From positions 2,027 through 66,026 of the forward strand of contig JBGSUE010000045.1 of NCBI GenBank assembly GCA_041753515.1: DNA of 64,000 nucleotides, given 5' to 3'. Below the pieces are notes generated by a model that ran no database searches, was not told the origin of the DNA, and was given only the letters and a program-made list of their open reading frames with translations. Origin of the DNA: Patescibacteria group bacterium. Its GTDB lineage: Bacteria; Patescibacteriota; Microgenomatia; UBA10105; UBA927. The translations under genes were made by a program, and so were the position numbers. Of this stretch, positions 1-64,000 are shown piece by piece (positions within the stretch are counted from its first letter, which is position 1; each line of letters begins with the position of its first letter).

Positions 1-292
1 TTGTTTGGATAGCGGATAGACACAAAATGATGCAGCATATTAGGAATGATCCATATGTGGAGTTCATAGAATTGGGTAGGATTAAGCAGACGGGCAGAAA
101 ATACACAAAATACTTCAGTGAAGATGTTATCGGAGATGTCTGATTAAAATTCTATGCTTTTATAGATCCAACCGTACAAGCAAATAGGAGTATAGCACTC
201 TTTAAAATAAAACATCACGCTCAGAGAAAATGAAAGTAGCATATGATCTGATGACCAGATCAGATCCTATTTTCATGCTACTCGTCGCGGCA

Positions 293-673
293 TCAAGATT
301 TGATTGCCGCTCGAAACCAGATCGCACCGGCCAGATGGAAGACACACATTACTGCGAGCGGATGCAGCCAGAGGGCAAGGCCAGCGAGCAAGAAGGAAAG
401 CCAGAATGAAGACAAAGCTTCACCAATCCATCCCTGGACGCCACCGTAAATGGGCCATTCCATGCCCCAGATCTCATCGGCGAAGAATGCTCTGCCAGCA
501 ACCAGCAGTAACGCCGACCAGACGAGAATTCCTACCCAACCGGTTTTACTGCTAGACGCAACTGCGACGGAAAGAATTGCGATCACAAGCAGTGTGAACA
601 AATTGGTTACACGACGTTTTGAAAACATATGAACTCCTATCTCCTTGAACAAGGGAGAAAAACTAAGAATCAA
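293..673 (-). CDS. small polytopic membrane protein (about 4 TM), function unknown
   Basis: 126 aa ORF dominated by hydrophobic helices; no recognisable catalytic motif. Confidence 0.35.
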   Translation of the reverse strand: MILSFSPLFKEIGVHMFSKRRVTNLFTLLVIAILSVAVASSSKTGWVGILVWSALLLVAGRAFFADEIWGMEWPIYGGVQGWIGEALSSFWLSFLLAGLALWLHPLAVMCVFHLAGAIWFRAAIKS

Positions 674-837
674 TTATTGCTTCCCAATTTATCTCCCTCG
701 TTTGAGCGTGATGTTTGTAAAGGTACATTATTCAATTGAAGTTAATAACATTATAGGATTATACAATATCATGTTAAAACTGGCAATCAAATCACTGAGT
801 AATACATCCGAATTTGAAAGGCTACGGGGTACAAAAA

Positions 838-968
838 CATCCCCGCTTTATGCGGGGTATTTTCGTATTTCGTCCGTGAGAACCGTTTCCGAAGGAATGG
901 TTCTCCAACCGGCAGTTAACGAGTCTGCGAGTTCTACTGCCGGCGAGTCCCGATCAGAATTGATCGGG
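838..968. other. cluster of four GC-rich stem-loops (possible structured RNA or palindromic element)
   Basis: Perfect stems CCCCGC/GCGGGG, GAGAACC/GGTTCTC (apical CCGAAGG, a UUCG-type loop on the minus strand), CCGGCAG/CTGCCGG and CCCGATCA/TGATCGGG, in an AT-rich intergenic context. Confidence 0.3.
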
Positions 969-1010
969 GAATCCTGCACTAGATTCATATACAACAAGAT
1001 GTATAATGAT

Positions 1011-2435
1011 TTACTTAATTCTATTTAAACTATTTTGTATAAGTTTCTCCTGAAGTGGATTAAGAGATAGACCGATCGCCTGACTATATTTTCTTAATGC
1101 AGATAATCTAGTATTATATGTGTCCTGAGTAATAAATAATCTATCTCCTTTTTCCAATCCCTTTAAAAAGTTGTTAAATAATGCTTGTTCATCAGGATAT
1201 CTGGATATGCAGAAATCAGTCGTAGGAATATCTCCCTCTTCTTGAATATAGATTGGGATAGGCTTCTCATGAACGTTGAAATCAAAATATTCCAGTATTG
1301 GTTGTTTCCCAATATACTTTTCACGCGGGACTCGAATTTGAGTTCCCATATCAGATAACCTCTCAAGACCTCTTAACCATACATAATTCGAAAAAGTGTC
1401 AAAATCCAGTGGGTCAACCCAAAACTTTGTAATGCTGCCGCCTTTAAGTGTAGGAAGGGTTAATATTGAATCCGGTCTGGATGGGGTATAAAAAACAAAC
1501 GGTACCTGTTTAGAATTTAGAATTACAGATGGTATAGCCAATCTGGGATCAGCCTCTGCAATAATCGGTACTCGAAGCTGTTCTGCAGGTCTTTTTGCAA
1601 TATATTCAGGAATTTGTTCTGCAAGTCGAATGAGTTCTTCAACAGTTCTCACTGACGGACGAAAATGTTCAGGGTATTGTTCACTATGATGCATCATTTC
1701 ATAAATTCCTTTAGCCCAAAAACCAGTTATACCGATTTTCTGGAGCGCCCACTCTGTCGCTTCAAACGATTCATGATCTTTTGACAGTAATTGAACCATT
1801 TTTTGAATCGTATCACTGGAAATCGGATGCAAAATATCTTGTGCGTACTCATGTAAATCAAGATTTGAATTGATTGTTTTATTAACATGAGCAGATCGTA
1901 CTAAAGACCTTTGTTGTTCCGGAAGATGCCTGTGGGTTTGCCAAGAAAGGAGTGTGAGTGCGAATGCGACTTCTTTTGCATTTTCCGGTCGGACAATGGT
2001 TGCTTCACGGGATAATCTCATCAACTCACTAGAAACATTATTGCCTAAAAATACTGCACCGTTCACTTCAGATGATGCTGGAATAGGATATGGATCATTG
2101 ACAGATCGTTCAGTAAATTTTGCTGCATTAAATGCGTCCAAAACTACTGTCATCACTTTTCCAGTAACACGTTCAAAATTCATTTGATGATAGCTTAAAG
2201 GACGTATATCGATTGGTGCTTCCAAGATTGAAGTATTTGTAACATGAAAAGCCCGCGGACAGGATTTGAGTGATTCTTTTGGATCACCAATCATCATTGG
2301 ATTACCTGGAAGATCTATTGCTGGATATAGTGGACGAAGTATCGATCGTGTTTCATATGGGTCAAATTTTAATAAACGGTCGGCAAAGGAATCCGGCGGA
2401 ACTAACGATTCAGTATGATTTGTTGTTTCTGTCAT
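1011..2435 (-). CDS. hypothetical protein (474 aa)
   Basis: Long uninterrupted ORF; no recognised motif; shares an upstream motif with the next two genes. Confidence 0.5.
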   Translation of the reverse strand: MTETTNHTESLVPPDSFADRLLKFDPYETRSILRPLYPAIDLPGNPMMIGDPKESLKSCPRAFHVTNTSILEAPIDIRPLSYHQMNFERVTGKVMTVVLDAFNAAKFTERSVNDPYPIPASSEVNGAVFLGNNVSSELMRLSREATIVRPENAKEVAFALTLLSWQTHRHLPEQQRSLVRSAHVNKTINSNLDLHEYAQDILHPISSDTIQKMVQLLSKDHESFEATEWALQKIGITGFWAKGIYEMMHHSEQYPEHFRPSVRTVEELIRLAEQIPEYIAKRPAEQLRVPIIAEADPRLAIPSVILNSKQVPFVFYTPSRPDSILTLPTLKGGSITKFWVDPLDFDTFSNYVWLRGLERLSDMGTQIRVPREKYIGKQPILEYFDFNVHEKPIPIYIQEEGDIPTTDFCISRYPDEQALFNNFLKGLEKGDRLFITQDTYNTRLSALRKYSQAIGLSLNPLQEKLIQNSLNRIK

Positions 2436-2483
2436 GTAATAATTATATCAATGCTATATATAGTATATCAAAATACGTTCAAC

Positions 2484-2499
2484 TTTGTCCCAACACGTG
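2484..2499 (-). promoter_or_regulatory. conserved upstream motif copy 1 (CTTTGTCCCAACACGTG), next to a TGaTATACT extended -10 on the minus strand
   Basis: Motif shared with 3346-3362 and 4623-4638, each 50-90 nt upstream of a minus-strand start codon. Confidence 0.35.
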
Positions 2500-2820
2500 T
2501 ACTTACAAAAAGATCTGGCTAAAATGCCAGATTTTTTGTAAATATTCGTTTCGAATATGAACCGGCTTACCGGTTTGCAATCCAGGAGTTAATGAGTCAT
2601 TTCAAATTGATGAGTCTTACTCCTGGCGAGTGGTGAGGCGAAGCCGTACCAAATCCGGCGCGGGTACAATATTTCAGAAATACTCCGGACTACCGTGTCG
2701 TCCTGATTCAATATCATCATCCTGATGTTCCGCCATACGTAAAGACAACTCATCTGTTTTGAATAATATATCTCTAAGTCCATCTCCGATGTCTCTGGAG
2801 ATATAATGCATTGATAAAAA

Positions 2821-3270
2821 TTATTCTTGCTGGCTAAAGGTAATTTCCGGATCAGGATCAGATATTTCAAAATCCGGATTAATAAAGCCAGTTAAAAGGT
2901 TCATTTTCCAAGCACAATCAGGATACAGGGAATGAAGAGAAGTCAGTGTCTTTCTGTCCATGGCAACAATACAAGTCGTACATCTGGCTGTTTCCGGGTC
3001 AATCGGAGTAGATATATGGCCGGACATATCTATATTGTGATGTTCTAACCATACCATAAATGGCTCTCTCAAATCCGGTGGATATTGATAAATTCTGTCA
3101 AACAAAGGAGGTACAGGATCATCGGGTGCCACACCTTGGATCCTTCTGGAAAAAGCAATGTATTGAGCTTTAAGTCCATATTCAATGAGTTTGTAATTCG
3201 TGTAATATGCAGCCAGCGGAGCCCGTATAATATCTCCCCTGTCAACATAAACGATAGTTTTAAGTTTCAT
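2821..3270 (-). CDS. low-molecular-weight phosphotyrosine phosphatase / ArsC-fold protein with Asp in place of the P-loop Cys
   Basis: N-terminal IVYVDRGDIIRAP aligns to the LMW-PTP P-loop V-C-x-G-N-x-C-R-S-P with C to D; C-terminal DPDPE matches the DP-loop region. Confidence 0.5.
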   Translation of the reverse strand: MKLKTIVYVDRGDIIRAPLAAYYTNYKLIEYGLKAQYIAFSRRIQGVAPDDPVPPLFDRIYQYPPDLREPFMVWLEHHNIDMSGHISTPIDPETARCTTCIVAMDRKTLTSLHSLYPDCAWKMNLLTGFINPDFEISDPDPEITFSQQE

Positions 3271-3345
3271 ATAAAGATGTAATTTACAATTTTCATGTGC
3301 GTATTATATCAAAAAGACGTTAAAAACAGTTTGTACACCTTCCAA

Positions 3346-3362
3346 TTTCGTCCCAACAGGTG
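3346..3362 (-). promoter_or_regulatory. conserved upstream motif copy 2 (TTTCGTCCCAACAGGTG), with TATAAT (from GATATAATAC) downstream on the minus strand
   Basis: Same motif family as 2484-2499 and 4623-4638. Confidence 0.35.
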
Positions 3363-3484
3363 AAAAAATTGTAAACCTAATTGTCAAGTAATTTGTACAC
3401 CCGGATTATTTTCAAAAAAGTATGTGAGATCAATGAAGTGTTCGAACATGATCCGGTACGGGGTACATGTATTTCAATACTGTA

Positions 3485-4561
3485 TTAACGCTTTAATCCT
3501 TGTAGAGCTTTCTTTACGAATTTTCCGAATTTCCGGTCTTTTACTCTTTTCTCCAATTCGGTCATTTTATAAAATTCAGATTCTTTTTTTAATTTAATAA
3601 AATTCCGATATTTATATTCGTCAAGTCTATTTTCTTTCACAGCCTGTATCACTGCACAACCTGGTTCACTGGTATGTGTACAATCGGAAAATTTACAATC
3701 ATGGGATAATGTACCGATTTCATCAAATACATGAACAAGTCCCGTATCCGATTCGGAAATTCCTACCTCTCTCGTTCCAGGATTATCGATGAGTAACCCT
3801 CCATTATCCAAAAAATACATTTCCCGTGTGGTCGTTGTGTGTTTTCCTCTTTCAAGAGTTAAACTAATTTCCCTGGTCTTGATTTCGTCTTTTCCAAGTA
3901 GTTTATTAATTAGCGATGATTTCCCGACTCCTGATGATCCCAGAAAACAATAGGTTTTCCCGGGGATGATATACTTTTTAAGTTCCTGGATTCCATTGTC
4001 AGAAATAATACTGGTTGTAATAATGTCAATATCGTTAAACCTGCTTTTTATCTGATTAATCCTGAAATTCAAATCGTTTTCCGAAATCAAATCAATCTTA
4101 TTAAGAATTATTGCAGGTTTCACCTTTCCTTCTTCTACGAGAACTAAAAATCTTTCGAATCGATTCAGATTATAATCCCTATCCATCGACTCTGTAATGA
4201 ATGCAGTATCAATATTTGTGGCAATTATCTGATTATCCTGCTTATTACTGTATTTCTTTTTCAGCACAGTACGTCTGGGAATAATCTTGCGGATAACAGC
4301 TTGTTTTCCGGTTAGACTTTCAAATATTACCCAATCACCGACAGCAGGAAAGTCTTCCCTTTTTGTTGCGATAAACATCTGTTTTCCCGTTATTTTTGCT
4401 ACATATTCATTTCGATCCTTATCTATAATCCGATAGGCTTCCTTATATTCAGCAGTTACTCTGGCAATGGGATAGCTGTCCAGTCCCAGTGTCTTTCTTG
4501 CTGTTTCAAAAAATTCACCATACCCTAGATCTTTCAATTTTATATTCGTTGTTGATTCCAT
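3485..4561 (-). CDS. rsgA: ribosome small-subunit-dependent GTPase A (circularly permuted GTPase)
   Basis: GSSGVGKSSLIN P-loop after the DxxG-type order, C-terminal zinc-finger cysteines (CKFSDCTHTSEPGC), OB-fold N-terminus. Confidence 0.9.
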   Translation of the reverse strand: MESTTNIKLKDLGYGEFFETARKTLGLDSYPIARVTAEYKEAYRIIDKDRNEYVAKITGKQMFIATKREDFPAVGDWVIFESLTGKQAVIRKIIPRRTVLKKKYSNKQDNQIIATNIDTAFITESMDRDYNLNRFERFLVLVEEGKVKPAIILNKIDLISENDLNFRINQIKSRFNDIDIITTSIISDNGIQELKKYIIPGKTYCFLGSSGVGKSSLINKLLGKDEIKTREISLTLERGKHTTTTREMYFLDNGGLLIDNPGTREVGISESDTGLVHVFDEIGTLSHDCKFSDCTHTSEPGCAVIQAVKENRLDEYKYRNFIKLKKESEFYKMTELEKRVKDRKFGKFVKKALQGLKR

Positions 4562-4622
4562 ATATAAAATTATTACAGGAGATTATACCAGAAAGCTAAA
4601 CGGAAAATTATACTGTTCCAAT

Positions 4623-4638
4623 TTGGTCCCATCACATG
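4623..4638 (-). promoter_or_regulatory. conserved upstream motif copy 3 (TTGGTCCCATCACATG) with two TATAAT boxes between it and rsgA
   Basis: TTCCAATTTNGTCCCANCANNTG consensus shared by the three copies. Confidence 0.35.
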
Positions 4639-4705
4639 ATGAATTCACATAACACGTAATAATGGCGCTTGATTGCATTCAGTATATCTGAAGGATAGAC
4701 ACCCG

Positions 4706-5011
4706 TTATTTGACGGTTTTCACTACTTTATCAGCAGCGGTTTTCACGGCAGTAATCATATTTTTGGCTTTTTCCTGTCCTTGGCTGACTTTTTCCGTAA
4801 CCGTGCCTTTCACTTCGTCTACCTTTTCTTTAGTATCATCTATCGCCTGTTCGATTTTTTTCCGGTTCTTTTTATTTGACAACGCCGCAACTCCGGCAAT
4901 TCCAACGGCTGCCGCTCCGACTACCGCGCCAACCACGGCAGCAGCAATGGGATTGACACCTCCTTTGTGAACGTCTGATTTTTGTTTATTTGTGTCTGTC
5001 ATATGTTTCAC
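4706..5011 (-). CDS. YtxH-like small membrane-anchored protein (Gly/Ala-rich TM plus Lys/Glu-rich coiled coil)
   Basis: PIAAAVVGAVVGAAAVGIAGVAAL helix followed by a charged repetitive tail. Confidence 0.45.
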   Translation of the reverse strand: MKHMTDTNKQKSDVHKGGVNPIAAAVVGAVVGAAAVGIAGVAALSNKKNRKKIEQAIDDTKEKVDEVKGTVTEKVSQGQEKAKNMITAVKTAADKVVKTVK

Positions 5012-5031
5012 CTCCTCATCTGAAGATGCGT

Positions 5032-5391
5032 CTACAGTAATAACGATGCTTCATTTAAAATTGTACCCCATTGTATTATAAGTTTTGACCATTGTGCCTG
5101 ATCGGCGACTCCTTCGTGAAATTCCTTTTCAAGACCGTCAAACTGATCGGAAAATGAATTGAAATGGTCAGAAAATTTCGGCGGTAAAGGGAAAGTTTTC
5201 AGTGCATTCACATTTTTTCTGGTCAGTTTCAGATATAAACTGATTCTATGGGTTTCTTTGTAAAAACAAGTTCGGCTCCATTTGCCGATCTGATTGAGGT
5301 TATCAACGGTATCAATCAGGATACTTTCCTGATTTTTCAATGAATAATTACTGGATGTACTTTTAATGTTTATATATATACTATACACCAA
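5032..5391 (-). CDS. hypothetical protein
   Basis: 119 aa ORF, no motif recognised. Confidence 0.3.
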   Translation of the reverse strand: MVYSIYINIKSTSSNYSLKNQESILIDTVDNLNQIGKWSRTCFYKETHRISLYLKLTRKNVNALKTFPLPPKFSDHFNSFSDQFDGLEKEFHEGVADQAQWSKLIIQWGTILNEASLLL

Positions 5392-5670
5392 TCATGCTCA
5401 GTAATCCACAGATGTTTAGAAAATGAATATACAGCAATTGAAAAGATGATTATTTCTTTTTACTTCTTTCATCCAATATTTTTAAAGCCGCATCTTCACC
5501 ATTTTTATACGAAGCAGAATATTTTGGATCATTCTGAGCGAATTTTGCCATATTTTCCGCGGATAAACGTTCTTTATCAGACAATACCTTAAATGACCCT
5601 AATGTTTTTAAAAACGCGTAGACAGATGCACCAATTTGTTCAAACATAAAATTTTATGCTCACACATTTT

Positions 5671-6375
5671 TTACAACACGGATTTACTGGTAAACCCGGG
5701 CGGTTCGGCGTCGATATTACGGTTAAGTTCATCAATCCGCTCCGGAAGTTGAGTAAATTTTCTGATAAACCACTTCGCTCCCAATTTTTTAAAATCTTCC
5801 TCTGTCCGAAGCCCTGACTCAATTGATGCTATAAAATGAACACCGGCCGCCCTGCACCACTGGACATCCATAAACGCGTCCCCGACATAGACCATTTCAC
5901 TCATCGCAACATCGAATTCCTTAATAGGCAGCAGAAACACTCTCGGATCCGGTTTTTTATATCCGCTTCTCTCCTGATAGAAAAATGCGTCAATCACCGG
6001 CATAAGGTTTGATTTATCAGAAATCAGATATTCGACCTCGCAATGCTGGCGTGAGGTCTGGATACAGACTTTAAAACCAGCCTCCCTCAAACCCCGCAGG
6101 ACTGACAGATTTTCATCCGGTATATGGTCAAATTCACCTTTATCAATATGTTTTTTTGAAACTCCTGAAAAAAGGCTCATGAATTTTTCCGCGTCTATTC
6201 CCGGTATCCGTTCGGTTATCGCATCTTTGAGCGGTTTTCCCCAATTTGCCTGATGGATATCCCTGGTCATCGGTTCATACTCCATGATTGCCGCTATTTC
6301 ATTTTCCAGGTGAAAACAGGATTCTTCGGACAACACAAGCGTGTCATCAAAATCAACCAATACAAGCTTGATCAT
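5671..6375 (-). CDS. HAD-superfamily hydrolase
   Basis: N-terminal VLVDFDDTLV (DxDxT motif I) and a downstream VGDAxxD-type motif. Confidence 0.8.
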   Translation of the reverse strand: MIKLVLVDFDDTLVLSEESCFHLENEIAAIMEYEPMTRDIHQANWGKPLKDAITERIPGIDAEKFMSLFSGVSKKHIDKGEFDHIPDENLSVLRGLREAGFKVCIQTSRQHCEVEYLISDKSNLMPVIDAFFYQERSGYKKPDPRVFLLPIKEFDVAMSEMVYVGDAFMDVQWCRAAGVHFIASIESGLRTEEDFKKLGAKWFIRKFTQLPERIDELNRNIDAEPPGFTSKSVL

Positions 6376-6423
6376 ACGGTTATAATACTCAACTCATGAG
6401 TATCAGTGCAAACTGTGACTGAT

Positions 6424-8031
6424 TTACAGTATAAATCCTGTGACAAGAAGCAATACTGCAAAAAATAGAAAGGCAGGATGAAGCGGGAAACCTGCCTCAG
6501 GCACCTGCAGCGCATGTATGGCGCCGCCGGGCGTGGGTGTATGCGATGGAGACGGATTGGGTACAGGTGTCTGTGTCGAAAGAATTTGGGTTGTGCTTGG
6601 TGTGGGTGAAGACGATTGCTGAGGTGGAATTCCCGTGTTCGTTGCTGTCGGAGAAACTGATTGTGCCTGGAGAGTTGGAGTGGGAGTATATGTGGCTTCC
6701 TGAGGTGATGTGGGGGTAATGTCTGATTGAGTGGGAGTCGGGGTGAGTGATGCTGCCAGTGTGGGTGTTGGAGTGAATGCAGATTCCATCGTTGGTGACG
6801 GCGTAATCTCAGGGTGTGTGGGAGTTACTGTCAATGTTGCCGACTGGGTAGGAGTCGGAGAGCTGTCAGATATACATGAGGATCCGGATGTTGTTAAAAA
6901 TATTTCATTTGTAATCGGAATAGTACGAGTTTCACCATCATATTCCACATAAGACAATGTTGAACCCGGCATGATGACCGGAACTGTTGAGGCACGGTCA
7001 TGCGAAATACTGAAGGAAAACAGTGAACTTTCTCCGGGAACCATTGATGCCCAGTCCCATATATAGGTAGAATCATGTGACTCATCCGGCTGCGGATCAA
7101 TGGATCCGGCAAAAACCTGAAGGAGCGGATTGACAACGATCGTCAATCGTGACGAAACCACAATATCATTCACAATCGTCGCAATCGATTGGTAAATTCC
7201 AGCCAATTGCTGTGCCGTCGGGGCTTCATAGTACATGTGTGAACCGGAGGCTATTTCCTCCAGGATACTGCGGCCGAAATCACCGGATCCGGGATGTGCC
7301 GATTCAATCGCATCAAATCCAAGTCCGATTGTGAACAGCGAAATATCTTGGCCTTCCATGCTTCCTGCAACAGTAAAAACATCATCCGTACAGGCATTTT
7401 CTACCGTCGGCCAATTTTCACAGGCTGCACCGGTGCGCATCCTGTTTGGCAATCCGTCACTCATCAGAACGATGACTTTACGGGCAGTGGAACGCGAGGA
7501 TGCCAACGCCGTCACCGCACTTTCCAAGCCCGACGCTGTATTGGTAAATTGACCGACAGAGATAGCATCAATAGAATGTATCAGTGCCGCCGGGTCGGAA
7601 ATGAGCGGCGACACGATACTCGATGTCGTACCGTATGTCACCAACGCAACACGGTCCCCTGTATCGGAGCCATCCATATTCATGAGTCCGACAAATGTCT
7701 TTGCGGCATTTTTTGCACTCTCCAACGGTTCAGGGGGATACCCACCGGCACTCACCATTGACTGTGATACATCGATGGTCAAGACAACGTCCACCGGCGT
7801 GTCCTGTGATACCGTACCGCCTAAACGCACAACATCAATGATAGCCCGTGCTTCCTCACTGCAGTCTATATCCTGTGAAGATATCGTCTGGCTTATTGCG
7901 TACTGATCCGGCTGATTGCTGGCTTTTTTGCGGATATCCTGCACAAATCCAATGTTTGATAGCATGACCCAAATGCTGACAGCACAAAAAAGGAAAGACA
8001 GTATGATAATAATAGATTTCCTTTTTCCCAT
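6424..8031 (-). CDS. von Willebrand factor A domain surface protein with Pro/Thr-rich linker and C-terminal hydrophobic anchor
   Basis: Signal-anchor N-terminus, MIDAS DVSQSM, VIVLMSDG, long TPTPT repeats, C-terminal PEAGFPLHPAFLFFAVLLLVTGFIL. Confidence 0.8.
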   Translation of the reverse strand: MGKRKSIIIILSFLFCAVSIWVMLSNIGFVQDIRKKASNQPDQYAISQTISSQDIDCSEEARAIIDVVRLGGTVSQDTPVDVVLTIDVSQSMVSAGGYPPEPLESAKNAAKTFVGLMNMDGSDTGDRVALVTYGTTSSIVSPLISDPAALIHSIDAISVGQFTNTASGLESAVTALASSRSTARKVIVLMSDGLPNRMRTGAACENWPTVENACTDDVFTVAGSMEGQDISLFTIGLGFDAIESAHPGSGDFGRSILEEIASGSHMYYEAPTAQQLAGIYQSIATIVNDIVVSSRLTIVVNPLLQVFAGSIDPQPDESHDSTYIWDWASMVPGESSLFSFSISHDRASTVPVIMPGSTLSYVEYDGETRTIPITNEIFLTTSGSSCISDSSPTPTQSATLTVTPTHPEITPSPTMESAFTPTPTLAASLTPTPTQSDITPTSPQEATYTPTPTLQAQSVSPTATNTGIPPQQSSSPTPSTTQILSTQTPVPNPSPSHTPTPGGAIHALQVPEAGFPLHPAFLFFAVLLLVTGFIL

Positions 8032-8063
8032 GTGTACCTCGTATTACATCATATTTTCCCAGT

Positions 8064-8507
8064 ATGTACTATACTGAATATATGGGTACATCTTTTCTCC
8101 CATACCATACATTTACGTATATATATTCGAAAGTCAGACGGTTTTGTATCGACCTGTTACTTCACTCTGAAAACGGAATACTTCTCACGAAAAGATCAAT
8201 CGATCCCATGAAAGGGTATTGGCATTTACCGGGAGGTACAGTATTGCGTAATGAAACGATACATCAGGCAATTTCGCGTATCGCATTGGAGGAAATTGTA
8301 ACGGACGTTACCATTGTCGGATTGTCAGGAATAATCGAATACAACGAAAAATCTGGACCGGGACGGCCCATCAGCGCAGTGTATACAGTACGACCGATTT
8401 TACCGCCGAAAAACGGCAGTCAATCATCGGAAATTCGATATTTCATGAATATACCGGAGATGACACTCCTTGAGGTAAAACATTTCCTGCAGAAAAATCT
8501 GGCCTGA
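8064..8507 (+). CDS. NUDIX hydrolase
   Basis: Nudix box GGTVLRNETIHQAISRIALEEIV (GX5EX7REUXEE pattern). Confidence 0.8.
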   Translation: MYYTEYMGTSFLPYHTFTYIYSKVRRFCIDLLLHSENGILLTKRSIDPMKGYWHLPGGTVLRNETIHQAISRIALEEIVTDVTIVGLSGIIEYNEKSGPGRPISAVYTVRPILPPKNGSQSSEIRYFMNIPEMTLLEVKHFLQKNLA

Positions 8508-8521
8508 CACGTGCATTCTTT

Positions 8522-9037
8522 TTATGGCTTATCTGTCATAAACTTCACTGTTGCTGTTTTTTCCTGACCATTGGGAGCAAATGCAGTAACGATTATCTCA
8601 TCACTACCAGCCTCTAGCGATATCTGGGCGCTAAAGAAACCGTTGGAAGCTGCATCTGTTGCCGTTTCATCCGTATCGGTATAAATAACAAGACTGGCTC
8701 CCGCTATTGTCTGTCCGCTGACAACAACGGTATCATCCGTTATAAGAGTATCTTGAGTAGGGCTATCAATAATTAACGGAAAGGTATCCGGTGTGGGGCT
8801 CGCCTGCACGCGCGGCATTGGCGTCGGAATAGTTCTTTTTGCTTCCTCTGCCATCTGATTCAGCTGCTGCTGGTACCCAGCATATCCAATCAGTAGTATA
8901 AGAGATAGAAGAATGAAAATACCAAATACACAGTACAGTATTGATTTTCTTGGTTTTGGCTTAGGATCCGGCATCGATAAAGTTTTCAGTAAATCCTCGG
9001 CAACCTGCTCGTGTTGTGTTTGCTGATTTTCATCCAT
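8522..9037 (-). CDS. membrane-anchored secreted protein, beta-rich C-terminal domain
   Basis: Single N-terminal TM (ILYCVFGIFILLSLILLIGYAGY) then a Thr/Asp-rich Ig-like region. Confidence 0.45.
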   Translation of the reverse strand: MDENQQTQHEQVAEDLLKTLSMPDPKPKPRKSILYCVFGIFILLSLILLIGYAGYQQQLNQMAEEAKRTIPTPMPRVQASPTPDTFPLIIDSPTQDTLITDDTVVVSGQTIAGASLVIYTDTDETATDAASNGFFSAQISLEAGSDEIIVTAFAPNGQEKTATVKFMTDKP

Positions 9038-9078
9038 GCCTTAACAGTACATGACGGGACAGTGTTTCGTCAACTCTC

Positions 9079-9219
9079 TTAAAATAACATGTAGATAAAG
9101 GGGCTTACAGGAGATGACGTGGAAACGTAGATAAGCACAGCAACGATGAGGATGATGATGACCGGCGGGGCCATCCACCAGACTTTATTCTTCCACATGT
9201 ACCTGAAGAGATCCTTCAT
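9079..9219 (-). CDS. small membrane protein of the family conserved immediately next to carbamoyltransferase genes
   Basis: 46-aa ORF MKDLFRYMWKNKVWWMAPPVIIILIVAVLIYVSTSSPVSPFIYMLF, below the ORF-track size cutoff; matches the MKDLF...WWLxPxIIxLLL...APFIYTLF family pattern. Confidence 0.55.
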   Translation of the reverse strand: MKDLFRYMWKNKVWWMAPPVIIILIVAVLIYVSTSSPVSPFIYMLF

Positions 9220-9230
9220 ATTGATGATGA

Positions 9231-9310
9231 TCAAATCACAAATCTCAATTTCAAAATCTCAATAATAATTATAATACTATTGTGATTTTGGATTTGTGAT
9301 TTTGGATTTA
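9231..9310. repeat. AT-rich imperfect inverted repeat with tandem TGTGATTTTGGATTT; right arm encodes the carbamoyltransferase C-terminal tail KSKITNPKSQ
   Basis: AAATCACAAATC..CAAAATC on the left; reverse complement of TTGTGATTTTGGATTTGTGATTTTGGATTT on the right. Confidence 0.5.
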
Positions 9311-11070
9311 TCTATTATATAGTGTCCCATCACCAGATAGTCAATATCGGTTTTTATAAAACAATTGATTGCATCACGGGGTGTGCAGACGATCGGTTCG
9401 CCGCGCACGTTAAACGACGTATTGATGATAGCCGGAACGCCCGTCAACTTTCTGTATGCATCAATAAGATCATAATAGAGGGGATTATCTGCCCGGCGCA
9501 CAACCTGCAGCCGCCCCGTACCGTCTACATGGACAGTTGCCGGCACCCCGGATTTCCCTTTTTTCGTAAACGGATACACAAACAGCATGAACCTAGCTGA
9601 TTCCGGTATCGGCATATCAACCGTAAAATACTTCGTCACATATTCCTCAAGTATGGAGGGAGCAAACGGACGAAACATCTCTCTGTGCTTTACTTTTGCG
9701 TTGATGATATCCTTCATCCGGTCATTTTGCCCTGACGCCAGAATACTGCGGTTGCCGAGAGCCCGCGGCCCCCACTCCATCCGTCCCTGAAACCATCCGA
9801 TTATTTTCTCTGTATGAAGAAGTAATGCAACTGAATCGATAAGTTTTTCATCAGAGGGATACTTTTCATAAGAAAATCCATACGCGTCTAAAACAGATTG
9901 GATATGCAAATCATCATAGGAGGGACCAATGTATGGTGTAAAATTTGGATGATAGACAGGATTTTTGTCACGCCAATATGCGTACAGCGCAGCTCCCATG
10001 GATCCCCCACCGTCGCCCGGATCAGGTGGAATATAGATGTTTTTAAATGAAGTTGTACTCAAAATTTTTGCATTGGCTACTGAATTGAGCGCCACGCCAC
10101 CGGACAGACAGAGATTTTTGTTTTTATACGTATCGTATGCATGACGGATGATGTGAAAAAGCACTGATTCAAGTTTCTTCTGCAGTGCTGATGCAATATT
10201 CTCATACGGTCGTGTCATGGCGGAACCGGGACGCCGGGGGGGGACTCCAAACAGCTTTTCAAGATCTTTTGTAAACATATGATCTGCATAGACGTATGAA
10301 AAATATTTGATATTCACCGCATAGCTGCCGTCGGCATAGACCGATATCAGCTCATCCATGTGGGAGGAATATGGAGCCGGATCACCATACGCGGCAAGTC
10401 CCATCACCTTGTATTCGGCATCATTCACTCCGAATCCCAAAAATGCAGTCAACGCAGAATACACAAGTCCTACAGAATGCGGAAAACGGATTTCCCGGTC
10501 AATGGAAATTTTTCCAAACTCTCCCATCCCGAGAGTCGTCGTAGACCATTCCCCGACCCCGTCGACGGTCATGATAACGCATTTTTTATATCCCGACAGA
10601 TAATACGCCCCCGCCGCGTGGCTCATGTGATGAGGAACGAATGAAACAGGTCCGGAATAACCACACTGTATTTTGAGTGTCCGGGAGAGTGAAAGTCGGA
10701 ATGAAAACCACTGACTGATCGATTCCCTGTACACTCCCATGCTTTTTGGGAATGTTGAAAGATGCTGGGCAAGAATACGCTCAAATTTCACAACCGGTTT
10801 TTCGTAAAATGCAACCTCTGTCACTTCCCTGATATCAATCATGGCCCATGAAAGGCACCAGCGGATGGCGTGAACAGGAAATGAATTGTCATGCTTTATC
10901 CGGGTAAAACGCTCTTCCATTGCAGCTGCAACAATCGTACCGTCAACGATGAGACAGGCGGAGGAATCGTGGTAATAGCAGGCAATGCCCAAAATAACGG
11001 ATTTCATACTAAAACATACTCCCGGTGTCATTATTACCGCTATACGGTTCCCATGTAGAATCTGTTTCAT
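9277..11070 (-). CDS. carbamoyltransferase, NodU/CmcH (HypF-like) family
   Basis: N-terminal ILGIACYYHDSSACLIVDG Kae1/YgjD-like fold, ~600 aa, C-terminal carbamoyltransferase domain. Confidence 0.85.
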   Translation of the reverse strand: MKQILHGNRIAVIMTPGVCFSMKSVILGIACYYHDSSACLIVDGTIVAAAMEERFTRIKHDNSFPVHAIRWCLSWAMIDIREVTEVAFYEKPVVKFERILAQHLSTFPKSMGVYRESISQWFSFRLSLSRTLKIQCGYSGPVSFVPHHMSHAAGAYYLSGYKKCVIMTVDGVGEWSTTTLGMGEFGKISIDREIRFPHSVGLVYSALTAFLGFGVNDAEYKVMGLAAYGDPAPYSSHMDELISVYADGSYAVNIKYFSYVYADHMFTKDLEKLFGVPPRRPGSAMTRPYENIASALQKKLESVLFHIIRHAYDTYKNKNLCLSGGVALNSVANAKILSTTSFKNIYIPPDPGDGGGSMGAALYAYWRDKNPVYHPNFTPYIGPSYDDLHIQSVLDAYGFSYEKYPSDEKLIDSVALLLHTEKIIGWFQGRMEWGPRALGNRSILASGQNDRMKDIINAKVKHREMFRPFAPSILEEYVTKYFTVDMPIPESARFMLFVYPFTKKGKSGVPATVHVDGTGRLQVVRRADNPLYYDLIDAYRKLTGVPAIINTSFNVRGEPIVCTPRDAINCFIKTDIDYLVMGHYIIDKSKITNPKSQ

Positions 11071-11203
11071 TATGCGTACAGATCAATTTTTTACCGAGAA
11101 GTAAAAGTACCAGAGACGTCATACCGATTCCGGCCATATATGAAAATATCAGAAGAATCTGCCGGATGATATAGACAATAAACTTTACAAATGTCTTGAC
11201 AAT

Positions 11204-12241
11204 ATGTATGCTAGTCATATGTTTACACCGTCATATACTATCACGAGGGAGCTTCTGAGTGAAATAGCTGCCATCGAACGGCTGTACGGAACACTCGAGG
11301 GCTTGAAAGTACCCAGGGAGCTGGAAATGGATCTGACCCGGAAAAACATGATCAAATCATCGTATGCCTCAAACCGTATTGAGGGCAACCCTCTGACGCT
11401 TCCTGAAGTTACAAACCTGATACTGGACGACCGCGTACCGGCGACACGCGATGAAAAAGAGGTGCGTAATTATTACGACATCCTTATGCATATGGACAAT
11501 TACATAGACCGTAGTTTGGGAGTCTCCCTTGTGACGGAACTTCACCAAAAACTACTTGACGGCGTTGACAAAGAAGCCGGAAATATCCGCAATGTCATGG
11601 TGGTTGTGGGCAAATACAAAGAAGAAAAAGGCAATGTATCGCTATCTGTCAAGCACAATCCGCCGTTTCACAAAAAAAAAGAAATTGTTCGGGCACTTGA
11701 AGATCTTTTTGAATGGACTTCTGACAATCTGACCATCCCGACTGTCATCCTGACCGGTATTTTCCATCATCAGTTTGTGTATCTTCATCCGTTTGAGGAC
11801 GGAAACGGACGGATTACGAGAATACTGACGTCGCTTCTGTTTGCCCGCAACAATTACCGGATAAACCGGTACTTTATCCTCGATGACTATTATGATATAG
11901 ACCGCCAGGAATACTCCGATTCCCTTCACATGGCGGATACCGGCAATCTGACTGCGTGGCTTGAATACTACGGGAAAGGTGTCAAATATGCTCTGCAGAG
12001 TGCAGTTGCCAAGTATAAAAACGCCGTGATGACTCTCAGGTTTGACCAGAAACCCACACCAAAAGAACGGGAAGTTCTGGGAATCGCACAGGAAAAACCG
12101 GATATTACGAGCGCTGATGTCGTCGACCGCCTTCATGTCTCCCGCCAGCAAGCCCACAATCTCCTGCGCGGCCTGGTGGATAAAAATTTACTGACCAAAG
12201 AAGGAAAAACAAAACGGAGTTTTTACCGGATTGCCTCTTGA
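11204..12241 (+). CDS. Fic/Doc family AMPylase-type protein with N-terminal inhibitory motif and C-terminal winged helix
   Basis: Canonical HPFEDGNGRITR Fic motif; upstream SNRIEG fits the (S/T)xxxE(G/N) inhibitory helix. Confidence 0.85.
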   Translation: MYASHMFTPSYTITRELLSEIAAIERLYGTLEGLKVPRELEMDLTRKNMIKSSYASNRIEGNPLTLPEVTNLILDDRVPATRDEKEVRNYYDILMHMDNYIDRSLGVSLVTELHQKLLDGVDKEAGNIRNVMVVVGKYKEEKGNVSLSVKHNPPFHKKKEIVRALEDLFEWTSDNLTIPTVILTGIFHHQFVYLHPFEDGNGRITRILTSLLFARNNYRINRYFILDDYYDIDRQEYSDSLHMADTGNLTAWLEYYGKGVKYALQSAVAKYKNAVMTLRFDQKPTPKEREVLGIAQEKPDITSADVVDRLHVSRQQAHNLLRGLVDKNLLTKEGKTKRSFYRIAS

Positions 12242-12269
12242 TTTTCACGTCTTTCATTTTGTATAGTGG

Positions 12270-12698
12270 GTGAATATGGATGATACACCTGTTGTAGTTG
12301 ACTCACCTGATGTGACAGTACTGCCTGAGCTTGAATCCCTCATTAAAAGCCACATTACCGGAATTGAGGCACGGAAAAGGGAACTGAAAAAACTCCGGGA
12401 AATGGTCACCGATGCTCTCGGGAATGATCCCACATACCAGGAACATGAAAAAGCGGCAAAAGAGGCAGCAAAAATCAAAAATGCAACGAAGTCTCAAATA
12501 CTGAAATCACCAGCTAACCAGGAAATGGTGAAAAAAACACACGAAATGGCCGCTGATATCAAAGAAATGGATGAAGCGCTTTCCGAGTATCTTCGTGAAT
12601 TCCAGCGCCTCTCAGGCGCAAATGAAATAGAAACTGATGACGGGGTGGTACGGGAGATCGTGTACGTCGCCAAACTCGTCAAACGCACCGGCAAGTGA
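12270..12698 (+). CDS. hypothetical coiled-coil protein
   Basis: 142 aa, Lys/Glu-rich helical. Confidence 0.4.
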   Translation: MNMDDTPVVVDSPDVTVLPELESLIKSHITGIEARKRELKKLREMVTDALGNDPTYQEHEKAAKEAAKIKNATKSQILKSPANQEMVKKTHEMAADIKEMDEALSEYLREFQRLSGANEIETDDGVVREIVYVAKLVKRTGK

Positions 12699-13462
12699 AA
12701 TACGCGATCAGCATTATTATCTGTTCTATCCTCCTGTTGTTTCTTTTTCCTAAAAATCACATCCATGTGCCGTCTGAAGATCCCCCGGTATCCCCCACTG
12801 AAACCAAACAATCTCCATTTTCTGCTGTTATTCAATATAAAAATATTACGTATGGCATCGCGGCATATGAAGTCGACACGAACGAAACAGTTGATCTTAT
12901 ACCCAATTTCTCTCAAAAAATGGGCAGTGCAGACGTTTTTCTTTCCAATTCCTGTTCGTTTCTGACCAACGGCAGCTTTTATACCCCTGAAAATGAACCG
13001 GTTGGACTTTTTCAGATTGGCGACCACATACTCAAACCATTTATTCAAAACAGGACTGTTAACAGTGTCGTGTATCGCAGAAACAAGAGTCTGTATGTTG
13101 ATTATGATTATCTCCAAACACCAACAGACTGGATATTCCAGGCAGGACCGATGCTGTATTTTCACGGATCGCCTCTTCCCCTCAAAATCAAAAACGATGA
13201 ACCAGCCCGCAGGATGGTGGCAATCCAAAGATCCGACAACCGAATACTATTTACTGCAATCGTGATTGAGTCGCAAATTACCAGTGGCCCGTATCTAGCC
13301 GATGTCCCCGTGATTCTTAAAACATATTCTTCCCAAAAAGCTATTCCAATTCAGAATGCTGTAAATCTTGATGGCGGGTCTGCATCCGTATTTCATTCAG
13401 ACTCAATGGTATACCCGGAATTTAATCCGGTCGGAAGTTTTTTGTGTGTCAGACCCCGGTAG
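12695..13462 (+). CDS. phosphodiester glycosidase-like (DUF2233/NAGPA-like) membrane-anchored protein
   Basis: N-terminal TM; NLDGGSASVF resembles the NLDGGGS signature of this family. Confidence 0.45.
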   Translation: MKYAISIIICSILLLFLFPKNHIHVPSEDPPVSPTETKQSPFSAVIQYKNITYGIAAYEVDTNETVDLIPNFSQKMGSADVFLSNSCSFLTNGSFYTPENEPVGLFQIGDHILKPFIQNRTVNSVVYRRNKSLYVDYDYLQTPTDWIFQAGPMLYFHGSPLPLKIKNDEPARRMVAIQRSDNRILFTAIVIESQITSGPYLADVPVILKTYSSQKAIPIQNAVNLDGGSASVFHSDSMVYPEFNPVGSFLCVRPR

Positions 13463-13479
13463 TGTATACTAGATTTTAT

Positions 13480-15462
13480 ATGAAAGATACGCGGTTTGTT
13501 TTCGTATCCGCACTTCTTTTCGTCTACATTCAAACAGTACTCTTCCACCCTATCGGAACGATTGCCATCATCGGTATTTTCATACTTATCTATGGGCTCA
13601 TATGCGTTGTATCACACCGTCTCCCTCCTCCACTTTTTCTCTTTCTTCTTATAATTTTTCCTTCAACCATGCTCCTGCGGTCAAATTTTCTTGTCCAGGC
13701 AGTACTGGCAGCGTCCATAATTGCCCTATTTCCGTACACTGTCTATATCCTGAAAACCGGAACGGATCCAACAGTAAATATACAAAATGTCCTCAGTGCG
13801 TATCTGTCGATAAAACTCAGTTATCTTTCAACACTCATGAGACGGTCACTGTATCCGAAATTCCTTCATAAACAATGGATACTTCCGGTTTTCGCCGGTC
13901 TTGGGATTGCAAGTGTGCCGGGATTTCTGCTGTTAGGACTTTTTTCCAGCGCAGACCCTGTATTTTCCCGATCAGTAGAAAAGTTTTTTTCCACAATCCA
14001 TATCGGAAAATTTTCCATTCGCATCGGTGTAGCAATCCTCATCTATCTCTTTGCCAGAGCAACTCAGCTGCTCCCTGACCCTAAAAAAATATCTTTTCCG
14101 AAATACGTGGCTGTGTTTAATACTCCCATCACGATACTTACCTCGGTCATCGCACTTGTCACCGGTTGGTTTCTTGCCGTGCAGTGGCGCTATATTTTTG
14201 CTTCTGTAACCCGGGAAACAGATCTTTCACAATTCGGTGTATCGACGTATTCGGAATATGTTCGGCGCGGATTTGCGGAGCTTCTTCTAGCAGGAATCAT
14301 TATTCACAGCATACTTCTGGTCGGATACCTCAGTGTGCGAAACAGGAAAAACAAACTTTTTACCTATCATTTTTGGGTTCAAATATTCTTAATCGCACAG
14401 TATGGAATTTTTATTTTGAGTGTCATGCGCAGAGTATTTCTCTACTGGCAATTCCACGGGCTTACTCTCGTCCGGTTTTATGGAGCCGTATTCCTCATCT
14501 ATCTTGGAGCACTCACCATCATCCTTCTCTTGCGTCATTTCCGCCGGTTTGCCTGGGCTCGTGTAGAGTTAACTCTCACCGCAATCATGATTCTTTGCAC
14601 CGGACTGTTCAATGCAGACCATTTTCTCTCTACCCACCATCCGCCATCCGTCAACGGTAAAACGGATTATGTCTATCTGTCCCGTCTTTCACCGGACGGA
14701 TACAACGGCTGGATGCAAAGTTATATGTATGCGACACAGACTTTGGCTGTATTATCCGCAAAACCTGTATCTCATTTTACCGAAGATGACCGGCGGGTTT
14801 TTGCCGGCGTAGGTTCAATTCTCGGATCTCTCACCCGCTCATACGATTATCTGGCACAGAGACATTCGACTGCAGATCAATATACTATGTATTCACAGAC
14901 AGTTTCCCTATCGCTTGAAAATCAGTTCTATACATACATATCAACAGCACAGACAGATCAACAACTATTGACACGTTACGGCGATACAACCTCTTATGCG
15001 CTTGAATCCTTTTTACAGCCTTACACATTTACATCACCTGCCTATACCCTGACAGAACAGATCTCCAGGGCAGAATCATTCCGTACAATTCTCCGTAAAC
15101 CTCAATCGGCATCCCGTCTCCAGACAGATCCGGTTTTTGCACATATATCACTTACTGACGGGGAAACATGCGCGTATAACCGCGATACTGAAAATAATAC
15201 CTTTGTCTTCTGCATGCCGCAATTTTATTGGGTGACCATGAAAAGCACACCTGTTTTATCCGTTTGGGAAAAAATACTGCAATATAACGCATCGGACGCC
15301 CGCGTCTGGAGCATGCTCTCAAAAGACATTCCGATACAGACGCTCATCGGCCTTCAGGAATCGTATATTTCACTGTATTATAAACTGATGACACTGCCCG
15401 CAGAGTCCCGCACCTTTTCCCGTGATTCTTCTACCGAAGCCCTGTTCCTTCAGTCGTACTAA
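13480..15462 (+). CDS. large polytopic membrane protein (about 12 TM) with C-terminal soluble domain, function unknown
   Basis: ORF track starts at 13444; the start at MKDTRFVF avoids overlap with the upstream gene. Confidence 0.5.
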   Translation: MKDTRFVFVSALLFVYIQTVLFHPIGTIAIIGIFILIYGLICVVSHRLPPPLFLFLLIIFPSTMLLRSNFLVQAVLAASIIALFPYTVYILKTGTDPTVNIQNVLSAYLSIKLSYLSTLMRRSLYPKFLHKQWILPVFAGLGIASVPGFLLLGLFSSADPVFSRSVEKFFSTIHIGKFSIRIGVAILIYLFARATQLLPDPKKISFPKYVAVFNTPITILTSVIALVTGWFLAVQWRYIFASVTRETDLSQFGVSTYSEYVRRGFAELLLAGIIIHSILLVGYLSVRNRKNKLFTYHFWVQIFLIAQYGIFILSVMRRVFLYWQFHGLTLVRFYGAVFLIYLGALTIILLLRHFRRFAWARVELTLTAIMILCTGLFNADHFLSTHHPPSVNGKTDYVYLSRLSPDGYNGWMQSYMYATQTLAVLSAKPVSHFTEDDRRVFAGVGSILGSLTRSYDYLAQRHSTADQYTMYSQTVSLSLENQFYTYISTAQTDQQLLTRYGDTTSYALESFLQPYTFTSPAYTLTEQISRAESFRTILRKPQSASRLQTDPVFAHISLTDGETCAYNRDTENNTFVFCMPQFYWVTMKSTPVLSVWEKILQYNASDARVWSMLSKDIPIQTLIGLQESYISLYYKLMTLPAESRTFSRDSSTEALFLQSY

Positions 15463-15483
15463 TAAACATGGTACACTTTCCCC

Positions 15484-16806
15484 ATGACCATTAAATTTTT
15501 AGGAGCGGCGGGTACCGTGACCGGATCGGGATACATTCTGACGAACGATACCGGGCAGTCGATTCTTATTGATCTTGGCATGTTCCAGGGGCCGCCGGAC
15601 ATTGACCGCCTGAACGCAACACCGCTTGATCCCACCGATATCAAAAATCTTTCCGGTGCAATCCTGACTCATGCCCATACGGACCATTGCGGCCGCCTGC
15701 CGCTTCTTACCTCCCGCGGATTTTCTGGAAATATATACATGACGGCACCCACATATGAACTGACGAAATATTCCCTACAGGACAGCGCAAAAATCCAGAA
15801 GTCGGATAAAGCTCAACAGCTTTTCACCTCTGATGATGTCGATTCTATTACACAGACTTTCAAAATTCTTCCATACGGGAAATTGTTGACTATCGGCAAT
15901 TTTTCAATCCGGTTTCTTGATGCCGGACACATCATCGGATCGGCAAGCATTGAGATACAAGCCGACGGCAGAACTATTTTGTTTTCCGGTGATTTGGGTA
16001 ACAGTCCGGAAATGCTCGTTCAAGCCACACAATCCATACCCCGTGCCGATACCGTCATCATGGAATCAACATACGGTGACAGGAACCATCCGGCTGGTAA
16101 TCCGGCCGACGTGGTAGCCAATGAGATAGTCCACATACGGAAATCAAAAGGCACGCTTCTCATCCCGGCATTCTCCATTGAGAGGACACAGGAACTACTC
16201 CACATATTCAATCATCTCAATCCCGGCATACCGGTCTACCTTGACTCACCTATGGCAGACTATGCAACGGAAGTGTATGACAAATACAGGAGCCTCATGA
16301 ACGACGAAGTAGCCCAAGATTACCGGACAGAAGACGGTCCGTTTGTGTTTCCCGAGCTTGTGACTATCAAAAGTCATGGGGCAAGCTCAAAACTGGGAAC
16401 AACGGATGGTCCGAAAGTCATAATCGCCGGAAGCGGCATGATGACCGGCGGACGGATGCTGACACATGCGAAAGAACTGCTCCCCGATCCGTCAACCCGG
16501 TTACTGATCGTCGGATATCAGGGAGAAGGAACACTCGGCCGGGAGCTTCAGGAAGGAAGTACGGATGTTGTCATCCAGGGACACCATGTACATGTAGAGG
16601 CAACAATCACAGACTGCCAACTCATGAGTGCCCATGCCGACCAATCGCAACTTATATCATGGATTTCTTCCATTGCGGGAGTGAAACATCTGATCCTGAC
16701 ACATGGGGAAGATAGCCCCAGAAATACACTTAAACAGCTTATTCACACAAAAACTGATATAACGGATATCCGGCTTCCAGCGATGGGCGAAATGGTGTCA
16801 CTCTGA
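15484..16806 (+). CDS. MBL-fold beta-CASP family ribonuclease (RNase J/CPSF-like)
   Basis: HAHTDHCG metal-binding motif, ~440 aa with a beta-CASP C-terminal region. Confidence 0.8.
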   Translation: MTIKFLGAAGTVTGSGYILTNDTGQSILIDLGMFQGPPDIDRLNATPLDPTDIKNLSGAILTHAHTDHCGRLPLLTSRGFSGNIYMTAPTYELTKYSLQDSAKIQKSDKAQQLFTSDDVDSITQTFKILPYGKLLTIGNFSIRFLDAGHIIGSASIEIQADGRTILFSGDLGNSPEMLVQATQSIPRADTVIMESTYGDRNHPAGNPADVVANEIVHIRKSKGTLLIPAFSIERTQELLHIFNHLNPGIPVYLDSPMADYATEVYDKYRSLMNDEVAQDYRTEDGPFVFPELVTIKSHGASSKLGTTDGPKVIIAGSGMMTGGRMLTHAKELLPDPSTRLLIVGYQGEGTLGRELQEGSTDVVIQGHHVHVEATITDCQLMSAHADQSQLISWISSIAGVKHLILTHGEDSPRNTLKQLIHTKTDITDIRLPAMGEMVSL

Positions 16807-17481
16807 CTATTCTACACCTGCATGTATCCTCATCCCATTGCTTTTGAGCCACTTGATCTGCTGTTTATACGACGGATTAAAACGGGAAACGAGCGACCAG
16901 AACGCACGGGAGTGGTTTTTATGGACTATGTGGCTCAGCTCATGGATGACAACGTAGCGGATGACCAGTGGCGGCGCCATTACGAGCCGCCAGGAAAACT
17001 GCAGACGGTTATCGTGGCTGCAGGATGCCCACTTGCTACTTGTGTCCGAAAAATATACCCCTGAATACGATACATGCATTGATAGTGACAAGGACTCTAC
17101 ATAACCGCAAATAATATCTTTTGCCTGTTTTTTATACCAAGTGCCCAGCTCAGTTTTTATGCGGAACTGCACAGAGCGCGGAAACTGCAGTTTTTCCTCC
17201 ACTGCCGAAATTTCTTTATACGGCCCGATGTCCAATACACATTCTTTCCCTAAATACAAAATTTTCTCACCGTGGACATACGATATATCTTTAGGAATGG
17301 CTGATATTAGCTTATTCTGCTTTTCAATCCATTCCTTATGGCTTTCCACGAACCTGCGGATGACAAACAGCGGCACCAGCCTCGGTGCTTTTACCACAAT
17401 ATGCCCATCCGGAGCCATGCTCATAATTATGCTTCTTCTAGATGATCGACGTATCTCAATATCTGTGGTCATGCCAACCAT
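16807..17481 (-). CDS. YgjP-like (DUF45/WLM) zinc metallohydrolase
   Basis: HELSHIVHKNHSRAFW HExxH motif; ORF-track N-terminus (to 17673) is probably an extension; start taken at MVGMTTDIEIRR. Confidence 0.7.
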   Translation of the reverse strand: MVGMTTDIEIRRSSRRSIIMSMAPDGHIVVKAPRLVPLFVIRRFVESHKEWIEKQNKLISAIPKDISYVHGEKILYLGKECVLDIGPYKEISAVEEKLQFPRSVQFRIKTELGTWYKKQAKDIICGYVESLSLSMHVSYSGVYFSDTSSKWASCSHDNRLQFSWRLVMAPPLVIRYVVIHELSHIVHKNHSRAFWSLVSRFNPSYKQQIKWLKSNGMRIHAGVE

Positions 17482-17520
17482 AGTACCGTACACATACTGT
17501 AGTGTACAATCCCGTATACA

Positions 17521-18483
17521 ATGTTTATCGATAGCGTGGATATTACAGTTATTGCAGGAAATGGCGGATCCGGTGCTGCCACGTTCCGGCGTACCGCACA
17601 GACTGCTTTTGGCGGACCTGACGGAGGCAATGGCGGAAACGGCGGAAATATCTATGTCCAAGGTTCGGTTCATATCAGAGATTTATCCGCATTCAGGTTT
17701 AAAAAAACAATTGAGGCCGAGCAAGGAGCACACGGTACAAAACATAACGGATTCGGCAAAAATGCCGCCCATACCACAATCTTCGTGCCCATCGGCACAA
17801 GAATAACCGATACCGATACGGGAGACATCATCGACATTCTCGATACCGATACACGCATACTTGTCGCAGAGGGAGGAAAAGGCGGCAAGGGAAACGTATT
17901 TTTCAAAAGTCCGACAAACAGGGCTCCGGAAAACAAGGAACCCGGAGGCACAGGTCAACAAAAACACATCCACCTGGAACTGTATCTTATTGCAAAAATC
18001 GGACTCGTGGGGCTACCGAACGCAGGAAAAAGCAGTCTTCTGGCTGCTCTCACCCGGGCCCGTCCTGCAATCGCTCCCTATCCGTTTACCACCCTTGAGC
18101 CGTCAATCGGCATGCTTGACGGATATGCTATTGCCGATATTCCGGGACTGATTGAAGGAGCATCCAATGGGAAAGGACTGGGTATACAATTTTTGAAACA
18201 CATCGAAAAAACAGAAGTACTGATCCACTGTATCGACTGCACGAACACCGATGTATGTAAAGCATACAATACTGTCCGGAACGAATTCAAAAACTATAAT
18301 CCGGAACTTATGCAAAAAAAAGAACTGATTTATCTGAATAAAACCGATCTTATCGATGAAAACATAGTACAAAAACTGATAAACGAGCTGAAACATCTGA
18401 ATCCAGAGATCGTCGCAGGTTCCGTTTACAGCCAAAAAACACTATCTACCCTCACCTCACGCATCTTTTCAATGCTCCGTTAA
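17521..18483 (+). CDS. obg: GTPase Obg
   Basis: Gly-rich Obg fold (GPDGGNGGNGGNIYVQG) then GLVGLPNAGKSSLL P-loop. Confidence 0.9.
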   Translation: MFIDSVDITVIAGNGGSGAATFRRTAQTAFGGPDGGNGGNGGNIYVQGSVHIRDLSAFRFKKTIEAEQGAHGTKHNGFGKNAAHTTIFVPIGTRITDTDTGDIIDILDTDTRILVAEGGKGGKGNVFFKSPTNRAPENKEPGGTGQQKHIHLELYLIAKIGLVGLPNAGKSSLLAALTRARPAIAPYPFTTLEPSIGMLDGYAIADIPGLIEGASNGKGLGIQFLKHIEKTEVLIHCIDCTNTDVCKAYNTVRNEFKNYNPELMQKKELIYLNKTDLIDENIVQKLINELKHLNPEIVAGSVYSQKTLSTLTSRIFSMLR

Positions 18484-18496
18484 CACATGTGGTGTA

Positions 18497-18521
18497 TTGA
18501 TGCTCCGATTTTTGCTATAAT
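18497..18521 (+). promoter_or_regulatory. putative extended -10 promoter (TGcTATAAT) upstream of the first GIY-YIG ORF
   Basis: TTGATG ... tttTGcTATAAT 10 nt before the ATG. Confidence 0.3.
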
Positions 18522-18530
18522 TACCTGCAC

Positions 18531-18794
18531 ATGGCATGGTTCTGCTATATTGTGGAATGCAGTGACGGATCACTGTATACAGGAATTACACTGGACCTTA
18601 AAAGACGGGAAGACGAACACAATACGGATGATAAAAAAGGTGCAAAATATACCAGATATAAACGTCCGGTAAAAATCGTGTATTCCGAAAAATTTCAGAC
18701 ACAATCCCAAGCACGGATAAGAGAAGCAGCAATTAAGAGATGGCCGAAAGAAAATAAGGTAAAATTGATAATGAAAAATAAAATGGGCCGCTAG
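18531..18794 (+). CDS. GIY-YIG nuclease family protein (YhbQ/UPF0213-like)
   Basis: YIVECSDGSLYTGIT ... KRREDEHN GIY-YIG core; TAG stop lies inside the tRNA-like sequence GGGCCGCTAGCTCAATGG. Confidence 0.75.
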   Translation: MAWFCYIVECSDGSLYTGITLDLKRREDEHNTDDKKGAKYTRYKRPVKIVYSEKFQTQSQARIREAAIKRWPKENKVKLIMKNKMGR

Positions 18795-18835
18795 CTCAAT
18801 GGTAGACCCGGCAGCTGCCGGGCTTTTAAGCGAAT
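18785..18835 (+). other. tRNA-like 5' fragment (acceptor plus D-arm-like GGGCCGCTAGCTCAATGGTAGA, then palindrome CCCGGCAGCTGCCGGG and CTTTTAAGC)
   Basis: Resembles the 5' half and anticodon loop of the downstream tRNA-Lys but has no matching 3' acceptor strand. Confidence 0.35.
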
Positions 18836-19114
18836 ATGTTTCAAGTTTATGTAATTCGGGCAAGTACGAATGGGAAAATATATATCGGGCAAACAGAAGA
18901 TATCGCTAAAAGATTGGATCAGCATAATAATCGCAATTTCGACAAACGTGCATATACAAAACTAAACGGAAAAGATTGGAAGATTGTGTATACTGAAGAA
19001 TATCAAACAAGATCTGAAGCTTTAAAACGAGAAAATGAACTCAAATCACACAGAGGAAGAGACTTTATTAAAAATTTACTTTCGGGGGTCGGTAGCTCAA
19101 CGGTAGAGCAGTAG
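18836..19114 (+). CDS. GIY-YIG nuclease family protein (YhbQ/UPF0213-like), second copy
   Basis: VYVIRASTNGKIYIGQTEDIAKRLDQHN; TAG stop falls at positions 8-10 of tRNA-Lys. Confidence 0.75.
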   Translation: MFQVYVIRASTNGKIYIGQTEDIAKRLDQHNNRNFDKRAYTKLNGKDWKIVYTEEYQTRSEALKRENELKSHRGRDFIKNLLSGVGSSTVEQ

Positions 19115-19158
19115 CCTTTTAAGCTATTGGTTCAGGGTTCGAATCCCTGCCGACTCAC
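19086..19158 (+). tRNA. tRNA-Lys (anticodon TTT)
   Basis: Hand-folded cloverleaf: acceptor GGGTCGG/CCGACTC, D-stem GCTC/GAGC, anticodon loop CTTTTAA, T-arm CAGGGTTCGAATCCCTG. Confidence 0.85.
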
Positions 19159-20927
19159 AAATTAGCATGTTTTACCCCGAACTTATCAGCAAGAAGTTGC
19201 TGAATAAGATATTGTGGTAAATTAAGTTGAATATCAATCTTGTCAGGTATTAACTGATCCTTCTTTGGTACACCAGCAATGCGATCCTTGTCGGTCTTTG
19301 GTCGGGCATACACAACAACTTGATCTATGATCATATGGATGAGTTCATACAATTCTTTTTCATCCTTTTCTGCTTTATTCAAGGCTTTCTCGTATTTTTT
19401 GGCATAAAGCTCCAGACTATACACATAGCCCTTTGATAAAGACTCCTGAGCAAGCTCAAAATCAATCTTTTTAATGCTTTCATTGCAATTACTTTCTTGT
19501 TTTTTTAATTCAGCAATTTGCTTGTTCAGTTCTTCAATATCAATATGTCCATGTGCGTGTTGATTGAGGATATTAGTCTTGATCTTGGGTATGGCATTAA
19601 GTATCTTAGTCCATCGCTTTCGTTCTTTTTTCAAACGATCAATGTTAATGCGAGATGAGTCTAACCCTTTCTGATATTCGTAAGTAGCTTTGGGATTGCT
19701 TAAAAGTTGCTTAACAAACTCAATAACATATTCTTCTAACTCATCTGCTGGAATAGGTATTACTGGACAGTTGTTCTGAGGGTATTTCTTCTTGTTTTTT
19801 CTGTTGCATTGGTAATAATAGGAAAAGTCTAATTTTTTACCTACATATTTTCTTGCTCCTGTCCAAGACCATTCGGATTCTTTTGATCCTCCCAGACTCC
19901 TGCAATGGTCGCATTTTAATAGACCAGATAGCAAGTAAAAATGTTGGTCAACCTTTCTCTGGGCAAGAGTTCTCCTTGCAGAGACCTCCTTCAATATCTT
20001 TTGAGCCAAATCAAACAATGGTTGCGGGATTATTGGCTCATGTTTATATGGAGATAATTTCCACTCACCCTTTGGTAAACGCTTACTTTTAACTGTCTTG
20101 TCGTAGTAGCGAGTACCGATATACACCTCATCCTCCAAGATCGATCTCACTGTTTCCATACGCCAGAAATGTATTGGGTTGGTCTTGCGAGGTTTTCCCT
20201 TGCGCTTGTTGTTGTTAATCGCTGAGATTTCAGGACTAACCATTTTTTGCTCCTGGAGAGTGTCTGCAATTTTCTGTGGACTGAGTCCACCTGTTGTAAA
20301 TAATCCAAAAATCATTTCTACAACATCAGATTCTTCCTTGAGAATTACCAAGTGTCCATTTTCGTCCTTGTTGTAACCATAAGGAGCGTTAGCCCCCATT
20401 AACTTTCCTTGTTTTATCGCTTCTTCACGACCACCTCTGGTTCTTGCCAAGATATTTTCTCGTTCAAGTTCTGCAAGGACGCCCATAATGCCAAGCATAG
20501 CCTTACCAAATGGGGTAGAAGTATCTATACTTTCAGTTGCCGAGAGAAACTCAATTTTATTTTCTTCAAAAAACTCAACAGTATCCATCAGTATCCGAAG
20601 TTTTCTGGCAAAACGATCTATCTTGAAAACTGCCACTGTATCAAAAGGTTTGTTACCCTTGGGAGCGAGAAGATAATCCTCCATCAATTTTCTGAAACCT
20701 GGTCTTTCTTCAAGTTTTACAGTTCCACTAATGTCATCATTATAGACGTGGTTTTCACCAGCAAATACAAATGATGGTTGCCCACTGTTCATATTTAACT
20801 TCGTTTTCAATAATGCTTCCACTGCTGATCTCTGAACATTAGGCCCAAACTTTTCTGCCTGATCATCTGTTGAGACTCGAATGTAAAAGGCAACCCTTCG
20901 TGGGATTTCTTGCTGTTTTCTATCCAT
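19155..20927 (-). CDS. large serine recombinase (serine integrase type)
   Basis: N-terminal resolvase catalytic domain (AFYIRVSTDDQ), recombinase domain and Cys-rich zinc ribbon (CDHC..CNRKNKKKYPQNNC), 590 aa. Confidence 0.9.
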   Translation of the reverse strand: MDRKQQEIPRRVAFYIRVSTDDQAEKFGPNVQRSAVEALLKTKLNMNSGQPSFVFAGENHVYNDDISGTVKLEERPGFRKLMEDYLLAPKGNKPFDTVAVFKIDRFARKLRILMDTVEFFEENKIEFLSATESIDTSTPFGKAMLGIMGVLAELERENILARTRGGREEAIKQGKLMGANAPYGYNKDENGHLVILKEESDVVEMIFGLFTTGGLSPQKIADTLQEQKMVSPEISAINNNKRKGKPRKTNPIHFWRMETVRSILEDEVYIGTRYYDKTVKSKRLPKGEWKLSPYKHEPIIPQPLFDLAQKILKEVSARRTLAQRKVDQHFYLLSGLLKCDHCRSLGGSKESEWSWTGARKYVGKKLDFSYYYQCNRKNKKKYPQNNCPVIPIPADELEEYVIEFVKQLLSNPKATYEYQKGLDSSRINIDRLKKERKRWTKILNAIPKIKTNILNQHAHGHIDIEELNKQIAELKKQESNCNESIKKIDFELAQESLSKGYVYSLELYAKKYEKALNKAEKDEKELYELIHMIIDQVVVYARPKTDKDRIAGVPKKDQLIPDKIDIQLNLPQYLIQQLLADKFGVKHANL

Positions 20928-21057
20928 ATTTCTTTACACTTGCAACAAGAGATAAGATTAAGTTCCTGGTGGGTTATCTCTATTTAGAGTATTATACTAA
21001 TTTTAGCGAGATTACACAAAGAGTTGAGTGAGGGTTTTGAAGTTATACTCGATAAAA

Positions 21058-21753
21058 TCAACTTGGGACAGGCTGACTAATTACAGGTTTCCCTGAATAG
21101 TCAATTAAAGTTAAGCCATTTTTAGCCAAAATTTCTGCCAATCTTACTTCGGGTGGCCTGAAATCATGGGGAGTATCATCAAATGAAACTGATTCTTCAA
21201 TAATCTTGGTTTTTTCTTCAACCAGTAGGTGTAGGTTATTTCTTCCAATAAAGTCGTTAATGACCTTCATAACAGAGAGGACTGGCGTTACAGAATCGTT
21301 GACGATTTTGAGTGGCATCCCTATCTTTTCTTCTTGCTCCAACGCCTTATCAAGTCGTTTGACTAACTTTGGTAACAGTTTTGTGGACAGGTACTCCATT
21401 TGCTCCAGTGAGGCTTTTTGCAAATCAGATCGTAGTAAGTCCAATTCAACTTCTTGTTTAACGACCAGTGCAATCCGTTTCGTGAGGCTGGCTTTATGAT
21501 ACTTATTCCTGTAATTCTCAACTGCCTTGTAACTGGGAAGTTCAACTGCTGGATATTGCTCACAAAGAGCTGCTAAGGCTTTTACTGGAGAAAGTTTATG
21601 AGTAAGAAGCTCATCGAGCTTGGTTCTTACTTCCTGGGGCAAAGCATGGATACTGGACTTAAAACCATCTCGTTTAAGTTGAGTTGCTTTCTGGAGATTG
21701 GCAACTCGGGTGAGATAGAAGTCGTCTTGTGGATTAGTATTTGGATCAATCAT
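21058..21753 (-). CDS. DUF3486-like phage protein (Mu gp27 / small terminase-like DNA-binding protein)
   Basis: LPQEVRTKLDELL...SYKAVENYRNKY pattern typical of DUF3486. Confidence 0.4.
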   Translation of the reverse strand: MIDPNTNPQDDFYLTRVANLQKATQLKRDGFKSSIHALPQEVRTKLDELLTHKLSPVKALAALCEQYPAVELPSYKAVENYRNKYHKASLTKRIALVVKQEVELDLLRSDLQKASLEQMEYLSTKLLPKLVKRLDKALEQEEKIGMPLKIVNDSVTPVLSVMKVINDFIGRNNLHLLVEEKTKIIEESVSFDDTPHDFRPPEVRLAEILAKNGLTLIDYSGKPVISQPVPS

Positions 21754-21848
21754 ATTCGCTTACTTAATTATAGCGAAAATGAGGGGTTTTGATCCATCTA
21801 TTTACAATTACTATCCTTCCATTTAGAAGGCTGCTGACCTGGAAAGTG

Positions 21849-22832
21849 TTACGAAAGCACTTTTTCTTTCAATTGCCCTATTAGTTTTCCCTCAATTTCA
21901 ATTTCACCGCTTTTTAATTGCTCTTGCGTATCAAACTCAGTATCAAATCCAGGTATGTGGATTTTACCATCTGGTTTTGTTCTTCCAGATTTAACCTTTT
22001 TCACCAACTCCGAGGAATTTTGCTTAAACTTATCAGTTCCAATTAAAAGATTTGGGCTAAATGCCATATAAAATGTTCCCCAATCTCCTTCATCAAATAC
22101 AAAAGATGCTCCTGTCAATGCACCAGCCAACAACTCCACCACCATTGCAAGACCAGACCCTTTATATGAACGATCAAACGGAAGAATCGCACCTTTCATA
22201 GCTAATTCTGGATCGGTGGTTAATTCACCATTTTTATCTACTGCGACATTTTCGGGTAACTTTTGACCTAACACCTTTGCCCTAACCAATCCATACCATG
22301 TTATTGCTGATGCAGCCATATCAAAGACGATAGGGTGTTCAATCGTTGGAAAGCCAAATGCGATAGGATTCGTACCATATGCCGGATCAATTCCTCCATG
22401 ATGTAATACTCCTCGTGGAGAACTTGCTGCTACAATTCCTATTAAATCTTGCTGTGCCATTTTTCTGGCATAGTAACTGATTGCCCCGACACTTGAAAAA
22501 GTATTATTTGTACCTACAACAGCAAATCCTTTTTTCTTTGCGATCTCTATTGCCTTATCTGTTGCAACTTGAGCTGCAAGAGGTCCAGCTGCCCCTCCAC
22601 CATCAATTAAAGCTGATAGCTCTGTCTCTTTAATAGTCTTTGGAGGGTATTTTGGTTTTATATCCTGAGCAGGCTCTGAACCAAGTAATTTGAGCAGTCC
22701 TTGAGTGTTTTTCCCTGTAAGTTCTGCGTACAAAAAAACATCAGCAATTTTCTCTGCTTCATCAGCTGAATAGTATTTGCTTGTTAGAGCTTTTGTCATT
22801 AGCTCTCTCAACTTTGAGATTTTTATCTTCAT
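21849..22832 (-). CDS. Ldh_2 family oxidoreductase (malate/L-lactate/ureidoglycolate dehydrogenase family 2)
   Basis: Overall Ldh_2 architecture (~330 aa), GTNPIAFGFP and HGG motifs. Confidence 0.7.
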   Translation of the reverse strand: MKIKISKLRELMTKALTSKYYSADEAEKIADVFLYAELTGKNTQGLLKLLGSEPAQDIKPKYPPKTIKETELSALIDGGGAAGPLAAQVATDKAIEIAKKKGFAVVGTNNTFSSVGAISYYARKMAQQDLIGIVAASSPRGVLHHGGIDPAYGTNPIAFGFPTIEHPIVFDMAASAITWYGLVRAKVLGQKLPENVAVDKNGELTTDPELAMKGAILPFDRSYKGSGLAMVVELLAGALTGASFVFDEGDWGTFYMAFSPNLLIGTDKFKQNSSELVKKVKSGRTKPDGKIHIPGFDTEFDTQEQLKSGEIEIEGKLIGQLKEKVLS

Positions 22833-22870
22833 AGCGTTATTTTATCAGAAAGTGATCCCGTCTGACATAA

Positions 22871-22894
22871 GAAAACCCCTCCATGAAGAAGGGG
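22871..22894 (-). terminator. rho-independent terminator after the DUF4352 gene
   Basis: Minus-strand CCCCT-N9-AGGGG stem followed by TTTTCTT. Confidence 0.5.
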
Positions 22895-22921
22895 CTTTCT
22901 CTTAAAGAACAGGCCTATTCT

Positions 22922-23476
22922 TTACTGTAATTTCACTTTTGCACCTTTGCCAAATAATGAACCTTTGACAAGAAGCATAGGATTACTAATATCTGATGGT
23001 AAATCAAATACTAAGTCTCCTGTGACAGAAAGTGATGGTTGAACCTGTTGCAAGAACAGATCAACATTTCCCTGAGCCATACCTTTGGCTGTTTGACCCT
23101 CGATTGAGCGTTCAAACTCACGACCTTGATCATCAGTCACTTTTGCCATTGAACTGTCAAAAGTAGCTGTCTTGTTACCTTTATTTTCTATCTTCAAAGT
23201 CACAACATAGAATGTGCCTTGTGAGTTCTTCTGGGTGTATGAATTACCCAGAGACTTTGCAGTTTCAACATTGGTAACTGTGAAAGCTAAATCACCATCT
23301 TGGACTACTTCATTAAGTCCATATTGTTTTTCGCTTTCAGCCTTACTACCTCCATTGGAAGCAGAATTACTGTTGGAGTTAGATGATTGATTGTCTGACT
23401 TTCCAGCTCCAGCAATTGCTCCGATAACGATAAGTACAACGAAGCCGATAAGACCCCATTTTAGGATTTTCTTCAT
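22922..23476 (-). CDS. DUF4352-like membrane-anchored protein
   Basis: N-terminal TM, Ser/Asn-rich linker, C-terminal beta domain (LAFTVTNVETAKSLG...TFYVVTLKIENKGNKTATF) typical of DUF4352. Confidence 0.6.
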   Translation of the reverse strand: MKKILKWGLIGFVVLIVIGAIAGAGKSDNQSSNSNSNSASNGGSKAESEKQYGLNEVVQDGDLAFTVTNVETAKSLGNSYTQKNSQGTFYVVTLKIENKGNKTATFDSSMAKVTDDQGREFERSIEGQTAKGMAQGNVDLFLQQVQPSLSVTGDLVFDLPSDISNPMLLVKGSLFGKGAKVKLQ

Positions 23477-23523
23477 AATGTGTTCACCCCCCTTCGAGTT
23501 AGGTTACTCATAATTTGTTCCTT

Positions 23524-23610
23524 TCTATTTTTTTAGAAAATAGATGGTTATAAGCGTAATTATAGCAGAAAACACCCATTGTAGTGCGTGGATTAGTATG
23601 GGTGTTTTTT
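23524..23610. promoter_or_regulatory. divergent control region with 8-bp palindrome TCTATTTTTTTAGAAAATAGA and an ACACCCAT/ATGGGTGT hairpin plus T-tract immediately upstream of the XRE gene
   Basis: Perfect palindromes between divergent genes; candidate operators or attenuator. Confidence 0.4.
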
Positions 23611-23623
23611 ATGTAATAAGAGC

Positions 23624-23881
23624 ATGAAACCAAAAACGATCGAAAGATCACAGGAAAGGAGAGAGGAAAAGAAGAAGTTTGGTTCTAAAATTGGCAAGCA
23701 TCTGAGAAAGATTAGAGAGTCAAAAAATATCAGTCAGGAAAATCTTTCTTTGGCTGCTGGCTACTACCGAACTTATGTAGGTAAGATTGAGATGGGTAAC
23801 TATTCTCCCAGTATGCACACAATTTGGAGACTATCGCATACGTTGGGTATGTCACTCGAGGACTTCTTCAAAGGATTTTAA
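23624..23881 (+). CDS. XRE-family helix-turn-helix transcriptional regulator
   Basis: HTH_3 pattern ISQENLSLAAGYYRTYVGKIEMGNYSPSMHTIWRLSHTLGMSLEDFF. Confidence 0.8.
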   Translation: MKPKTIERSQERREEKKKFGSKIGKHLRKIRESKNISQENLSLAAGYYRTYVGKIEMGNYSPSMHTIWRLSHTLGMSLEDFFKGF

Positions 23882-23882
23882 T

Positions 23883-24389
23883 CTATTGGCTTTTTGGCAT
23901 ATTCCGATGTATATCAATAAACCATCGGCTAAACTCATCTCTTAAATTTCTGATCCAATTAGCAATATCTTGTCCTTCACTCATCAATTCCATAAAGCGT
24001 TTATCGTAGTATTCTTTCTGAAAATGGAATACTCCATTTCGATAGCGTCTAAGCAATTCAACATTTGGAGATTTTAGTAGTGAATCAATTTTAGGATCAG
24101 TCAATTTTAATTCTTGCCATCCTTCAATAAGCACATAGAAAGTTCCATACCAAAGAGACATATAAAGAAAAGTATCAATGCCATTTTCAGTTTTTGGTAA
24201 TTCCACAGCAACAGGTTTCGACTCTGCCCTTTTAAGAATCTCATCGAAATGAACTCTCATTCTATCTGCCCAAATAAAATATCTATGCAGTGTGATAATT
24301 TCAGGTGTTAATTGGTTTTTGGTATCAGGATTTTCTGACATATTCGTATTATATCGAAAATCAGAATTGAGATTCATCTCTTTCCTCAA
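23883..24389 (-). CDS. hypothetical protein with HEPN-like R-N-x3-H motif (possible abortive-infection RNase)
   Basis: LLRRYRNGVFHFQ fits the Rx4-6H HEPN signature; helical; convergent with the XRE gene. Confidence 0.35.
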   Translation of the reverse strand: MRKEMNLNSDFRYNTNMSENPDTKNQLTPEIITLHRYFIWADRMRVHFDEILKRAESKPVAVELPKTENGIDTFLYMSLWYGTFYVLIEGWQELKLTDPKIDSLLKSPNVELLRRYRNGVFHFQKEYYDKRFMELMSEGQDIANWIRNLRDEFSRWFIDIHRNMPKSQ

Positions 24390-25002
24390 AAAACTGATAC
24401 AGCTCTAAGCACGCTTTCTTTGTTTTATCCTCCCCAGCAATATGCTTTTTATTCTTTATTCTTGATCCTTCTCGAAAGAACTCATTATCATCTTTGCCTA
24501 ATTCACGGCCTCGTTCAGTATGCTCATCAATGGCATATTCAGGTATCTCAGGCTTCCATCCTTGCTCTTTGCGTTTCAGAAGCACACCACCGAGATAATC
24601 AGTGTGACGTGATTTCTTGCTCCGAGCCATGTACGAAATGATGAACCCAAGAACATTGTTATCAACTTGGATCATTTTCTTTACCTTATCTTGAGCCAGC
24701 AGAGAAGAATATGTACTACTTACAAGAATCATTGCTTCTGGATTTGCCAGTCCAATATCTTCACCAGCGATAACTTGTAATCTTCTGAAACAGTATCGCC
24801 AAAATCCTGATTCATTTAGTTCAAATGCCCAATATGAAGCCATCAACTCATTACCTCTGCGGATTTCCTTTTGTAAAGCACTGACTATCTCATCTAACTT
24901 ATATCCATTTTTTGTTCTCAGTTCAAAACCTTTATACTTTTCAACCTTTTGTTCTTCGGTTTCTGTTGGTGTGTTTAATAATTTTTGTTGCTTTGTTTTC
25001 AT
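24361..25002 (-). CDS. hypothetical protein (island cargo)
   Basis: 213 aa, no recognised motif. Confidence 0.4.
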   Translation of the reverse strand: MKTKQQKLLNTPTETEEQKVEKYKGFELRTKNGYKLDEIVSALQKEIRRGNELMASYWAFELNESGFWRYCFRRLQVIAGEDIGLANPEAMILVSSTYSSLLAQDKVKKMIQVDNNVLGFIISYMARSKKSRHTDYLGGVLLKRKEQGWKPEIPEYAIDEHTERGRELGKDDNEFFREGSRIKNKKHIAGEDKTKKACLELYQFFEERDESQF

Positions 25003-25097
25003 AGTTTAGCTGTCATTATTTGCGACAGGCTGTCGCATATTTAATGGTTAATTTTTTAGGTGCTGTAATGAGAGTTATAGCTGGTTGAGTCATATTT

Positions 25098-26021
25098 TTA
25101 GTCAAAATTGATGGTATTAAATGTCTCGTAAAATCTTGGTAAATCAGCTTTCTTTTTAAGATTGTCATTGTAGACTTGAAGCATTTCTAAACTTTTGTGT
25201 CTGGTGTACTGGGCAACTGTAAGAATGTCACCTTTGTATGCCTTGATTAACTTGGTAGTGAAGTAGTGACGAAAGCCATGAACTGTTTTGTCAATCTCAA
25301 GGCTTCTAAGAATCGGGTTTATTAGGCAACGTATTGATTTGGTAGTTAAACGATGGTTTCGGCTGTTATTGCTGGTACTGGTGAATAACGCACCATCAGC
25401 AATTTTGTATTGCCTAATGTAATCTTTGAGGGCTGCAACAGCTACTGGATGTAAATCAATGATTTCTTTGTCATCCTGTCCCTTACCTTGAATAAAGGCT
25501 ACCTGTGAAACAAGATCAATTTCAGTTACATCCAGGCGAACTATCTCAATTTGTCTAAGTCCTTGCAGAATCAGGAGACTTAAAAGGGCTTTGATTCGAC
25601 TGGTGGAAAGATTAGAGTTTTGGGCTTGAATGTAGCTGAGGATTCTTTGTACTTCTTCCTCTGAAAAGCCATCTTTTTTATGTTTTCTGCTTTGTTGAAA
25701 GGATTTTACGTTTTGTGTAATGTCTATTGGCAAGTACCCTTGACGATGTAATTCTTTGCAATATACCCTTGCCACAATTAAATACTTATTCTTAGTGCTG
25801 ACAGCAAAATCAGTCCGTTGAGACAGGTGTCGCTTATATTCTAAGTAGCTATGCTTGGTAAATCCCTGTTTTTTAATGAAATCAATAAAACTGCCAATTC
25901 TTGAATAGTATTCTCGCCTGGTGTTTTCTGAGATATCCAAATGAGCGAATACCTGTGCGTTCCAATCAATAGGTACTAAATTATTTTCCATAACCATCTC
26001 TGCTCCAAGCAAGGAGTTCAA
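25098..26021 (-). CDS. tyrosine recombinase / phage-type integrase
   Basis: C-terminal catalytic HGFRHYFTT (HxxR) and terminal Tyr region TVAQYTRHKSLEMLQVY; N-terminal SAM-like domain. Confidence 0.85.
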   Translation of the reverse strand: MNSLLGAEMVMENNLVPIDWNAQVFAHLDISENTRREYYSRIGSFIDFIKKQGFTKHSYLEYKRHLSQRTDFAVSTKNKYLIVARVYCKELHRQGYLPIDITQNVKSFQQSRKHKKDGFSEEEVQRILSYIQAQNSNLSTSRIKALLSLLILQGLRQIEIVRLDVTEIDLVSQVAFIQGKGQDDKEIIDLHPVAVAALKDYIRQYKIADGALFTSTSNNSRNHRLTTKSIRCLINPILRSLEIDKTVHGFRHYFTTKLIKAYKGDILTVAQYTRHKSLEMLQVYNDNLKKKADLPRFYETFNTINFD

Positions 26022-26315
26022 ACAATTTGTAACTATTTCTGGTGGAGTTATTGATTCTTCTGATGATTTCTGCTTGCGAGAGAAGTGTTGAAGATTTTCT
26101 GATTTTTCTTTTCCTAATTTCCTTACTTTTTATTGCCATATCAATCTAATTAACGATTATTTGTTGTATATGTATATGATACCTGAGCTCAACCTCTTGT
26201 CAAATTGAGGGTATCCAGATGGATTGATTTGATAGGCCATAGCGTATTTTCCAGAATGGTATCTGTTTTTTGGAAGAATAAAACTTCGTTAAGACTTTTC
26301 TGATAAAATATAATA

Positions 26316-26780
26316 GTGAAATCAGTCAATATGACAAATAATAATCTTTCGGTGGTTGACGCAATCAATCTTTCTTCTATTGAGTTACTTGTACCGCTAA
26401 TTGATAAGTACCCAGTACTGAAGAACATTTTGAATAATAGTAAAAGCAAAAATCCTTCAGATGACTGGGATTATTTTATGACCGCAGCAGGATCAGGGAT
26501 TGTTTTGATCTCAAGCGAAACATACAAAGGCGAGCATAATGAAGTGAAATCCAGAGCTTCTGAAATATACAAAGATATACATAGAGCAATTGAGGACTTT
26601 ATTGCCTTCATGAACAAAAATAAAGCCACTGATAAGCTGATCCCTCCCACGATCGGCTTATGGGTACTTTGGAACATCAAGCAAGAAGAACCTTCCTACG
26701 ATGAAATGAAAGAACTTGCACCTGTAATAGGTAATTTACTTATTAAAATTATCTCTGACTGGAAAAGCAGCAGAAGTTAG
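26316..26780 (+). CDS. hypothetical protein, first gene of a five-gene island operon
   Basis: 154 aa; tightly spaced with the downstream genes. Confidence 0.4.
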   Translation: MKSVNMTNNNLSVVDAINLSSIELLVPLIDKYPVLKNILNNSKSKNPSDDWDYFMTAAGSGIVLISSETYKGEHNEVKSRASEIYKDIHRAIEDFIAFMNKNKATDKLIPPTIGLWVLWNIKQEEPSYDEMKELAPVIGNLLIKIISDWKSSRS

Positions 26781-26803
26781 TAATTCTTTGGAGGTAGAAG
26801 TAA

Positions 26804-27952
26804 ATGAAGTTTGGAATTAGAACGCCATCGTTGAAGCGGAGAATTGCAGCCAGAACATCCTGGAAGCGAGTAGTAAGGCATAATTTGGGCTTGAAAGCTC
26901 CCAAGGGGATGGGGATATTAACAAACCCGAAGAAAGCTCTGTATAACAAGGTATATAATAAAACAACAGTGAGTGTAGATAATTTGCTGAAAGGGCATCC
27001 ACCTATACCAGCAGTACCATCTACTTCTCATAAACCAAATATGGAAGATCAACACCAATCAGGCATTCAAATAAACAACACAGGAAGCATTATCAGAAGC
27101 TCAAGCAAGGCTTTGACTGTCACCAGTAAGAACTTTCACAAACTTCGACAGGAGATCACGGATATTTACAACCAGAGACAGGAGTTAATTAAAAAACTCA
27201 ACTCTGCAAAGACTAAATTGTTTCTTCTGACTACAGTACATTTCGGGAGCTATCTGGTAATTATTGGTTTCTTCTACAAGAAAATTGCTGAATCAAGAAA
27301 TACTCAGCAACAGATTGTCAAAGATTTGGAAAAGCAGGTTTCAGAAACCTTCGTTAACCTTACGTTTGCTGACAAATCCCAACTGGAAAAAAGCTGGCTG
27401 AATTGCATTGATACCTTTAAGGAACTTATGGGTAGCGAAAAGATTTGGGACATTACTTACGCAGAGGGGGTTAACAGAGCACAAGCACGTACAGTAGCTC
27501 AGACAGCCACCAAGAGAACCTTGATCCCCCGCACTGAACGAGAGATTGAGTTTATCAAGAGTGACTTGCCTCATTTGCTTCTTCCCAACGCTAATGGACC
27601 AGACGTGTTTTTCTATCCCACATTCTTACTACTGTTCAAAGACAATCAGGAGTTTGGTATTTTTGATCTTAAAGAAATAACAGTTGCTATGAAACTTTCA
27701 GGATACATTGAAGAAGAAAGCGTTCCAAAAGATACTGAGATCATTCAGCACACATGGAAAAAAGCCAATAAGGATGGCTCTGGAGACAAGCGATTCAAAG
27801 GGAACTATCAGATTCCCATAGTGAAATACGGAGATATGACGATTGAAGCAGAGGGAGGACTTGAAGAATCATTCATGTTTAGTAATTTCGATGCTTTTGG
27901 TGATTTTGCAAAAACCTTTGAATACCACGCCTCATTATTGCGCAAGCTCTAA
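26804..27952 (+). CDS. hypothetical protein with basic DUF4236-like N-terminus and one central TM helix
   Basis: MKFGIRTPSLKRRIAARTSWKR... then LFLLTTVHFGSYLVIIGFFY TM, ~200 aa C-terminal domain. Confidence 0.45.
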   Translation: MKFGIRTPSLKRRIAARTSWKRVVRHNLGLKAPKGMGILTNPKKALYNKVYNKTTVSVDNLLKGHPPIPAVPSTSHKPNMEDQHQSGIQINNTGSIIRSSSKALTVTSKNFHKLRQEITDIYNQRQELIKKLNSAKTKLFLLTTVHFGSYLVIIGFFYKKIAESRNTQQQIVKDLEKQVSETFVNLTFADKSQLEKSWLNCIDTFKELMGSEKIWDITYAEGVNRAQARTVAQTATKRTLIPRTEREIEFIKSDLPHLLLPNANGPDVFFYPTFLLLFKDNQEFGIFDLKEITVAMKLSGYIEEESVPKDTEIIQHTWKKANKDGSGDKRFKGNYQIPIVKYGDMTIEAEGGLEESFMFSNFDAFGDFAKTFEYHASLLRKL

Positions 27953-27954
27953 CT

Positions 27955-28713
27955 ATGTTTGGCATCTTCAATAAAACGAAATACTCAAATGACGATGACG
28001 CAATAACAGCACTCATGCGAATCTCCAGTATGGGTTTTGGTGGTGAACAAGATTTTGAGAAAAATAACATGCTCAAAGTATTGGAAGAAGTTGAAGGTTA
28101 TGCCAGTAATCTTCAAAACCCTAAACTTGGCTATTGGTTGGGTATTGCTTGGAGAAACTTTACTGCATGGCACATCAGGGGCGATGAAAGAAAAGAATAC
28201 CTTGAAAAATCAGTTTACTACTACGATAAAGCACTGGAACTTTCCAAAAATAGATTACCTATCCAATTACCCCTCGAACAACGTCATGATGCTGAATATC
28301 TTGATCAAATAGATATTGCAGGGGATTTAGGTGACATGCTGGTAAACGAAGTGCCTATTAGAGATTTAGATCGTGCTGAGAAAGTATTGCAGTTTGTTTT
28401 TGACAACACTGATGAATACGAGCCTTGCCTTTGTGCTTATGCTGAACTCTTTTACAAGCGTGGCAATTATCTCAAGAGTGCCGAGATAGGCTTAGATATC
28501 AGCGACAGGTGTGCAAAATCACCTGAATGGAGAGACGATCCACCCCCTGCTCCATTGGGAATTGTAGGGAGCGCATATAGAGCCTTAGCAAAACAGGCAA
28601 AAAAAGCAGGCAGATCAAATGAAGCGATTGAGATATTTCAGAAAATGAAAGATTTGAAGGTTGCTTCTGAAAATGATTTGAAGATACTTGAACGACTGCA
28701 ATCAGAAAAATAA
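27955..28713 (+). CDS. hypothetical helical (TPR-like) protein
   Basis: Starts 3 nt after the upstream stop; repeated amphipathic helix pairs (YLEKSVYYYDKALELSKN). Confidence 0.45.
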   Translation: MFGIFNKTKYSNDDDAITALMRISSMGFGGEQDFEKNNMLKVLEEVEGYASNLQNPKLGYWLGIAWRNFTAWHIRGDERKEYLEKSVYYYDKALELSKNRLPIQLPLEQRHDAEYLDQIDIAGDLGDMLVNEVPIRDLDRAEKVLQFVFDNTDEYEPCLCAYAELFYKRGNYLKSAEIGLDISDRCAKSPEWRDDPPPAPLGIVGSAYRALAKQAKKAGRSNEAIEIFQKMKDLKVASENDLKILERLQSEK

Positions 28714-28762
28714 TCTTATAACACTTACTCCAGGCTGGCTCATCTCTTGATATAATCAGAGC

Positions 28763-29587
28763 ATGAAATTAAGCGATGGTGCATCCGAAAGAATAAAAGA
28801 AAAATTAGATAAACTCAAAACTCGAGTTGGACATAGAAAACTCATTTCTGACATTCTGTTTCCTTCAAAACAGAAAGAACTAAATCGACAAGTTGTCAAT
28901 CAATATGCGGATAACTTGGACAAGAAGATAAAAAGGATCGAACCACTAATACGATCGTTGAAGTCACATACTGACTACATTGGCGATCCAGACAAGTTTG
29001 TTGCAGCTTATTTGCTCATAGGCAAAAGTTATACCAGTCTCAAGGCGGTAACTATCTTGGTAAGACAAGGCTACTCATTTCAGATAGTTGAGCTTGTTAG
29101 ATCATCAATGGAGTCACTGAATCTCTCTGTGCTCTTTTTTGAAGATGGACAGGAGGAGTTATTAAAAAAGTGGTTTGAAGGCGAAATTGTTGGCAATAGA
29201 AAGGCTCGTGAGGTACTTAATGCTGCTGTTAATAAGATGAAACAGGATATGGGAGACGAACAAGTACCGATGAAAGAAGCGTTGTCTGATGTCTACTCCA
29301 TTTACTCGGCCTACACACATAGCGGATACTCTGCACTGTTTGATTTCATTGACGTTTTCAAAGAAGATTTTGATTTCGAACAATACACACAATTTCATTA
29401 CAGCCGCAAAAACCTTGAATTGATTGATAATCTCTACTTCAATACCTTGCTTGGTCTGAAAAATTACTACATCAGAGCAAAAGACGAGGAAAACTTGGCA
29501 AAGGTCGAGGCTCTGATAAGTAAGGAAGGTGGACAACTTGCAACTCCTGAACAAATTGCTATTGAAATGCAAAGATATAAAAAATGA
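28763..29587 (+). CDS. hypothetical protein (weak Rx4H motif RSLKSH)
   Basis: 274 aa; stop overlaps the next start (ATGA). Confidence 0.45.
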   Translation: MKLSDGASERIKEKLDKLKTRVGHRKLISDILFPSKQKELNRQVVNQYADNLDKKIKRIEPLIRSLKSHTDYIGDPDKFVAAYLLIGKSYTSLKAVTILVRQGYSFQIVELVRSSMESLNLSVLFFEDGQEELLKKWFEGEIVGNRKAREVLNAAVNKMKQDMGDEQVPMKEALSDVYSIYSAYTHSGYSALFDFIDVFKEDFDFEQYTQFHYSRKNLELIDNLYFNTLLGLKNYYIRAKDEENLAKVEALISKEGGQLATPEQIAIEMQRYKK

Positions 29588-30552
29588 ACTGGAAAATAGC
29601 TACAAAAGATGTGAATCCAAACGATCCTAAAATAAAACAACTCTTTGATGAGGCTGTGGATGCTGCGCCTGCTGGTTATATAAAGGCAGATGCTTCGGGT
29701 AAGAATGTCGCAGAAGATACTGTTTCCATGCTTCCCAGAAAGCCAATAAAAGGAAAGTGTCGGTTATGCGGAGAAATTAGAGATTTGACGAAGGAGCATA
29801 TTCCTCCTAAATCGAGTGGAAACAAGAAAAGGCATACAACCCTTACATTTGACGATTGGTTGAGAGACAAATTAGAAGATAACCAAGAAGCAAAGCATAC
29901 TGTTGAGCAAGGTGGTATTTTCGGCTATACCTTATGCAGAAGCTGTAACTCCCTAACGGGCAACCTGTATGGCAATGAGTACAAGAAGTGGGTGGAATTG
30001 GCTAAGAAAAAAATAGATGGCTTCGGAAATGGGATAGTTCCGAAGCTGGACAGTTTAACTGGACCATTTGGTGAGAACTTCACTTTTGGTAGCAAGGAAG
30101 ATGGATCAGTAAAGCCAGGAGCATTTGTACGTCAGGTATTATCTTGTTTGTGTAGTTTAAGTGGTTCATGGAATCTGGCAGAAAGGTATCCAGCCATTAG
30201 ACGTATTACTTTAGAGCAATCAACTGAGCCACTACCTCAAGGAATGGAATTGGGAATGTTCATTTTCTTCGGGCCACGAGTTCGTGTTCATGGGCCACAG
30301 TTAAAAATAGATGCAAAGACTCTGACTTGGCGATGGGTTCAAGAAATAGCTTATTCTCCTTTTGCCTTCCAGTTTGTAATTGCAAGTAATAATCCACAAC
30401 CAGGCTTGGGATTGCTTATTGATAACTTCACTACGTTAAAACCAGAGACAGAACAGTATTATAGTGGCCTTTTGGAAATGGGGTTTGGATGGAGTCCTTA
30501 TCCAGGTGATTACCGATCACAGACTGCTATACGTGCTTCACGCAAGTCTTAG
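29584..30552 (+). CDS. HNH-endonuclease-domain protein with ~200 aa uncharacterised C-terminal domain
   Basis: GKCRLCGE ... EHIPPKSSGN ... LCRSCNSLTGN matches the CxxC..(D/E)HIxP..GG..N..LCxxCN HNH core. Confidence 0.55.
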   Translation: MNWKIATKDVNPNDPKIKQLFDEAVDAAPAGYIKADASGKNVAEDTVSMLPRKPIKGKCRLCGEIRDLTKEHIPPKSSGNKKRHTTLTFDDWLRDKLEDNQEAKHTVEQGGIFGYTLCRSCNSLTGNLYGNEYKKWVELAKKKIDGFGNGIVPKLDSLTGPFGENFTFGSKEDGSVKPGAFVRQVLSCLCSLSGSWNLAERYPAIRRITLEQSTEPLPQGMELGMFIFFGPRVRVHGPQLKIDAKTLTWRWVQEIAYSPFAFQFVIASNNPQPGLGLLIDNFTTLKPETEQYYSGLLEMGFGWSPYPGDYRSQTAIRASRKS

Positions 30553-31053
30553 ACTATGCAGAGCGAGTCAGTGTGTGCAGTTTGTGAAGTGCTGTTTGGT
30601 GTTGAGTCTCAGTTGAGCAAATGTTTACTTGCAGAGATTTTACTGGAGACAGTGGGTTGTTGAAGATAATTTCCTTCTCTTGATATTTTAGCTGCAGCCT
30701 CGTTCCATGGGTATAGTACTGTTCCAGAAGTTCCTCTACTGTCGGTAATTCTTCTGTTTTCAATTCCTCTTTGAGTAAGGAAACCTTTTTCTTCTTCGCT
30801 GACTCCTGTAACCCAGCCAGTAAATCTGGAAGGTTCATTTTTATTTTGGTATTTCCGTCTTTGTTTTTCATTCATACCTATTCTAACAATTTTTCTGTCT
30901 AAATGGTAATGTCGAAACACAAGAGGATACCTGTCATAGTATTCTTGGGGTATAATATACCTGTCAGGGAGTTCCTGGTAATACTCGTTCTCTGACTAAA
31001 AATATAATCTTCACACTTCCGGCTTATGTGCTGATTTGATATCATAGCTTTTT

Positions 31054-31749
31054 ATGGTTGCCCAATTGACACATACCTTCATCACCTACCTTGATCGCAT
31101 ATCGGACATAATCCCCTTGCCGTGGTTTACGTTTTTCGGATCGATCGTAGAGGAAATCATTGCGCCGATCCCATCACCCGTGGTTATGACCATCGCAGGA
31201 TCTATTGCCGGTGCGCAAAATGAGACACTTCTCTTTGTCTTTTTCATTGCACTGACGGGAGCAGTAGGTAAAACCGCCGCAAGCTATATCATGTATATCC
31301 TTGCAGACAAATTCGAAGATATCGTGCTTTCAAAATTCGGTAAATTTGTCGGAATAACACACGTCCAGATTGAGCAAATCGGTAGCAGGCTCAACAAGGG
31401 GTGGAAAGATGACATCATGCTTATCATATTGCGTGCTGTACCCATTATCCCCAGCGCGCCGGTGTCGCTCCTGTGCGGACTCATCAAAATCAATATGCGC
31501 ACGTTTCTCTCTGCCACGTTCATCGGCACGACGCTGCGCAACCTTTTCTATCTTGCAATCGGTTACACAGGCATCTATGCGACCGAATCACTGATCGTCC
31601 AGCTGGAAAATTTCGAAATTGCAGGATATATCATCATCGGAGTATTTGCAGCAGGCATTGGCGGATATATACTCTTTCAACACAAAAAAGACTTGCTCAT
31701 GGAAAAAATATTCCGTCCGGAAAAAAATAAGGAAAATAACGGTATATAA
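31054..31749 (+). CDS. DedA/VTT-family membrane protein
   Basis: DedA-type N-terminus (LPWFTFFGSIVEEIIAPIPSPVVMTIAG) and multiple TM helices. Confidence 0.8.
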   Translation: MVAQLTHTFITYLDRISDIIPLPWFTFFGSIVEEIIAPIPSPVVMTIAGSIAGAQNETLLFVFFIALTGAVGKTAASYIMYILADKFEDIVLSKFGKFVGITHVQIEQIGSRLNKGWKDDIMLIILRAVPIIPSAPVSLLCGLIKINMRTFLSATFIGTTLRNLFYLAIGYTGIYATESLIVQLENFEIAGYIIIGVFAAGIGGYILFQHKKDLLMEKIFRPEKNKENNGI

Positions 31750-31760
31750 TTCAGTTCACT

Positions 31761-32519
31761 TTACATTGTTTCGTACGATAGTGTGACAGAAACTGTCACT
31801 TCGTTGGTTCCCGGACTTACCTGAGCACCGCCGCCGCTTACTTCCATTGAATCGGTACTGTTTTTTGCATTATAGAGGAGCGGCACCGGGGAACCGCCCA
31901 TATTCTCATTCACATTCACGATTTTCCCCAGCTTCACACCTGCCAAGCGGGCAAGTGACTCCGCTTTTTCTTTCGCTTCAGCAACTGCAGCTTTGCGAGC
32001 CTCATCCATCGTTGTATCGGCAAGCTCATCGGACAATATAAATGACAGTTGTCCGACCTGTTCCAGGCCGTACGTCCCGGCAAGATCAAGGACTGCCGGA
32101 ATATGTTCAAAATTCCGGATACGAACTTGTACGCTTGAGGAAACGACATACCCGGATGGTCTGCCTGTCCTGCTGTCATAATCCGGATAGATGTTGTAAC
32201 CGGTCGTTTTCAGATCCTTTTTGTCGATTCCGATTTTTTCAAGTGCTTCTGAGAGCGTATTCATTGTTTTGTCCGCTTCCTCCTGGACACTTTTAACAGA
32301 CATACCGCTTTTTCTCACTCCCAGCTCCACAAACGCACGGTCCGGGACAACATGGATTTTCCCCTCACCGGTCACATCAAATGTACTGGTCTTGTTTGTT
32401 GATACCTGTGATATATTCAATGGTATCCCACCGGTTACCCGAAAAAACATTCCGGCAACAATTGCTACCATCATAGATCCCACAAAAATTTCAGCATATT
32501 TTTTCATACCTTCCTCCAT
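31761..32519 (-). CDS. SIMPL-domain (DUF541, BP26/OMP28-like) protein
   Basis: Signal anchor plus characteristic FDVTGEGKIHVVPDRAFVELGV ... SGYVVSSSVQVRI pattern. Confidence 0.8.
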   Translation of the reverse strand: MEEGMKKYAEIFVGSMMVAIVAGMFFRVTGGIPLNISQVSTNKTSTFDVTGEGKIHVVPDRAFVELGVRKSGMSVKSVQEEADKTMNTLSEALEKIGIDKKDLKTTGYNIYPDYDSRTGRPSGYVVSSSVQVRIRNFEHIPAVLDLAGTYGLEQVGQLSFILSDELADTTMDEARKAAVAEAKEKAESLARLAGVKLGKIVNVNENMGGSPVPLLYNAKNSTDSMEVSGGGAQVSPGTNEVTVSVTLSYETM

Positions 32520-32580
32520 ATATACAGTATATCACGATTTCTCACTTGGTTTTCAGCCCCGCTGCCACTATACTTCATAT

Positions 32581-33318
32581 ATGGAAAAACCCATTACTAC
32601 TCTTTTTATGCTCATGTCGCTCGACGGAAAAATTACGACTGGTGATACGGACGAACTGGATGTAGACATAGACTTTCCCAGAATATCGGGCATAAAAGAA
32701 GGGCTCCATCAATATTATGAACTGGAAAAACAAACGGACCTCTACTCCCTTAATACCGGTCGGGTCATGGCAAAAATCGGAGTCAATACACGAATGAATG
32801 AACCTGATAAAATAGGATGCAGTTTTATTATCATTGATTCAAAACCACATCTGACATACAAAGGCACAGAATACATGGCAAAATGGGTTAAAAAACTCTA
32901 CTTGGCTACGGCAAACAAAAAACACCCGGCATACACACTTCAGAAATCACGAAATAATATTGAAATTATTCCTTTCGAAAAATCTGTTCATCTTGAAAAG
33001 CTGCTTATTGCATTGAAAAGCCGTTATGGAATTGAAAGGCTTACGATCCAATCAGGCGGCAAGATAAATTCGTCATGGATCAGGCAAGGTCTTATTGATT
33101 TTATTTCCATAGTGGTAGCTCCATGCCTGATCGGAGGATCAGATACACAAAGCCTGATGGGCGGAACATCACTTCATACTCAAAAAGATCTCGCACTGAT
33201 TCGGACACTGGAACTCGTTTCAAACACAACTCTGAAAAATTCTTATATTCATTTACTTTATAAAGTGCATCCGGAAACACGAGTTGAGGAAAATAGAGAA
33301 AAATACATTAAGAGGTAA
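32581..33318 (+). CDS. RibD C-terminal-domain / dihydrofolate-reductase-like reductase
   Basis: MEKPITTLFMLMSLDGKITTG start and VVAPCLIGG motif; the ORF-track 5' extension overlaps the SIMPL gene and was trimmed. Confidence 0.7.
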   Translation: MEKPITTLFMLMSLDGKITTGDTDELDVDIDFPRISGIKEGLHQYYELEKQTDLYSLNTGRVMAKIGVNTRMNEPDKIGCSFIIIDSKPHLTYKGTEYMAKWVKKLYLATANKKHPAYTLQKSRNNIEIIPFEKSVHLEKLLIALKSRYGIERLTIQSGGKINSSWIRQGLIDFISIVVAPCLIGGSDTQSLMGGTSLHTQKDLALIRTLELVSNTTLKNSYIHLLYKVHPETRVEENREKYIKR

Positions 33319-33325
33319 ATAACAA

Positions 33326-33979
33326 ATGGATAAAAAAGTAAACGTACGTGAAATTATCAGACGTCTATATACGGCATTCCCGGAACCGAAGTGTGAACTG
33401 CATTTCACCACGCCGTTTGAGCTTCTTGCGGCAACGATTTTGTCTGCGCAGGCAACGGATAAAAAAGTCAATGAAATCACTCCTTCCCTTTTTCACACAT
33501 TCCCGACAATAGCCGATTATGCACATGCATCACCTGGCGAAATTGATAGATATGTAAATAAAGTACTATTTCACAACAACAAATCAAAACATATCCATCT
33601 TGCCGCCCTCAAAATCATGAATGAATATGATGGCCGCGTCCCGGACTCTATGGAAAAACTCCTGACGCTTGCGGGAGTTGCCCGAAAAACCGCCAATGTC
33701 ATTTTGGGGACAGTATTCAATAAGGCCGAAGGCATCGTGGTAGATACCCACATGATCAGACTCGCCAATAAACTCGGACTGACCGCACACAAAGATCCGG
33801 TCAAAATTGAACAGGATCTCATGAAAATTGTCCCACGAGATAAATGGATTGATTTCGGACATCTCATCACGCTACACGGCAGGTACCAATGCCCCGCCAA
33901 ACCACACGACTGTACGGAGTGCGTATTGGATGATCTCTGCCCTGAGTACAGCCAATGGAATAAAGTTAGGCCTCTGTGA
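33326..33979 (+). CDS. nth: endonuclease III
   Basis: Hh[20 protein letters not shown], catalytic Asp region, 4Fe-4S cluster [17 protein letters not shown]. Confidence 0.9.
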
Positions 33980-34355
33980 TTTTGCTTGCAGCTTTACCTG
34001 TCCTGGCCCGAAGATAATACAGTTTTGCTCTGCGCACTTTTCCGTACTTTTTTACGTCGATTTTTTTGATCCAGGGGGAATTCAATGGGAAAATTCTCTC
34101 TATACCGATTCCTCCGGTACCGATTCTTCTCACTGTCATCATTTTGTTTGTTCCGATACCTTTGAGACCAATCAGAATCCCTTCAAATACCTGAATACGT
34201 TCCCTGACTTCTTCCTTGACTTCCCTTTTCGTCTTACCGGCAACTTTCTCTTTTTCTATCAGCCGGTAATGAACACGAAGCGTATCACCGACATGAATCG
34301 TGACATCGTTTTTCTTTTCAGGATCAGTACCGGTCCAAACAACGCTCAGTGCCAT
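33966..34355 (-). CDS. rplS: 50S ribosomal protein L19
   Basis: [38 protein letters not shown] typical L19. Confidence 0.9.
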
Positions 34356-34376
34356 AATAAGCGATTATACCAATAA

Positions 34377-36029
34377 TTACATTTTCGAACAAGCACGAAT
34401 GAATGCCATAAATATGGGATGGGGCTCAAGAGGCCGAGAACGGTATTCGGGATGATATTGTGTTCCTATAAAAAACGGATGGACTGACACTGGAAGTTCA
34501 ACGATTTCAACCAGATTTTCCAAAACTGATTTTCCCGAGATTATCAACCCCTTTGCCTCAATCTGTTTTTCATATGCATTATTGAATTCGTACCGGTGCC
34601 GGTGCCGTTCCCATACGGTTTTCGCGGAATGACCATCATATCCTTTATATACCGTATAAATGTTATCTGCGAGTGTTCCGTCTTTTACCCTGCATTCCCA
34701 GCGGCCCAAACGCATCGTCCCACCATACGCCCTGCGTTTAATCACTTCATCCTGGCCTTCAATCATATGAATGACAGGATGAGCTGTATCTGCATCACAC
34801 TCGACTGTATGGGCACCGGCAAGTCCCACGACATTGCGGGCATACTCAACAACTGCAAGCTGCATTCCATAACACAACCCCAAATACGGCACTTTTTTCT
34901 CACGGGCATACCGGATTGCCTCAATTTTTCCTTCAACTCCCCGCGGTCCCCATCCGATCGGTACGACAATACCGTCGATATGTGAAAGCTCTGCCGTAGT
35001 GCCTTTTTCAAGCTGTTCCGCCTGAATCCATTTCGTTGTCACATGAACACCTTTTGCCCACGCCGCATGATCAATGGCGTCCATTAGTGCTGCATAACTA
35101 TCCCGAAGCTGATATTCGCCTGTCGCAAAATATTTACCTACAATGGCAATCGTTGCCTTTTTTGTTTTTTTTGCTTTCACTGTCGAAATCATCTTTTTCC
35201 AGTGAGTCAGATCGAGTGAATTGTGAGGCAAACCGAACATATCAAGAATCATTTCATCAACATGCTGACTCGAAAGAGTTATCGGTGTTTCATACGGACT
35301 CTCGGCATCTACATTGGATATGATATGTTCAGGATCTACGTTACAGAAAAGCGCAAACCGTGCACGACGCCGCTCGTCCACGGGTTTTTCCGCGCGGGCG
35401 ACAATGAAATCCGGCTGAATCCCCATCGAATGAAGTGTTTTCACGGAAAGTTGCGTCGGTTTCGTTTTGGGCTCACCTAAATGCTGTGGGGTTGGAAGGT
35501 ACGAAACATGAACATGTATTACGTTCGATTTTTTATCCAGTGACAGTATCCGCGACGCTTCGTAATACAAAACATTCTGGTATTCTCCTGCAGTACCGCC
35601 AAGCTCTACGATGATGATATCAGCATGGTCCTGTTCTCCGGCTTCGCGGATCCTTATGATAATCTCATCCGTCACATGAGGAATTGCTTCAACATCCTCA
35701 CCGTTGTACCCAAAATTGCGCTCCCGGTCAATGACTGTCTTATAAATCTGACCGAGCGTTATAAAATTTCTCCGGTACATGTTTTTGCCCAGAAATTTCT
35801 CATACGTTCCCATATCCATATCCGCTTCAGTCCCGTCATCCATGAGGAATGGGTCTCCATGCTCAACCGGATTAATGAGACCGGCATCGATGTTGAGGTA
35901 ATTTTCGCATTTGACTGTGGCGATGTTGTATCCGCGGTTTTGAAGAAGGAGTGCGATTGCTGCCGTGGTATTCCCTTTTCCAATACCGGAAATGACGCCA
36001 CCCGAGACAAATATAAAGTGCTTTACCAT
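34377..36029 (-). CDS. pyrG: CTP synthase
   Basis: N-terminal FVSGGVISGIGKGNTTAAIALLL and GATase GLCYGMQ. Confidence 0.95.
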   Translation of the reverse strand: MVKHFIFVSGGVISGIGKGNTTAAIALLLQNRGYNIATVKCENYLNIDAGLINPVEHGDPFLMDDGTEADMDMGTYEKFLGKNMYRRNFITLGQIYKTVIDRERNFGYNGEDVEAIPHVTDEIIIRIREAGEQDHADIIIVELGGTAGEYQNVLYYEASRILSLDKKSNVIHVHVSYLPTPQHLGEPKTKPTQLSVKTLHSMGIQPDFIVARAEKPVDERRRARFALFCNVDPEHIISNVDAESPYETPITLSSQHVDEMILDMFGLPHNSLDLTHWKKMISTVKAKKTKKATIAIVGKYFATGEYQLRDSYAALMDAIDHAAWAKGVHVTTKWIQAEQLEKGTTAELSHIDGIVVPIGWGPRGVEGKIEAIRYAREKKVPYLGLCYGMQLAVVEYARNVVGLAGAHTVECDADTAHPVIHMIEGQDEVIKRRAYGGTMRLGRWECRVKDGTLADNIYTVYKGYDGHSAKTVWERHRHRYEFNNAYEKQIEAKGLIISGKSVLENLVEIVELPVSVHPFFIGTQYHPEYRSRPLEPHPIFMAFIRACSKM

Positions 36030-36038
36030 AAATAATCC

Positions 36039-36503
36039 TTATTTCTTAAACGTCCCGGAGAGTCTTTTTTTAAACAATGCATAGAAAATATCACCTTTCG
36101 TCAGTATTCCGATGACCTTATTTTTTTCATCAAGAACCGGCAACTGATCGACATGACGCACGATCATACGCGACAGAGCGCGCATCACTTCGGTTGACTC
36201 CCGTGTAAAAACAACCCGCCTGCACATAATATCTTCAGCATATTTATCTCCGAGGCTGCGGACTTTCTTTTCCATTTCCTCAAAATCTGATGCAGCCTCA
36301 AAATCCGTGATATATTCATCAAATTTCGGATACAATTGGGATAGGAGGTCCTCTTTGGCAATAATTCCCTGAAGAATACTCCGTTTATCAACAACAGGCA
36401 CAGCGTTTACTTTTTTTGAGAATATCAGTTTCCAGAGGTCACGGATGTGAGTATGGGGAGGAACTGTCGATAATTTTTTATTCATCACATCACGTACTTT
36501 CAT
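36039..36503 (-). CDS. CBS-domain pair protein
   Basis: Two CBS motifs (VPVVDKRSILQGII, LPVLDEKNKVIGILT). Confidence 0.8.
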   Translation of the reverse strand: MKVRDVMNKKLSTVPPHTHIRDLWKLIFSKKVNAVPVVDKRSILQGIIAKEDLLSQLYPKFDEYITDFEAASDFEEMEKKVRSLGDKYAEDIMCRRVVFTRESTEVMRALSRMIVRHVDQLPVLDEKNKVIGILTKGDIFYALFKKRLSGTFKK

Positions 36504-36536
36504 ATGATTTTGTTTGAGTTTAGTATGATCTGCCTC

Positions 36537-36962
36537 TCATGTCAACGAAGTATGTTTCCTCTGTTTATGCCTCAATACCTTAAATTCCAGTATGCTGCGC
36601 CGCAAAACAGCTTGCGCAGCGGCAAATTCTGCGTCACTGACCTTACGCGACAAAATTTCTTTCGCTTTTTCCTGGGCTTTTCGGATTTCAGTCTCATTAA
36701 TCTCTTCTGCATGAACCGCACGGGATACAAGAACGGTTGTTTTGTCTCCGGAAACCTGCAAAAATCCGCCGCCTATTGCTAAAAGCATTTCTTTCTTTCC
36801 ATCGTTTATTGCCAGCTCGCCATCCGTCAGCGAACAGAACAGAGGCTCATGGTTTTTCAAAATTTGTATCTGCCCCATGTCAGAGGGTACGGACACGGAT
36901 ATAACATCTTGAGCATATGCTTGTCTGACCGGCGTAATAATCTCAAGTTTAAATGTGTGCAT
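36537..36962 (-). CDS. atpC: ATP synthase F1 epsilon subunit
   Basis: LEIITPVRQAY...QILKNHEPLFCSL pattern; position in the operon. Confidence 0.9.
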   Translation of the reverse strand: MHTFKLEIITPVRQAYAQDVISVSVPSDMGQIQILKNHEPLFCSLTDGELAINDGKKEMLLAIGGGFLQVSGDKTTVLVSRAVHAEEINETEIRKAQEKAKEILSRKVSDAEFAAAQAVLRRSILEFKVLRHKQRKHTSLT

Positions 36963-36990
36963 AATTCGTAATTCTTAATTCGTAATTCAT
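36961..36990. repeat. tandem 14-mer (T/A)TAATTCGTAATTC x2 between atpC and atpD
   Basis: CATAATTCGTAATTC TTAATTCGTAATTC read directly. Confidence 0.4.
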
Positions 36991-36993
36991 AAT

Positions 36994-39271
<2,278 letters not shown>

Positions 39272-39274
39272 ACA

Positions 39275-40801
39275 TCATGTGTTCGCTGTATCTGTACTAA
39301 ATATGTCCAAAAATTCTTTCACTGCTTTGATAAACGACGATTCTACCTCCTCACTCAATACTTTTTCCTTTGAAAGCATTTCAAGAGTCTTTGCATATGA
39401 TCGCTTCAGGAAATCCACGTACTCTTTCTCAAATTCCCGGATGCGGTCAACCGGCACTGAATCCATATACCCGTTTGTTCCAGCCCATACCACAGCAATT
39501 TGTTCCTCCACAGGCATTGGCTCGAATTGCGCCTGTTTGAGAAGCTCCACCATGCGGCTTCCGCGCTCGATCTGTTTTTTCGTCGCATCATCCACATCTG
39601 TGGCAAATTGGGTAAATGCTGCCAATTCCCTGTACTGGACGAGGTCAAGTTTCAGCCGGCCGACAACCTTTTTCATGGCTTTATTTTGTGCGGTACTTCC
39701 CACACGTGATACGGAAATGCCGACACTGAGCGCTGGACGCTGTCCTGCGTAGAAAAGATCCGATTCAAGATACAATTGTCCGTCCGTTATTGATATGACA
39801 TTTGTTGGAATATATGCCGATACATCTCCGGCAAGAGTTTCAATAATGGGTAATGCTGTAATGGATCCGCCACCATATTTTTTATCAAGTCGGCAGGCAC
39901 GCTCCAGAAGCCGCGAATGAAGATAAAAAACGTCTCCGGGATACGCTTCCCTGCCGCTTGGACGTTTTAAAATGAGTGAAATCTGACGGTATGCCCATGC
40001 GTGTTTTGACAGGTCATCATACACAATGAGCACATCACGGCCTTTATCCATGAAGTATTCGGCAATGGCACAGCCTGCATACGGAGCGATATACTGATAT
40101 GCTGCAGGATCGTTCGCGGAGGCTGCAACGACAATGGAATAGGGCAGTGCCTTGAATTTGTTCAGGTGTGCCACAACCTGTGCAATACGTGACGTTTTCT
40201 GCCCGATGGCAACGTAAATACAGATAACATTTTCTTTTTTCTGGTTGATGATAGTATCAATGGCAATAGCCGTCTTTCCGGTGTTGCGGTCTCCGATAAT
40301 CAGTTCCCTCTGTCCCCGTCCGATCGGAATCATTGTGTCGATCGCTTTTATGCCGGTCTGCAGCGGAACGCTGACCGGATGCCGGTACACCACGCTGGGG
40401 GCGATTTTTTCCAGTGGATACCGTGTTTTTGCATCGATTTTTTTCCCTCCGTCAATAACATCCCCCATAGGATTAATGACACGTCCCACAAGTGAATCAG
40501 CAACAGGTACTGATAAGAGATCACCTGTTTTCTTCACTTCATGACCTTCCGATATTCCAATATATTCACCCAAAACTATGACACCGATGGACTCCTCTTC
40601 CAGATTGATTGCCACTCCCTTCACTCCGTTTTGAAACTGGACAATTTCAAGATATGCACAGTCAGGAAGTCCGCTGACTTTCACTACACCATCCGTAACG
40701 GACAGAACCTTTCCAACGTGTTTGCCGTGCATGTCCGGCTCATATTTTTTCATTCTTTTGATAAGTTCCGTTGCTAATGTGTCTGTCAGTATGTGTTTCA
40801 T
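39275..40801 (-). CDS. atpA: ATP synthase F1 alpha subunit
   Basis: [19 protein letters not shown] Walker A, 508 aa. Confidence 0.95.
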
Positions 40802-41154
40802 AGTGCAATCAGCGAAGATTTCAGATTATCCAACTGGGTTTTGAGGGTTGTATCTAAAACCCAATCATCAACCGATATCCGCATGCCTCCCATAAGATTG
40901 TTTTTTACACTGGTTTCAATGTCTATCGTCCGTGAGAACTTATGCTCGACTGCATTTTTAATGACGCTAATCTGCACATCCGATAAGGGAACTGCAGATT
41001 CAATTCGGCATACATTTTTCCGCGATGCATCACGCCCTACTTTTTCCAGCAGTGTCCGGACTTTGCGGCGTACAGCAGTTTCACGCGTATTTCCTTCCAC
41101 ATATGCCATCATCTCATCAACAATCTGTTTTGTTTGTGCATCATTTGTACCCAT
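40798..41154 (-). CDS. atpH: ATP synthase delta (OSCP) subunit, short form
   Basis: C-terminal [32 protein letters not shown] matches the OSCP C-terminus; only 118 aa; ATGA overlap with atpA. Confidence 0.75.
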
Positions 41155-41162
41155 ATGAAATA

Positions 41163-41660
41163 TTATGCATGCAGTGTTTTCAATTTTTGAATATGTTTAT
41201 TAATGAGTGTTTGCTGATCTTTGGCAGACAAAATCTGGCTTGTCAGCTGTTTCGTCATTTCTACAGCAAGCGTTACTGCTTCACTTTTCACGCGTGCTGC
41301 CATCCTTAAGTATTGCGCATCGGCTTCCTCCCTGGCTTTTACAAGTATCCGCTCAGCCTCCTTATGGGCATCTGCCAGTATCAACCGTTCCTGCTCCAAT
41401 GCGTCTTTTTTCGCATTCTCCATGAGGAATTTTGCGTCTTTTCTGGATGCTTCATTGTACGCACGCCGTTTTTCCTGCATTTTTTCATCTTCCTTCCTCA
41501 TCTTTTCCGTAAGTTCCAATCCTTCAGTGATTTCCAACTTCCTCTTTTCCAGCATGGAAAGAATCGGTTTATATAAAACCTTCGATAGCACAAACATGAT
41601 AATACTGAAATTGATAATTTGCGCCAAGAGTAAACTTGGCTCTATTCCTAACTGCTCCAT
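41163..41660 (-). CDS. atpF: ATP synthase Fo b subunit
   Basis: N-terminal TM then long charged helix. Confidence 0.85.
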   Translation of the reverse strand: MEQLGIEPSLLLAQIINFSIIMFVLSKVLYKPILSMLEKRKLEITEGLELTEKMRKEDEKMQEKRRAYNEASRKDAKFLMENAKKDALEQERLILADAHKEAERILVKAREEADAQYLRMAARVKSEAVTLAVEMTKQLTSQILSAKDQQTLINKHIQKLKTLHA

Positions 41661-41684
41661 ACGGCTCCTTTTTCAAACTCGTTC

Positions 41685-41912
41685 TTATACAAATTTAATG
41701 ATCAGGGCAACGACCAAAGCATAAATTCCAATAGCTTCAGCAAAAGCCAAACCCAAAATCATGCTTGTCCTGATATCACTCGCGGCTTCGGGATTTCGTC
41801 CAATAGCCTCCAATCCTTTCGCAGTAAGCAGTCCGATTGAAATTGCCGGTGCAATAGCACCGATTGCAATCGTCAAACCGGTCATTATTATTTTTATAGA
41901 TTCTGCATCCAT
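41685..41912 (-). CDS. atpE: ATP synthase Fo c subunit
   Basis: Two-helix hairpin with the GRNPE loop. Confidence 0.9.
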   Translation of the reverse strand: MDAESIKIIMTGLTIAIGAIAPAISIGLLTAKGLEAIGRNPEAASDIRTSMILGLAFAEAIGIYALVVALIIKFV

Positions 41913-41949
41913 AAACGACAGTCACCTCCCTCTCCACATTATATCGCGA

Positions 41950-42771
41950 CTATGCATGTTTTACATGTTCGGCATGTTCCCCATGTGCAACCGCAACACT
42001 TAAAAATACGGCTGTAAGCATAGAAAAAACCAGGGCTTGGATAAATCCGACAAACAGCTCCAGTGCCAAAAAAGGCAGCGGCACGATATACGGCATGAGA
42101 AAAGCCATAACGGCAAGCAGAACCTCTCCGGCGAATATATTGCCAAATAGCCGGAATGCAAAAGATATGATTTTTGATGTTTCAGAAATAATTTCAAGAA
42201 TTCCGATGAAAAAATTAATGGGATTTGATATATCGATAAATCGCGTCGTGTAGGCAGCTCCGATCGTCCTGAAACCGAAATACTGTATGGCAATGACGGC
42301 GACAATCGCAATAGCCAGCGTCGTATTCACATCTGCTGTAGCCCCCCGCAGAAGCGGGGTAAATGCAGGCTGATGGTCCTTGGTTTCTTCTTCGTGAACA
42401 ACCGGCTCACCATGTACTACTTCAGGATTCTCCGATGTAATCTCTGGAGTATGGAAAAATCCGACTGTACCGACACCGGGTAATAGTCCAACCCAATTAG
42501 CAACGATGACGAAAATGAAAATCGACATAAGAAGGGGAAAAAACGTTTTCGTATGCTTTCCCGTAATTGCACCGAAAAATGAATAAAAACCTCCGATGAT
42601 CATTTCAGCGATAAGTTGGGTGTTTCCCGGCACTTTATTCACCGATCTGGTTGCCGCCCAGGAAAGATAAAAAATAATTCCCATCACGATCCATGTGGTG
42701 AGCAGTGAGTTGGTGATGGGAAACCCCCAAAGGCTTGCGATTTTTTCAGCAGCGATAGATATATGTAACAT
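41950..42771 (-). CDS. atpB: ATP synthase Fo a subunit
   Basis: LRLFGNIFAGEVLL conserved Arg helix. Confidence 0.9.
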   Translation of the reverse strand: MLHISIAAEKIASLWGFPITNSLLTTWIVMGIIFYLSWAATRSVNKVPGNTQLIAEMIIGGFYSFFGAITGKHTKTFFPLLMSIFIFVIVANWVGLLPGVGTVGFFHTPEITSENPEVVHGEPVVHEEETKDHQPAFTPLLRGATADVNTTLAIAIVAVIAIQYFGFRTIGAAYTTRFIDISNPINFFIGILEIISETSKIISFAFRLFGNIFAGEVLLAVMAFLMPYIVPLPFLALELFVGFIQALVFSMLTAVFLSVAVAHGEHAEHVKHA

Positions 42772-42776
42772 GCTTG

Positions 42777-43028
42777 TTATCTGCCAATAAGTTCTAATAT
42801 TTTTTTAATAAAACCTGCCAATGCTAATGCTGACCCGATTGCAATTCCGGCAGTTGTGTGGCCACTGTACCTCCCAACCAAACCGCCGATCACTATCGGT
42901 ATAATAATAGCATATCCTATGTTGGCAACAGTTCCCAAATCCTGAAATACATTTTCAGTCCGAACAACTCTCTTCTTTGTATCAGAGAGCTTCAGCCAGT
43001 CATCAGTACTATCTTCCATGACATCCAA
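42777..43028 (-). CDS. AtpZ/AtpI-like small membrane protein upstream of the atp operon
   Basis: 83 aa, two TM helices, operon position. Confidence 0.4.
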   Translation of the reverse strand: MDVMEDSTDDWLKLSDTKKRVVRTENVFQDLGTVANIGYAIIIPIVIGGLVGRYSGHTTAGIAIGSALALAGFIKKILELIGR

Positions 43029-43112
43029 ATCAAAAAACCAGCACTTCTATTACTGGTCCTCAGCAATTGTAAATTGTCAACATTCCAAAAGTCAATGCAC
43101 ATCCGTGATGTA

Positions 43113-46100
43113 TCAGACGAGCATATGAACATCATCAACAATAAGGGTCAACCGTCCATCTTTTTCATTCACTTTTCCTTTAACATAGACTGGCTGATCC
43201 TTCCGCCAGCTATTGACTGTTGCCGCATACGTTTTCGGGAATACGACCAACTCAATAGACCCGGACTGATCCTCCAGCCGGACAAATGCCATCTGAGCAC
43301 CGGATGATTTGGTTGTAATGTGTTTGATATCACGCGGCAATCCGCCGACAAGTATAAAATCTCCAACCTGAGCCTGTGATATCTCGGATATCACAGTTGC
43401 ATTCAACGCTGTGAGTTTACTTGTGTACTTTTCCATCGGATGCGCACTCAGATAAAAACCAAGAAGCTCTTTTTCCCATGTAAGAAGGGTCGATGAGTCA
43501 AGATCATCAACAACAGGAAGGCTATCAGGCAATGTGTTGTGAGACTCCGAAACGTCATCAAACAATCCTCCCTGACCTGCATCTTTCGTTTTCTTTATTT
43601 TATGCGAACGGTCAATAAGATCAGGCAGGACTGACAGGATCGAACTCCTGGCCCCGAATCTGTCCATAGCACCGGCTTTCGTCAGGCTTTCAAGAGTTTT
43701 ACGGTTGACTTTCTGCGAATCAACCCGCGAAATAAAATTACCGATTCCGGTAAACGGCCCATCACTCTTGCGTGTTTCAATAATACTTTCGATTGCTGCT
43801 GCTCCTACGTTCTTAACAGCAGACAGCCCAAAACGGATTTGACTCCCTTCAATGGTAAAGTCAATTCCGGATCCATTGATATCCGGAGTGAGAATATCAA
43901 TTCCCATGCGCTTACACTCACCGACGATGAGCGGAATTTTTTCCTCCCGGGCCGGACCTGTATTGGCACGAGATTCCGCCGAAAGCACTGCTGTCATATA
44001 TTCGACCGGGTAATTCGCTTTCAAATACGCCGTTTGGTACGCAATAATTGCGTAGCAGGCTGCATGGGCTTTGTTGAATCCGTATCCGGCAAACGGTTCA
44101 ATAAGATGGAAAATATCTTCCGCTTTCGTCTGCGACAATCCGTTTTTTACACAACCGGAGACAAACTTCTCTTTTTGCTTCTTCATTTCCGTGGGAATTT
44201 TCTTTCCGACAGCTTTCCTGAGTTTGTCTGCATCACCCCATGAATATCCGGCCAGCGTGATTGCCGTTAACAATACATCATCCTGATAGCAGATGAGGCC
44301 GTAGGATTGTTTGAGCACTTCTTCAAGCCGGGGATCAGGGTAGGTGATCGGTCCCGTCCTGTGTTTGCGGGCAATAAATTCGGGGAATACCTGCATCGGA
44401 CCTGGCCGGAAAAGGGCAACCATAGCCATCAGGTCAAATATCGATGAAGGCTGTAACTCTTTAATATATCTGCGCATTCCCCGCGACTCGAGCTGAAATA
44501 CTCCGGTCGTTTCCCCGCTTGAAAGCATCTTGTACGTTTTTTCATCATCATACGGAAGTGTTGACAGATCCAGATCGATACGTTTGGTCATTTTGATAAA
44601 CTTGAGCGCTTCGGACATGATCGTAAGATTGCGAAGTCCCAAAAAATCCATTTTGAGAAGCCCAACCCCGTCTTCGCCGACCGTATACATGTCATACTGT
44701 GTTGTAATCTTCTCGCCTTTGGATTCCCTCTGAAGCGGTGTGTATTCTTCCAATGGTTTATCCGCAATCACAACTCCCGCAGCATGTACCGATACATGCC
44801 GCGCAACTCCCTCCAATTTTTTGGCAACATCCAGAAGCTTTTTGGTATCCGGTTCAGTGCGGTAAGCAAGCGAAAGTTCGGGAGATTGGATGAGGGCCTG
44901 TTCGATCGTCATGGACCCCCCCTGAAATCCCGGAGGAATCATGCGTGCAATCCTGTCCGGTTGTGAGTATGGCATGCCCAGAGCCCGGCCGGCGTCCCTG
45001 ACTGCCCCTTTTGCCTCCATCGTGCCGAATGTGCAGATCTGTGCAACTTTGTCTGCACCGAATTTTTCCGTTACATAGGCAATGACTTCATCCCGCCGGT
45101 CATCGGCAAAATCAAGATCAATGTCCGGAGGACTGGGGCGGTATGGGTTGAGAAACCGTTCAAACGGCAGCCGGAAATACAAAGGATCGACACCGGTGAT
45201 CCGCAATATATATGACACAATTGAACCGGCACCGGAGCCCCGACCGGGTCCCACGCCAATACCGTGGTCCTTTGCCCAATTGACGAAATCCTGGACAATC
45301 AGAAAATACGTTGCATATCCTTTCGAATTGATAATAGTGAGTTCGTACTCAATCCGATCTTTCACTTCATCCGACAGATCTTTATACCTTTCCCGAACCC
45401 GTTCATACACCATGTGACGCAACAGGCTTTCAGACGTTTCGTCTTTCGGCAACGGATATTTCGGCAGGATCCATTTTCCCACAGACAGGTTGAGCGAGCA
45501 CATATCGGCAATGCGCCGGGTATTCTGGAGTGCTTCAGGATATTGAGCAAACGCTGCTTCCATCTCATCGGCGCTTTTAAGATAAAAATCGGGAGACCCG
45601 ATCATACTCATCTTGCGGTTTTTATCAAGAATCGTTGTCTGTGTTCCCACACAGAGAAGAATCTCCTGGGCTTCAGCATCGTCCGCATTTATGTAATGTG
45701 CATCGTTGGTGGCAACAAGCGGCAGACTCAATTTCCTGGCCAGTTTTACAAGTTCGTCATTCACTTGAACCTGTTCTTTTATCGCAGGATGCGATTGTAG
45801 TTCAATATAATAATGATCCGGTCCGAACAGTTCAGAATAGTTTTTTGCGGTCTTTTCCGCTTCGGCATATTTACCCTCCAATACAAGTCGCGGAATCTGT
45901 CCCTGAAGGCATGCGGACATGCAGATGACACCGTCATGATGTTTCGTCAATAAATCCCAGTCGATCCGTGGCTTGTAATAAAACCCTTCCAGATGGGCGA
46001 CCGTCACCATTTTCATGAGGTTCTTGTATCCTGTTTCGTTTTCTGCCAGAAGCACCAGGTGGTAGGGATGCGTATCGATATTTGCTTCCTTATCACGCAA

Positions 46101-46322
46101 ACTGCGTCTGGCAACATAGACTTCTACACCGATTATCGGCTTAATGCCGGCAGCTTTGGCTTTGAGGTAAAACTTGAAAGAACCGTACATGGCTCCGTGA
46201 TCGGTAATAGCCAGAGCATCCATCCCCAGTTCTTTCGTGCGGGCTATCAGGGGATCCAGCTTCCCCAACCCGTCCAGCAGTGAATATTCGCTATGGCAAT
46301 GAAGATGGACAAATTGAGACAT
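43113..46322 (-). CDS. dnaE: DNA polymerase III alpha subunit
   Basis: PHP-domain start HLHCHSEYSLLDG, 1069 aa, OB-fold C-terminus. Confidence 0.95.
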   Translation of the reverse strand: MSQFVHLHCHSEYSLLDGLGKLDPLIARTKELGMDALAITDHGAMYGSFKFYLKAKAAGIKPIIGVEVYVARRSLRDKEANIDTHPYHLVLLAENETGYKNLMKMVTVAHLEGFYYKPRIDWDLLTKHHDGVICMSACLQGQIPRLVLEGKYAEAEKTAKNYSELFGPDHYYIELQSHPAIKEQVQVNDELVKLARKLSLPLVATNDAHYINADDAEAQEILLCVGTQTTILDKNRKMSMIGSPDFYLKSADEMEAAFAQYPEALQNTRRIADMCSLNLSVGKWILPKYPLPKDETSESLLRHMVYERVRERYKDLSDEVKDRIEYELTIINSKGYATYFLIVQDFVNWAKDHGIGVGPGRGSGAGSIVSYILRITGVDPLYFRLPFERFLNPYRPSPPDIDLDFADDRRDEVIAYVTEKFGADKVAQICTFGTMEAKGAVRDAGRALGMPYSQPDRIARMIPPGFQGGSMTIEQALIQSPELSLAYRTEPDTKKLLDVAKKLEGVARHVSVHAAGVVIADKPLEEYTPLQRESKGEKITTQYDMYTVGEDGVGLLKMDFLGLRNLTIMSEALKFIKMTKRIDLDLSTLPYDDEKTYKMLSSGETTGVFQLESRGMRRYIKELQPSSIFDLMAMVALFRPGPMQVFPEFIARKHRTGPITYPDPRLEEVLKQSYGLICYQDDVLLTAITLAGYSWGDADKLRKAVGKKIPTEMKKQKEKFVSGCVKNGLSQTKAEDIFHLIEPFAGYGFNKAHAACYAIIAYQTAYLKANYPVEYMTAVLSAESRANTGPAREEKIPLIVGECKRMGIDILTPDINGSGIDFTIEGSQIRFGLSAVKNVGAAAIESIIETRKSDGPFTGIGNFISRVDSQKVNRKTLESLTKAGAMDRFGARSSILSVLPDLIDRSHKIKKTKDAGQGGLFDDVSESHNTLPDSLPVVDDLDSSTLLTWEKELLGFYLSAHPMEKYTSKLTALNATVISEISQAQVGDFILVGGLPRDIKHITTKSSGAQMAFVRLEDQSGSIELVVFPKTYAATVNSWRKDQPVYVKGKVNEKDGRLTLIVDDVHMLV

Positions 46323-47260
46323 TATAATCTTTCATTCGAAAATACAATTTTCGATTCATCAATTGTTTCATAAACAATTTGATTCTTTTTCTTATACGCC
46401 AGTTTATATACAACACCATCATTAATTTTCTCGGCTACCACAACTGATATTTTATTTTTACTTGTTCTGTGAATTTGTTTTGCGATATTCGATGCATGCT
46501 CAGCCCGTGAATAGATTATATCAACAGTATCATTTTCATCGGAAATTGTAACACCGAGATCCATAACAGGATGCAATAATTCTTCTCGCTGAGATGTACC
46601 AATCTGGAGCCTACTGTTATGAACGATCCTTATAACCCGTAAAGCTGATTCTACTGTCGCATCCAGATTCGACAAAGTATGATCAACTCTCCTATCCATA
46701 ACATTTGGTAAAACAACACCAAATTCATCACCACCATACCTGCAAACTTCATCTTGTTGCCTAAAATTAGTTTGTAAAGTTTTTCCTACTTTTTTTAAGA
46801 CTCGGTCACCAGTTAAATGACCATGTGAATCATTAATAGATTTAAATTTATGTACATCCCCGAGAATAAGTCCTGTAGGAGCTTTATCTCGTTTATCACC
46901 ACAAAGATTATGTTCCAGCACAAATTCAAACTTCAGTCTGTTTCCACATCCTGTTAACGCATCAGTTTCGGCTGCTTTTCTATTTTGTTCGGACGCATCA
47001 GCCGATGCTGTTAGTACATAATCAGTTCCGCGTTTTTCCAATATTTTTAGTGCATCCTTACTGACTACAACACCATTTTTCAAATCTTTATTAGATACAC
47101 CATCAGTCGTTTTGACTATCGTATTTGCTTCCTCATGAGCGACAAGCGGATCAAGTATCATACCCCTCACTTCACCCTTTTTTGTATTTTTTCGTCCACG
47201 TACAACTCCCGAATCAATAAGTGGCTTTGGAATTTCTATTTGCTGTCTGTGTTCACTCAT
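46322..47260 (-). CDS. GGDEF-domain diguanylate cyclase with N-terminal uncharacterised region
   Basis: [11 protein letters not shown] active site and [12 protein letters not shown]. Confidence 0.85.
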
Positions 47261-48614
47261 ATTTTTTTAATTTTTCAAGAATTAATTGTTGTAACTGTAC
47301 AATTTCTATTTTTTTATCTGATTTTTTCATCACCTGACCCACGAGAAACATCATGACCTGGGTTTTGCCGGATTTGTAGTCTGCGACGGCCTTGGGGTTG
47401 GCGGCCAGAACTTCTTTCACAATTTTTTCAAGCTCCACATCGTCAACATCGACAGTTTTTGATGCTTCCACAATCCTCTCAACGAGTTTTGCAGACATCA
47501 CCTCATCAATGTCAATTTTCCGGTTGATCATCCAGTTGGCGATCTTTTTGGGTGACAGATCCCGCCCAACCCGTACGGCTTCCTCAAAATAATCGGCAAC
47601 TGCAGCCGATTCGGTCAGTTGTGCGCTGTCTTGAGCATTGAGAACATAGTCAGACTCAAACCGTTTCCGTTTAGCATCGGGCAATTCTGGCAAGGTGGAC
47701 CTTAGAGTGCTGATAAATTCATCGGTCCAGACAAACGGCGGAATATCGGGTTCAGGAAAATACCGGTAATCATCTGCCTCTTCTTTACTTCGTTGTGGCA
47801 CTGTTTCATTTTTCCCTTCATTCCATCCGCGGGTTTCCTGCTTGGGCGTTTCCCCTTTTTCCAAGAGTCCGATATGGCGTTTTGTCTCATAATCAATCGC
47901 CTTTTTCACAAAAGTATACGAGTTGATATTTTTCACTTCCACTTTATATGATGGCATTTTTTGAGATTTGGGATTTGGAACTTGGGATTTCATCACGGAT
48001 ATATTCGGCTCGCACCGCATGCTTCCCTTCTCCATGTCACAATCTGAAATATCCAAGTACCTGATGATCTGGGTCAGTTTTTTGAGATATGCTTTAGCGT
48101 GATCGCCGGAGAGGATATCCGGTTCTGTCACGATCTCCACAAGCGGCACACCGCTTCTGTTGAAATCGATAAGCGTTATGGGTTGGGTGTTGAGCGTTGT
48201 GTGAATGAGTTTTCCGGTATCTTCCTCCAGGTGGACCCTGCGGATACGGACGTCACCGTAGTCCGTTTCCACACAGCCGTTCACACAAAACGGCTGGTCG
48301 TACTGGGAAATCTGATAGCCTTTGGGAAGATCCGGATAAAAATAATTTTTCCGGTCGAATTTGGACTCCAGGGGAATGTCACAACCAAGCGCCAATCCTA
48401 AACGGATTGTCCATTCAATGGCTTTGCGGTTTGGGACAGGAAGGGCGCCAGGTAAACCCAAACAGACCGGACATGTGTAGATATTGGGTTTATCCGCAAA
48501 AAACGGATCGTTCTTGCAGCCACAGAACATCTTTGATTTGGTTTTCAGTTCGACATGCACTTCCATGCCAACGATTGTTTGGTATGTTTTATTCATATAG
48601 TTATTTTGTGTCAA
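47253..48614 (-). CDS. gatB: Asp-tRNA(Asn)/Glu-tRNA(Gln) amidotransferase subunit B
   Basis: [23 protein letters not shown] start, GatB/YqeY C-terminal domain. Confidence 0.95.
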
Positions 48615-48627
48615 GCCGAACGTATTA

Positions 48628-48700
48628 TTGTCATGCCGAATTTATTTCGGCATCTCGTTTAAAACCAGATCCTGAAACAAGTTCAGGATGACATGTGTCA
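48628..48700. repeat. two-hairpin palindromic repeat module (copy A) between gatB and the aaRS gene
   Basis: ATGCCGAA-TTTAT-TTCGGCAT and ATCCTGAA-ACAAG-TTCAGGAT hairpins with GTCAT/GACAT flanks and CTCGTT. Confidence 0.6.
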
Positions 48701-48702
48701 CG

Positions 48703-49959
48703 TTACGGCTTAAACCGGTCCAAAATTCTAGGAAACGGAATAGTTTCACGGACATGATCAAGTTTGCATATCCAGGCTACCAGCCGTTCCAGTCCTACCC
48801 CAAACCCCGAATGCGGGACGCTCCCGTATTTTCGCAAATCCAGATACCATCCGTAATCATCCAATGAATAACCGTGCTCTTTTATCCGCTTGAGAAGTAT
48901 ATCGTACGAATCTTCCCTCTGACCTCCGCCGATAATTTCTCCATACCCTTCAGGCGCCAGAAGATCACCGGCAAGGGCGCGACTTTCGTTTTTCGCGTCC
49001 CGCTTAAAATAAAATGCCTTAAAAGCTGTAGGGAAATGCGTCACAAAGAGCGGCCGGTCGAAATGCGTCATAAGCATCGTCTCGTCATCGTTGCCGAAAT
49101 CTTCACCCTCTTTGATGTCGCTTCCCAGTTCATGAAGTTTTTGTAGAGACTCTTCATATGTCATACGGATAAATGGCTCAGTTGATGCTTTTTCAAGAAG
49201 CACCGTATCCCTGCCGATCATTTCAAATTCCGTTCTATTTTCCGTTAATACAGTTTTCAGGATATGTTTAATCAAGCGCTCCTGAATCAAAAGATTTCCC
49301 TCGAAATCCACAAACGCCGCCTCCGCATCCATCATCCAGAACTCAATAAGATGCCTGCGGGTTTTGGATTTTTCAGCCCTCATGATCGGGCCGAAATCAT
49401 AGACCCGCCCAAAACTTGCAATTGCTGCCTCCAGATACAGCTGTCCGGATTGCGTGAGATATGCTTTCTCTCCGAAATAGTCAAGCTCGAAAAGCGTTGT
49501 CGTGCCTTCGCATGCGGAGGGAGTAATAATGGGTGAATCAAACCGGATGAAACCGTCAGTATGTAAAAATTCCTCAATTGCCCGGTATATCCGGTCACGT
49601 ATGCGCAAAATTGCCCATTGCCTGCGGCTCCTGATCCAAAGATGGCGATTGGACAATAAGAAGTCGGGGCCATGCTCTTTTTTGCCGATTGGAAATTCCT
49701 CAGTCACTAACTGCACAATCTCTAAACTTTTTACGCTTAACTCTTTCCCTCCCGGTGCCCGTGGTTCGTCATGAATATCACCGGATACGCGGATTGACGA
49801 TTCAAGAGTCAAAGATTGTGCGCATGTAAATATTTCTTCTGATACGTCACTTTTCACTACTGTTGCCTGCAGAAACCGTTTTCCATCCCGAATATGCAGA
49901 AAAATGATCCCGCCGCTTGAGCGCTTGTTATACACCCATCCTTGAATTGTCTGTTTCAT
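48703..49959 (-). CDS. class IIb aminoacyl-tRNA synthetase, AsnRS or archaeal-type (possibly non-discriminating) AspRS
   Basis: OB anticodon-binding N-terminus (GWVYNKRSSGGIIFLHIRDG), class II motifs (FRAE-like RAEKS, GFGLGLERL); start moved to MKQT, which overlaps the gatA stop as ATGA. Confidence 0.8.
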   Translation of the reverse strand: MKQTIQGWVYNKRSSGGIIFLHIRDGKRFLQATVVKSDVSEEIFTCAQSLTLESSIRVSGDIHDEPRAPGGKELSVKSLEIVQLVTEEFPIGKKEHGPDFLLSNRHLWIRSRRQWAILRIRDRIYRAIEEFLHTDGFIRFDSPIITPSACEGTTTLFELDYFGEKAYLTQSGQLYLEAAIASFGRVYDFGPIMRAEKSKTRRHLIEFWMMDAEAAFVDFEGNLLIQERLIKHILKTVLTENRTEFEMIGRDTVLLEKASTEPFIRMTYEESLQKLHELGSDIKEGEDFGNDDETMLMTHFDRPLFVTHFPTAFKAFYFKRDAKNESRALAGDLLAPEGYGEIIGGGQREDSYDILLKRIKEHGYSLDDYGWYLDLRKYGSVPHSGFGVGLERLVAWICKLDHVRETIPFPRILDRFKP

Positions 49960-51365
49960 AATTTTGGCCTCCGTGTATGCCAATGGGTACTCTGTTGATA
50001 TGCATATCCCAGCTGCAACAATGTACTTTCAGAAAACATTTTCCCGACAAGCTGCATTCCGATTGGTAATCCTCCAGCGCTGAATCCGCATGGAATCGCG
50101 AGAGACGGTACACCAATGAGATTAATAAAACCTGTATACAGGTCCGCCATCATATTTTTAATCGGATCATCAAGTAGTTCACCAAATATCGGCGGAAGTG
50201 ACGGATTAACCGGAGCGATGATTGCATCATACTTTTTCAACGTCTCGGTATACGCAACTCTCAGCAGAGTTCTTGCACGTTGCGCCTTTTTATAATATGC
50301 ATCGTAATACCCTGAGGAAAGTGTGTATGTCCCCAACATAATTCGACGTTGGGTATCTTTCGTAAATACATCCCTATTCTTTCCGAATCGGATACCATCA
50401 TATCGAGCTAAGTTTGAACTCGTCTCGCTGGATACAATTATGTAGTACATGGGAACTCCGTATTCAAGCATGGGAAGTGATATTTCTTCAATAGAAACCC
50501 CAAGGGATTCCCAAATCTTTATGGAGTCAAAAATTGCGGATTTATTCTCAGGATCTAAACCTTCACCAAAATATTCTTTTGGAAGTGCCAATTTTTTTCC
50601 TTTTACAGATTCACCCAAACATTCTGTATACTTGGGTACCTCCCTGCGTGAACTTGTTGCATCATATGGATCAAAGCCAGCAATTTGTTCAAGAACCAAT
50701 GCACAATCATACGCTGAACGGGCTGTCGGCCCCATAGTGTCAAGTGATGAAGCGTACGCGATGGCTCCGTATCTTGATACACGACCATATGTTACTTTCA
50801 GTGCACTAATATTATTCCATGCGGCCGGATTTCTAATCGAACCCCCGGTATCTTCTCCTATGGCAAACGGACAATATCCTGCAGCTACTGCGGCTGCTGG
50901 TCCTCCCCCAGACCCGCCGGTACTTCGATTCACATCCCAAGGATTTCTGGGAATGGGATAATCAGTATTTTCATTTGTGGCACCATGACCCCAGGCATCC
51001 ATACTCATTTTCCCCAACAATAGTGCACCCGCATCAACCAATCGTTTATATACCGTAGCGCTATATGGCGGGATAAAATCGTTTAATAGTATAGATCCGG
51101 CCGTCGTACGCAGCCCGTGTGTAACATAGGCATCTTTCATCACAAAGGGAATACCAAAAAGCGGTAATTCTCTACCCTCACGATTTCTGTCCAACTGTTT
51201 CGCTTTGTCTAACAGTATATTTTTATCAATCAAAGATATACATGCATGAATCTGAGGTTCAAGTCTTTCGATTTGTTGATAATAAGCAGAAACCAATTCT
51301 GTAATAGATAGTTCACGCGAGCGAATTCGCTGTACTAAATCGGATATCGATAAATCGAATAACAT
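49956..51365 (-). CDS. gatA: Glu-tRNA(Gln)/Asp-tRNA(Asn) amidotransferase subunit A
   Basis: Amidase signature (GGSSGG-like GGSGGGPAAAVAAG), GatA N-terminus MLFDLSISDLV; start approximate (about +/-3 nt). Confidence 0.9.
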   Translation of the reverse strand: MLFDLSISDLVQRIRSRELSITELVSAYYQQIERLEPQIHACISLIDKNILLDKAKQLDRNREGRELPLFGIPFVMKDAYVTHGLRTTAGSILLNDFIPPYSATVYKRLVDAGALLLGKMSMDAWGHGATNENTDYPIPRNPWDVNRSTGGSGGGPAAAVAAGYCPFAIGEDTGGSIRNPAAWNNISALKVTYGRVSRYGAIAYASSLDTMGPTARSAYDCALVLEQIAGFDPYDATSSRREVPKYTECLGESVKGKKLALPKEYFGEGLDPENKSAIFDSIKIWESLGVSIEEISLPMLEYGVPMYYIIVSSETSSNLARYDGIRFGKNRDVFTKDTQRRIMLGTYTLSSGYYDAYYKKAQRARTLLRVAYTETLKKYDAIIAPVNPSLPPIFGELLDDPIKNMMADLYTGFINLIGVPSLAIPCGFSAGGLPIGMQLVGKMFSESTLLQLGYAYQQSTHWHTRRPKL

Positions 51366-51366
51366 A

Positions 51367-51675
51367 CTATGTTTCGGAAAATACTGCAGGAACAACAAAA
51401 AAACCATTATATACGTGAGATGCATTTGCGAGGGCTTCTTCTTGGGATAACATTCGTGAATTATCTATCTCATCTTCCCGGAATACGTTTGTAAGTCCGG
51501 TAACCTGGGAAGTTTCAACAACCTGTTCAGTTCGCAAAGACTGAAGCTGTGAAACATAATGCACAGTAATGCTTATTTGTTTAGCTAATTCCATCGTCTG
51601 TTCAGGTGTAATAGGCAAATGAGCAAGTTTAGCGATGTGTTGAACCTCTTCCAATGGAATTGTCGACTGTTTCAT
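51367..51675 (-). CDS. gatC: amidotransferase subunit C
   Basis: ~100 aa, MKQSTIPLEEVQHIAKLAHL start, directly upstream of gatA. Confidence 0.75.
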   Translation of the reverse strand: MKQSTIPLEEVQHIAKLAHLPITPEQTMELAKQISITVHYVSQLQSLRTEQVVETSQVTGLTNVFREDEIDNSRMLSQEEALANASHVYNGFFVVPAVFSET

Positions 51676-51730
51676 AAATTTTATATAAACTCCTGAGTGT
51701 ATGTGAATCATTATAGCGTATAATAGACAT

Positions 51731-52024
51731 ATGCAAAAATACCAGGAATTCTACACGAGGATGATCGATGAAAACGAAAAAGCATTCAGCGCATTTTTTG
51801 ATATCCATGATAAATATTCTGCGTGTCCGGCAGTCTACCAGGATGAATTTACGAGGATTGGAAGGGAAATTCAGGACATCATCCGGGACTATGAAAGAAA
51901 ACTCTGCGGTCACAGCGAAAAAGGCATGTACAGCAAATTTTCCCAAAACCTGTCCGAAAAATTCTGGGGATTAGTCCGCAAAGATTTCCCCAAAATCGAC
52001 TTTGTGGGGGTAAAGATTTCCTGA
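51731..52024 (+). CDS. hypothetical small protein
   Basis: 97 aa ORF, no motif recognised. Confidence 0.3.
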   Translation: MQKYQEFYTRMIDENEKAFSAFFDIHDKYSACPAVYQDEFTRIGREIQDIIRDYERKLCGHSEKGMYSKFSQNLSEKFWGLVRKDFPKIDFVGVKIS

Positions 52025-52106
52025 TATACTTCATCCGACTGCCTCAAGAACGTTAAAAAAACCGCACAACTAAGTATTCTTCGCTTAAATAGAAAGGATT
52101 TCACCC

Positions 52107-52529
52107 ATGCTACGAAATAAATACGTAATCATCGGCTGTTTGCTGCTTTGCACAATCTGTTTGTATTTCACAAAAATCCATATAACGGACGGTCTGGATA
52201 CCCGGACGCTTTTCTGGATGATCGGCGGATTTCTCACAAGCCTTGTGCCGTTCGCCGCCCTGCTCAATTACATCTTTTCCCAATATCAATCATCCCCATC
52301 ACCGAATACATCATGGGCAATCATGAACAGAACCAACAATGACACCACCCTGGAAATTATCATTGTATGTACACTGTTCGGTATGCTGTGGACATGGATA
52401 TTAAGCTGGAATCCCAGTCCGACTGAGATGTATACTATGATACTTAGGATCATAGGAATCCTGACATTGGCCAGCGGTCTCATGGCGTTTATCATGTATG
52501 CAATCATGGGCGAACGGGACGCAGATTGA
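52107..52529 (+). CDS. small membrane protein (4 TM)
   Basis: Hydrophobic helices; followed by a hairpin plus T-tract at 52545-52606. Confidence 0.45.
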   Translation: MLRNKYVIIGCLLLCTICLYFTKIHITDGLDTRTLFWMIGGFLTSLVPFAALLNYIFSQYQSSPSPNTSWAIMNRTNNDTTLEIIIVCTLFGMLWTWILSWNPSPTEMYTMILRIIGILTLASGLMAFIMYAIMGERDAD

Positions 52530-52544
52530 GCACTGAAAGTAAAA

Positions 52545-52606
52545 AATCCACAATCTTTTAGTGTGGGGCAATTTCAGGTTGTGCGGTTTTTTACTTTAAC
52601 TGTATA
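52545..52606 (+). terminator. hairpin plus GCGGTTTTTTAC T-tract (copy of the AAGATTGTGCGGTTTTTTACTTT motif)
   Basis: CCACAATC ... GGTTGTGCGG imperfect stem followed by TTTTTT. Confidence 0.4.
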
Positions 52607-52819
52607 AATTCCTATGTATAAAAATCTTCCATGAGGTACACCCGGATGAGAAATATTTCTTGACTCTTGCATTAATTCTTATCGAGTATCTATAATACCA
52701 CTCCCTGCCGGCTCGTTTACAAACCGCACAATCTTTACATTCAACATCACGGGGAGTAACACATATTCATGACTGCAGAGTATATGTAGACTCCTCATGA
52801 TGAAAAAAATGGAGAACCC

Positions 52820-53281
52820 ATGAAAAATCCATTTAGTAGACCACAAACAATATATCAATACTATCCGACGTATCAAATCCTGTGTCATGGAATCGGAATC
52901 TGGCTGATCTATCAAACGTACATATCCGGAAGTCTGTCACTCCTCTACCCGTCTGTTGCAGCAATTCTATTCTTTGCGGGGATAGGCCTCACAATCCGGG
53001 CCTCGTGCCGTTGGCATTTCGGGAAAAACTTTTGGTGGGATATACCCCGAAAAATGATACGGATGCGCGCTGTCATCATCATCACATCCCTGTTGTGGAT
53101 ATCATACATCGTCGGATCAGCGCTCATCGTACATCCAAATATGATCCTCAACAGAATCGGATTGCTCTTATCGGTTCTGGGCACTCTCAGGATCATCGTT
53201 CCGGTTATGCTCATGGTATATTCCATGATACGTGTATGTGCAAACCGTAACTATCGCGAATCCGATCCAAGGGAATTCTAA
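52820..53281 (+). CDS. small membrane protein (4-5 TM)
   Basis: Hydrophobic helices; flanked by motif copies at 52722-52742 (inverted) and 53383-53405. Confidence 0.45.
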   Translation: MKNPFSRPQTIYQYYPTYQILCHGIGIWLIYQTYISGSLSLLYPSVAAILFFAGIGLTIRASCRWHFGKNFWWDIPRKMIRMRAVIIITSLLWISYIVGSALIVHPNMILNRIGLLLSVLGTLRIIVPVMLMVYSMIRVCANRNYRESDPREF

Positions 53282-53403
53282 ATCAACTATACGCAGTGCA
53301 CGAAAACTGCTGAAACAGCAGCTCACATTCATATGGAGTCATGTGATGGGACCGGTCATCCGTCGTGCACTGAGTGGCAACAAAAATAAGATTGTGCGGT
53401 TTT

Positions 53404-54009
53404 TTACTTTTTCAAATAGTTTTTAATCTTCTTCACGGATCCCGGGACGTCAAAGCTGTCGAATACAATCCCGTGCCAACCAAGGGATTTTGCCACGTCG
53501 ATGTGCTTTTCCACATAATCAATGAACAGGATTTCTTCAGGTTGAACACCTGCACCGATCAAGGCGATATCATAAATTTTGCGCTCCGGTTTTATCGTTT
53601 TATGCGAGCCGGATTCCACGATATGTGACCAGACATCCCCGGGATACAAACCTTTCCGAATCTGTACTGCTATCATGCCCGGTTCTGCATTTGAGAGAAT
53701 TCCCAATTTATATTGATTCTTCAATTCATCAATGAGATCAAGTGTTTCACGATAGACTCCCTGAAAATCCGTCACGAAATCTACCAGATCATCCGTTTCG
53801 TGTTTCACGCCAACCAAACGCAGTGCATCCATGAATGTTTTTCCCGGCAGTTCTCCCCTGCTGGACTCCATCCAGTATTGCCGGATGACACTTTCAACCG
53901 CATCGTATGCAATTCCGTACGTATCAGCAATTTTCTGCATACCTTCAAAATTATTCACTATCACCCCACCGAGATCAAAATAGATAAATTTGATGTTTTT
54001 ATATTTCAT
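53404..54009 (-). CDS. HAD-like hydrolase
   Basis: KFIYFDLGGVIV motif-I variant, GILSN motif II, C-terminal Asp motif region. Confidence 0.6.
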   Translation of the reverse strand: MKYKNIKFIYFDLGGVIVNNFEGMQKIADTYGIAYDAVESVIRQYWMESSRGELPGKTFMDALRLVGVKHETDDLVDFVTDFQGVYRETLDLIDELKNQYKLGILSNAEPGMIAVQIRKGLYPGDVWSHIVESGSHKTIKPERKIYDIALIGAGVQPEEILFIDYVEKHIDVAKSLGWHGIVFDSFDVPGSVKKIKNYLKK

Positions 54010-54026
54010 AATTGTTTAACAACTAG

Positions 54027-54086
54027 ATGCTGAAACGAGTTCAGCATGACATAAAAAGTCATCCCGAACTTGTTTCGGGATCTCGT
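54027..54086. repeat. two-hairpin palindromic repeat module (copy B), abutting the gatD stop
   Basis: ATGCTGAA-ACGAG-TTCAGCAT GACAT ... GTCATCCCGAA-CTTGT-TTCGGGAT CTCGTT; opposite orientation to copy A. Confidence 0.6.
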
Positions 54087-54845
54087 TCAAATTATTTTCA
54101 ACCGTTTCAGCATAAAATCATGTGCTTGCCATTCGAGTGTATCATCAAGACCGGAAAGCATGATTTTCTTCTTATACTTCACTTCCAGTGCTTGTGCTAT
54201 CAGCCAATCGGCAATATGGGGGTTTTTTGGCAAAAACGGACCATGGGAGTATGTGGCGATGCAATTCTTGTAGACTGCCCCTTCCGTCCCGTCCTCCCCG
54301 TTATTCCCGCTTCCATACAGAACCGTAGCGAATGGTTTCACGCCTTCCCCCAAATATGTCCGTCCCCCATGATTCTCAAATCCTACTAATGTACTTTTCC
54401 CTTTTCCCTTTTCCCTCAGTACTCCAACAAAATTTCCTATACATCTGGGTTTATCTTTTCCGAAATGCCTCGTTTCCATATCAAAAATTCCCAAGCCATC
54501 AAGTCTGTTTCCGTTGCCGTCCATATACCAGTGTCCCAACAGCTGAGGGGCGCCGCAGACAAAGAGTCCCGGAATACCCGAATCGAACATTTTTTTCAGC
54601 ACAGGTCCCTTATTCTGCAACAGGTCATTGATCACGATATTCTGCTGCCGATCCTGCGCCCCGCCTCCGAATATGAGGTCACACAATTGAACATCTTTTA
54701 TATCCGTATTAAATTCAATCGGAATGATCTTTACACTTATTTTACGCCACACACATCTCTTTTCGAGGACAATAATATTTCCCCTGTCTCCGTAGGTAGA
54801 CATGAGTTCCGGATAGAGCCAGCCAATCACAAGCTTGTAGTTCAT
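54087..54845 (-). CDS. gatD: lipid II isoglutaminyl synthase glutaminase subunit (CobQ-like GATase)
   Basis: Close match to characterised GatD: YGDRGNIIVL, FGGGAQDRQQ, GFENHGGRTY, YSHGPFLPKNPHIADWL. Confidence 0.85.
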   Translation of the reverse strand: MNYKLVIGWLYPELMSTYGDRGNIIVLEKRCVWRKISVKIIPIEFNTDIKDVQLCDLIFGGGAQDRQQNIVINDLLQNKGPVLKKMFDSGIPGLFVCGAPQLLGHWYMDGNGNRLDGLGIFDMETRHFGKDKPRCIGNFVGVLREKGKGKSTLVGFENHGGRTYLGEGVKPFATVLYGSGNNGEDGTEGAVYKNCIATYSHGPFLPKNPHIADWLIAQALEVKYKKKIMLSGLDDTLEWQAHDFMLKRLKII

Positions 54846-54876
54846 AAAGTACTTAGGGAAAAGGAAAAAGGCATAA

Positions 54877-54892
54877 AGGTGAAAGGTGAAAG
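54877..54892. repeat. AGGTGAAAGGTGAAAG (inverted copy of CTTTCACCT x2) flanking the 4HB gene
   Basis: Reverse complement of the CTTTCACCT doublet at 55248-55272. Confidence 0.5.
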
Positions 54893-54900
54893 TGCTAAGG

Positions 54901-55245
54901 TCATAACGTTTTTATGAGACCGGACAAAATTTTGGATATCTCAAGTGTCATCTGCAAACAATAATCAAAATCACTTTTATTCATAAATTTCAAATCATAC
55001 GCAAGATAACACATTGAACGAACTTCAGCACATGATCCTTTAGATATATACAAAAACTTCACAAATTCTTTATTGCCTTTTCTTTCAAAACCTTCAGCAA
55101 TATTGTTCATAATGGATACAACTGCACGCTGAAGTTGATCACGGAATGAATAATCTTTACACGCCCGAAAAATTTCATAAATTTTTTTCGTAAGTTCAAA
55201 TGATTTCTTCCATGCAATAATATCCTCAAATTTCTCAATACTCAT
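54901..55245 (-). CDS. four-helix-bundle protein (23S rRNA intervening-sequence protein family)
   Basis: IAWKKSFELTKKIYEIF...RDQLQRAVVSIMNNIAEGFERKGNKEFVKFLYISKGSCAEV matches the family consensus. Confidence 0.8.
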   Translation of the reverse strand: MSIEKFEDIIAWKKSFELTKKIYEIFRACKDYSFRDQLQRAVVSIMNNIAEGFERKGNKEFVKFLYISKGSCAEVRSMCYLAYDLKFMNKSDFDYCLQMTLEISKILSGLIKTL

Positions 55246-55247
55246 AT

Positions 55248-55272
55248 CCTTTCACCTCAGAACTTTCACCTT
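55248..55272. repeat. CTTTCACCT doublet flanking the 4HB gene (right side)
   Basis: CCTTTCACCTCAGAACTTTCACCT. Confidence 0.5.
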
Positions 55273-55276
55273 ATAC

Positions 55277-56647
55277 CTAATTAATTTTTCTCCCGGTTAA
55301 TATTTCCCTTATTTCTAACATCGCGGAATATGTAGGCAGAATCCATAAAATCTCATTCTCATCCGATAACTCAATAGCCTTCTCTAATGCAATTCTCATA
55401 TCTTCAAATACATACGCCCTTTCCCCTTTTTCCTTTTCCCTTTCACCTTGCATTTCTTCCCTTTCCCCTTTCTCCTTTTCCCTTTCACCTAACCCAGCAT
55501 ACTTCAATCGAAGCGCCATATCGTAACCGCGATCTCCGGAAACGATAAGCTTCCTTTTCCCGTCAATCATTTCAAAGTCCACATCCCAGATCCAGGATAC
55601 ATCCGTACCATCGGGAATCCGATCGTTTAATAGAAATAAAATAGGGCCTTTTTTGGGAAGAACGGTACGGAGCGACTCGTTGAATCCGGCAGGGTTTTTT
55701 GAAAGTAATATTTTTATGTTCTTCCCCTTATGTACAATTTCTTCCTGCCGACCAAATGCCGGACGGAACAATCTGAGCGAATTCTGATCTTGTACACCCA
55801 ATATCCGTGCACACAACACTGCAGCAAGGGTATTATAGACGTTGTATGTCCCTTCCAGAGGGCTTTTGACATCACCAGACTGTATCCGTACGTCAGGATG
55901 CGTAAACCCACATTTACCGCAGCTGTACTTACCCAGATGCGAAAAATACACACCTCCGTACGTCAACCGCTGATTACAGGACGGACAATAAATGGAGTCA
56001 GTGGCATGCTGTATGTTCGTCAAAAACAACTCCCTGTTTTCCAAACCAAAATACTGTACGTTCTTCAACTTTTTTCCAATATATGCCAACTGGGGATCAT
56101 CGGCATTGATGACAAATGCCGTCGCATGCATATTCCCGAACGTTCCGGCCCATTTTACCGCAATCGCATCCACTTCACCGTACCGGTCCAACTGATCGCG
56201 AAACAGATTCAGAAGAACGAGGATATCCGGCGGTTTCTGCCGACACATACCGCCAAGCGCAGATTCATCGACTTCAAAAATATACACATCGTGTTTCAGT
56301 TTCCCCAGGATTGTCGTATCCGCGCATAAAACCGATACGAGGCCGTTGTCTAAATTAGCCCCGCTATCATTCCGTTTCACCTTTACACCGGATTTTCGCA
56401 GAATTGTTTCAAGCATGGAGGCTGTCGTCGTTTTTCCGTTCGTACCGGCAATATATAGTACTTTTTTACTTCGAAAATCAAAATGGGAAAGAATATCGGG
56501 TGAAATCCGGAGAGCCACCTCCCCCGGCCACGTCCCCCCAGATCCTTTTTTCAACAACTGAATGACAGAGCGAGAAATACGGGAGGCAACGACAGCAAAC
56601 CGGTCACGGATGGAAAGCATGAATATATTATCTCTTAATACAAACAT
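55277..56647 (-). CDS. murT: lipid II isoglutaminyl synthase Mur-ligase subunit
   Basis: Mur ligase P-loop YIAGTNGKTTT, DUF1727 C-terminus with CPSCNQRL...CGKCGF zinc ribbon; ORF-track N-terminal extension trimmed (start could also be 56620). Confidence 0.85.
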   Translation of the reverse strand: MFVLRDNIFMLSIRDRFAVVASRISRSVIQLLKKGSGGTWPGEVALRISPDILSHFDFRSKKVLYIAGTNGKTTTASMLETILRKSGVKVKRNDSGANLDNGLVSVLCADTTILGKLKHDVYIFEVDESALGGMCRQKPPDILVLLNLFRDQLDRYGEVDAIAVKWAGTFGNMHATAFVINADDPQLAYIGKKLKNVQYFGLENRELFLTNIQHATDSIYCPSCNQRLTYGGVYFSHLGKYSCGKCGFTHPDVRIQSGDVKSPLEGTYNVYNTLAAVLCARILGVQDQNSLRLFRPAFGRQEEIVHKGKNIKILLSKNPAGFNESLRTVLPKKGPILFLLNDRIPDGTDVSWIWDVDFEMIDGKRKLIVSGDRGYDMALRLKYAGLGEREKEKGEREEMQGEREKEKGERAYVFEDMRIALEKAIELSDENEILWILPTYSAMLEIREILTGRKIN

Positions 56648-56650
56648 TTT

Positions 56651-56748
56651 GTCATTGCGAGACCGTTCCCACGGCGAAGCCCTGCCTGCCGGCAGGCAGG
56701 AATCTCGTTCGGGATCGCCACGCCAAGCTAAGCTTGGCTCGCGATGAC
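56651..56748. repeat. MITE-like element bounded by 11-bp inverted repeat GTCATTGCGAG/CTCGCGATGAC, with internal palindromes (copy C-related)
   Basis: CCTGCCTGCCGGCAGGCAGG 20-bp palindrome, CCAAGCTAAGCTTGG palindrome, GGAATCTCGTTCGGGAT related to copies A and B. Confidence 0.55.
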
Positions 56749-56752
56749 ACAT

Positions 56753-58837
56753 TTAATTCGGCTGGGTAAAGACAATCTTGGAGTTTTTATAGTCAATAGT
56801 GATCTGGGAGCCTTCAGGATATTTTCCCTCAAGAATCAACATGGAGAGAGGATCCAGGATGTGCTCTTCAATGGCCCGCTTGAGGGGTCGCGCCCCATAC
56901 ACTGTATCGTACCCGATTTCACTCATGTGTTTTGAAAGTGCATCCGTAAACCGGACGGTTATCCCTTTTGTCATGAGACGGGTTGAAACAAGCTCAAGCT
57001 GGAGTTGTGTGATACGTGCAACCATTTCGGGTGTCAGGGCGGTAAATGCAATAATCGAGTCCAACCGGTTGATAAATTCCGGTTTAAACCGCTTCACCAC
57101 GTCTCCCTCCGGCATATTGGAAGTCATAATAAGTATCGTATTTTTAAAATTGACTGTCCTGCCCCGGCCGTCCGTAAGTCTCCCCTCATCAAATATCTGA
57201 AGAAACGCATGAAATACATTCGGGTGGGCTTTTTCAATCTCATCAAACAGGACCACACTGTATGGCTTCCTGCGCACCGCCTCGGACAGCTGTCCTCCCT
57301 CCTCGTACCCGATGTACCCCGGAGGAGCACCTGTCAGGCGCGCCACCGAATGCGGCTCCTGGTATTCACTCATGTCGATGCGTACGATACTTTTTTCATC
57401 ATTAAACAAATATGCTGCCAGGGCTTTCGCTGTTTCGGTTTTTCCGACACCGGTGGGACCTAAAAACAGAAACGTACCGATGGGCTTGCCCTCCTCCCCG
57501 ATCCCTGCACGGTTCCGGCGTATGGCATCCGATACAGCTTTAAGCGCTTCCGGCTGACCAATCACGCGTTTCCCCAGCTCACCCTCAAGATGCACAAGCT
57601 TTTCGGTTTCACCCCGCAGGAGTCGTGTCACAGGAATATTCGTCCAGCGGGAGACGACTTTGGCCACATCATCCTGCGTCACTTCCTCGCGAAGCATCCG
57701 CTCATCCTCGGGAATTTTAACCAACTGATCCTCAAGTATCCGTATAGCTTTTTCAAGACCCGGAATTTTCCCGTACTTGAGCTCGGCTGCTTCTTCAAGC
57801 AGCGCATCACGCTCGGCTTTCTCAAGCGTTACCCGCAACTGGTCCAGGTCCACCCGCTGTTTCTGGAGTTTCCCGATCAGGTCCTTCTGTTCGCTCCAAC
57901 GTTCCATTAGCATTTTTTCCTGTTTTTTGAGTGTATCTAGCTCCCCGTCAAGTTCACGCTTTCGCGCATCCGCCCCTTTTTCACGCTTGAGCGCCGCTTT
58001 TTCAATCTCACGCTGTGTAATCGTACGCTTGAGCTCATCCAGCTCTATCGGCATACTTTCCGTATTGATCTTTATCGCCGATGCAGCTTCATCTATTAAA
58101 TCAATTGCTTTATCCGGCAGAAAACGATCCGGAATATAGCGGACCGACAGAGTGACAGCCGCGATCAGCGCATCATCAGCAATCCTGATTCCGTGATGGA
58201 GCTCATACGTATGTTTGATGCCGCGCAGGATCGTGAGTGCATCTTCCGGTTTGGGCTCCTCAAGATACACGGGCTGAAATCTGCGCTCAAGTGCCGCATC
58301 TTTCTCAATATACTGCCGGTACTCCCGCACAGTCGTTGCCCCAATAGCATGCAGTTCCCCGCGGGCCAGCGCCGGTTTCAAAATATTTGCTGCATCCATG
58401 GATCCGCCGACGGCTCCTGCTCCTACAAGCGTATGAAGTTCATCCATAAATAGAATATATTTCCCTCCAGCCTCACCAACTTTTACTATAAGCTTCTTTA
58501 ACCGCTCCTCAAACTGACCCCGGAACGCACTTCCGGCAACCAGTGATGCTATGTCCAACACCAGAATTTCTTTATCTTTGAGTGTTGAGGGGACATCTCC
58601 GGCAATAATGCGAAGTGCCAACCCCTCAACGACCGCAGTTTTACCAACACCTGGGTCACCTAATAAAACGGGGTTATTTTTCGTCCGGCGGGCTAAAATC
58701 TGCATAATCCTGCGGATTTCCTCGCCCCGTCCGATGACCGGATCAAGTTTACCCCCACGGGCTTTTTCCGTGAGATTTACAGTAAACGCCGATAGGACGT
58801 CTTGTTCATCATTGTCCGGTTGAAAATTTATATCCAT
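56753..58837 (-). CDS. clpB: ClpB-type AAA+ disaggregase lacking the N-terminal domain
   Basis: Two Walker A sites ([18 protein letters not shown]), long M-domain coiled coil, C-terminal [10 protein letters not shown]; starts at D1. Confidence 0.9.
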
Positions 58838-58907
58838 ATGATGAGTATGACATAATTAGCACTCATCTGTCAAGAGTGCTAAAAGAGGAAAAGGGACATT
58901 TTTTGCT

Positions 58908-59477
58908 TCAGATATCTCCTTCAAACGAAATATCTATCTCTGACAATCCGATTGACCGGTAAAATGCATGGGCACCGGTATTTTTCCAGTACGCATTCAC
59001 ATATACCCGTTCCATACCCTGTTTTTTTGCCCACATTCTAAAGTGATCCACGAGCATTTTACCGATTTTTTGCGACCGGTAAACCTTCGTGACTCCTATG
59101 TGACTGATCTCCGCAATCCTGACAGCGCGGTATGGAAATTTCTTCTCCGTACCGGCAACATACCCGATAGGTATTGACCCGCGATATGCAATAAGGCAAC
59201 AGTAATGGGAAGATGCCGTACACATTTTATAATGTTCAATCGCATTTTGCGATTCGGGCCAGCTGTGATCCAGCCACGGATCTGACTGACGATCATTGGA
59301 AACTACCTCTTTATTCAGTTTTTGGATGATGTTCCAGTCTTCCGGTTTAGCCTGTCTGATATCTATTATAGGCTTATGGTTATCAGTCAATGACATAGAC
59401 TGCAATATTACATGGATCGGAGCATTCTGATGCGCTCTTTTATTGGTGGATGGGTATTGAACAAATTGGAGAACCAC
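58908..59477 (-). CDS. GNAT-family N-acetyltransferase
   Basis: Acetyl-CoA binding motif VYRSQKIGKMLVDHF and GNAT fold length. Confidence 0.8.
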   Translation of the reverse strand: MVLQFVQYPSTNKRAHQNAPIHVILQSMSLTDNHKPIIDIRQAKPEDWNIIQKLNKEVVSNDRQSDPWLDHSWPESQNAIEHYKMCTASSHYCCLIAYRGSIPIGYVAGTEKKFPYRAVRIAEISHIGVTKVYRSQKIGKMLVDHFRMWAKKQGMERVYVNAYWKNTGAHAFYRSIGLSEIDISFEGDI

Positions 59478-60328
59478 GCATGGTATTCTTTCCCCTTAAA
59501 CGGATTTGTAATGAAAAGATGGGCCGTCGCATTCGTTGCCGCTTCCAATACTTCACGATCACCCGAAAGCTTTTCCAGGGCACGCGCCAATCCCTCAGGA
59601 TACCTGGTAAGGCTCGCGCCTGAGGCATCAGCCAGATATTCACGCCTGCGTGAAATTGCAAGCTGGATGAGAGAAGCAATAATCGGCGACAGGATGGCCA
59701 ACACAATACCGACAATGATCAGTATGCCACCCATATTCCGGTTTTCCCCGTCACTGCGCCTGCTTCCGCCTCCCCACCAAAGGCTACGCATAAACCAGTC
59801 GGCCAAAAATGCAATTGTTCCGGCCAATACGGCCACAACAGCCATAAGCCGTATATCGTAATTTTTTATATGCGAGAGTTCGTGGGCAATGACACCTTCC
59901 AGTTCCCGCCGTTCAAGCCGTGTGAGGAGGCCTGTGGTAGCACATACTATGGCATGCTGAGGGTCCCTACCGCTGGCAAATGCATTCATGGCGGTATCCT
60001 CAATCACATAAAGCCTGGGCTTGGGAATACCTGCCGCCATTGCCAGATTTTCCGTCACGGTGAATAAGTCAAAATCACGCTTGCGGTCTGCAGGCCTGGC
60101 CCCGGACATAGCAAGAACCATCTGATCCCCGAAATAGTAGCTGATAAAACTAGAAACGACGGAAAACAGCACGGCAATCCAAACAAATTGCGTTCCATTC
60201 CCCGAGACAATACCGGCAATGTATGCAAAAAATACAACAAATGCCACAAAACCAGCCATAAAGGCAAAAGATTTTGTCTTATTTGCCGTGATCTGACTAT
60301 TGATGCTCATACGCACAAAAGTATGCAC
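59408..60328 (-). CDS. htpX: M48-family zinc protease HtpX
   Basis: HELSHIKNYD HExxH motif, four TM helices. Confidence 0.85.
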   Translation of the reverse strand: MHTFVRMSINSQITANKTKSFAFMAGFVAFVVFFAYIAGIVSGNGTQFVWIAVLFSVVSSFISYYFGDQMVLAMSGARPADRKRDFDLFTVTENLAMAAGIPKPRLYVIEDTAMNAFASGRDPQHAIVCATTGLLTRLERRELEGVIAHELSHIKNYDIRLMAVVAVLAGTIAFLADWFMRSLWWGGGSRRSDGENRNMGGILIIVGIVLAILSPIIASLIQLAISRRREYLADASGASLTRYPEGLARALEKLSGDREVLEAATNATAHLFITNPFKGKEYHAWFSNLFNTHPPIKERIRMLRSM

Positions 60329-60358
60329 TATTTAGCACTCGACTGTCAAGAGTGACAA

Positions 60359-60913
60359 TCAGGAAAACGTCACTTTGACCGGCTTTCTATCCGATTCTGA
60401 TGCTCCAAAAAACTCTTTTTCACCGAATCCGAGCTGTGAGGCAATCATATTATTCGGAAACACCTTTATTTTTACATTGTAGTCCATGACGGTCGAATTG
60501 TAATACTGCCGTGAATAGGCCACTTTATCCTCCGTGTCTGATAATTCTTTCTGAAGCTGGAGAAAATTCTCATTGGCCTTCAGCGTCGGGTAATTTTCGG
60601 CAACAGCAAACAGCTTGCCGAGTGCGCTTGTCAGCATATCGCTAGCCTCCCCCATCTTCTGCGGAGTTGTCGCGTGCATCAAGGCTGATCTAGCTTTCGT
60701 AACATCGGAAAACACCGTCTTTTCATGCTTGGCATACCCTTTCACCGTTTCCACCAGGTTCGGGATCAGATCGGCTCTGCGTTTGAGCTGTACATCAATC
60801 TGACTCCACGCTTCCTCTATGCGTGTTTTCATGGTAATCAACCCGTTGTACAGGCTCCACAAATAGGCAACAATCAGGGCTATACCGCCGCCCGCTATCA
60901 TAAATGGATTCAT
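60359..60913 (-). CDS. lemA: LemA-family protein
   Basis: N-terminal TM then LemA pattern ([34 protein letters not shown]). Confidence 0.85.
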
Positions 60914-62691
60914 AACTCACCTCCTTTTAACCATATGAGTATATCATGATATGGCATCGTGTTGACAACATCCTTTTTTTCAAGCCATCCGCGCTGGGCC
61001 GTCCAGACTCCGTACTGCATCACATCCATGCCGTCCAGATCATGGGAATCGGTATTGATTGCACATTTCAAACCATGTTTTACTGCCTCACGAATTAGTG
61101 CATCCGGAAGATCAAGCCGGGACGGATGGGCATTGATTTCCATTACCACAGACCTCTGAGCTGCTAACCGAAATATGTCGCTCCAGTCTGCCTCTATACT
61201 CCGGCGGCTCCCGATCAGCCGTCCGGTTGGATGTCCGAGAATCCTGACTTTCGGATGTGCACTGATCGCTTTGCGTATCCGCTCAGTCATCTGCTCGATC
61301 GGCATGGTAAAAGATGAATGGACAGAGACAATCACAGCATCAAGATAATCAAATGCATTATCGGGCAATGCGAGATCGCCGGAAGGTGTGATATCCACTT
61401 CCAGCATTGTAAAGTACATTATAGGTGTTCGAGTACTTTTAGTATACGAATAATATTCATGCTCATAATATGATTTACGTCTTTTTAATACAGTACAAAT
61501 GTCTTTTTCAGATGAGTGACTGATCCTCGGATTATGGTCGCTTATACCGATATACGAATATCCTGTCTGTTCGGTTTTTATTAATATTTCCTTAAATGTT
61601 GCAGTACCTATATCATGGGATGAATGTATATCGTACGCATCATGAATATGGAGGTCTCCCCGGATATCGTCCGGTTGAATGAGGGCTGGCAATTCACCAT
61701 CAATTGCCGCCCGGACTTCTCCCGTATCCTCCCGCAATACCGGAGGTATCCACTGCATGCCTAATTCTTTGTAAAATCTTTTCTCATCGGGAATTTTCTT
61801 TAATTTCCCGGTTTTCATATTTTTTATACCGTACTCATTCAGGCTCACTCCCCGATCAAGAGCGTAGGAACGAAGGGCGATATTATGGTTTTTCGAACCG
61901 GTAAAATACTGCAGCATTGCCCCATATGAATCAGGGTGTCCGACACGAAGGTCTATCTGGCGTCCGTTGGCTAATAGGAGCGATGCCCCAGAGGGTCCCC
62001 GTTCAATCACTGACTCATGGGGATACATGAGAAAATGGCTTAAAACCGATTCGGGATTGAGTGTGGCAACAGCAATATCAATATCCCCGATTGATTCAGC
62101 TCTTCTGCGCAGACTTCCCAATGTATCAATCTTTTCCACATCGGGTGATTGTTTCATGTGAACCACGACGCTTTGGGCAATAAAGAGAGCCTCGTCAAGC
62201 CGGATTCTTTTTTCCTTTACGGCTCCTTTACGGTACTCTTCGATATGCCGGATCAAATCTTCCTGGGATTTCTCCCCGAATCCTTCAATCGTTTCAATTT
62301 TCCTTTTTTTGCAGGCTATATACAGGTCATCAATGACCGTATCAGGTTTCGTCAGTTTCAATGTCTGTACAAGTTTATATGCCTTCTTCGGGCCGATACC
62401 CGAGACAGACAGCAGAGGAAATACGGCAGTCGGTACTTTTGAAAATACAGATTCAAAATGTGATACTTTTCCTGATTTAAACAGTTCCTCAAGATGTGAC
62501 CGGATTGTCTTGCCGATACCGGGCAATTCATCCTTCAGCGAAGATTGCACGGACAGAGGGAGACCGGCTATCGTCTCTGCCGCCTTCTCATACGCAATGA
62601 TTTTAAACCGGTTTTCACCCAATATCTCATACGCGGCAGCTATATTACGAAATAGTTCAGAAATTTGTGCATTAGTAAACGTATGACTCAT
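60910..62691 (-). CDS. DNA polymerase X family with C-terminal PHP domain
   Basis: Pol-beta-like start [34 protein letters not shown], HhH GIGPKKA, nucleotidyltransferase [18 protein letters not shown] His motifs; ORF-track extension overlaps tRNA-Asp and was trimmed. Confidence 0.85.
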
Positions 62692-62761
62692 TACACACAT
62701 GCTACCATACCGTTGCCCACCGCTCAATTTTCCTCTATAATGAGCTGTAGTTTCGGTAGAT

Positions 62762-62837
62762 GGTCGCGTGGTGTAGCCTGGCCTAACACGTTTCCCTGTC
62801 AAGGAAAAGATCGCCGGTTCGAATCCGGTCGCGACCG
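62762..62837 (+). tRNA. tRNA-Asp (anticodon GTC)
   Basis: Hand-folded: acceptor GGTCGCG/CGCGACC, anticodon loop CTGTCAA, T-arm GCCGGTTCGAATCCGGT. Confidence 0.85.
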
Positions 62838-62923
62838 CACAGAACTCCTATCTATACAAACCAAAAAAAATATAGTATAAATTATTTTACTGCCATAATA
62901 CTTCTGCCCGGAAAGGTTTCAAC

Positions 62924-63484
62924 ATGCCAAAAGAAATACCAGCACCTACACCACAATCTCCTGTGGACACCTACATCTCCCTTGCTTTGGGAGTTGCTGT
63001 CGTTGTTCTTATCGGAGCAGTTGCCTATAATATGATTTCCAAAAACAATCAGGAGCCGGGAGGTGCAGACACAAGTCTGGATGCAACGCAATCCGGTACT
63101 GCTACACTGATGGAACTTCCGGCAAAACATACGGTGAAAGATGGGGAAACACTCTGGAGTATTGCCGAGAATTATTATAACAGCGGATATAACTGGGTTG
63201 ATATTGCCGAGGAAAATAAGCTTGGAAGCGGCGACAGTGTTGCGGCAGGCACTGCCCTTACAATCCCTGACGCAGAACCGATAGAAGTGGGAAGCATTGG
63301 TGGAGCAGCCACAAGCGATGTGAAGCCGAAAAACAGCACCTACACGGTCCAGAAAGGCGATTCTCTGTGGAATATCGCACTTGCCCAATACGGCACAGGC
63401 TACAAATGGCCGGATATCGCAAAAGCCAATAAAATAGCTAATCCGGACCTCATATTCACCGGAACCGTCCTGACACTTCCGTAA
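62924..63484 (+). CDS. LysM-domain protein (two LysM repeats) with N-terminal membrane anchor
   Basis: HTVKDGETLWSIAENYY and YTVQKGDSLWNIALAQYG LysM motifs. Confidence 0.85.
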   Translation: MPKEIPAPTPQSPVDTYISLALGVAVVVLIGAVAYNMISKNNQEPGGADTSLDATQSGTATLMELPAKHTVKDGETLWSIAENYYNSGYNWVDIAEENKLGSGDSVAAGTALTIPDAEPIEVGSIGGAATSDVKPKNSTYTVQKGDSLWNIALAQYGTGYKWPDIAKANKIANPDLIFTGTVLTLP

Positions 63485-63529
63485 TTAGCATACATTGTGA
63501 TATATTTTTCATACACAGTGCGGGTGTAG

Positions 63530-63596
63530 TCGCCTCATCGGCGACCCGCCACGGGTCGCACACAGGCGACCCGCCGGAGAGGCGGGTACACCGGTT
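63530..63596 (+). other. GC-rich three-hairpin element starting with a copy of the tRNA-Gly 5' end (GCGGGTGTAGT) and containing direct repeat GGCGACCCGCC x2
   Basis: GTCGCC-TCATC-GGCGAC, GGTCGC-ACACA-GCGACC and CCGCC-GGAGA-GGCGG hairpins in an AT-rich region. Confidence 0.35.
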
Positions 63597-63623
63597 AACC
63601 ATATTATTTCAGCATATTTTGCT

Positions 63624-63890
63624 ATGTTTTATGTTTATGTTGTACAAAGCAATAAAAATAGTACATTATATATTAGAAAAACAAATGACTTAAAAAGAAG
63701 ACTGAAAGAACACAATTCAGGACACGGCGGTGTTTATACCAAAAAAAATGGTCCATATACGCTAATATACTATGAAGCGTTTTTAGATAGTAGAGATGCA
63801 GCGATACAGGAATTGTTTTACAAAAGCGGATACGGAAAGGAAATATTAAAGGAAAAAATTAAAAATAGTTTATATCATAAGCGGGTGTAG
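63624..63890 (+). CDS. GIY-YIG nuclease family protein (YhbQ/UPF0213-like), third copy
   Basis: YVYVVQSNKNSTLYIRKTNDLKRRLKEHN; TAG stop at positions 8-10 of tRNA-Gly. Confidence 0.75.
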   Translation: MFYVYVVQSNKNSTLYIRKTNDLKRRLKEHNSGHGGVYTKKNGPYTLIYYEAFLDSRDAAIQELFYKSGYGKEILKEKIKNSLYHKRV

Positions 63891-63951
63891 TACACTGGCA
63901 GTATGCGACCTTCCCAAGGTTGAGAAGAGGGTTCGATTCCCTTCACCCGCT
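63880..63951 (+). tRNA. tRNA-Gly (anticodon CCC)
   Basis: Hand-folded: acceptor GCGGGTG/CACCCGC, anticodon loop TTCCCAA, T-arm GAGGGTTCGATTCCCTT. Confidence 0.8.
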
Positions 63952-64000
63952 CACGAGTCAAACTCGCTTGTTTGTTTGACGAGTGCCAAGTCTGACTTGG

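Follow-up and report, generated by a model that had tools for sequence, protein, structure and literature searches.

GIY-YIG Genes and tRNA Copies at Two Loci

The window, i.e. the whole stretch of 64,000 nucleotides that was analysed, contains two loci at which short GIY-YIG genes lie next to tRNA genes (Table 1). The initial annotation reported two tandem GIY-YIG ORFs that end in tRNA-like sequences and a recurrence of the arrangement 45 kb away, in agreement with the PF01541 matches and the tRNA calls: g1, g2 and g3 are the only GIY-YIG ORFs in the window and score 64.8, 65.0 and 52.8 bits, respectively (E-values 5e-14 to 9e-18; curated cut-off 22.6). In an alignment of 25 sequences Y5, Y16, R26, H30 and E66 are invariant; we take these residues to correspond to the catalytic residues of I-TevI. 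All three proteins are single-domain (87-92 aa), and Pfam finds the catalytic domain alone, with no second domain and no separate DNA-binding module such as that of I-TevI or the Seg proteins. The nearest solved structures are those of the UPF0213 proteins 1YWL (E = 4.8e-16) and 1ZG2 (E = 1.1e-15), followed by SLX1 proteins at about 1e-6. Thus, g1-g3 are predicted to be stand-alone GIY-YIG nucleases of the UPF0213/YhbQ-like (Slx1-like) type.

Table 1. Features of the two loci, in positions of the window.
Feature	Positions	Strand	Description
Locus 1
Extended -10-like box	18513-18521	+	TGCTATAAT, read from sequence; 9 nt 5' of the g1 ATG
g1	18531-18794	+	87 aa, stand-alone GIY-YIG, UPF0213/YhbQ-like family
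Segment A	18785-18806	+	GGGCCGCTAGCTCAATGGTAGA, copy of tRNA-Lys positions 1-22
Hairpin (HP)	18807-18822	+	CCCGGCAGCTGCCGGG, perfect palindrome, 6-bp stem and 4-nt loop
Segment C	18823-18831	+	CTTTTAAGC, equal to tRNA-Lys positions 31-39, covers the anticodon loop
g2	18836-19114	+	92 aa, GIY-YIG, Lys-targeting hairpin-bearing clade
Intact tRNA-Lys(UUU)	19086-19158	+	ARAGORN; Rfam tRNA model 74.1 bits
Locus 2
Segment A	63520-63530	+	exact copy of tRNA-Gly positions 1-11
Nested GC-rich hairpin cluster	63531-63586	+	inserted within the partial tRNA-Gly copy
Segment C	63587-63594	+	TACACCGG, tRNA-Gly D-arm sequence restarts
g3	63624-63890	+	88 aa, GIY-YIG
Intact tRNA-Gly(CCC)	63881-63952	+	tRNA and Rfam searches

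At the first locus, as had been read initially, g1 ends in a tRNA 5' fragment, which is followed by the perfect palindrome and then by segment C. The stop codon of g1 (TAG, 18792-18794) falls on positions 8-10 of this tRNA-like fragment. The accompanying claim that both tandem ORFs stop at the U8-A9-G10 triplet holds for g1 and fails for g2, for which the triplet of tRNA-Lys is out of frame; the g2 ORF enters the tRNA by 29 nt and stops at a TAG (19112-19114) that corresponds to tRNA positions 27-29. Segment A is identical to tRNA-Lys (19086-19107) at 19 of 22 bases, and a degenerate 22-mer that fits both has just two sites in 64 kb, where none is expected. The palindrome stands in place of tRNA-Lys positions 23-30 (GCAGTAGC), and 3' of it the tRNA-Lys sequence restarts, with 4 nt between the end of segment C and the g2 ATG. 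The initial annotation had proposed to score the fragment at 18785-18835: a search of 18785-18831 gives no Rfam tRNA score, because the piece is too short and interrupted, while the identity of segment A to tRNA-Lys stands. A tRNA origin is assigned on this direct identity and on dozens of similarly arranged loci. That the fragment is the old 5' end of the present tRNA-Lys is doubtful, since two bases of its acceptor strand, GGGCCGC, do not pair with the present 3' strand. No tRNA fragment is found upstream of g1; this, the restart of the tRNA after the palindrome and the palindrome as a conserved hallmark of the element were absent from the initial annotation.

The -10-like box 5' of g1 is probably the former tRNA-Lys promoter, which would now drive g1, g2 and tRNA-Lys; in empty tRNA-Asn loci (see below) a TATAAT box is found at a similar distance from position +1 of the tRNA. 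Statements on promoters are based on direct reading of TGnTATAAT-like boxes. A consensus scan found no canonical -35/-10 pair at the TGCTATAAT site, and consensus promoter and terminator scans 5' of g1 and g3 gave nothing convincing. On the far side of tRNA-Lys from g2, outside the cassette, lies a serine recombinase gene (19155-20927); a search of the window for a second tRNA-Lys 3' end, as expected at the distal limit of a recombinase island, found none. The tRNA-Asp gene of the window is unoccupied.

At the second locus, tRNA-Gly positions 8-10 provide the stop codon (TAG) of g3. Upstream of g3 the exact 11-nt copy of the tRNA-Gly 5' end, for which 0.02 occurrences are expected by chance, leads into a cluster of nested hairpins, and the region 63515-63630 folds with -52.3 kcal/mol (z = -5.2), a stability reached by none of 200 shuffles. 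Segment C of this locus agrees with tRNA-Gly positions 11-18 at seven of eight bases, a short match that is weak alone.

A Recurrent Layout in Related Loci

A set of 80 related loci of the g2 clade from other genomes was compared, with tRNAs called by ARAGORN; the 25-sequence alignment (A1) was too diverse for finding loci, so that a narrower one (A2) was used, and an exact g2 query against the contig index recorded no match. In 64 of the 80 loci a same-strand tRNA is located at the stop of the ORF or immediately ahead of its start, compared with 9 of 1749 control ORFs. Of the other 16 loci, seven are truncated at the end of a contig; of the nine that are left, most proved to be tRNA-linked on inspection. 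Lack of enrichment upstream of tRNAs had been named initially as the outcome that would speak against the association, and the counts go the other way.

The layout is the same throughout: the ORF has an intact tRNA on one side and, on the other, a partial copy of that tRNA, in which a conserved 16-nt hairpin, TCCGNN-NNNN-NNCGGA, takes the place of a few internal bases before the tRNA sequence restarts. Loci of the Candidate Phyla Radiation (CPR) carry a 5' partial copy upstream of the ORF, which is the layout of window locus 1, and loci of Ignavibacteriota and Verrucomicrobiota have it in mirror image, the ORF being followed by a partial copy of the tRNA 3' part. Locus L004 has the same segment A (positions 1-22) as window locus 1 and a hairpin, TCCGGCTGCGCCGGA, at the same tRNA position, and the restart after the hairpin is likewise seen in L004, L006, L007 and L038. 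The locus-1 hairpin is a variant of the conserved form. The duplication of the first ~11-22 nt of the tRNA that had been suggested is thus systematic as a 5' copy, but what is copied is larger, namely a partial tRNA with a hairpin replacing internal bases. In CPR genomes the cassette lies 3' of the native tRNA promoter and 5' of the tRNA. The ORF of the cassette has no stop codon of its own, ending instead at the first in-tRNA stop, often the conserved U8-A9-G10. The inserts of ~300-370 nt encode the GIY-YIG ORF only. As read from these loci, the cassette comprises one minimal 85-95-aa UPF0213/Slx1-like GIY-YIG nuclease gene and the conserved 16-nt hairpin, and the host retains a working tRNA through the partial duplication. 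Flanking tRNA pieces usually match the local tRNA, and the hairpin accompanies the ORF across lineages; in the window, L051 and L030 fragment and intact tRNA differ at three positions. L026 and L042 combine a cassette with a large anticodon-loop insertion in the same tRNA-Asn.

As at integrase-driven integrative elements, the loci have a partial duplicate of the tRNA on one side and a regenerated tRNA on the other. A simple target-site duplication was rejected, since the upstream copy bears the hairpin and the duplicated length varies. Formally, the layout equals the attL/attR arrangement left by a crossover in the tRNA segment beside the hairpin, in both orientations, as would result from Campbell-type integration, in which an excised circle with a tRNA-like attachment site (segment A-hairpin-segment C) recombines in the chromosomal tRNA and the tRNA is restored. 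The perfect 311-nt tandem repeat of L007, the unit of which begins exactly at tRNA position 1, is in line with such a process. However, there is no tyrosine or serine recombinase within the cassette, where the GIY-YIG ORF stands alone, the right end of the restarted segment C varies between positions 23 and 32 within one clade, and the duplication in L024 reaches beyond the tRNA into terminator sequence, which is more readily explained by recombination-based repair than by a fixed core site. We consider Campbell-type integration quite improbable.

The nuclease clades follow tRNA isotype, hairpin type and hairpin position, and g2 groups with the tRNA-Lys-adjacent cassettes of L006 and L009. g1 belongs to a different clade; its closest relatives (L201, L203) lie directly 5' of tRNA-Lys(CUU) with neither a partial copy nor a hairpin, and the more distant members of the g1 family that were examined show no tRNA linkage. 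Since the g1 clade is found directly 5' of tRNA-Lys without fragment or hairpin, the fragment that separates g1 from g2 is best understood as the left-hand scar of an insertion of g2 into a tRNA-Lys that g1 formerly abutted. The earlier state would have been obg, promoter, g1 and tRNA-Lys, and a g2-type cassette would later have entered at tRNA-Lys position 22/23.

Empty Sites, Arrays and Scars

The comparison of occupied and empty sites was run on the well-sampled tRNA-Asn in related Saccharibacteria-type loci; for the window locus, approached via Obg, the nearest Obg is 63% identical and no close relative was found. Among 105 loci with one tRNA-Asn core sequence, 103 lack the ORF and two are occupied. 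The occupied L025 and the empty L086 and L154 have a 77%-identical upstream gene, promoter and tRNA in common, with L025 being ~370 nt longer, and L144 is also empty and has flanks homologous to those of L025. Such sporadic presence, with empty cognate sites in relatives, is the distribution that a homing-type element would show. Two different cassettes stand in tandem in L054 and L051, as in the window, and multiple copies occur in one genome bin (L076/L077); the tandem arrays suggest that re-targeting happens. Units of fragment and hairpin without an ORF are seen in L025, L033 and L036, an ORF-less array in L013, and decayed scars in L094, L116 and L133, which is consistent with the cycle of gain, degeneration and loss of a homing-type element.

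These observations bear on the idea that the nuclease serves the host, as a tRNA-linked housekeeping or regulatory protein (acting e.g. in processing, quality control or tRNA-gene repair) that is co-transcribed with the tRNA, the fragments being by-products of local rearrangement. The nuclease ORF is indeed under strong purifying selection (dN/dS 0.09-0.15 at dS 0.6-2), the tRNA promoter appears to drive it along with the tRNA, and the g1 clade sits without scars 5' of tRNA-Lys in several lineages. Moreover, prokaryotic Slx1-like domains are fused or paired with the TrmH tRNA methyltransferase and with COG4123, a predicted methyltransferase family (PMC1564403). By contrast, the arrays, the scars, the multi-copy bin and the occurrence in many phyla and at many tRNA isotypes are typical of a parasite, the tRNA-Asp of the window carries no cassette, and the ORF is missing from 103 of 105 identical tRNA-Asn cores, so that the conserved tRNA-processing partnership considered in the initial annotation is unsupported. 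We regard a host function as very improbable. The other suggestion made there, that a GIY-YIG cassette inserts at tRNA 5' ends as a selfish element, is supported by the linkage in 64 of 80 loci, the duplications and the empty sites with the same flanks.

The Hairpin

The hairpin stem is under purifying selection: it is 100% paired, three of its six pairs show compensatory double changes, and none of 500 shuffles reaches the observed score. Each cassette carries one hairpin. A REP-like repeat dispersed through the genome was rejected, as cassette-related hairpins occur in the window at the two cassette loci only. The hairpin sites coincide with an arm or loop of the tRNA, which is the D loop in the Asn clade and the T loop in Ignavibacteriota, and in L056 and L064 the hairpin replaces the anticodon arm in full. 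Of the 44 inserts of the Asn clade, 33 have the 16-nt hairpin in place of exactly three loop nucleotides. Hairpins are also nested within the loop of an older hairpin, again with replacement of 3 nt (L042, L050, L079, L021, L025, L057), and nesting is seen at window locus 2 as well.

This regularity would be accounted for by a hairpin-directed, transposition-like insertion, in which the nuclease recognises DNA stem-loops and cuts in the loop, and the cassette is joined there with the hairpin as the end of the element. The stem-loops could be arms of a tRNA gene, extruded when the DNA is supercoiled or single-stranded; the loop of an older hairpin could serve as well. The process would be insertion rather than copying from allele to allele. 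Besides the placement at tRNA arms, the constant 3-nt replacement and the nesting, it is favoured by SLX1, the closest characterised relative, being a structure-specific nuclease, and by the movement of the hairpin with the ORF across lineages while the tRNA flanks are usually of the local type. Yet joining of DNA is not known for any GIY-YIG enzyme, and there is neither a ligase nor a recombinase gene in the cassette; a single hairpin does not provide two defined ends, the partial tRNA duplication needs a separate explanation, and the identical nested hairpins of L042, L050 and L079 may be inherited rather than independent. We consider insertion of this kind unlikely.

A related idea, to which we likewise give little credence, is that the hairpin-bearing partial tRNA is not a scar but the working targeting module of the minimal nuclease. 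In one version the nuclease might bind the hairpin and place it in stem-loop DNA, and GIY-YIG transposition of this hairpin-directed kind would be new. In the other, segment A, hairpin and segment C, transcribed or in single-stranded form, might act together as a nucleic-acid guide, the hairpin serving as a scaffold while the flanks pair with the tRNA gene, and the target would be re-programmed at each insertion. If true, a targeting module would explain how an 85-aa catalytic domain follows tRNAs of at least eight isotypes and at varying internal positions, and also the nesting of the hairpins.

Proposed Mechanism

The loci of the window are likely to be copies of a mobile cassette of ~300 nt, selfish and homing-like, with tRNA genes as its targets; its movement and the function of the hairpin we infer. 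The nuclease would cut an unoccupied tRNA gene at the position that corresponds to the hairpin of occupied alleles, for which the match of nuclease clades to tRNA type and hairpin position gives indirect support. The break would be repaired by copying an occupied allele, with the partial copy and the intact tRNA providing portable homology. Renewed cutting of the retained intact tRNA, followed by unequal repair, could give rise to the tandem arrays. The hairpin would be a required cis element; it could be bound or cleaved by this nuclease of the structure-specific type, or it could disrupt the target site within the dead copy.

Several features count against the homing-like reading. A DNA-binding domain, which known GIY-YIG homing endonucleases have, is missing from the protein, and the homology arms are very short (13 nt and 7-16 nt). 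At an occupied locus the hairpin disrupts the partial copy and the adjoining intact tRNA keeps the presumed target, so that an occupied allele is not evidently immune in the classical sense. Nested hairpins and the consistent 3-nt replacement are not expected from simple templated repair, and the three differences between fragment and tRNA in the window, L051 and L030 are unlike a simple local duplication. Finally, g1 and its closest relatives are without fragment and hairpin, and the distant g1 family is unlinked to tRNA.

Comparison With Known Systems

The Seg proteins of T4-like phages are ~200 aa or longer and have separate DNA-binding modules, unlike the cassette proteins, which consist of 85-95 aa and the catalytic domain only. 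In other respects the two are alike: both have a GIY-YIG domain encoded by a free-standing gene that lies among tRNA genes and outside introns, and both behave as selfish elements whose presence differs between relatives. The hosts of the cassettes are, however, bacterial chromosomes of several phyla, whereas those of the Seg genes are phages. SegB itself is described as a free-standing GIY-YIG homing endonuclease in the T4 tRNA gene cluster, and the abstract of that description mentions neither a partial tRNA duplication nor a conserved hairpin (PMC2330249). Carriage by phages was rejected, as viral contigs hold distant relatives only, at 32-59% identity over partial matches and 32-35% where matches are near full length. 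In sequence family, size and single-domain build the cassette proteins correspond to UPF0213 (YhbQ, EF2693, BH0048) and Slx1; those proteins are treated as housekeeping or repair factors, and a review describes no linkage to tRNA genes (PMC1564403).

With integrase-borne tRNA islands and prophages the cassettes share the target in a tRNA gene, the partial tRNA duplicate, the regenerated intact tRNA and the unharmed host. They differ in lacking an integrase, in measuring ~300 nt rather than kilobases, in using the 5' part of the tRNA in CPR bacteria and in carrying a hairpin inside the dead copy. Group I introns, some with homing endonuclease genes, have been found in tRNA-Asn and tRNA-Asp of Patescibacteria, in a report that does not mention GIY-YIG, hairpins or duplication (PMC13011429). 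They share hosts and a favoured tRNA with the cassettes, but the latter have no ribozyme and keep the tRNA functional by duplication and not by splicing. An intron at the window loci was rejected, since no intron family matched 18400-19250 or 63450-64000 at E-values up to 10 (Rfam), where the intact tRNAs were the only matches. A conserved, structure-selected DNA hairpin as cis hallmark is also known from IS200/IS605, REP/RAYT and integron attC; the cassettes differ from these elements in having no HUH (Y1) or tyrosine enzyme, one hairpin instead of two subterminal ones, and a tRNA gene as target.

Implications

No prior description of this architecture was found in the literature, the coverage of which was incomplete; as far as found, the cassette type is widespread and apparently undescribed. 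It would represent a third way for selfish nuclease genes to reside inside an essential RNA gene, beside splicing, as used by introns, and integrase-mediated reconstitution: a gene of ~300 nt, a partial duplication of the tRNA and a dead copy that is marked by a conserved hairpin. Part of the large stand-alone UPF0213/YhbQ family would thereby gain a possible concrete biological role. The cassettes would also explain tRNA-like fragments, ORFs that are annotated into tRNAs and contig breaks beside tRNA genes in CPR, Ignavibacteriota and Verrucomicrobiota genomes. With one tiny protein, one hairpin and one tRNA gene, they offer a testable system for how a target may be found without a DNA-binding domain.

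The three GIY-YIG ORFs of the window

The window has a G+C content of 43%, and its Obg protein, which shares 63% identity with the closest Obg, assigns it to Patescibacteria, the Candidate Phyla Radiation (CPR). ARAGORN and Rfam report the same set of three tRNAs, and GIY-YIG ORFs number exactly three in a six-frame HMM scan (g1, g2 and g3). All three proteins score far over the cut-off of Pfam PF01541, have no second Pfam domain and are only ~30% identical to one another; by sequence they are members of the UPF0213/YhbQ (Slx1-like) family. The initial annotation had such ORFs terminating at tRNA positions 8-10, which holds for g1, where the TAG stop forms these positions of a tRNA-like 22-mer, and for g3, where the stop occupies them in tRNA-Gly. 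For g2 the claim has to be corrected, since the triplet is out of frame and the ORF runs to tRNA-Lys positions 27-29.

Features of the window
Feature	Coordinates	Remark
g1	18531-18794	six-frame HMM scan, GIY-YIG
tRNA-like 22-mer	18785-18806	
Palindrome CCCGGCAGCTGCCGGG	18807-18822	directly after the 22-mer
CTTTTAAGC	18823-18831	equals tRNA-Lys positions 31-39
g2	18836-19114	six-frame HMM scan, GIY-YIG
tRNA-Lys(UUU)	19086-19158	ARAGORN and Rfam agree
Region with serine recombinase and integrase	19155-26021	
Tyrosine integrase	25101-26021	
630-aa ORF	60910-62802	minus strand
tRNA-Asp(GUC) with upstream promoter	62713-62838	
tRNA-Asp(GUC)	62762-62838	ARAGORN and Rfam agree
Folded region upstream of g3	63515-63630	-52.3 kcal/mol, z = -5.2; includes the hairpin cluster
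Copy of tRNA-Gly 5' end	63520-63530	exact, first 11 nt
g3	63624-63890	six-frame HMM scan, GIY-YIG
tRNA-Gly(CCC)	63881-63952	ARAGORN and Rfam agree

A degenerate pattern common to the 22-mer and the 5' end of tRNA-Lys has just these two matches in 64 kb, where chance would give none. Upstream of g3, the copied tRNA-Gly 5' end leads into a 56-nt cluster of nested GC-rich hairpins, after which D-arm sequence briefly resumes. The tRNA-Asp gene carries no cassette, i.e. no GIY-YIG ORF with a hairpin-bearing partial tRNA copy, and has a canonical TTGCCC-17-TATAAT promoter ~20 nt upstream. The 630-aa ORF overlaps this tRNA as listed because the ORF list takes the most upstream start codon; its true start is probably further downstream.

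Association with tRNA genes across genomes

The arrangement first noticed in the window is real and more general than the initial annotation saw. A search seeded with relatives of g2 yielded 80 loci in species-representative genomes, mostly of Patescibacteria, but also of Ignavibacteriota, Melioribacter, Verrucomicrobiota, Bacteroidota and Planctomycetota. Of the 80, 46 have a same-strand tRNA whose start lies between -50 and +60 nt relative to the ORF stop; in two of these 46 another tRNA occurs just ahead of the ORF. The most frequent offset puts the stop precisely onto tRNA positions 8-10. A tRNA lies only directly upstream of the ORF start in 18 loci, the contig ends just past the ORF in seven, and ARAGORN calls no adjacent tRNA in nine. 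The link is systematic: among the remaining ORFs of ≥60 aa in these loci, 9/1749 are equally close to a tRNA. The dominant target is tRNA-Asn(GUU) (50 loci), followed by Lys (CUU, UUU), Arg, Met, His and Asp, as well as Glu (on the opposite strand, L006) and the Gly of the window.

Among the nine ARAGORN-negative loci, L013 and L045 lead into cassette arrays at the end of the contig, L027 and L077 contain a hairpin-bearing 3' partial tRNA copy, and in L032 a tRNA-Asn follows 216 nt downstream, past an ORF-less unit. In L026 (~3280 onward) and L042 (~3280-3560) the tRNA-Asn that directly follows the cassette is missed because a large insertion splits its anticodon loop after CTGT. The insertion appears to encode a putative HNH endonuclease in L026, and is ~250 nt long without an ORF in L042. 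Two different selfish elements thus occupy one tRNA gene, which fits the group I introns recently catalogued in tRNA-Asn and tRNA-Asp of Patescibacteria (PMC13011429). Many contigs (L002, L009, L016, L022, L028, L030, L034, L040, L041, L045, L063 and others) end within ~150 nt past the cassette, probably because repeated tRNA pieces or cassettes present in several copies break short-read assemblies; counts of such loci in metagenome-assembled genomes are thus likely to be too low.

Layout of occupied loci

In CPR loci the native promoter is followed by segment A, made up of the first tRNA nucleotides, the hairpin, segment C, in which the tRNA sequence resumes, a few nucleotides, the ATG and ORF, and finally the intact tRNA; the duplicated 5' piece ahead of the ORF, as proposed initially, is thus systematic in these loci. 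In the Asn clade, segment A comprises positions 1-13 and segment C runs from position 17 to a variable end at 23-32, with a 16-nt hairpin in place of three D-loop nucleotides in 33 of the 44 position-defined inserts. Two types are seen in the Lys clades. In L004, L007, L038 and the window the hairpin takes the place of 8 nt after position 22/23, such that segment C begins at the anticodon loop, and in L001 and L017 it lies within the D loop. In L056 (Asp) and L064 (Met) it replaces the whole anticodon arm. Ignavibacteriota and relatives display a mirror layout of intact tRNA-Asn, terminator, ORF and 3' partial copy, with the hairpin mostly in the T loop of the copy, or just past the anticodon loop (L062, L074). 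In every case the ORF has the orientation of the tRNA, and it usually lacks its own stop, terminating inside tRNA-derived sequence or the hairpin.

Two Ignavibacteriota loci (L024, 2828-2870; L043, 2713-2745 and 2900-2990) also have extra partial tRNA-Asn copies with a TCCCGAT..ATCGGGA hairpin upstream of the intact tRNA, indicating that scars build up on both sides of the gene. In L054 (2940-3530), ~11 nt upstream of tRNA +1, (C/A)AATC(C/T)TATAT, are repeated before both fragments and the intact tRNA; the duplicated unit may thus start in the tRNA leader in some loci, rather than at +1.

The hairpin

The hairpin consensus is TCCGCC-AGCT-GGCGGA, and pairing is kept in the variants TTCGCT..AGCGAA, TCCGTT..AACGGA and TCCGCT..AGCGGA, as well as in CCCGGC..GCCGGG of the window. 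With inserts defined by position and not by pairing, all cells of the stem are paired; two-sided changes occur in three of the six stem pairs, and none of 500 shuffles reached the observed covariation. Since pairing is kept between cassettes whose ORFs have a dS of 0.6 to >1, the stem is under selection, and compensation of this symmetric sort is better explained by a hairpin in nucleic acid (single-stranded DNA or RNA) than by a protein half-site. In several loci a hairpin is nested inside the loop of another, again replacing 3 nt, namely TCCGCC[TCCGCCAGTTGGCGGA]TGGCGGA in L042 and L079 (in L050 the inner loop has GG for AG), TTCGCCG[TTCGCTATCTAGCGAA]GGCGAA in L021, and further cases in L025 and L057; the cluster upstream of g3 is of this kind. 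Within the window, cassette-related hairpins do not form a general repeat.

L025 and L033 have an extra hairpin (TCCGCCGTATGGCGGA and TCCGCCGTACGGCGGA, respectively) at the extreme 5' end of the partial tRNA copy, with its first four bases, TCCG, equal to tRNA-Asn positions 1-4. For these lineages, the four outermost pairs of the consensus coincide with the outer pairs of the tRNA-Asn acceptor stem, which could be chance or a clue to the origin of the hairpin.

Evidence of insertion, turnover and selection

Metagenomes were scanned for the intact core of a single tRNA-Asn found in related Saccharibacteria-type loci, yielding 105 loci with sufficient sequence upstream. Two are occupied (L089, L160), and 103 lack the GIY-YIG ORF, three of which carry decayed scars (L094, L116, L133). 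Occupied L025 and empty L086 and L154 have in common the upstream gene (77% identity), the GATATAAT promoter box and the tRNA, and L025 has an excess of ~370 nt between promoter and tRNA; L144 is an empty site matching both flanks of L025. The low occupancy, together with the unoccupied tRNA-Asp of the window, argues against a conserved tRNA-processing partnership, the alternative raised in the initial annotation.

Cassettes also occur in multiple copies. Two identical 311-nt units precede tRNA-Lys in L007, and in L054 and L051 two unlike cassettes, both with a fragment and hairpin of their own, stand in tandem, resembling g1-fragment-g2 of the window. One Planctomycetota genome bin has two 99% identical copies with different flanks. 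ORF-less fragment-plus-hairpin units lie between ORF and tRNA in L025, L033, L036 and L032, and in the first two the spacer from unit to tRNA resembles the last ~15 nt of the cassette, pointing to internal deletion. Downstream of the L013 ORF at least four ORF-less units of ~96 nt, each a tRNA 5' piece, hairpin TCCGCCAACTGGCGGA and resumed tRNA piece, extend to the contig end, so that the hairpin-bearing fragment can amplify without the nuclease gene. The nuclease clades track tRNA isotype, hairpin type and orientation. Their dN/dS of ~0.1 and invariant catalytic residues suggest, at the sequence level, a protein active in some role.

A probable history of the tRNA-Lys locus

g1 belongs to a separate clade. 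Its closest relatives, at 62-68% identity (L201, L203), lie directly upstream of tRNA-Lys(CUU) within tRNA clusters, end inside the tRNA or 56 nt ahead of it, and have neither fragment nor hairpin. Another relative, P0145, has the neighbours seen in the window, with a ~165-nt gap between the GIY-YIG ORF and an opposite-strand gene for a large serine recombinase; the more distant P0238 (Flavobacteriaceae), P0182 (marine metagenome) and P0157 have no tRNA beside them. TGCTATAAT is found 9 nt ahead of the g1 ATG, roughly at the position of a tRNA promoter. The most economical history starts from obg, promoter, g1 and tRNA-Lys, the latter then entered at position 22/23 by a g2-type cassette, such that the old tRNA 5' end became segment A, still holding the g1 stop codon. 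A misfit is that 3 of the 22 positions of segment A do not match the present tRNA-Lys, including two acceptor-stem positions, and that the 5' strand of the present tRNA pairs with its own 3' strand. Either a donor supplied the whole tRNA by co-conversion, or the fragment was brought in by an element; L051 and L030 pose the same puzzle.

On the 3' side lies a minus-strand gene for a 590-aa large serine recombinase, the stop codon of which falls within the final 4 nt of tRNA-Lys; next come unknown ORFs, an Ldh_2 gene, a truncated MgsA_C fragment and the tyrosine integrase. Together they appear to form a second and independent mobile island that uses this tRNA from its 3' side; a repeat of the tRNA-Lys 3' end was not found within the window.

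Proposed mechanism and relation to known systems

Architecture, polymorphism, arrays, decay, clade specificity and selection are directly supported. As the most likely mechanism we infer that the nuclease breaks the empty tRNA gene where the hairpin sits in filled alleles, and that host repair copies the filled allele, for which the intact tRNA and the partial copy provide the homology. The cassette would thus bring its own landing arms of nearly universal tRNA sequence, while the host would retain a tRNA under its own promoter and the nuclease gene would be transcribed from the strong native tRNA promoter. Speculatively, RNase P cleavage at the tRNA 5' end could strip the stop codon from many nuclease mRNAs and limit the nuclease level. 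Re-cutting of the retained tRNA and unequal repair may produce the tandem arrays. However, this homing-like repair sits uneasily with a protein without a DNA-binding domain, very short homology arms and an intact target kept in the occupied locus, and it does not predict the nested hairpins and 3-nt replacement. In view of these weak points a hairpin-directed, transposition-like mechanism also comes into question, although we consider it unlikely; SLX1, the closest characterised relative, is a structure-specific nuclease. Campbell-type integration appears more improbable still, and a guide-like role for the A-hairpin-C module is likewise given lower odds.

The cassettes behave similarly to free-standing GIY-YIG homing endonuclease genes such as segB, located among the tRNA genes of T4 (PMC2330249), but lack a DNA-binding module and add the partial tRNA copy and hairpin. 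Like integrase-borne tRNA-targeting islands they regenerate the tRNA, but without an integrase. Hosts and target are shared with the group I introns of Patescibacteria, whereas the cassettes have no ribozyme; GIY-YIG genes, hairpins and duplications are not mentioned in that catalogue (PMC13011429). A 2006 survey of the GIY-YIG superfamily reported fusions of Slx1-like domains with the tRNA methyltransferase TrmH, as well as their fusion to, or pairing with, COG4123 methyltransferases, and did not describe linkage to tRNA genes (PMC1564403). GIY-YIG genes in non-intron insertions of CPR rRNA have been judged to lie outside classical homing. A full-text literature search of an incomplete library found no description of this cassette architecture. 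The cassettes are best classed among selfish, homing-type nuclease genes, and their mechanism may turn out to be new.

Follow-up and report, generated by a model that had tools for sequence, protein, structure and literature searches.

The window, a 64,000-nt stretch of a Patescibacteria contig, carries an intact tRNA-Lys gene followed by a block of genes that opens, on the opposite strand, with a large serine recombinase (LSR) and closes shortly before a DedA/VTT gene at 31054 (Table 1). The initial annotation had proposed an integrated island of about 11.5 kb at this tRNA, which our analysis confirmed at a size of 11,838 bp. Comparing relatives, as had been advised for defining attL and attR, fixed the ends at 19159 and 30996 from other CPR contigs, so that the right end moves out from 30920. 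The island is also AT-richer, as expected: GC is 0.38 inside and 0.44 outside (0.36 to 0.41 across 19–31 kb versus ~0.44 in the rest of the window), and tetranucleotide distances, measured against the remainder of the window, are 366–392 within the island and 140–275 outside. The region at 1–6 kb is as AT-rich as the island, yet holds RsgA and HAD housekeeping genes, and low GC by itself is therefore not diagnostic.

Table 1. Features of the tRNA-Lys locus, with positions in the window
Feature	Position	Strand	Evidence or remark
tRNA-Lys(UUU), anticodon ttt, intact	19086-19158	+	ARAGORN; Rfam RF00005, 74 bits
attL	19127-19188		B arm 19127-19156, crossover AC 19157-19158, P′ arm 19159-19188
LSR, integrated short form, 590 aa	19155-20927	-	Pfam Resolvase 1.4e-31, Recombinase 6.7e-20, Zn_ribbon_recom 4.2e-9
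231-aa protein, candidate accessory or DNA-binding factor	21058-21753	-	phrog_426 4e-5
Ldh_2 family oxidoreductase, cargo	21849-22832	-	Pfam Ldh_2 6.6e-77; absent from L018
DUF4352 secreted or lipoprotein-like protein, cargo	22922-23476	-	Pfam 4.8e-27; L018 copy 85% identical
XRE-family HTH regulator of optional central module	23624-23881	+	HTH_3 7.9e-12; L018 copy 96% identical
168-aa ORF	23883-24389	-	No family match; absent from L018
MgsA_C-like protein, 213 aa	24361-25002	-	Pfam MgsA_C 8.9e-10; phrog_33349 1.7e-25
Xer-like tyrosine recombinase, probable ATG start 25997	25098-26021	-	Pfam Phage_integrase 2.9e-20
Conserved 52-aa ORF overlapping tyrosine recombinase start	25981-26139	-	HTH-like by eye
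Promoter-like TTGACA-16-TATCAT upstream of tyrosine recombinase operon	26176-26238	-	
Five-gene cargo operon (154, 382, 252, 274 and 322 aa)	26316-30552	+	Co-directional
Gene B, 105 aa (MKNK...)	30554-30871	-	Annotated protein in source record (P0128)
Frame A, putative severed LSR 3′ segment, 128 codons including the junction Ser codon spanning the crossover	30609-30994	-	
attR	30965-31026		P arm 30965-30994, crossover AC 30995-30996, B′ arm 30997-31026
Predicted uninterrupted tRNA-Lys-to-DedA sequence, expected where the organism lacks the island			GACTCACTAAAAATATAATC

The LSR carries the nucleophile motif RVSTDDQ (Ser19), matches the PHROG integrase family phrog_95 (5.9e-100) and has 872 homologs. 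Its overlap with the tRNA-Lys 3′ end on the opposite strand had been noted correctly, but the overlapping part is the 3′ end of the gene rather than its start: the stop codon TGA is the complement of tRNA T71-C72-A73. Among 120 homologs examined, the junction is the exact stopping point of at least 54, and in at least 22 the reading frame continues into a T arm (with tails such as ..W..RDSNP). The 231-aa gene lies directly upstream of the LSR in most relatives, minimal elements included (tblastn: loci L020, L021, L023, L027 and L035). Its earlier label, DUF3486 (Mu-gp27-like), does not hold, with no Pfam match to the protein even at E ≤ 5 and only the weak PHROG match in Table 1, to a small-terminase family; the N-terminus is weakly TerS-like.

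The Ldh_2, DUF4352, XRE and tyrosine integrase genes and the five-gene operon were all recovered as first described. In contrast, the supposed HEPN-motif protein, the 168-aa ORF, matched no family, and only its RNGVFH motif is visible by eye. The 274-aa operon product matches DUF5677 below the Pfam cut-off and the 322-aa product matches HNH weakly; these two genes are 83% and 91% identical, respectively, in L018, while the others are swapped. The operon varies between relatives and is a candidate for defence cargo; we read it as exchangeable cargo, together with the Ldh_2 and DUF4352 genes. The tyrosine recombinase shows HxxR and C-terminal Tyr motifs, with sub-threshold XerA/XerC/XerD matches. 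The MgsA_C-like protein always adjoins it (synteny in L018, L020 and L023), and a 30-nt conserved sequence upstream of its operon (26209-26238) occurs as a single copy in the window. In all relatives whose far end is visible, that end carries gene B, which is directly preceded by a conserved promoter-like TTACCA-18-TAGAAT.

Four other LSR lineages show the same co-linear architecture as the window, the order in larger elements being far-end module, variable operon, tyrosine recombinase, MgsA_C, HTH, cargo and LSR. Minimal elements of 3.5–4 kb (L021/22, L027-30 and L035/37) have the same ends and lack the tyrosine recombinase. The LSR relatives (45–79% identity) end 4–40 nt inside the 3′ ends of tRNA genes for Glu(ctc), Glu(ttc), Lys(ctt), Ile(tat), Val(gac) and Gly(tcc). 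Two of these loci, L023 and L024, are 99.76% identical across 9,906 bp, part exactly at the left junction and then run into two different tRNAs.

Both junctions could be placed to the base. In attL, the B arm consists of the T arm and 3′ acceptor strand of tRNA-Lys, and the P′ arm lies inside the LSR 3′ coding end; in attR, the B′ arm belongs to the host and lies 57 nt upstream of the DedA/VTT gene. At the left junction, the tRNA sides of six loci differ up to ..CAC, and homology with the window runs from AAATT into the LSR. At the right junction, the window and L018 are near-identical until ..CTCTGAC and unrelated past that point, and L021, L027 and L035 also break off there, with host genes alongside. 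The only sequence common to both junctions is the dinucleotide AC (discriminator A73 and the next base), and no direct repeat longer than 2 bp or tRNA 3′ duplicate was found at the element ends. The absence of a tRNA 3′ duplicate, already remarked on for the right boundary, follows from the 2-bp crossover of serine recombinases, and with 2 bp shared the tRNA is left intact with no fragment duplicated. The direct repeats reported near 30935-30966 do exist (ATACCTGTCA at 30927-36 and 30957-66) but are not att repeats, since they are two Asp-Arg-Tyr codon triplets in the coding frame and are not repeated at the DNA level in L018, the closest relative. The element ends form imperfect inverted repeats, as expected of an LSR attP: in four elements, 14–17 of the 30 positions match between the P and P′ arms (shuffle p = 0.0002–0.012), with AGTTCnnGGT in register. 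The tRNA T-loop GTTC lies 4 bp nearer the crossover than its counterpart in P/P′, and the B′ arms are poorly conserved.

Beyond gene B, the far end holds a second conserved frame (frame A), which is in frame with the LSR only once the element ends are joined. The LSR ORF is 718 aa in the reconstructed circle versus 590 aa when integrated, and the frame stays open through the reconstructed attP in every element that had both ends available, five in all (the window, L018, L021/22, L027 and L035). Codon differences in frame A are 7 synonymous versus 0 non-synonymous between the window and L018, and 11 versus 4 between the window and L021. Frame A overlaps gene B over 87 codons, in which T occurs at 0 of 84 would-be-stop positions of frame A, versus 32 of 165 elsewhere (p = 6e-7). 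Its stop position is common to relatives but is not independent evidence, because conserved gene B codons dictate it. Frame A has no conserved start codon; across 25 diverse homologs, conservation starts at the crossover-spanning Ser codon, and the preceding residues are unrelated. The LSR gene thus appears, from these comparisons, to be cut in two by the element's own insertion. We infer this split, since an empty site and a circular junction were both looked for without success and a profile of the extension, run with HMMER against the full set of 1.84 billion representative proteins, found 33 small stand-alone ORFs and no fused long LSR. A pattern search for attP DNA gave nothing among viral contigs; metagenome contigs yielded two matches, both by chance. 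AlphaFold modeled the extension alone at low confidence (pLDDT 58), too low for a function to be read from it.

Those stand-alone ORFs, which make up all of the database members, together with the missing fused protein, would fit a different arrangement, in which the far-end frame is an independent small gene and the LSR a plain 590-aa protein with attP just past its stop codon. An internal Met is conserved (..RIGMNEKQ..), and in some integrated copies the attR junction creates an ATG or TTG, so that a stand-alone peptide is possible in those hosts. However, amino-acid conservation, with mostly synonymous change, reaches ~40 codons upstream of this Met, to the crossover; the junction codon in the window is TAG, and L018, L021 and L023 do not conserve the first start there (GTG at 30920). 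In addition, the far-end frame matches that of the LSR in five of five elements, and an excised LSR would have no stop codon of its own, as the stop comes from the tRNA. We therefore consider an independent gene unlikely, if worth keeping in mind. Insertion of the island by its tyrosine integrase, the type of enzyme that usually targets tRNAs, with the LSR as cargo or invertase, is extremely improbable: a 2015 survey knew tRNA-gene integration for tyrosine integrases only (PMC4383910), but the ends here show neither a tRNA 3′ duplicate nor a repeat above 2 bp, the enzyme is encoded 6 kb away from the tRNA, and elements lacking it have an identical junction architecture. We infer that the inserting enzyme is instead the island's LSR.

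The presence of two recombinases in one island had led the initial annotation to suggest either two tandem elements or a composite, and only the composite stands. The far-end LSR module (the severed C-terminal segment, gene B and the attP P arm) lies beyond both the tyrosine integrase module and the operon, which places everything between the LSR gene and the far end within one LSR att pair. Tandem arrays at tRNAs are common, and L036 has a different defence island past its LSR junction; still, an LSR element followed by an independent tyrosine-integrase element at a tRNA-Lys hotspot is very improbable, because the distal end of the block bears the P arm, gene B and in-frame segment of the LSR system, and neither a tRNA fragment nor an att-like junction occurs between the two recombinases. 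A tyrosine-integrase element (small ORF, integrase, MgsA_C, XRE and variable operon) secondarily nested in the LSR element, each with its own recombinase, fares better, although we would not expect it. Minimal LSR elements without the module, its own conserved promoter-like and 30-nt upstream sequences, and an integrase relative (68% over 81 aa) adjoining an excisionase-like gene and a terminase in L038, an IMG/VR contig, all speak for nesting. Yet the module is not bordered by direct repeats or by another copy of the 30-nt sequence, its outer edge leaves no intergenic room (1 nt between the 322-aa gene and gene B), and its position is conserved across five LSR lineages. By the last point, nesting, if it happened, is old, and the unit moves as a whole today.

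On present comparisons, then, the island is one composite rather than two tandem elements: a single integrative element whose family we found in Patescibacteria/CPR-type contigs. Its tyrosine recombinase, with the small ORF, MgsA_C protein and XRE regulator, is best read as an optional internal module that did not make the island junctions. The joint reading, one LSR-inserted element at tRNA-Lys with a split LSR gene, an optional tyrosine-recombinase module and exchangeable cargo, is in our judgment likely. Joining the element ends would give attP, which the LSR would recombine with an attB made up of the T arm and 3′ acceptor strand of tRNA-Lys plus the DNA downstream, and strand exchange would take place at the non-palindromic AC. 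The GGTTCGAnnCC T-loop region, which is near-universal and lies at a constant distance from A73, may account for most of the recognition and would make many tRNAs usable (Lys, Glu, Ile, Val and Gly). With attP sitting within the recombinase ORF, the circular form is predicted to encode the 718-aa LSR; integration would cut off the last 128 codons, leaving them at the attR end overlapping gene B, and the remaining 590-aa protein would keep all three Pfam-detected domains and take its stop codon from the tRNA. The long and short forms may differ in activity or directionality, in which case the element would "know" its integration state.

Our literature search found no description of a large serine recombinase gene split by its own insertion. 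The LSR elements phiC31, Bxb1, A118/LI and SPbeta SprA share with the island the three-domain enzyme, a short quasi-palindromic attP, the 2-bp non-palindromic crossover and hybrid attL/attR without long repeats. As in these systems, a half-site motif lies nearer the center in attB than in attP, and the 4-bp GTTC shift resembles that of 5 bp described for the zinc-ribbon-domain (ZD) binding motif from attP to attB (PMC3783163). Unlike them, the island family targets the 3′ ends of many different tRNA genes, its attP probably lies within the recombinase ORF so that integration shortens the protein, the LSR borrows its stop codon from the tRNA, and the elements found here lack phage structural or conjugation genes. 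Islander-type tRNA islands (PMC4383910) and tycheposons are likewise cargo or defence islands with the integrase gene adjacent to a tRNA, and 27 of 937 tycheposon-type elements were reported with an LSR (bioRxiv 10.1101/2020.12.28.424599). The island differs from both in having no displaced tRNA fragment and no replication module, and in meeting the tRNA at A73/C74 instead of inside the tRNA body.

Archaeal "suicidal" tyrosine integrases of the SSV type also have an att site inside the integrase ORF, target tRNAs and are split by integration, which yields two inactive pseudogenes (PMC7253208). Those enzymes are tyrosine recombinases unrelated to LSRs. The island's host is bacterial (CPR), and only ~18% of the LSR ORF would be severed from a part that retains every Pfam-detected domain. 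In the integration-dependent immunity of mycobacteriophages BPs and Brujita, whose integrase is a tyrosine recombinase, attP lies in the repressor gene, and integration alters the C-terminus of this regulatory protein and so records the integration state. The island similarly has attP inside a coding gene, although the gene cut is the repressor there and the recombinase itself here.

Both ends of the island beside tRNA-Lys(UUU) can be placed by alignment of its junctions with those of related elements on other contigs (handles beginning with L), so that the element occupies 19159–30996 (11,838 bp) and is a real island with ends known to the base. A search with the large serine recombinase (LSR) recovered 872 homologs at E ≤ 1e-20, and genomic contexts were retrieved for nine of them; in every context with sequence past the gene, the LSR gene overlaps the 3′ end of an opposite-strand tRNA gene by 4–40 nt. 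Across six aligned tRNA-side junctions, the tRNA sequences are unrelated through ..C72-A73-C, and element homology starts at AAATT. At the far end, the window and L018 are near-identical through CTCTGAC (30996) and unrelated past it, and homology is lost at this same point in L021, L027 and L035, where host genes adjoin. L023 and L024 share 99.76% identity across 9,906 bp and then run into two different tRNAs, which points clearly to the same element at two sites. The family, as seen here in CPR-type contigs, targets tRNA 3′ ends.

Coordinates of features in the window and related contigs, and tRNA targets of related elements
Feature	Contig	Position	Strand	Remark
tRNA-Lys(UUU)	window	19086–19158	+	Rfam, 74 bits
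LSR, 590 aa	window	19155–20927	−	opposite strand to tRNA; three LSR domains (Pfam)
Tyrosine recombinase	window	25098–26021		
52-aa conserved ORF	window	25981–26139	−	
Operon of five co-directional genes	window	26316–30552		
Gene B	window	30554–30871		small, conserved
Far-end frame	window	30609–30994	−	
Promoter-like sequence	window	30880–30909	−	
AT-rich stretch	window	1000–6000		
GIY-YIG ORFs	window	18531–18794, 18836–19114, 63624–63890		
GIY-YIG ORF	L003	1594–1833		
tRNA 5′-half-like stretch	window	18784–18832		
Far-end module	L026	1020–1483 and 9668–10055		
Iteron-like repeats	L033	2480–2760		
LSR and second island	L036	11780–21782		
tRNA target	L019			tRNA-Glu(ctc)
tRNA target	L020			tRNA-Glu(ttc)
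tRNA target	L021/22, L024, L035/37			tRNA-Lys(ctt)
tRNA target	L023			tRNA-Ile(tat)
tRNA target	L027/28			tRNA-Val(gac)
tRNA target	L033			tRNA-Gly(tcc)

The composition profile bears out the AT-richness claimed in the initial annotation: GC is 0.383 within the island vs 0.441 outside, and its tetranucleotide usage departs further from the remainder of the window (distance 366–392 within, 140–275 outside), with abrupt steps near 19 and 31 kb, which supports a foreign origin. Low GC by itself is not diagnostic, since the stretch at 1–6 kb, with RsgA and HAD genes, is as AT-rich. This second stretch (GC 0.36–0.39) carries RsgA GTPase, HAD hydrolase and LMW phosphatase genes of housekeeping type, shows a tetranucleotide distance that is just moderately raised (251–275), and is probably native. 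The genes that follow the LSR (231-aa protein, Ldh_2, DUF4352, XRE, 168-aa ORF, MgsA_C-like, tyrosine recombinase, five-gene operon) come in the order first described, apart from two labels: the 231-aa protein has no match to the DUF3486 family assigned to it, and no HEPN family match was obtained for the protein described by that motif.

The LSR has Resolvase (1.4e-31), Recombinase (6.7e-20) and zinc-ribbon (4.2e-9) domains in Pfam, sequence matches in PDB to the TP901-1, Bxb1-like and SPbeta integrases, and, from its translation, a catalytic serine at Ser19 within an N-terminal YIRVSTDDQ. The dinucleotide AC at 19157–58 and 30995–96, a non-palindromic crossover, is all that the integrated junctions attL (..gactc AC aaatt..) and attR (..tctg AC taaaa..) have in common. 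The P and P′ arms of the joined element ends (attP) are imperfect inverted repeats, matching at 15 of 30 positions in the window and at 14–17 of 30 in three other elements (shuffle test, p = 0.0002–0.012 across the four), and AGTTCnnGGT is equidistant from AC on both arms. Such ends are characteristic of an LSR attP. The T-loop GTTC of the tRNA lies 4 bp nearer the crossover than in the P arms, resembling the LI integrase, in which the binding motif of the zinc-ribbon domain (ZD) is shifted 5 bp inward in attB, the empty site (PMC3783163). Minimal elements of 3.5–4 kb, consisting of gene B (a small far-end gene), one cargo gene, a ~220-aa protein and the LSR, have the same ends without any tyrosine recombinase. 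Taken together, the sequences identify the LSR as the element's integrase, with predicted recombination activity, and argue against the tyrosine recombinase having formed the junctions.

The two recombinases had been taken to indicate either tandem elements at one hotspot or a composite. The P arm, gene B and the far-end frame, a proposed severed 3′ segment of the LSR, are all found distal to the operon and the tyrosine-recombinase module; because the far end holds the LSR system's own parts, the whole block falls within one LSR att-site pair, which excludes the tandem arrangement and makes the island one composite element driven by the LSR. Its gene order (far-end module, variable operon, tyrosine recombinase, MgsA_C, HTH, cargo, LSR) recurs in L018, L020 and L023–25 and is present but rearranged in L019. 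Within the composite, an old nested insertion of a tyrosine-recombinase element is possible, given that the module is optional among relatives, has its own conserved promoter-like sequence and encodes a recombinase with a relative whose neighbours in an IMG/VR contig are a terminase and an excisionase-like gene; however, no repeats flank the module, and no second site was found: a search for another copy of the 30-nt sequence 5′ of the tyrosine recombinase gene, which might have served as a recombination partner, came up empty. A 52-aa conserved ORF, HTH-like by eye and with no family match, overlaps the start of the tyrosine recombinase gene.

An Islander-type tyrosine-integrase island was rejected, since no repeat of the tRNA end was found as a displaced distal fragment and the same junctions occur in elements that lack a tyrosine recombinase; a duplicated tRNA fragment is absent because the LSR attP crossover shares only AC between the two ends. 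ARAGORN and Rfam gave tRNA-Lys as the one tRNA or tRNA-like hit in 18–32 kb, and the ATACCTGTCA direct repeats are not att repeats, being coding DRY triplets with no conservation at the DNA level. Gaps between operon genes, from a 4-nt overlap to 49 nt, leave no room for the attC sites of an integron, and the similarity of the tyrosine recombinase to integron integrases is sub-threshold. A tycheposon was likewise rejected on the lack of a partial tRNA repeat and of matches to replication genes (primase, helicase, polymerase); 27 of 937 tycheposon-type elements are reported to carry an LSR, with no detail given (bioRxiv 10.1101/2020.12.28.424599). In a comparison with PICI-like phage satellites, which combine an integrase, a repressor and a terS-like gene for packaging redirection, the 231-aa protein has a weak phrog_426 terS match (4e-5), and XRE and recombinase genes are present.

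Further analysis of the LSR reading frame revealed that its TGA stop is read from the strand opposite tRNA bases T71-C72-A73. If base 71 of the tRNA is C, the ORF continues into the T arm, which explains tails such as ..NLWERRDSNP in many homologs; among 120 homologs, at least 54 end at the junction and at least 22 continue into the T arm. When the ends are joined at AC, the LSR is in frame with the far-end ORF, giving 718 aa in the window vs 590 aa integrated and 694 aa in L021/22; with L018, L027 and L035, the reconstructed attP is in frame in five elements. The far-end frame differs between the window and L018 by 7 synonymous and 0 non-synonymous codons and between the window and L021 by 11 synonymous and 4 non-synonymous, with third positions dominating. 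It has no conserved start codon (the window junction codon is TAG), and among 25 diverse homologs, conservation starts at the junction Ser, the sequence before it being unrelated. By these patterns, the far-end frame acts as coding sequence up to the crossover.

The far-end frame overlaps gene B over 55–87 codons. T is missing from all 84 overlap positions at which it would make a stop in the other frame, yet occupies 32 of 165 elsewhere (pooled p = 6e-7, combined p = 3.5e-4). Because conserved gene B codons determine where the far-end frame stops, its shared stop position is not independent evidence. Sequence statistics support well an LSR gene split by its own attP, and we infer that attP lies inside the LSR ORF. 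A full HMMER search of 1.84 billion representatives with a profile of the extension returned 33 small ORFs and no fused long LSR, a word-indexed search with the extension gave small ORFs only, and AlphaFold on the extension alone (25 sequences) was uninformative (pLDDT 58). Gene B is clearly a real gene, with just two database relatives; in the window, both it and the LSR continuation are maintained over 87 codons (30609–30871), a long dual-coding overlap. A promoter-like sequence, TTACCA-18-TAGAAT preceded by a TG, stops 8 nt short of the gene B ATG, and its DNA is nearly invariant across relatives, suggesting that the gene B transcript may be leaderless or near-leaderless.

Integration would remove 128 codons from the LSR gene and take a stop codon from the tRNA, leaving a shorter LSR. 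Since the 590-aa part keeps all three Pfam-detected domains, the long and short forms may differ in one of these respects. We tentatively suggest, while leaning slightly against it, that the gene is a built-in integration-state sensor, with the full 718-aa enzyme made from the excised circle only and a shorter enzyme of different activity or directionality made from the integrated element. The closest analogy is with the archaeal SSV-type 'suicidal' tyrosine integrases, in which attP lies within the integrase ORF (PMC7253208), as it would in our reconstructed attP; unlike those, where both halves are inactive, the enzyme here is a serine recombinase whose 590-aa part retains its three domains. 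No account of an LSR gene split by its own attP turned up in our literature search.

The predicted circular (attP) junction is GGGAGTTCCTGGTAATACTCGTTCTCTG-AC-AAATTAGCATGTTTTACCCCGAACTTATCA, and the predicted empty (attB) junction is CAGGGTTCGAATCCCTGCCGACTC-AC-TAAAAATATAATCTTCACACTTCCGG. No circular junction turned up: a degenerate attP DNA pattern gave no match in viral contigs and two unrelated chance matches in metagenome contigs, and a protein scan of viral contigs found no LSR relatives. The flanking Obg protein shares 56–63% identity with its counterparts in MAGs of Gottesmanbacteria and other Patescibacteria, which makes the host a CPR bacterium. When GTDB species genomes were scanned for an empty site with Obg as anchor, these relatives proved not syntenic with the window and lacked a tRNA-Lys following obg; exact-protein look-ups gave one 1.7 kb contig for Obg and nothing for DedA.

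With respect to cargo, a PADLOC search for known anti-phage defence among ten proteins gave one weak match (PDC-M65A, E = 0.0012). The five operon genes have just weak DUF5677, HNH and TPR matches, and PADLOC, NCBIfam, Pfam (to E = 5) and PDB sequence searches returned nothing usable on the function of the operon and small proteins. The 274- and 322-aa operon genes are 83% and 91% identical in L018, and their neighbours are swapped for an SMC/AAA_21 protein (L018), a methylase (L020) or a caspase-helicase (L023), making a variable slot for candidate defence-type cargo plausible.

If these readings hold, most genomes would offer a natural landing site to an LSR that recognises the near-universal T-loop and acceptor end of tRNAs, and its family would be a broad-host-range integrase. 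By the term count of a search listing, the term tRNA is absent from the large 2022 LSR attachment-site catalogue (PMC10083194); a family inserting at the last bases of many tRNAs, leaving them undamaged, would fill that gap. It would also provide a defined vehicle for cargo, possibly including defence genes, in CPR bacteria, a group with poorly known mobile elements, and could offer genome engineering an integrase with a conserved, multi-copy landing pad, while an integration-dependent LSR length would be a new, testable directionality control in serine integrases.

Small GIY-YIG nuclease ORFs (Pfam, 5e-14 to 9e-18) lie directly 5′ of tRNA genes, with stop codons within the 5′ part of tRNA-Lys at 19086, tRNA-Gly at 63881 and a tRNA-Glu in L003. 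Since GIY-YIG and LSR stops both fall within it, tRNA-Lys has a mobile-type gene on either side, each terminating within the tRNA itself. A stretch that overlaps the end of the first GIY-YIG ORF resembles a tRNA 5′ half (GGGCCGCTAGCTCAATGGTAGA ... CTTTTAAGCG), is interrupted by a GC palindrome and is detected by neither ARAGORN nor Rfam; it may be a decayed tRNA or a duplication from GIY-YIG insertion. In L033, a distant member at tRNA-Gly, no homolog of the far-end ORF was detected at the presumed far end, near which are several iteron-like repeats (..AAGGTnAGGTT..). L026 carries the P arm, LSR continuation frame and gene B of a far-end module but lacks an LSR within 10 kb; 8.6 kb from the module is a window-like pair of GIY-YIG and tRNA-Lys(ttt). 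Either decay of an element or a solitary remnant of the attR side may account for this module. In L036, the LSR of L035/L037 is followed by a degenerate tRNA 3′ fragment in place of tRNA-Lys and, past it, a different island with ThsB-TIR, SLATT, McrBC and methylase genes, making this site a possible hotspot for stacked elements.

Follow-up and report, generated by a model that had tools for sequence, protein, structure and literature searches.

The five same-strand ORFs (p1 to p5) that follow the tyrosine integrase of a low-GC island in a Microgenomates-group (CPR/Patescibacteria) genome are very probably not one system, and are best taken as variable cargo of the mosaic type known from defence islands, in which three or more cassettes move independently of each other. 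Mosaicism at the level of cassettes, together with linkage of some cargo genes in pairs, is seen directly when related loci are compared. Within this cargo the p4-p5 pair, the second member of which has a conserved HNH active site and homologues in defence-island neighbourhoods, remains a candidate for defence on sequence comparison. The window, i.e. the whole stretch that was analysed, is 64,000 nucleotides long.

The island and its five cargo ORFs

The island spans about 12 kb and shows in the GC profile of the window as a low region from 19 to 31 kb. From left to right it has tRNA-Lys, genes for a large serine recombinase, a DUF4352 protein, an HTH regulator, an MgsA_C-like protein and a tyrosine integrase, and p1 to p5, after which host genes resume (Table 1). 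A sequence-only reading had pointed to the tyrosine integrase, which its Pfam match bears out, and to an island bounded by such an enzyme, a setting to which a large serine recombinase can now be added; the latter abuts the tRNA and has 74% nucleotide identity to its counterpart in one related locus (L111) by blastn. In L025 and L111 too, the HTH gene is next to the MgsA_C gene and the integrase, and both have kept the MgsA_C-only protein, which is the C-terminal domain of RarA minus the ATPase, beside the integrase. At the other end, the small convergent ORF o105 recurs near p5 (83% amino acid identity in L111/L112, 45% in L017), and has no family match in Pfam, PADLOC and PHROG-type profile searches.

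Table 1. Features of the island, with positions counted from the first nucleotide of the window
Feature	Position	Strand	Description
tRNA-Lys (UUU)	19086..19158	+	ARAGORN, Rfam; left edge of the low-GC island
Large serine recombinase (Resolvase + Recombinase + Zn_ribbon_recom)	19155..20927	-	Pfam; backbone
DUF4352 protein	22922..23476	-	Pfam; backbone gene common to the window and L111
XRE-type HTH regulator	23624..23881	+	Pfam; backbone
MgsA_C-only protein	24361..25002	-	Pfam, E 8.9e-10; backbone
Tyrosine integrase	25098..26021	-	Phage_integrase, E 2.9e-20; divergent from cargo
p1	26331..26780 from ATG; 26316-26780 from GTG	+	small protein
p2	26804..27952	+	basic N-terminal module, helical hairpin, alpha/beta C-terminal domain
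p3	27955..28713	+	helical, with weak likeness to TPR; partner of p2
Promoter-like extended -10 box TTGATATAAT	28747..28762	+	4 nt upstream of the p4 ATG; bounds the p4 cassette on its left
p4	28763..29587	+	DUF5677-family helical protein
p5	29584..30552	+	zinc-finger HNH nuclease domain and C-terminal alpha/beta domain
o105, small convergent ORF	30554..30871	-	1 nt from the p5 stop

The five cargo ORFs are all present and as tightly spaced as had been described, the gaps being 23, 2 and 49 nt and p4 overlapping p5 by 4 nt (ATGA), and with such packing on one strand their read-through co-transcription is possible in the source genome. Searched against PADLOC-DB v2, none of the five has a credible system model, in agreement with the earlier view that no named defence system fits them; the sole match, of p2 to PDC-M65A (E 0.0012), lies over a coiled-coil region, is seen in just 2 of 49 family members and was set aside as spurious. 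A phage structural or replication module, the identity that the sequence-only reading had set against its own, is not indicated for any of the five by PHROG or Pfam, the significant PHROGs all being of unknown function.

Cassette-level mosaicism among related loci

When all five proteins were sought by tblastn in some 120 fetched related loci, a modest sample of raw loci with duplicates included and in which several loci are one element from different metagenomes, most often a single cargo gene was present (p2 alone in 73, p5 alone in 20, p4 alone in 4, p1 alone in 1); sets of more than one comprised p2 with p3 in 11, p4 with p5 in 7, and p2-p3-p4 and p2-p4 in 1 each. In none of these loci do all five occur, nor is p1 found together with any of the others, nor p2 or p3 together with p5. 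The single operon that had been proposed for the five is thus not borne out, and this by a yardstick that the sequence-only reading had itself set, since its genes recur singly or as p2-p3 and p4-p5 pairs, and because p2/p3 and p5 are apart in every fetched locus outside the window, the suggested sensor/effector logic of membrane, TPR and nuclease components is left unsupported. Individual loci illustrate how the exchange proceeds. By blastn the backbone, p4, p5 and the o105 region are conserved between the window island and L111, and the differences are whole-gene indels: in place of p1 to p3, L111 has a 60-aa ORF and a gene for an 814-aa SMC/LmuB-like ATPase, its p4 and p5 are separated by an Abi_alpha-like gene, and the gene after p5 encodes 206 aa. 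Locus L031 has neither p1 nor p5, and there the intergenic DNA of the integrase side joins p2 directly, while in L025 p4 comes directly after p2.

That the five nevertheless form one defence system, in which membrane, TPR and nuclease components act jointly, is highly improbable: tight same-strand spacing and a location in a mobile island are what speak for it, but the five are never together elsewhere, p2/p3 are never near p5 in the fetched loci, the sister islands L111, L025 and L031 swap genes one at a time, and p4 has a promoter-like box of its own. Variation gene by gene in a same-strand array from which an integrase diverges also calls to mind an integron, with the tyrosine recombinase moving its cassettes, a reading that is scarcely credible given that gaps of -4 to 49 nt have no room for attC sites, that the cassette junctions are free of structured inverted repeats, that the integrase reaches 48 bits with the integron-integrase model TIGR02249, whose cut-off is 265, and that at least one cassette, p4, brings its own promoter-like box. 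For scans of this kind the lesson is that tight same-strand spacing within a mobile island is no evidence of a single system.

With regard to mosaic cargo, the preferred reading, p1 would be a separate cassette for a small protein whose family lacks annotation. The family is real, though the 154 aa first given for its product, from a GTG, are likely 149 from the ATG at 26331, that product and not the longer version being recorded for the source contig. Its family has 115 cluster representatives at E<=1e-3, no match in Pfam, PDB, PHROG or PADLOC, and a homologue in L113 with no p2 close by.

The two-gene module of p2 and p3 is linked both by adjacency, in about 10 loci (including L009, L031, L032, L035, L036 and L064), and by gene fusion, p3 being joined to the p2 C-terminal domain in L045/L046 and fusion being found also in the 561-612-aa proteins P0152, P0154 and P0158; in L040 one gene lies between the two. 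What had been described as a protein with a basic DUF4236-like N-terminus and one TM helix keeps the basic N-terminus (16 K/R versus 1 D/E in 65 aa) and, marginally, one hydrophobic segment (residues 139-157, KD19 1.91), but not the DUF4236 profile, as p2 has no match to PF14020 at E<=1. That profile is carried by distant p2 homologues only (P0187-P0208), at the same N-terminal position, and these distant members are without the hydrophobic segment and TPR-like partner that the CPR clade has. Residues 1-64 match PHROGs 3374, 10934 and 29766, the N-terminal 63 aa are also found as stand-alone ORFs in Firmicutes phages, phrog_17982 is matched across the full core, and the alpha/beta C-terminal domain is conserved, with the motif TWKKANKDGSxDKRFxGNYQIPIVKYG. 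For p3 a helical and weakly TPR-like character stands, but no repeat profile rises above its cut-off (TPR-S 18.9 vs 27.6 bits, TPR_2 17.6 vs 27). A p2 that is probably membrane-tethered would, with its conserved C-terminal domain, work with p3 as its TPR-like helical partner.

The left boundary of the next cassette is well marked, in that blastn homology blocks for p4 begin at 28744-28761 and the TGATATAAT box just 5' of its ATG is conserved in five other contexts, the DNA farther upstream being unrelated. The p4 gene occurs with p5 in L002, L014, L111 and L117, alone in L026-29, and behind p2 in L025. Probably p4 and p5 form a second transcription unit under a promoter-like box that travels with p4. 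The p4 protein scores 23.8 bits (E 5.4e-5) to DUF5677 (PF18928), under the cut-off of 27.1, and a precomputed match to that family is present in 28 of 50 close homologues. The weak Rx4H motif (RSLKSH) pointed out earlier holds in part: H69 is invariant in the homologue alignment, but R64 is not, K substituting in some rows, and the motif is atypically placed, ahead of the part that matches DUF5677. No HEPN family of Pfam matches p4, and hhalign gives a probability below 1% for relationship to a DUF4145 protein. It is probably a helical Abi-like protein, whether as a separate single-gene cassette or as a modulator of p5.

The HNH protein p5, its neighbours and possible partners

A zinc-finger HNH DNase is predicted for p5, which most likely would be a nuclease effector of defence against mobile elements. 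The HNH core first recognized from the sequence alone, in a His-Me-type domain at residues ~55-125, is confirmed by eight residues invariant in 60 homologues (C59, C62, E71, H72, N80, C118, C121 and N122; CxxC...EH...N...CxxCN), p5 thus carrying the catalytic His, the Asn and terminal Asn/His and two CxxC pairs of zinc ligands. With the HNH_5 profile (PF14279), p5 of the window itself scores 21.5 bits, under the cut-off of 27.5; at E<=0.01 the profile is matched by 57 of the 60 sequences of the family, the best at 4.6e-8. The predicted structure is confident (pLDDT 89), with strands at 56-58, 65-73 and 112-118 and a helix from 119, and it has no relative among solved structures. The conserved C-terminal domain of ~200 aa, previously termed unrecognised, indeed has no relative in Pfam or PDB.

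The signature is that of the group 1 HNH_5 nucleases, which include McrA-type modification-dependent enzymes (PMC5714182), and like these the p5 family is solitary in restriction-rich surroundings, with no cognate methyltransferase in the window island; unlike them, p5 has its HNH domain at the N-terminus with a 35-aa insert, and a C-terminal domain with no resemblance to readers of the SRA or PUA type. Acting on its own, p5 may be a type IV-like restriction enzyme whose C-terminal domain chooses the substrate, or else an abortive-infection nuclease, and would simply be co-transcribed with whichever defence gene sits upstream. Because no modified-base reader (SRA, PUA/EVE, SBD etc.) was found in p5 and its C-terminal domain resembles none that is known, it is context, and not the domain itself, that suggests the type IV-like option.

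Neighbours of p5 homologues are repeatedly of defence type: a type III-like ResIII with methyltransferase in L002, a type II REase with C5 methyltransferase in L004, an SNase effector and DUF4238 in L001, a ThsB-like TIR in L017, an OLD-family ATPase (OLD/AAA_21) in L021, STAND-Mrr in L030, PDC-S39 in L006/L008 and a PD-T7-4-like DUF4145 protein in L022. A further relative, on an Iamia plasmid, has a TIGR02391 protein as its neighbour, and distant ones stand alone on Vibrio and Listeria plasmids. Directly upstream, p4 is found in the window, L002 and L014, whereas a homologous Abi_alpha-like gene (243/244 aa) intervenes in L111 and L117; p5 also comes directly after unrelated HEPN/Abi-type genes, namely PDC-S39-like, PD-T7-4-like, TIGR02391 and Abi_alpha-like. 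DUF4145, Ymh/TIGR02391 and C6orf70/DUF4209 are HEPN families typical of operons linked to restriction-modification (Anantharaman et al. 2013, PMC3710099), and PDC-S39, PD-T7-4 and Abi_alpha are PADLOC entries (PMC6356687). Small or helical defence-type proteins are coupled to a DNase gene in such operons as they are around p5, with the difference that the upstream gene of the window encodes a DUF5677 protein having just the oddly placed R/Kx4H motif. DUF5677 is enriched beside the serine recombinases that mark defence islands, though the one DUF5677 ORF assayed in E. faecalis was absent from the set of genes active in defence (PMC12632615). A defence reading is well supported by neighbours (R-M, TIR, OLD, STAND-Mrr and Abi types) for p4 and p5, not for a five-gene system.

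Autonomy of p5 could be mistaken, as the link to p4 in five islands and translational coupling to an upstream gene at about 10 loci may mean that a partner is needed. Were the system one of two or three components, p4, either by itself or together with the Abi_alpha-like protein, would sense infection or restrain p5 as an obligate HNH effector, other HEPN/Abi sensors (PDC-S39-like, DUF4145, TIGR02391) taking its place elsewhere; p5 would then be an effector common to them all. This is a real possibility, albeit on the less likely side: the p4-p5 linkage holds across independent islands at 63-87% p5 identity, p5 overlaps its upstream gene by 4 nt or is 1-4 nt from it in the window, L002, L014, L111, L117, L012, L006 and L008, and three partner types are HEPN families, but p5 has no same-strand partner in L001, L004 and L030, p4 is without p5 in L025 and L026-29, two partner types resemble single-gene PADLOC entries (PDC-S39, PD-T7-4), and hhalign relates p4 to none of the other partners. 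A reading of p5 as a selfish HNH endonuclease of the homing type, inserted behind other genes with no benefit to the cell, would account for the domain, the patchy distribution across phyla, the varied upstream genes and the position flush with the preceding stop codon; it is improbable, with no match in 50,697 phage genomes and one contig only in IMG/VR, with strong conservation of the C-terminal domain, with consistently defence-type neighbours, and with p5 never seen to interrupt a conserved gene of host or phage or to lie in an intron or intein. Rather doubtful, to return to p5 as a defence effector, is the proposal that its family represents a novel type of nuclease for defence, a portable DNase behind unrelated sensors (DUF5677, Abi_alpha-like, PDC-S39/DUF4209, DUF4145, TIGR02391) in a modular 'sensor + HNH-CTD' class extending from CPR to Actinomycetota and Planctomycetota.

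Relevance for CPR mobile elements

The closest parallel is with serine-recombinase-associated defence loci (PMC12632615), where likewise a low-GC island lies between a tyrosine integrase and a serine recombinase of the large type and sister elements differ in cargo by single genes, that of the relatives here having restriction-modification, Abi, TIR, OLD and SMC-like genes. The present case differs in that the host is an uncultivated CPR bacterium, no cargo protein has a sound PADLOC match, and the defence role is putative. The island and its relatives constitute a family of CPR integrative elements that swap single-gene cargo cassettes, and gene families absent from current defence catalogues are among that cargo.

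To our knowledge, little is known of defence in the CPR/Patescibacteria, with their tiny genomes. Among the cargo, the p5 HNH-CTD family is the most useful lead because of its confident model lacking a solved relative, its intact active site and its repeated R-M, TIR, OLD, STAND and HEPN/Abi neighbours. Should p5 prove to be active, the nuclease effectors known so far would gain a new member, and a DNA-recognition domain that is likewise new might come with it.

Island layout and exchange of cargo

The sequence-only reading took the five plus-strand ORFs p1 to p5 for a single operon, and the ORF listing places all five where that reading had them, separated by gaps of 23, 2 and 49 nt and then by an ATGA overlap (the start of p1 is probably the ATG at 26331, since a 149-aa product is recorded for the source contig). 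GC is 0.36-0.40 across 19-31 kb, against 0.42-0.50 on both sides. After the serine recombinase the order is a 231-aa ORF, Ldh_2 (malate/L-lactate dehydrogenase family), DUF4352, an XRE-type HTH gene, a 168-aa ORF, an MgsA_C-only protein and the tyrosine integrase; beyond p5 come a small convergent ORF, o105, and then, where GC climbs back, a gene for a VTT/DedA membrane protein. Named homologues are from MAGs of Candidatus Roizmanbacteria, Woesebacteria, Levybacteria and Microgenomates, which makes a CPR bacterium of the Microgenomates group the most likely host.

Coordinates of features in the window and in fetched homologue loci (L-numbers)
Sequence	Feature	Position	Strand	Remark
Window	Two recombinases of the island	19086-26021		Serine one at tRNA-Lys, tyrosine integrase 5 kb off
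Window	tRNA-Lys	19086-19158		Abuts large serine recombinase
Window	Large serine recombinase	19155-20927	-	Beside tRNA-Lys
Window	Inverted copy of right-edge repeat motif	19241-19250		1 mismatch; near left end
Window	231-aa ORF and Ldh_2 gene	21058-22832		Between serine recombinase and DUF4352 gene
Window	22-nt motif TTnATnTAATnAGAGCATGAAA	23608-23629 and 28747-28768		Common to both positions
Window	p1 to p5	26316-30552	+	
Window	p2 residues 1-63	26804-26992		
Window	o105	30554-30871	-	1 nt off p5 stop
Window	Tandem 22-nt direct repeat (ATACCTGTCA...)	30927-30978		Intergenic DNA, island right edge
L009	472-474-aa and 178-aa cassette pair	9948-11916		
L017	TIR, 8xMP and p5 genes	9059-10974		Contig labelled Bathyarchaeia
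L045	p2 C-domain/p3 fusion	9989-11680		
L046	p2 C-domain/p3 fusion	2862-4322		
L116	ORF like p2 N-terminal 63 aa	3501-3704		Stand-alone
L117	Parts of Mg-chelatase gene	1-254 and 9995-11068		Flank island

Surroundings were fetched for homologues of p5, p2, p4 and p1 from public assemblies, from genome, metagenome and viral collections and from plasmid and phage records, and all five proteins were searched against every fetched locus. None holds all five genes, and p1 to p5 as a single five-gene system is refuted. The clearest evidence on the operon question is the blastn comparison of sister islands. One of these, L111, has in common with the window the serine recombinase, DUF4352, HTH, MgsA_C, integrase, p4, p5 and the o105 region (nucleotide identity 80% for p4, 87% for p5 and 87.5% for the o105 region), with a 60-aa ORF and an 814-aa SMC/LmuB/AbiLi-like ATPase where the window has p1-p3, a 243-aa Abi_alpha-like gene between p4 and p5, and an additional 206-aa gene 3' of p5. 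In L031 p2 is joined straight to the integrase-side intergenic DNA, p1 and p5 are missing and a truncated p4 stands at the end. L025 has the HTH/MgsA_C/integrase trio as in the window and, farther along, p4 straight after p2, lacking p3 and p5. Every difference between the window and these three falls at a gene boundary. The region is most likely a cargo hotspot of a CPR integrative-element family, its cassettes exchanged independently, and the closest known kind is a defence island that is marked by recombinases and whose cargo turns over one gene at a time. An integron was considered and rejected: attC-like inverted repeats were not found and the integrase is not IntI-like. A phage module was also tested, and was rejected or given a low rating.

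Recurrence of the HTH, MgsA_C-only and integrase trio in L025 and L111 suggests a conserved CPR element backbone; the MgsA_C-only protein is a RarA C-terminal domain without the ATPase. The 231-aa ORF and Ldh_2 gene are absent from L111, and are therefore a further cargo difference between islands. Homologues of o105 lie near p5 elsewhere (83% aa identity in L111/L112, 45% in L017), so that a link of this ORF with p5 or with the end of the island is possible; a 103-aa ORF overlapping it in another frame is less well conserved. The right-edge repeat motif is no more frequent than chance and is a putative recombinase site only, and comparison of the tRNA-Lys end with the right edge for att direct repeats gave just short, chance-level ones.

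The p1, p2 and p3 families

Profile searches, PADLOC included, gave no match for p1, and a scan of viral contigs found nothing; an exhaustive HMMER search yielded 115 cluster representatives, so this is a real, unannotated family. That the array corresponds to no named defence system was borne out, none of the five proteins belonging to a catalogued system in PADLOC; a weak match of p2 to PDC-M65A lies within a coiled coil, is seen in 2 of 49 family members only, and was dismissed as spurious.

The p2 family is very large (277 protein clusters, at least 448 metagenome matches); its C-terminal motif is conserved, and its N-terminal module is optional. The protein matches phrog_17982, of unknown function (E 2.5e-43), its basic N-terminal 64 aa have PHROG matches as well, and a literature search on DUF4236 found no functional information. 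Residues 1-63 share 60-67% identity with 67-aa ORFs that stand alone in Paenibacillus and Geobacillus phages, where the accessory regions holding them have transposase genes on their flanks. This is a very widely travelled mini-domain.

For p3, profile searches gave just sub-threshold TPR matches. It directly follows p2 in L009, L031, L032, L035, L036 and L064 and is one gene beyond it in L040. In some metagenomic relatives (L045, L046 and the 561-612-aa p2-family proteins P0152, P0154 and P0158) the C-domain of p2 and p3 form one ORF, and such fusion is good evidence for a functional link. There is p2 without p3 in L025, L033, L037, L039, L041-44 and L047, and no p3-like gene was found next to any of about 60 distant p2 homologues (29-40% identity), HMM search included. 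The membrane-proximal architecture of p2-p3 and its occurrence in accessory regions of phages would fit an accessory role at the surface or in entry, which is speculation. In Roizmanbacteria-type islands p2 or p2-p3 is repeatedly followed by 472-474-aa and 178-aa proteins with no Pfam match (L009, L033, L035, L036).

p4, p5 and the HNH-CTD family

Profile searches of the p1, p4 and p5 families against PDB gave no match. p4 scores slightly under the DUF5677 cut-off, and 28 of 50 close homologues carry a precomputed DUF5677 match; hhalign shows no relation of its family to the Abi_alpha-like or DUF4145 partners of p5, and p4 is at most a possible HEPN protein. One study saw DUF5677 enriched beside serine recombinases marking defence loci, and its active ORFs did not include the single DUF5677 ORF tested (PMC12632615). 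A lone p4 adjoins an Eco47II-type restriction-modification pair in Levybacteria.

Five islands with p4 and p5 have different backbones. In the window, L002 and L014 the two genes are immediate neighbours; in L111 and L117 a homologous Abi_alpha-like gene separates them. L002 retains the 4-nt overlap at 75% (p4) and 69% (p5) aa identity to the window, and its pair adjoins a ResIII gene with methyltransferase and Phage_rep_O. The serine-recombinase island of L117 appears inserted in a Mg-chelatase (comM-like) gene. In every p4 context compared a TGATATAAT box lies 4-5 nt 5' of the ATG, while DNA farther upstream is unrelated from context to context; because the box stays with p4 as upstream DNA changes, p4 resembles a cassette that brings a promoter along, and p4-p5 a transcription unit apart from p1-p3. 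A generic promoter/terminator scan was at background level. The 22-nt motif puts a -10-like box just 4-8 nt from the ATG of both the HTH gene and p4, a proximity that hints at leaderless transcripts for the two; the box accompanies p4 in other genomes.

There is good support for p5 as a predicted zinc-finger HNH nuclease. It scores slightly under the HNH_5 cut-off and has 95 full-length homologues (~320 aa); 57 of 60 family members match HNH_5, and C59, C62, E71, H72, N80, C118, C121 and N122 are invariant in 60 homologues; the residues looked for in an HNH active site are there, and the features of a known modified-base reader are not. A homing endonuclease was tested and rejected or given a low rating. 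No match was found among 50,697 phage genomes, and shorter distant relatives are stand-alone on Vibrio and Listeria plasmids.

We infer that p5 may be a defence DNase capable of acting alone, its C-domain choosing the substrate, and that co-transcription with an upstream gene would reflect either compaction or a loose form of cooperation. In the main rival p5 would be an obligate effector under the control of p4 or of the other HEPN/Abi-type partners. Elsewhere p5 is directly 3' of a 591-593-aa DUF7380+DUF4209 protein matching PADLOC PDC-S39 (E 2e-46) in L006 and L008, 235 nt past a DUF4145 protein resembling PD-T7-4 in L022, and behind a TIGR02391 protein in L115, an Iamia plasmid. DUF4145, Ymh/TIGR02391 and DUF4209 are HEPN families, typically in restriction-modification-linked operons (PMC3710099), and Abi_alpha is reported as an E. 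faecalis abortive-infection protein (PMC6356687); literature on EMARD/DUF4209 gave just unrelated myopathy papers. L001, L004 and L030 have p5 with no same-strand upstream gene. Obligate control is judged plausible, though less likely than not. Other neighbours are a ThsB-like TIR and 8xMP octameric-membrane-protein gene directly upstream of a frameshifted p5 (L017), a type II REase with C5 methyltransferase, an SNase effector, DUF4238, an OLD-family ATPase, HerA-like DUF87, ImmA/IrrE and a 1364-aa HTH-Mrr-STAND protein. The p4-p5 pair, and above all the HNH-CTD family that p5 represents, is a moderately interesting and testable lead.

Follow-up and report, generated by a model that had tools for sequence, protein, structure and literature searches.

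We lean towards reading one region of the 64,000-nt stretch of Patescibacteria DNA analysed here (the window) as a small selfish cassette lodged within the front portion of a tRNA-Gly(CCC) gene, with a GC-rich hairpin element functionally tied to a GIY-YIG nuclease. In this ultra-small bacterium the nuclease gene sits at the front of the glycine tRNA gene, and the order proposed in the original prediction is confirmed, running from the target 5′ end through the structured element and the nuclease ORF to the intact target. Since a complete functional tRNA is kept downstream of the stub and the ORF, the insertion costs the host no tRNA.

The sequence GCGGGTGTAGT occurs in two exact copies in the window, at 63520-63530 and 63881-63891. 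The 11-nt repeat and the identity of its second copy with the tRNA-Gly 5′ end had been correctly recognised, whereas the first copy had been placed at 63530-63540, 10 nt off. By itself GCGGGTGTAGT is weak evidence, because two matches were obtained in 9 of 100 shuffles of the whole window with one mismatch allowed; the chance of an exact copy within 361 nt is ~1e-4 by our own rough estimate. When the GC-rich stretch is left out, the upstream copy matches nt 1-18 of the tRNA at 17 of 18 positions, the continuation TACACCGG having been missed earlier. It is a truncated, dead 18-nt tRNA 5′ stub and not an 11-nt target-site duplication. At the other end of the unit the tRNA 5′ end, starting at 63881, does encode the last codons and the TAG of the GIY-YIG ORF as predicted, the ORF ending at 63890 and its TAG (63888-63890) being nt 8-10 of tRNA-Gly(CCC). 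The coordinates are collected in Table 1. The neighbouring gene of the locus toward the window end is PolX. The Logan contig L001 corresponds to the contig of the window and extends it by 260 bases.

Table 1. Features of the tRNA-Gly locus and of the sister tRNA-Lys locus in the window.
Feature	Position	Strand	Remarks
tRNA-Gly 5′ stub, part 1, GCGGGTGTAG	63520..63529	+	exact repeat; nt 1-10 of intact tRNA
GC-rich element, expanded three-hairpin copy of the 32-nt twin-hairpin family	63530..63586	+	clean insert between tRNA nt 10 (TAG) and nt 11
Hairpin 1	63529-63534 / 63540-63545		GTCGCC / GGCGAC
Middle hairpin	63541-63548 / 63552-63559		GCGACCCG / CGGGTCGC; alternative pairing of CGGGTCGC with GCGACCCG at 63566-63573
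Hairpin 2	63570-63575 / 63581-63586		CCCGCC / GGCGGG
Direct repeat GGCGACCCGCC	63540-63550 and 63565-63575
tRNA-Gly 5′ stub, part 2, TACACCGG	63587..63594	+	7/8 match to tRNA nt 11-18 (TACACTGG); stub ends here
AT-rich spacer, presumed 5′ untranslated region of the ORF	63595..63623	+	role presumed
GIY-YIG ORF, 88 aa	63624..63890	+	last 10 nt including TAG inside tRNA
Intact tRNA-Gly(CCC)	63881..63952	+	ARAGORN; Rfam RF00005, 57.7 bits
Terminator-like hairpin with T-rich tail after the tRNA	63954..63985	+
Sister locus	18531..19158	+	same window
Sister locus, GIY-YIG ORFs	18531-18794 and 18836-19114	+
Sister locus, pseudo-tRNA-Lys 5′ half	18785-18831	+	palindrome CCCGGCAGCTGCCGGG at 18807-18822
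Sister locus, intact tRNA-Lys(TTT)	19086-19158	+

The element that splits the stub is 57 nt long, shorter than the ~65 nt first given to it, and its contrast with the surroundings is as sharp as had been described (77% GC vs 43% for the window, in the top 0.1% of 40-nt windows). The three hairpins and the direct repeat noticed before are present, the hairpins being partly exclusive of each other, and the predicted fold reaches −48.9 kcal/mol as RNA (z −5.2; DNA z −4.2). A homologous three-hairpin version was found in another locus (L008), and the element is the sole match of the covariance model R1 in the 64 kb. No Rfam family covers it, with only tRNAs passing the gathering threshold and chance-level matches in a permissive scan, so that these scans gave no sign of its being part of an unrelated annotated RNA, a finding that would have spoken against the insertion. 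Simple scans supported neither a terminator nor a promoter role for the element.

The module of stub, twin hairpin, GIY-YIG ORF and intact tRNA recurs at tRNA-Gln, tRNA-Gly(CCC) and tRNA-Ile genes, and it is present in the loci carrying the closest homologs (L002-L013, L026 and L045), the locus search being run with alignment A2 because A1, with 19 diverse GIY-YIG proteins, was too divergent. Of the 12 loci L002-L013, 11 have the twin hairpin upstream of the ORF, and all 12 have it within 300 nt. Duplication of the tRNA 5′ part was also observed in the homologous loci L006, L013, L008, L110, L184 and L088/L142; the upstream copy, whose absence elsewhere would have weakened the original prediction, is thus present in other genomes with homologous ORFs. 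The duplicated part varies between loci from 10 to ~57 nt, and the stub is often identical to the tRNA (21/21) and sometimes not (stub GCGGGATTAG vs intact tRNA GCGGGCGTAG in L013; stub and tRNA also differ in L088/L142 and L110). Such variation in length and sequence does not agree with a target-site duplication of fixed length, and the stubs unlike their intact tRNA indicate a history more complex than one insertion.

The placement of the stop codon within the tRNA is likewise recurrent: tRNA-Gly nt 8-10 provide the TAG in 7 records, representing 6 independent loci (L001 being the contig of the window), and tRNA-Gln nt 13-15 provide the TAA in 6 loci. Furthermore, the same architecture was seen in other GIY-YIG clades, located at tRNAs for Ser, Asn and Lys and having hairpin types of their own, which indicates that nuclease clade and hairpin type co-vary. 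In a rough tree of the twin-hairpin clade, Gly-linked and Gln-linked proteins were interleaved, indicating that ORF and hairpin have changed tRNA target. A sister locus associated with tRNA-Lys lies in the same window (Table 1). Elsewhere in the window, a large serine recombinase abuts tRNA-Lys. Literature searches on GIY-YIG proteins with Patescibacteria or with tRNA stubs returned nothing relevant, and no description of the three-part arrangement was found.

Comparison with relatives gave an empty site, in agreement with the proposed insertion: in the syntenic relative L207, LysM and a terminator are followed by a tRNA-Gly with no stub, hairpin or ORF. The LysM of L207 is only 51% identical, and the comparison yielded no two closely related strains of which one is filled and the other empty. 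The ORF is likewise absent from L202, and in L204-206 this site is taken by a different GIY-YIG clade; L202 and L205 show separate 3′-end duplications. Decay is also visible, with a premature stop in L006, the ORF remnant ERFFKTGYGKRG before a stop in L135 and, as a further stage, many ORF-less loci consisting of stub, hairpin and tRNA.

The ORF product matches Pfam PF01541 (E=5e-14) and keeps residues Y5, Y16, R26, H30 and E51. The near-invariant Gly of the 'YIG' motif is replaced by Arg in the window protein (1 of 104 homologs), and this copy may be inactive on account of that change. Profile comparison with the PDB gave 1zg2 (3e-12), 1ywl (1e-9), SLX1 (7e-6) and I-TevI (0.13), and a Foldseek search with the AlphaFold2 model of the 88-aa protein (pLDDT 88.6) returned 1zg2 and SLX1 at the top (TM 0.66 and rmsd 2.1-2.4 Å for SLX1; E 0.26 for I-TevI). 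Judged by profile and predicted fold, the protein is a member of the structure-specific UPF0213/SLX1 branch, not of the I-TevI or UvrC ones. The catalytic domain fills all 88 aa and leaves no DNA-binding domain, so the protein does not have the domain make-up of homing endonucleases such as I-TevI and Seg. The ORF has a GC content of 29.6% vs 43% for the window, and the protein is under purifying selection (pN 0.12-0.31 vs pS 0.64-0.91). NCBIfam and PADLOC searches with the Gly-locus protein yielded no match, and hence no sign of a known defence system; a literature search on UPF0213/YhbQ function retrieved nothing relevant.

If the region is a nested cassette, the nuclease would initiate its spread by breaking the DNA in or beside a tRNA gene, probably recognising a structure and not a long sequence, since the protein has no DNA-binding domain. 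Repair would then copy the cassette from a filled allele, with the conserved tRNA sequence itself providing the homology, and the outcome would be stub, hairpin, ORF and intact tRNA. The hairpin might mark or destroy the cut site in the stub, or be the structure bound by the nuclease, and the twin-hairpin element would travel with the nuclease clade from one tRNA gene to another. The ORF would presumably be transcribed as a pre-tRNA leader, and RNase P cleavage at tRNA position +1 would remove its stop codon, resulting in a low nuclease level. Premature stops and ORF deletion would later leave stub and hairpin scars beside tRNAs. It has to be noted that the intact downstream tRNA holds every stub sequence, which counts against such a cassette as regards its escape from cutting, as does the lack of an evident means of site recognition in an 88-aa catalytic-only protein. 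We put forward only tentatively a more specific version, in which the 88-aa SLX1-like GIY-YIG protein would be the dedicated partner of the twin hairpin and would recognise its structure, the two forming with the tRNA 5′ segment a self-sufficient mobile unit of ~360 nt. This unit would invade and rebuild tRNA genes, ride on tRNA transcription and seed solo hairpins genome-wide, also into protein-coding genes.

The GC-rich element is not confined to the Gly locus but belongs to a dispersed family that is also found without any ORF or tRNA. The family unit is 32 nt long and has two stems with compensatory changes. Analysis of alignment A3 revealed the covariation that had been suggested as a check, with 100% of cells paired and both-side changes in 7 of 12 pairs (0 of 500 shuffles were as good), and the pairing was confirmed on 67 distinct copies among the matches listed. 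One long hairpin for the whole family was rejected, the loops being complementary in 10 of 67 copies; the expanded copy of the window does fold into a long one. A scan of metagenome contigs located the twin hairpin in at least 120 contigs, at least 112 of them AT-rich, and its contexts include tRNA stubs, tandem arrays, intergenic DNA and in-frame positions within gyrB, uvrD-like, ychF, mnmA and recR genes, far from any GIY-YIG. The viral contigs searched contained neither the twin hairpin nor relatives of the GIY-YIG protein, so that a phage origin is unsupported by them. Insertion takes place right after (T)AG, the TAG belonging to the tRNA where the context is a tRNA; over 75 copies among the matches listed, the left flank was G in 96% at −1, A in 75% at −2 and T in 63% at −3, with no right-hand duplication. 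About 20% of the ~75 genuine copies among the matches listed lie 8-57 nt upstream of a GIY-YIG ORF followed by a tRNA. About half of the copies listed have neither a GIY-YIG ORF nor a tRNA near, which indicates that the hairpin does not need a nuclease gene beside it to exist, nor probably to move.

In its sequence features the family resembles GTAG-tagged REP/REPIN elements, and the flank bias without right-hand duplication fits such repeats (PMC3733652). The locus might consequently house two unrelated residents, the GC-rich element being an ordinary REP/REPIN-type repeat that another enzyme moves and that has no tie to the GIY-YIG protein. Such a repeat would insert after GTAG or TAG in hairpin-prone single-stranded DNA and would build up in stubs, since insertions are harmless there and lethal in live tRNAs. 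The copies away from GIY-YIG genes, in arrays, intergenic DNA and genes such as gyrB, agree with this possibility, as does the wobble in the stems (7 GT vs 14 AC), which has no strand bias and fits a DNA-level element. We nevertheless regard it as possible but unlikely, given that essentially every cassette of the twin-hairpin clade has the twin hairpin and that different hairpin types go with different GIY-YIG clades. Moreover, the 1.19 Mb of hairpin loci contained a single IS200-like tyrosine transposase gene in a search of limited sensitivity; it lies 2.3 kb from a twin hairpin and has different end hairpins of its own.

The autorepression of I-TevI at a pseudo-target provides a precedent for another explanation, in which stub and hairpins are an RNA or operator element of the cassette. 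They would act either as a structured 5′ leader, stabilising or attenuating the mRNA of the nuclease or preventing mispairing of stub and tRNA, or as a target-site mimic bound by the nuclease for self-repression, with the hairpin abolishing cleavage. This explanation is compatible with a selfish cassette and not exclusive of it, and we judge it rather improbable. The very stable RNA fold and the covarying stems argue for it, as do the constant orientation of the element, 6-57 nt before the start codon, and the frequent 21/21 identity of the stub, which suggests upkeep. On the contrary, G-U pairs are not in excess over A-C in the stems, and these counts gave no signal of RNA-level selection. 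In addition, a leader role makes no sense for copies inside coding regions and arrays, and a simple scan gave no promoter prediction upstream of the stub.

A classical insertion by an integrase or transposase, with a fixed target-site duplication or an att core as at the tRNA 3′ ends of islands, is very unlikely. The direct repeat of a tRNA end on both sides of the ORF would suit it, and so would the serine recombinase beside tRNA-Lys and the 3′-end duplications of L202 and L205. Nevertheless, the repeat is the 5′ end of the tRNA and not the 3′ end, and its variable length and occasional departure from the tRNA sequence contradict this mechanism. Furthermore, the 360-nt unit holds only the GIY-YIG ORF, with no integrase or transposase, and the ORF is not flanked by terminal inverted repeats. 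That the repeat is a meaningless coincidence, for which the shuffle result could be invoked, has a negligible probability, as the match grows to 17/18 nt without the insert and conservation of the arrangement across numerous independent genomes and several tRNA types refutes it. A tRNA intron or split tRNA was rejected as well, because the downstream tRNA is complete, in-silico removal of the hairpin restored a full tRNA in only 1 of 76 cases, and the ~90 nt of non-ORF sequence cannot accommodate a group I ribozyme.

If the region is indeed a selfish cassette, it would represent a selfish gene residing within an essential one in a new and very compact form, splitting the tRNA gene yet bringing the missing piece, borrowing tRNA expression and ending its frame in a conserved TAG or TAA. 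It would link a REP-like repeat to a nuclease class other than the tyrosine transposases, which bears on who moves such repeats, and would suggest a function for the widespread, uncharacterised UPF0213 proteins. It would also account for features of Patescibacteria genomes that otherwise confuse annotation, namely tRNA fragments, GC-rich islands and housekeeping proteins with 11-aa inserts, and a structure-guided minimal nuclease would be of practical interest too. Should the nuclease and the twin hairpin prove to be dedicated partners, the ~360-nt unit would be among the smallest self-sufficient mobile elements known, in a partnership like that of RAYT with REPs but with an unrelated enzyme.

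Regarding known systems, the best sequence and fold matches of the protein are UPF0213 (YhbQ/BH0048/EF2693) and SLX1, with which it has the single GIY-YIG domain in common. SLX1, which cleaves branched and hairpin DNA, requires SLX4 and has a RING domain, whereas the window protein consists of the GIY-YIG domain only. No report known to us describes a UPF0213 protein lodged within a tRNA gene or associated with a family of repeats.

The phage homing endonuclease SegB, also of the GIY-YIG type, cuts inside tRNA genes (PMC13096335; Brok-Volchanskaya 2008 cited there), and its breaks followed by recombination lead to tandem amplification of the tRNA region with truncated segB (PMC13096335). As in T4-like phages with SegB, the GIY-YIG gene adjoins tRNA genes of many isotypes; a hairpin-split tRNA stub or an in-tRNA stop codon, as observed here, is not described for SegB loci. 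SegB is encoded by phages, exceeds 200 aa and includes a DNA-binding part; the protein studied here has 88 aa, is catalytic only, is chromosomally encoded and belongs to the UPF0213/SLX1 branch.

In the atp6 gene of Allomyces, among fungal mitochondria, Paquin and colleagues are said to have described in 1994 a mobile GIY-YIG ORF that makes the gene it enters whole again with a carried copy of the displaced end and leaves a pseudo-fragment, a likeness to the locus studied here. Mitochondrial GIY-YIG ORFs duplicate a 3′ coding end, whereas here the tRNA 5′ end is duplicated. The twin hairpin shares with yeast GC42 (PMC4478555) and the Allomyces DHEs (Paquin et al. 2000 cited there) the character of short GC-rich hairpins or double hairpins in AT-rich genomes, and shares with mitochondrial GC clusters (PMC4478555) an AG target and nested and merged copies. 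Those elements are organellar and have no sequence relation to the twin hairpin, and no constant linkage between hairpin, stub and ORF is described for them.

The REP/REPIN elements (PMC3733652, PMC3337134) are 20-40 nt GC-rich palindromes after (G)TAG, with units paired in opposite orientation, as in the twin-hairpin family. In both cases the copies are dispersed, replication and repair genes included, where GTAG-tagged REPs have also been reported (PMC3733652, PMC3337134), and the TAG can stop neighbouring ORFs. The REP survey did not cover Patescibacteria hosts. RAYT genes are flanked by repeats, a trait not seen here in the IS200 search of limited sensitivity, and, unlike in REP/REPIN systems, the hairpin pair lies only 5′ of the gene, inside the tRNA stub, with one copy in 64 kb. 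As with REPs, copies cluster beside a dedicated nuclease gene, and this neighbour is a GIY-YIG nuclease instead of the tyrosine (HUH) transposase RAYT.

The arrangement of repeat, ORF and tRNA at the tRNA-Gly(CCC) locus was confirmed with corrected coordinates. The window contains exactly two copies of the repeat GCGGGTGTAGT, on either side of a GIY-YIG ORF; the original prediction had placed the first copy at 63530-63540, 10 nt too high. As predicted, the second copy also encodes the end of the ORF: the final codons CGG GTG TAG coincide with tRNA nt 2-10, so that the ORF stop codon is the U8-A9-G10 of the tRNA. The three hairpins (partly exclusive of one another) and the direct repeat reported for the GC-rich stretch were both present, its length being 57 nt instead of the ~65 nt proposed. 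This stretch has 77% GC vs 43% for the window (top 0.1% of 40-nt windows), and folds far better than shuffled sequence (z of -5.2 as RNA and -4.2 as DNA). The sequence TACACCGG immediately 3′ of it matches tRNA nt 11-18 with one mismatch, and therefore the upstream copy is an 18-nt stub of the tRNA 5′ end, an extent absent from the original prediction. This stub is interrupted cleanly by the GC-rich stretch, inserted between G10 and T11. A further GIY-YIG ORF (Pfam E=1e-14) was found ~65 nt past the tRNA-Gly, just outside the window end (1500-1742 of L001, the window's own contig), so at least four GIY-YIG genes exist in 46 kb of this contig.

Coordinates of features at the two GIY-YIG/tRNA loci of the window
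Feature	Position	Strand	Remarks
First GCGGGTGTAGT copy	63520-63530		
GC-rich stretch, 57 nt	63530-63586		between first GCGGGTGTAGT copy and ORF
Direct repeat GGCGACCCGCC	63540-63550, 63565-63575		inside GC-rich stretch
TACACCGG	63587-63594		
GIY-YIG ORF, 88 aa	63624-63890		Pfam E=5e-14
tRNA-Gly(CCC)	63881-63952		5′ end is second GCGGGTGTAGT copy (63881-63891)
GIY-YIG ORF1	18531-18794		stops at TAG inside pseudo-tRNA-Lys
Pseudo-tRNA-Lys 5′ half	18785-18831		between two tandem ORFs; perfect palindrome CCCGGCAGCTGCCGGG
GIY-YIG ORF2	18836-19114		extends 28 nt into real tRNA-Lys
tRNA-Lys(TTT)	19086-19158		3′ of two tandem GIY-YIG ORFs
Large serine recombinase, 590 aa	19155-20927	-	Resolvase + Recombinase + Zn_ribbon_recom; abuts tRNA-Lys 3′ end

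Homologs of the neighbouring LysM protein were found in matching PolX / tRNA-Asp / LysM / tRNA-Gly synteny. In locus L207, LysM is followed by a terminator and then tRNA-Gly, with no stub, hairpin or ORF, and the ORF is absent from L202 too. This site is occupied in L204-206 by a GIY-YIG ORF from a different clade, again ending in the TAG of the tRNA, and the stub extends to tRNA nt 57 with a single GC hairpin in place of its anticodon arm. The Gly-locus arrangement is thus shown to be an insertion. This was right in outline in the original prediction, but the simple target-site duplication proposed with it was wrong: the duplicated part of the tRNA varies between loci from 10 to ~57 nt, and stub sequences can deviate from the intact tRNA (L013, L088/L142, L110), which rules out a duplication of fixed length. 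Separately, a 776-nt insertion with GCTCCA flanks, beginning with another hairpin-bearing pseudo-tRNA-Gly, was observed at the tRNA-Gly 3′ end of L205 (2977-3760); L204, which encodes the same LysM protein, lacks it (position 2977). In L202 (2808-3005), ~190 nt are surrounded by a 19-nt repeat that matches the 3′ end of the tRNA.

The locus lies in a metagenome-derived Patescibacteria (CPR) genome and was compared with 80 fetched genome loci encoding GIY-YIG homologs. Nearly all of the nearest homologs (54-63% identity) have a tRNA gene directly 3′ on the same strand, -22 to +32 nt away. Its type is Gln, Gly(CCC) or Ile for the closest homologs; in more distant clades it is Ser, Asn or Cys. 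At each closest-homolog locus, the ORF is preceded by the 5′ part of a tRNA of the type found downstream, split by a conserved 32-nt element (T-CGCC-TCWTC-GGCG-A-CCCGCC-GRWGA-GGCGGG), as in the order ...AATGGTAG / element / GACAACGGA / ORF / intact tRNA-Gln of L002. Stubs with an intact downstream tRNA are often identical to its nt 1-21 (21/21). The syntenic LysM / tRNA-Gly(CCC) loci L006, L013 and L008 match the window in stub, element, ORF and TAG overlap. The ORF stop falls inside tRNA-Gly (TAG at nt 8-10) in seven records representing six independent loci, L001 being the window's contig, and inside tRNA-Gln (TAA at nt 13-15) in six loci. The window copy of the element consists of the 32-nt unit plus an inverted-plus-direct internal duplication within the second hairpin; its three-hairpin expansion is also present in L008, and nested versions occur in L004 and L009. 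These data show that the module recurs across genomes and tRNA types; no description of it, in Patescibacteria or elsewhere, was found in the literature searched, whose coverage was incomplete.

Signs of decay were also observed. The ORF of L006 is a pseudogene with a premature TAA at codon 25 (3073-3075). In L135, the 90-nt spacer from twin hairpin to tRNA-Gln, between stub and tRNA, encodes ...ERFFKTGYGKRG*, a conserved C-terminal motif of the GIY-YIG family, and is a remnant of a deleted ORF. Many ORF-less loci with stub, hairpin and tRNA are in line with this trend.

The GC-rich element is not private to the Gly locus; it is shown to belong to a dispersed twin-hairpin family with covarying stems. 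In an alignment of 14 copies, two 6-bp stems were paired in all cells, with changes on both sides in 7 of the 12 pairs, and neither shuffles nor slid registers of this alignment approached the observed pairing. The covariance model matched the window only at 63530-63586, and the genome set only at close-clade loci. A pattern scan of metagenome contigs yielded at least 120 contigs with twin hairpins (112 of the matches listed being AT-rich), and the identical scan of viral contigs yielded none. Among the matches listed, ~20% of the copies lie 8-57 nt 5′ of a GIY-YIG ORF followed by a tRNA; ~25% are ORF-less, in a tRNA stub with an intact tRNA of matching type alongside (Pro, Thr, Gln, Gly(GCC), Ile, Met, Arg); and the remainder are in tandem arrays, intergenic DNA, or conserved genes with the frame kept. 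The latter add 11-12 residues to GyrB, a UvrD-like helicase, a radical-SAM protein, YchF, MnmA and RecR (L107, L141, L126, L136, L124, L100). Tandem arrays were seen in AT-rich intergenic DNA of L091, L104, L113, L140 and L161, often adjoined by a second palindromic repeat, TTGCTTACCCAGGGTAAGCAA.

On the left flank of the copies, G was found at -1 in 96%, A at -2 in 75% and T at -3 in 63%, with no right-side duplication. When the element was removed in silico, a complete tRNA resulted just once in 76 cases, and hence the carrier tRNAs are truncated pseudogenes. Wobble in the stems did not favour G-T (7, vs 14 A-C), and complementarity between the two loops was seen in just 10 of 67 copies; these sequence patterns therefore fit a DNA-level twin hairpin rather than a single long hairpin or an element acting as RNA.

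Profile and fold searches placed the protein on the UPF0213/SLX1 side of the GIY-YIG class, nearest to UPF0213 proteins (1zg2, 1ywl) and the structure-specific endonuclease SLX1, with I-TevI and UvrC far more distant. It consists of the catalytic domain only, in an ORF of foreign composition (29.6% GC), and the clade is under purifying selection (pN 0.12-0.31 vs pS 0.64-0.91). Residues Y5, Y16, R26, H30 and E51 are kept in the window copy; the otherwise near-invariant Gly of 'YIG' is Arg (63675-63677; 1 of 104 homologs), and this copy may be impaired. Gly- and Gln-linked members interleave inside the twin-hairpin clade of a rough tree, and distinct clades, located at Ser tRNAs or at Lys / L204-type loci, have hairpin types of their own, showing that hairpin type co-varies with nuclease clade. 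The Lys locus of the window has the same architecture as the Gly locus, with another hairpin type and another nuclease clade; the serine recombinase abutting its tRNA suggests an integrated element there.

Elsewhere in the window (56650-56750), a GC-rich palindrome, CCTGCCTGCCGGCAGGCAGG (56681-56700), with inverted repeats TGTCATTGCGAG / CTCGCGATGACA on either side, lies at the 5′ end of an ORF (55277-56752, minus strand). Palindromes of similar form (CCTGCC...GGCAGG) are present in L116, L184 and L153; the one in L153 is nested, and absent from the near-identical L143.

On the preferred reading, the nuclease would break tRNA-gene or hairpin DNA, and the cassette would spread by repair from a filled allele, with tRNA sequence as homology; the hairpin would be the recognition structure of the nuclease, or would disable the cut site of the stub. 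The ORF would be expressed as a pre-tRNA leader, from which RNase P would take off the stop codon. An interesting possibility is that the minimal SLX1-like nuclease and the twin-hairpin repeat form a mobile pair. The main rival explanation treats the hairpin as a REP-like repeat in its own right, which merely survives in harmless stubs. GTAG-tagged REP/REPIN elements are GC-rich palindromes with copies in repair genes and TAG as stop codon, and the twin hairpin resembles them in size, palindrome, tag, opposite-orientation pairs, repair-gene copies and TAG stop (PMC3733652). Across 1.19 Mb of hairpin-bearing loci, a single IS200-like transposase gene was found (L165, 6100-6950); it has its own end hairpins, ending GGGGTAG, and is both unrelated to the twin hairpin and 2.3 kb away from it.

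GC clusters and double-hairpin elements of mitochondria, which have an AG target, are likewise reminiscent of the twin hairpin (PMC4478555), and the in-frame intragenic copies of the latter parallel Rickettsia palindromic elements and intragenic REPs. The components of the module are familiar ones: a GIY-YIG gene that is free-standing at tRNAs, a repeat of REP-like type and a gene-end duplication. The closest tested precedent is phage SegB, which cuts within tRNA genes, recombination then leading to tandem tRNA duplications with a truncated nuclease gene (PMC13096335).
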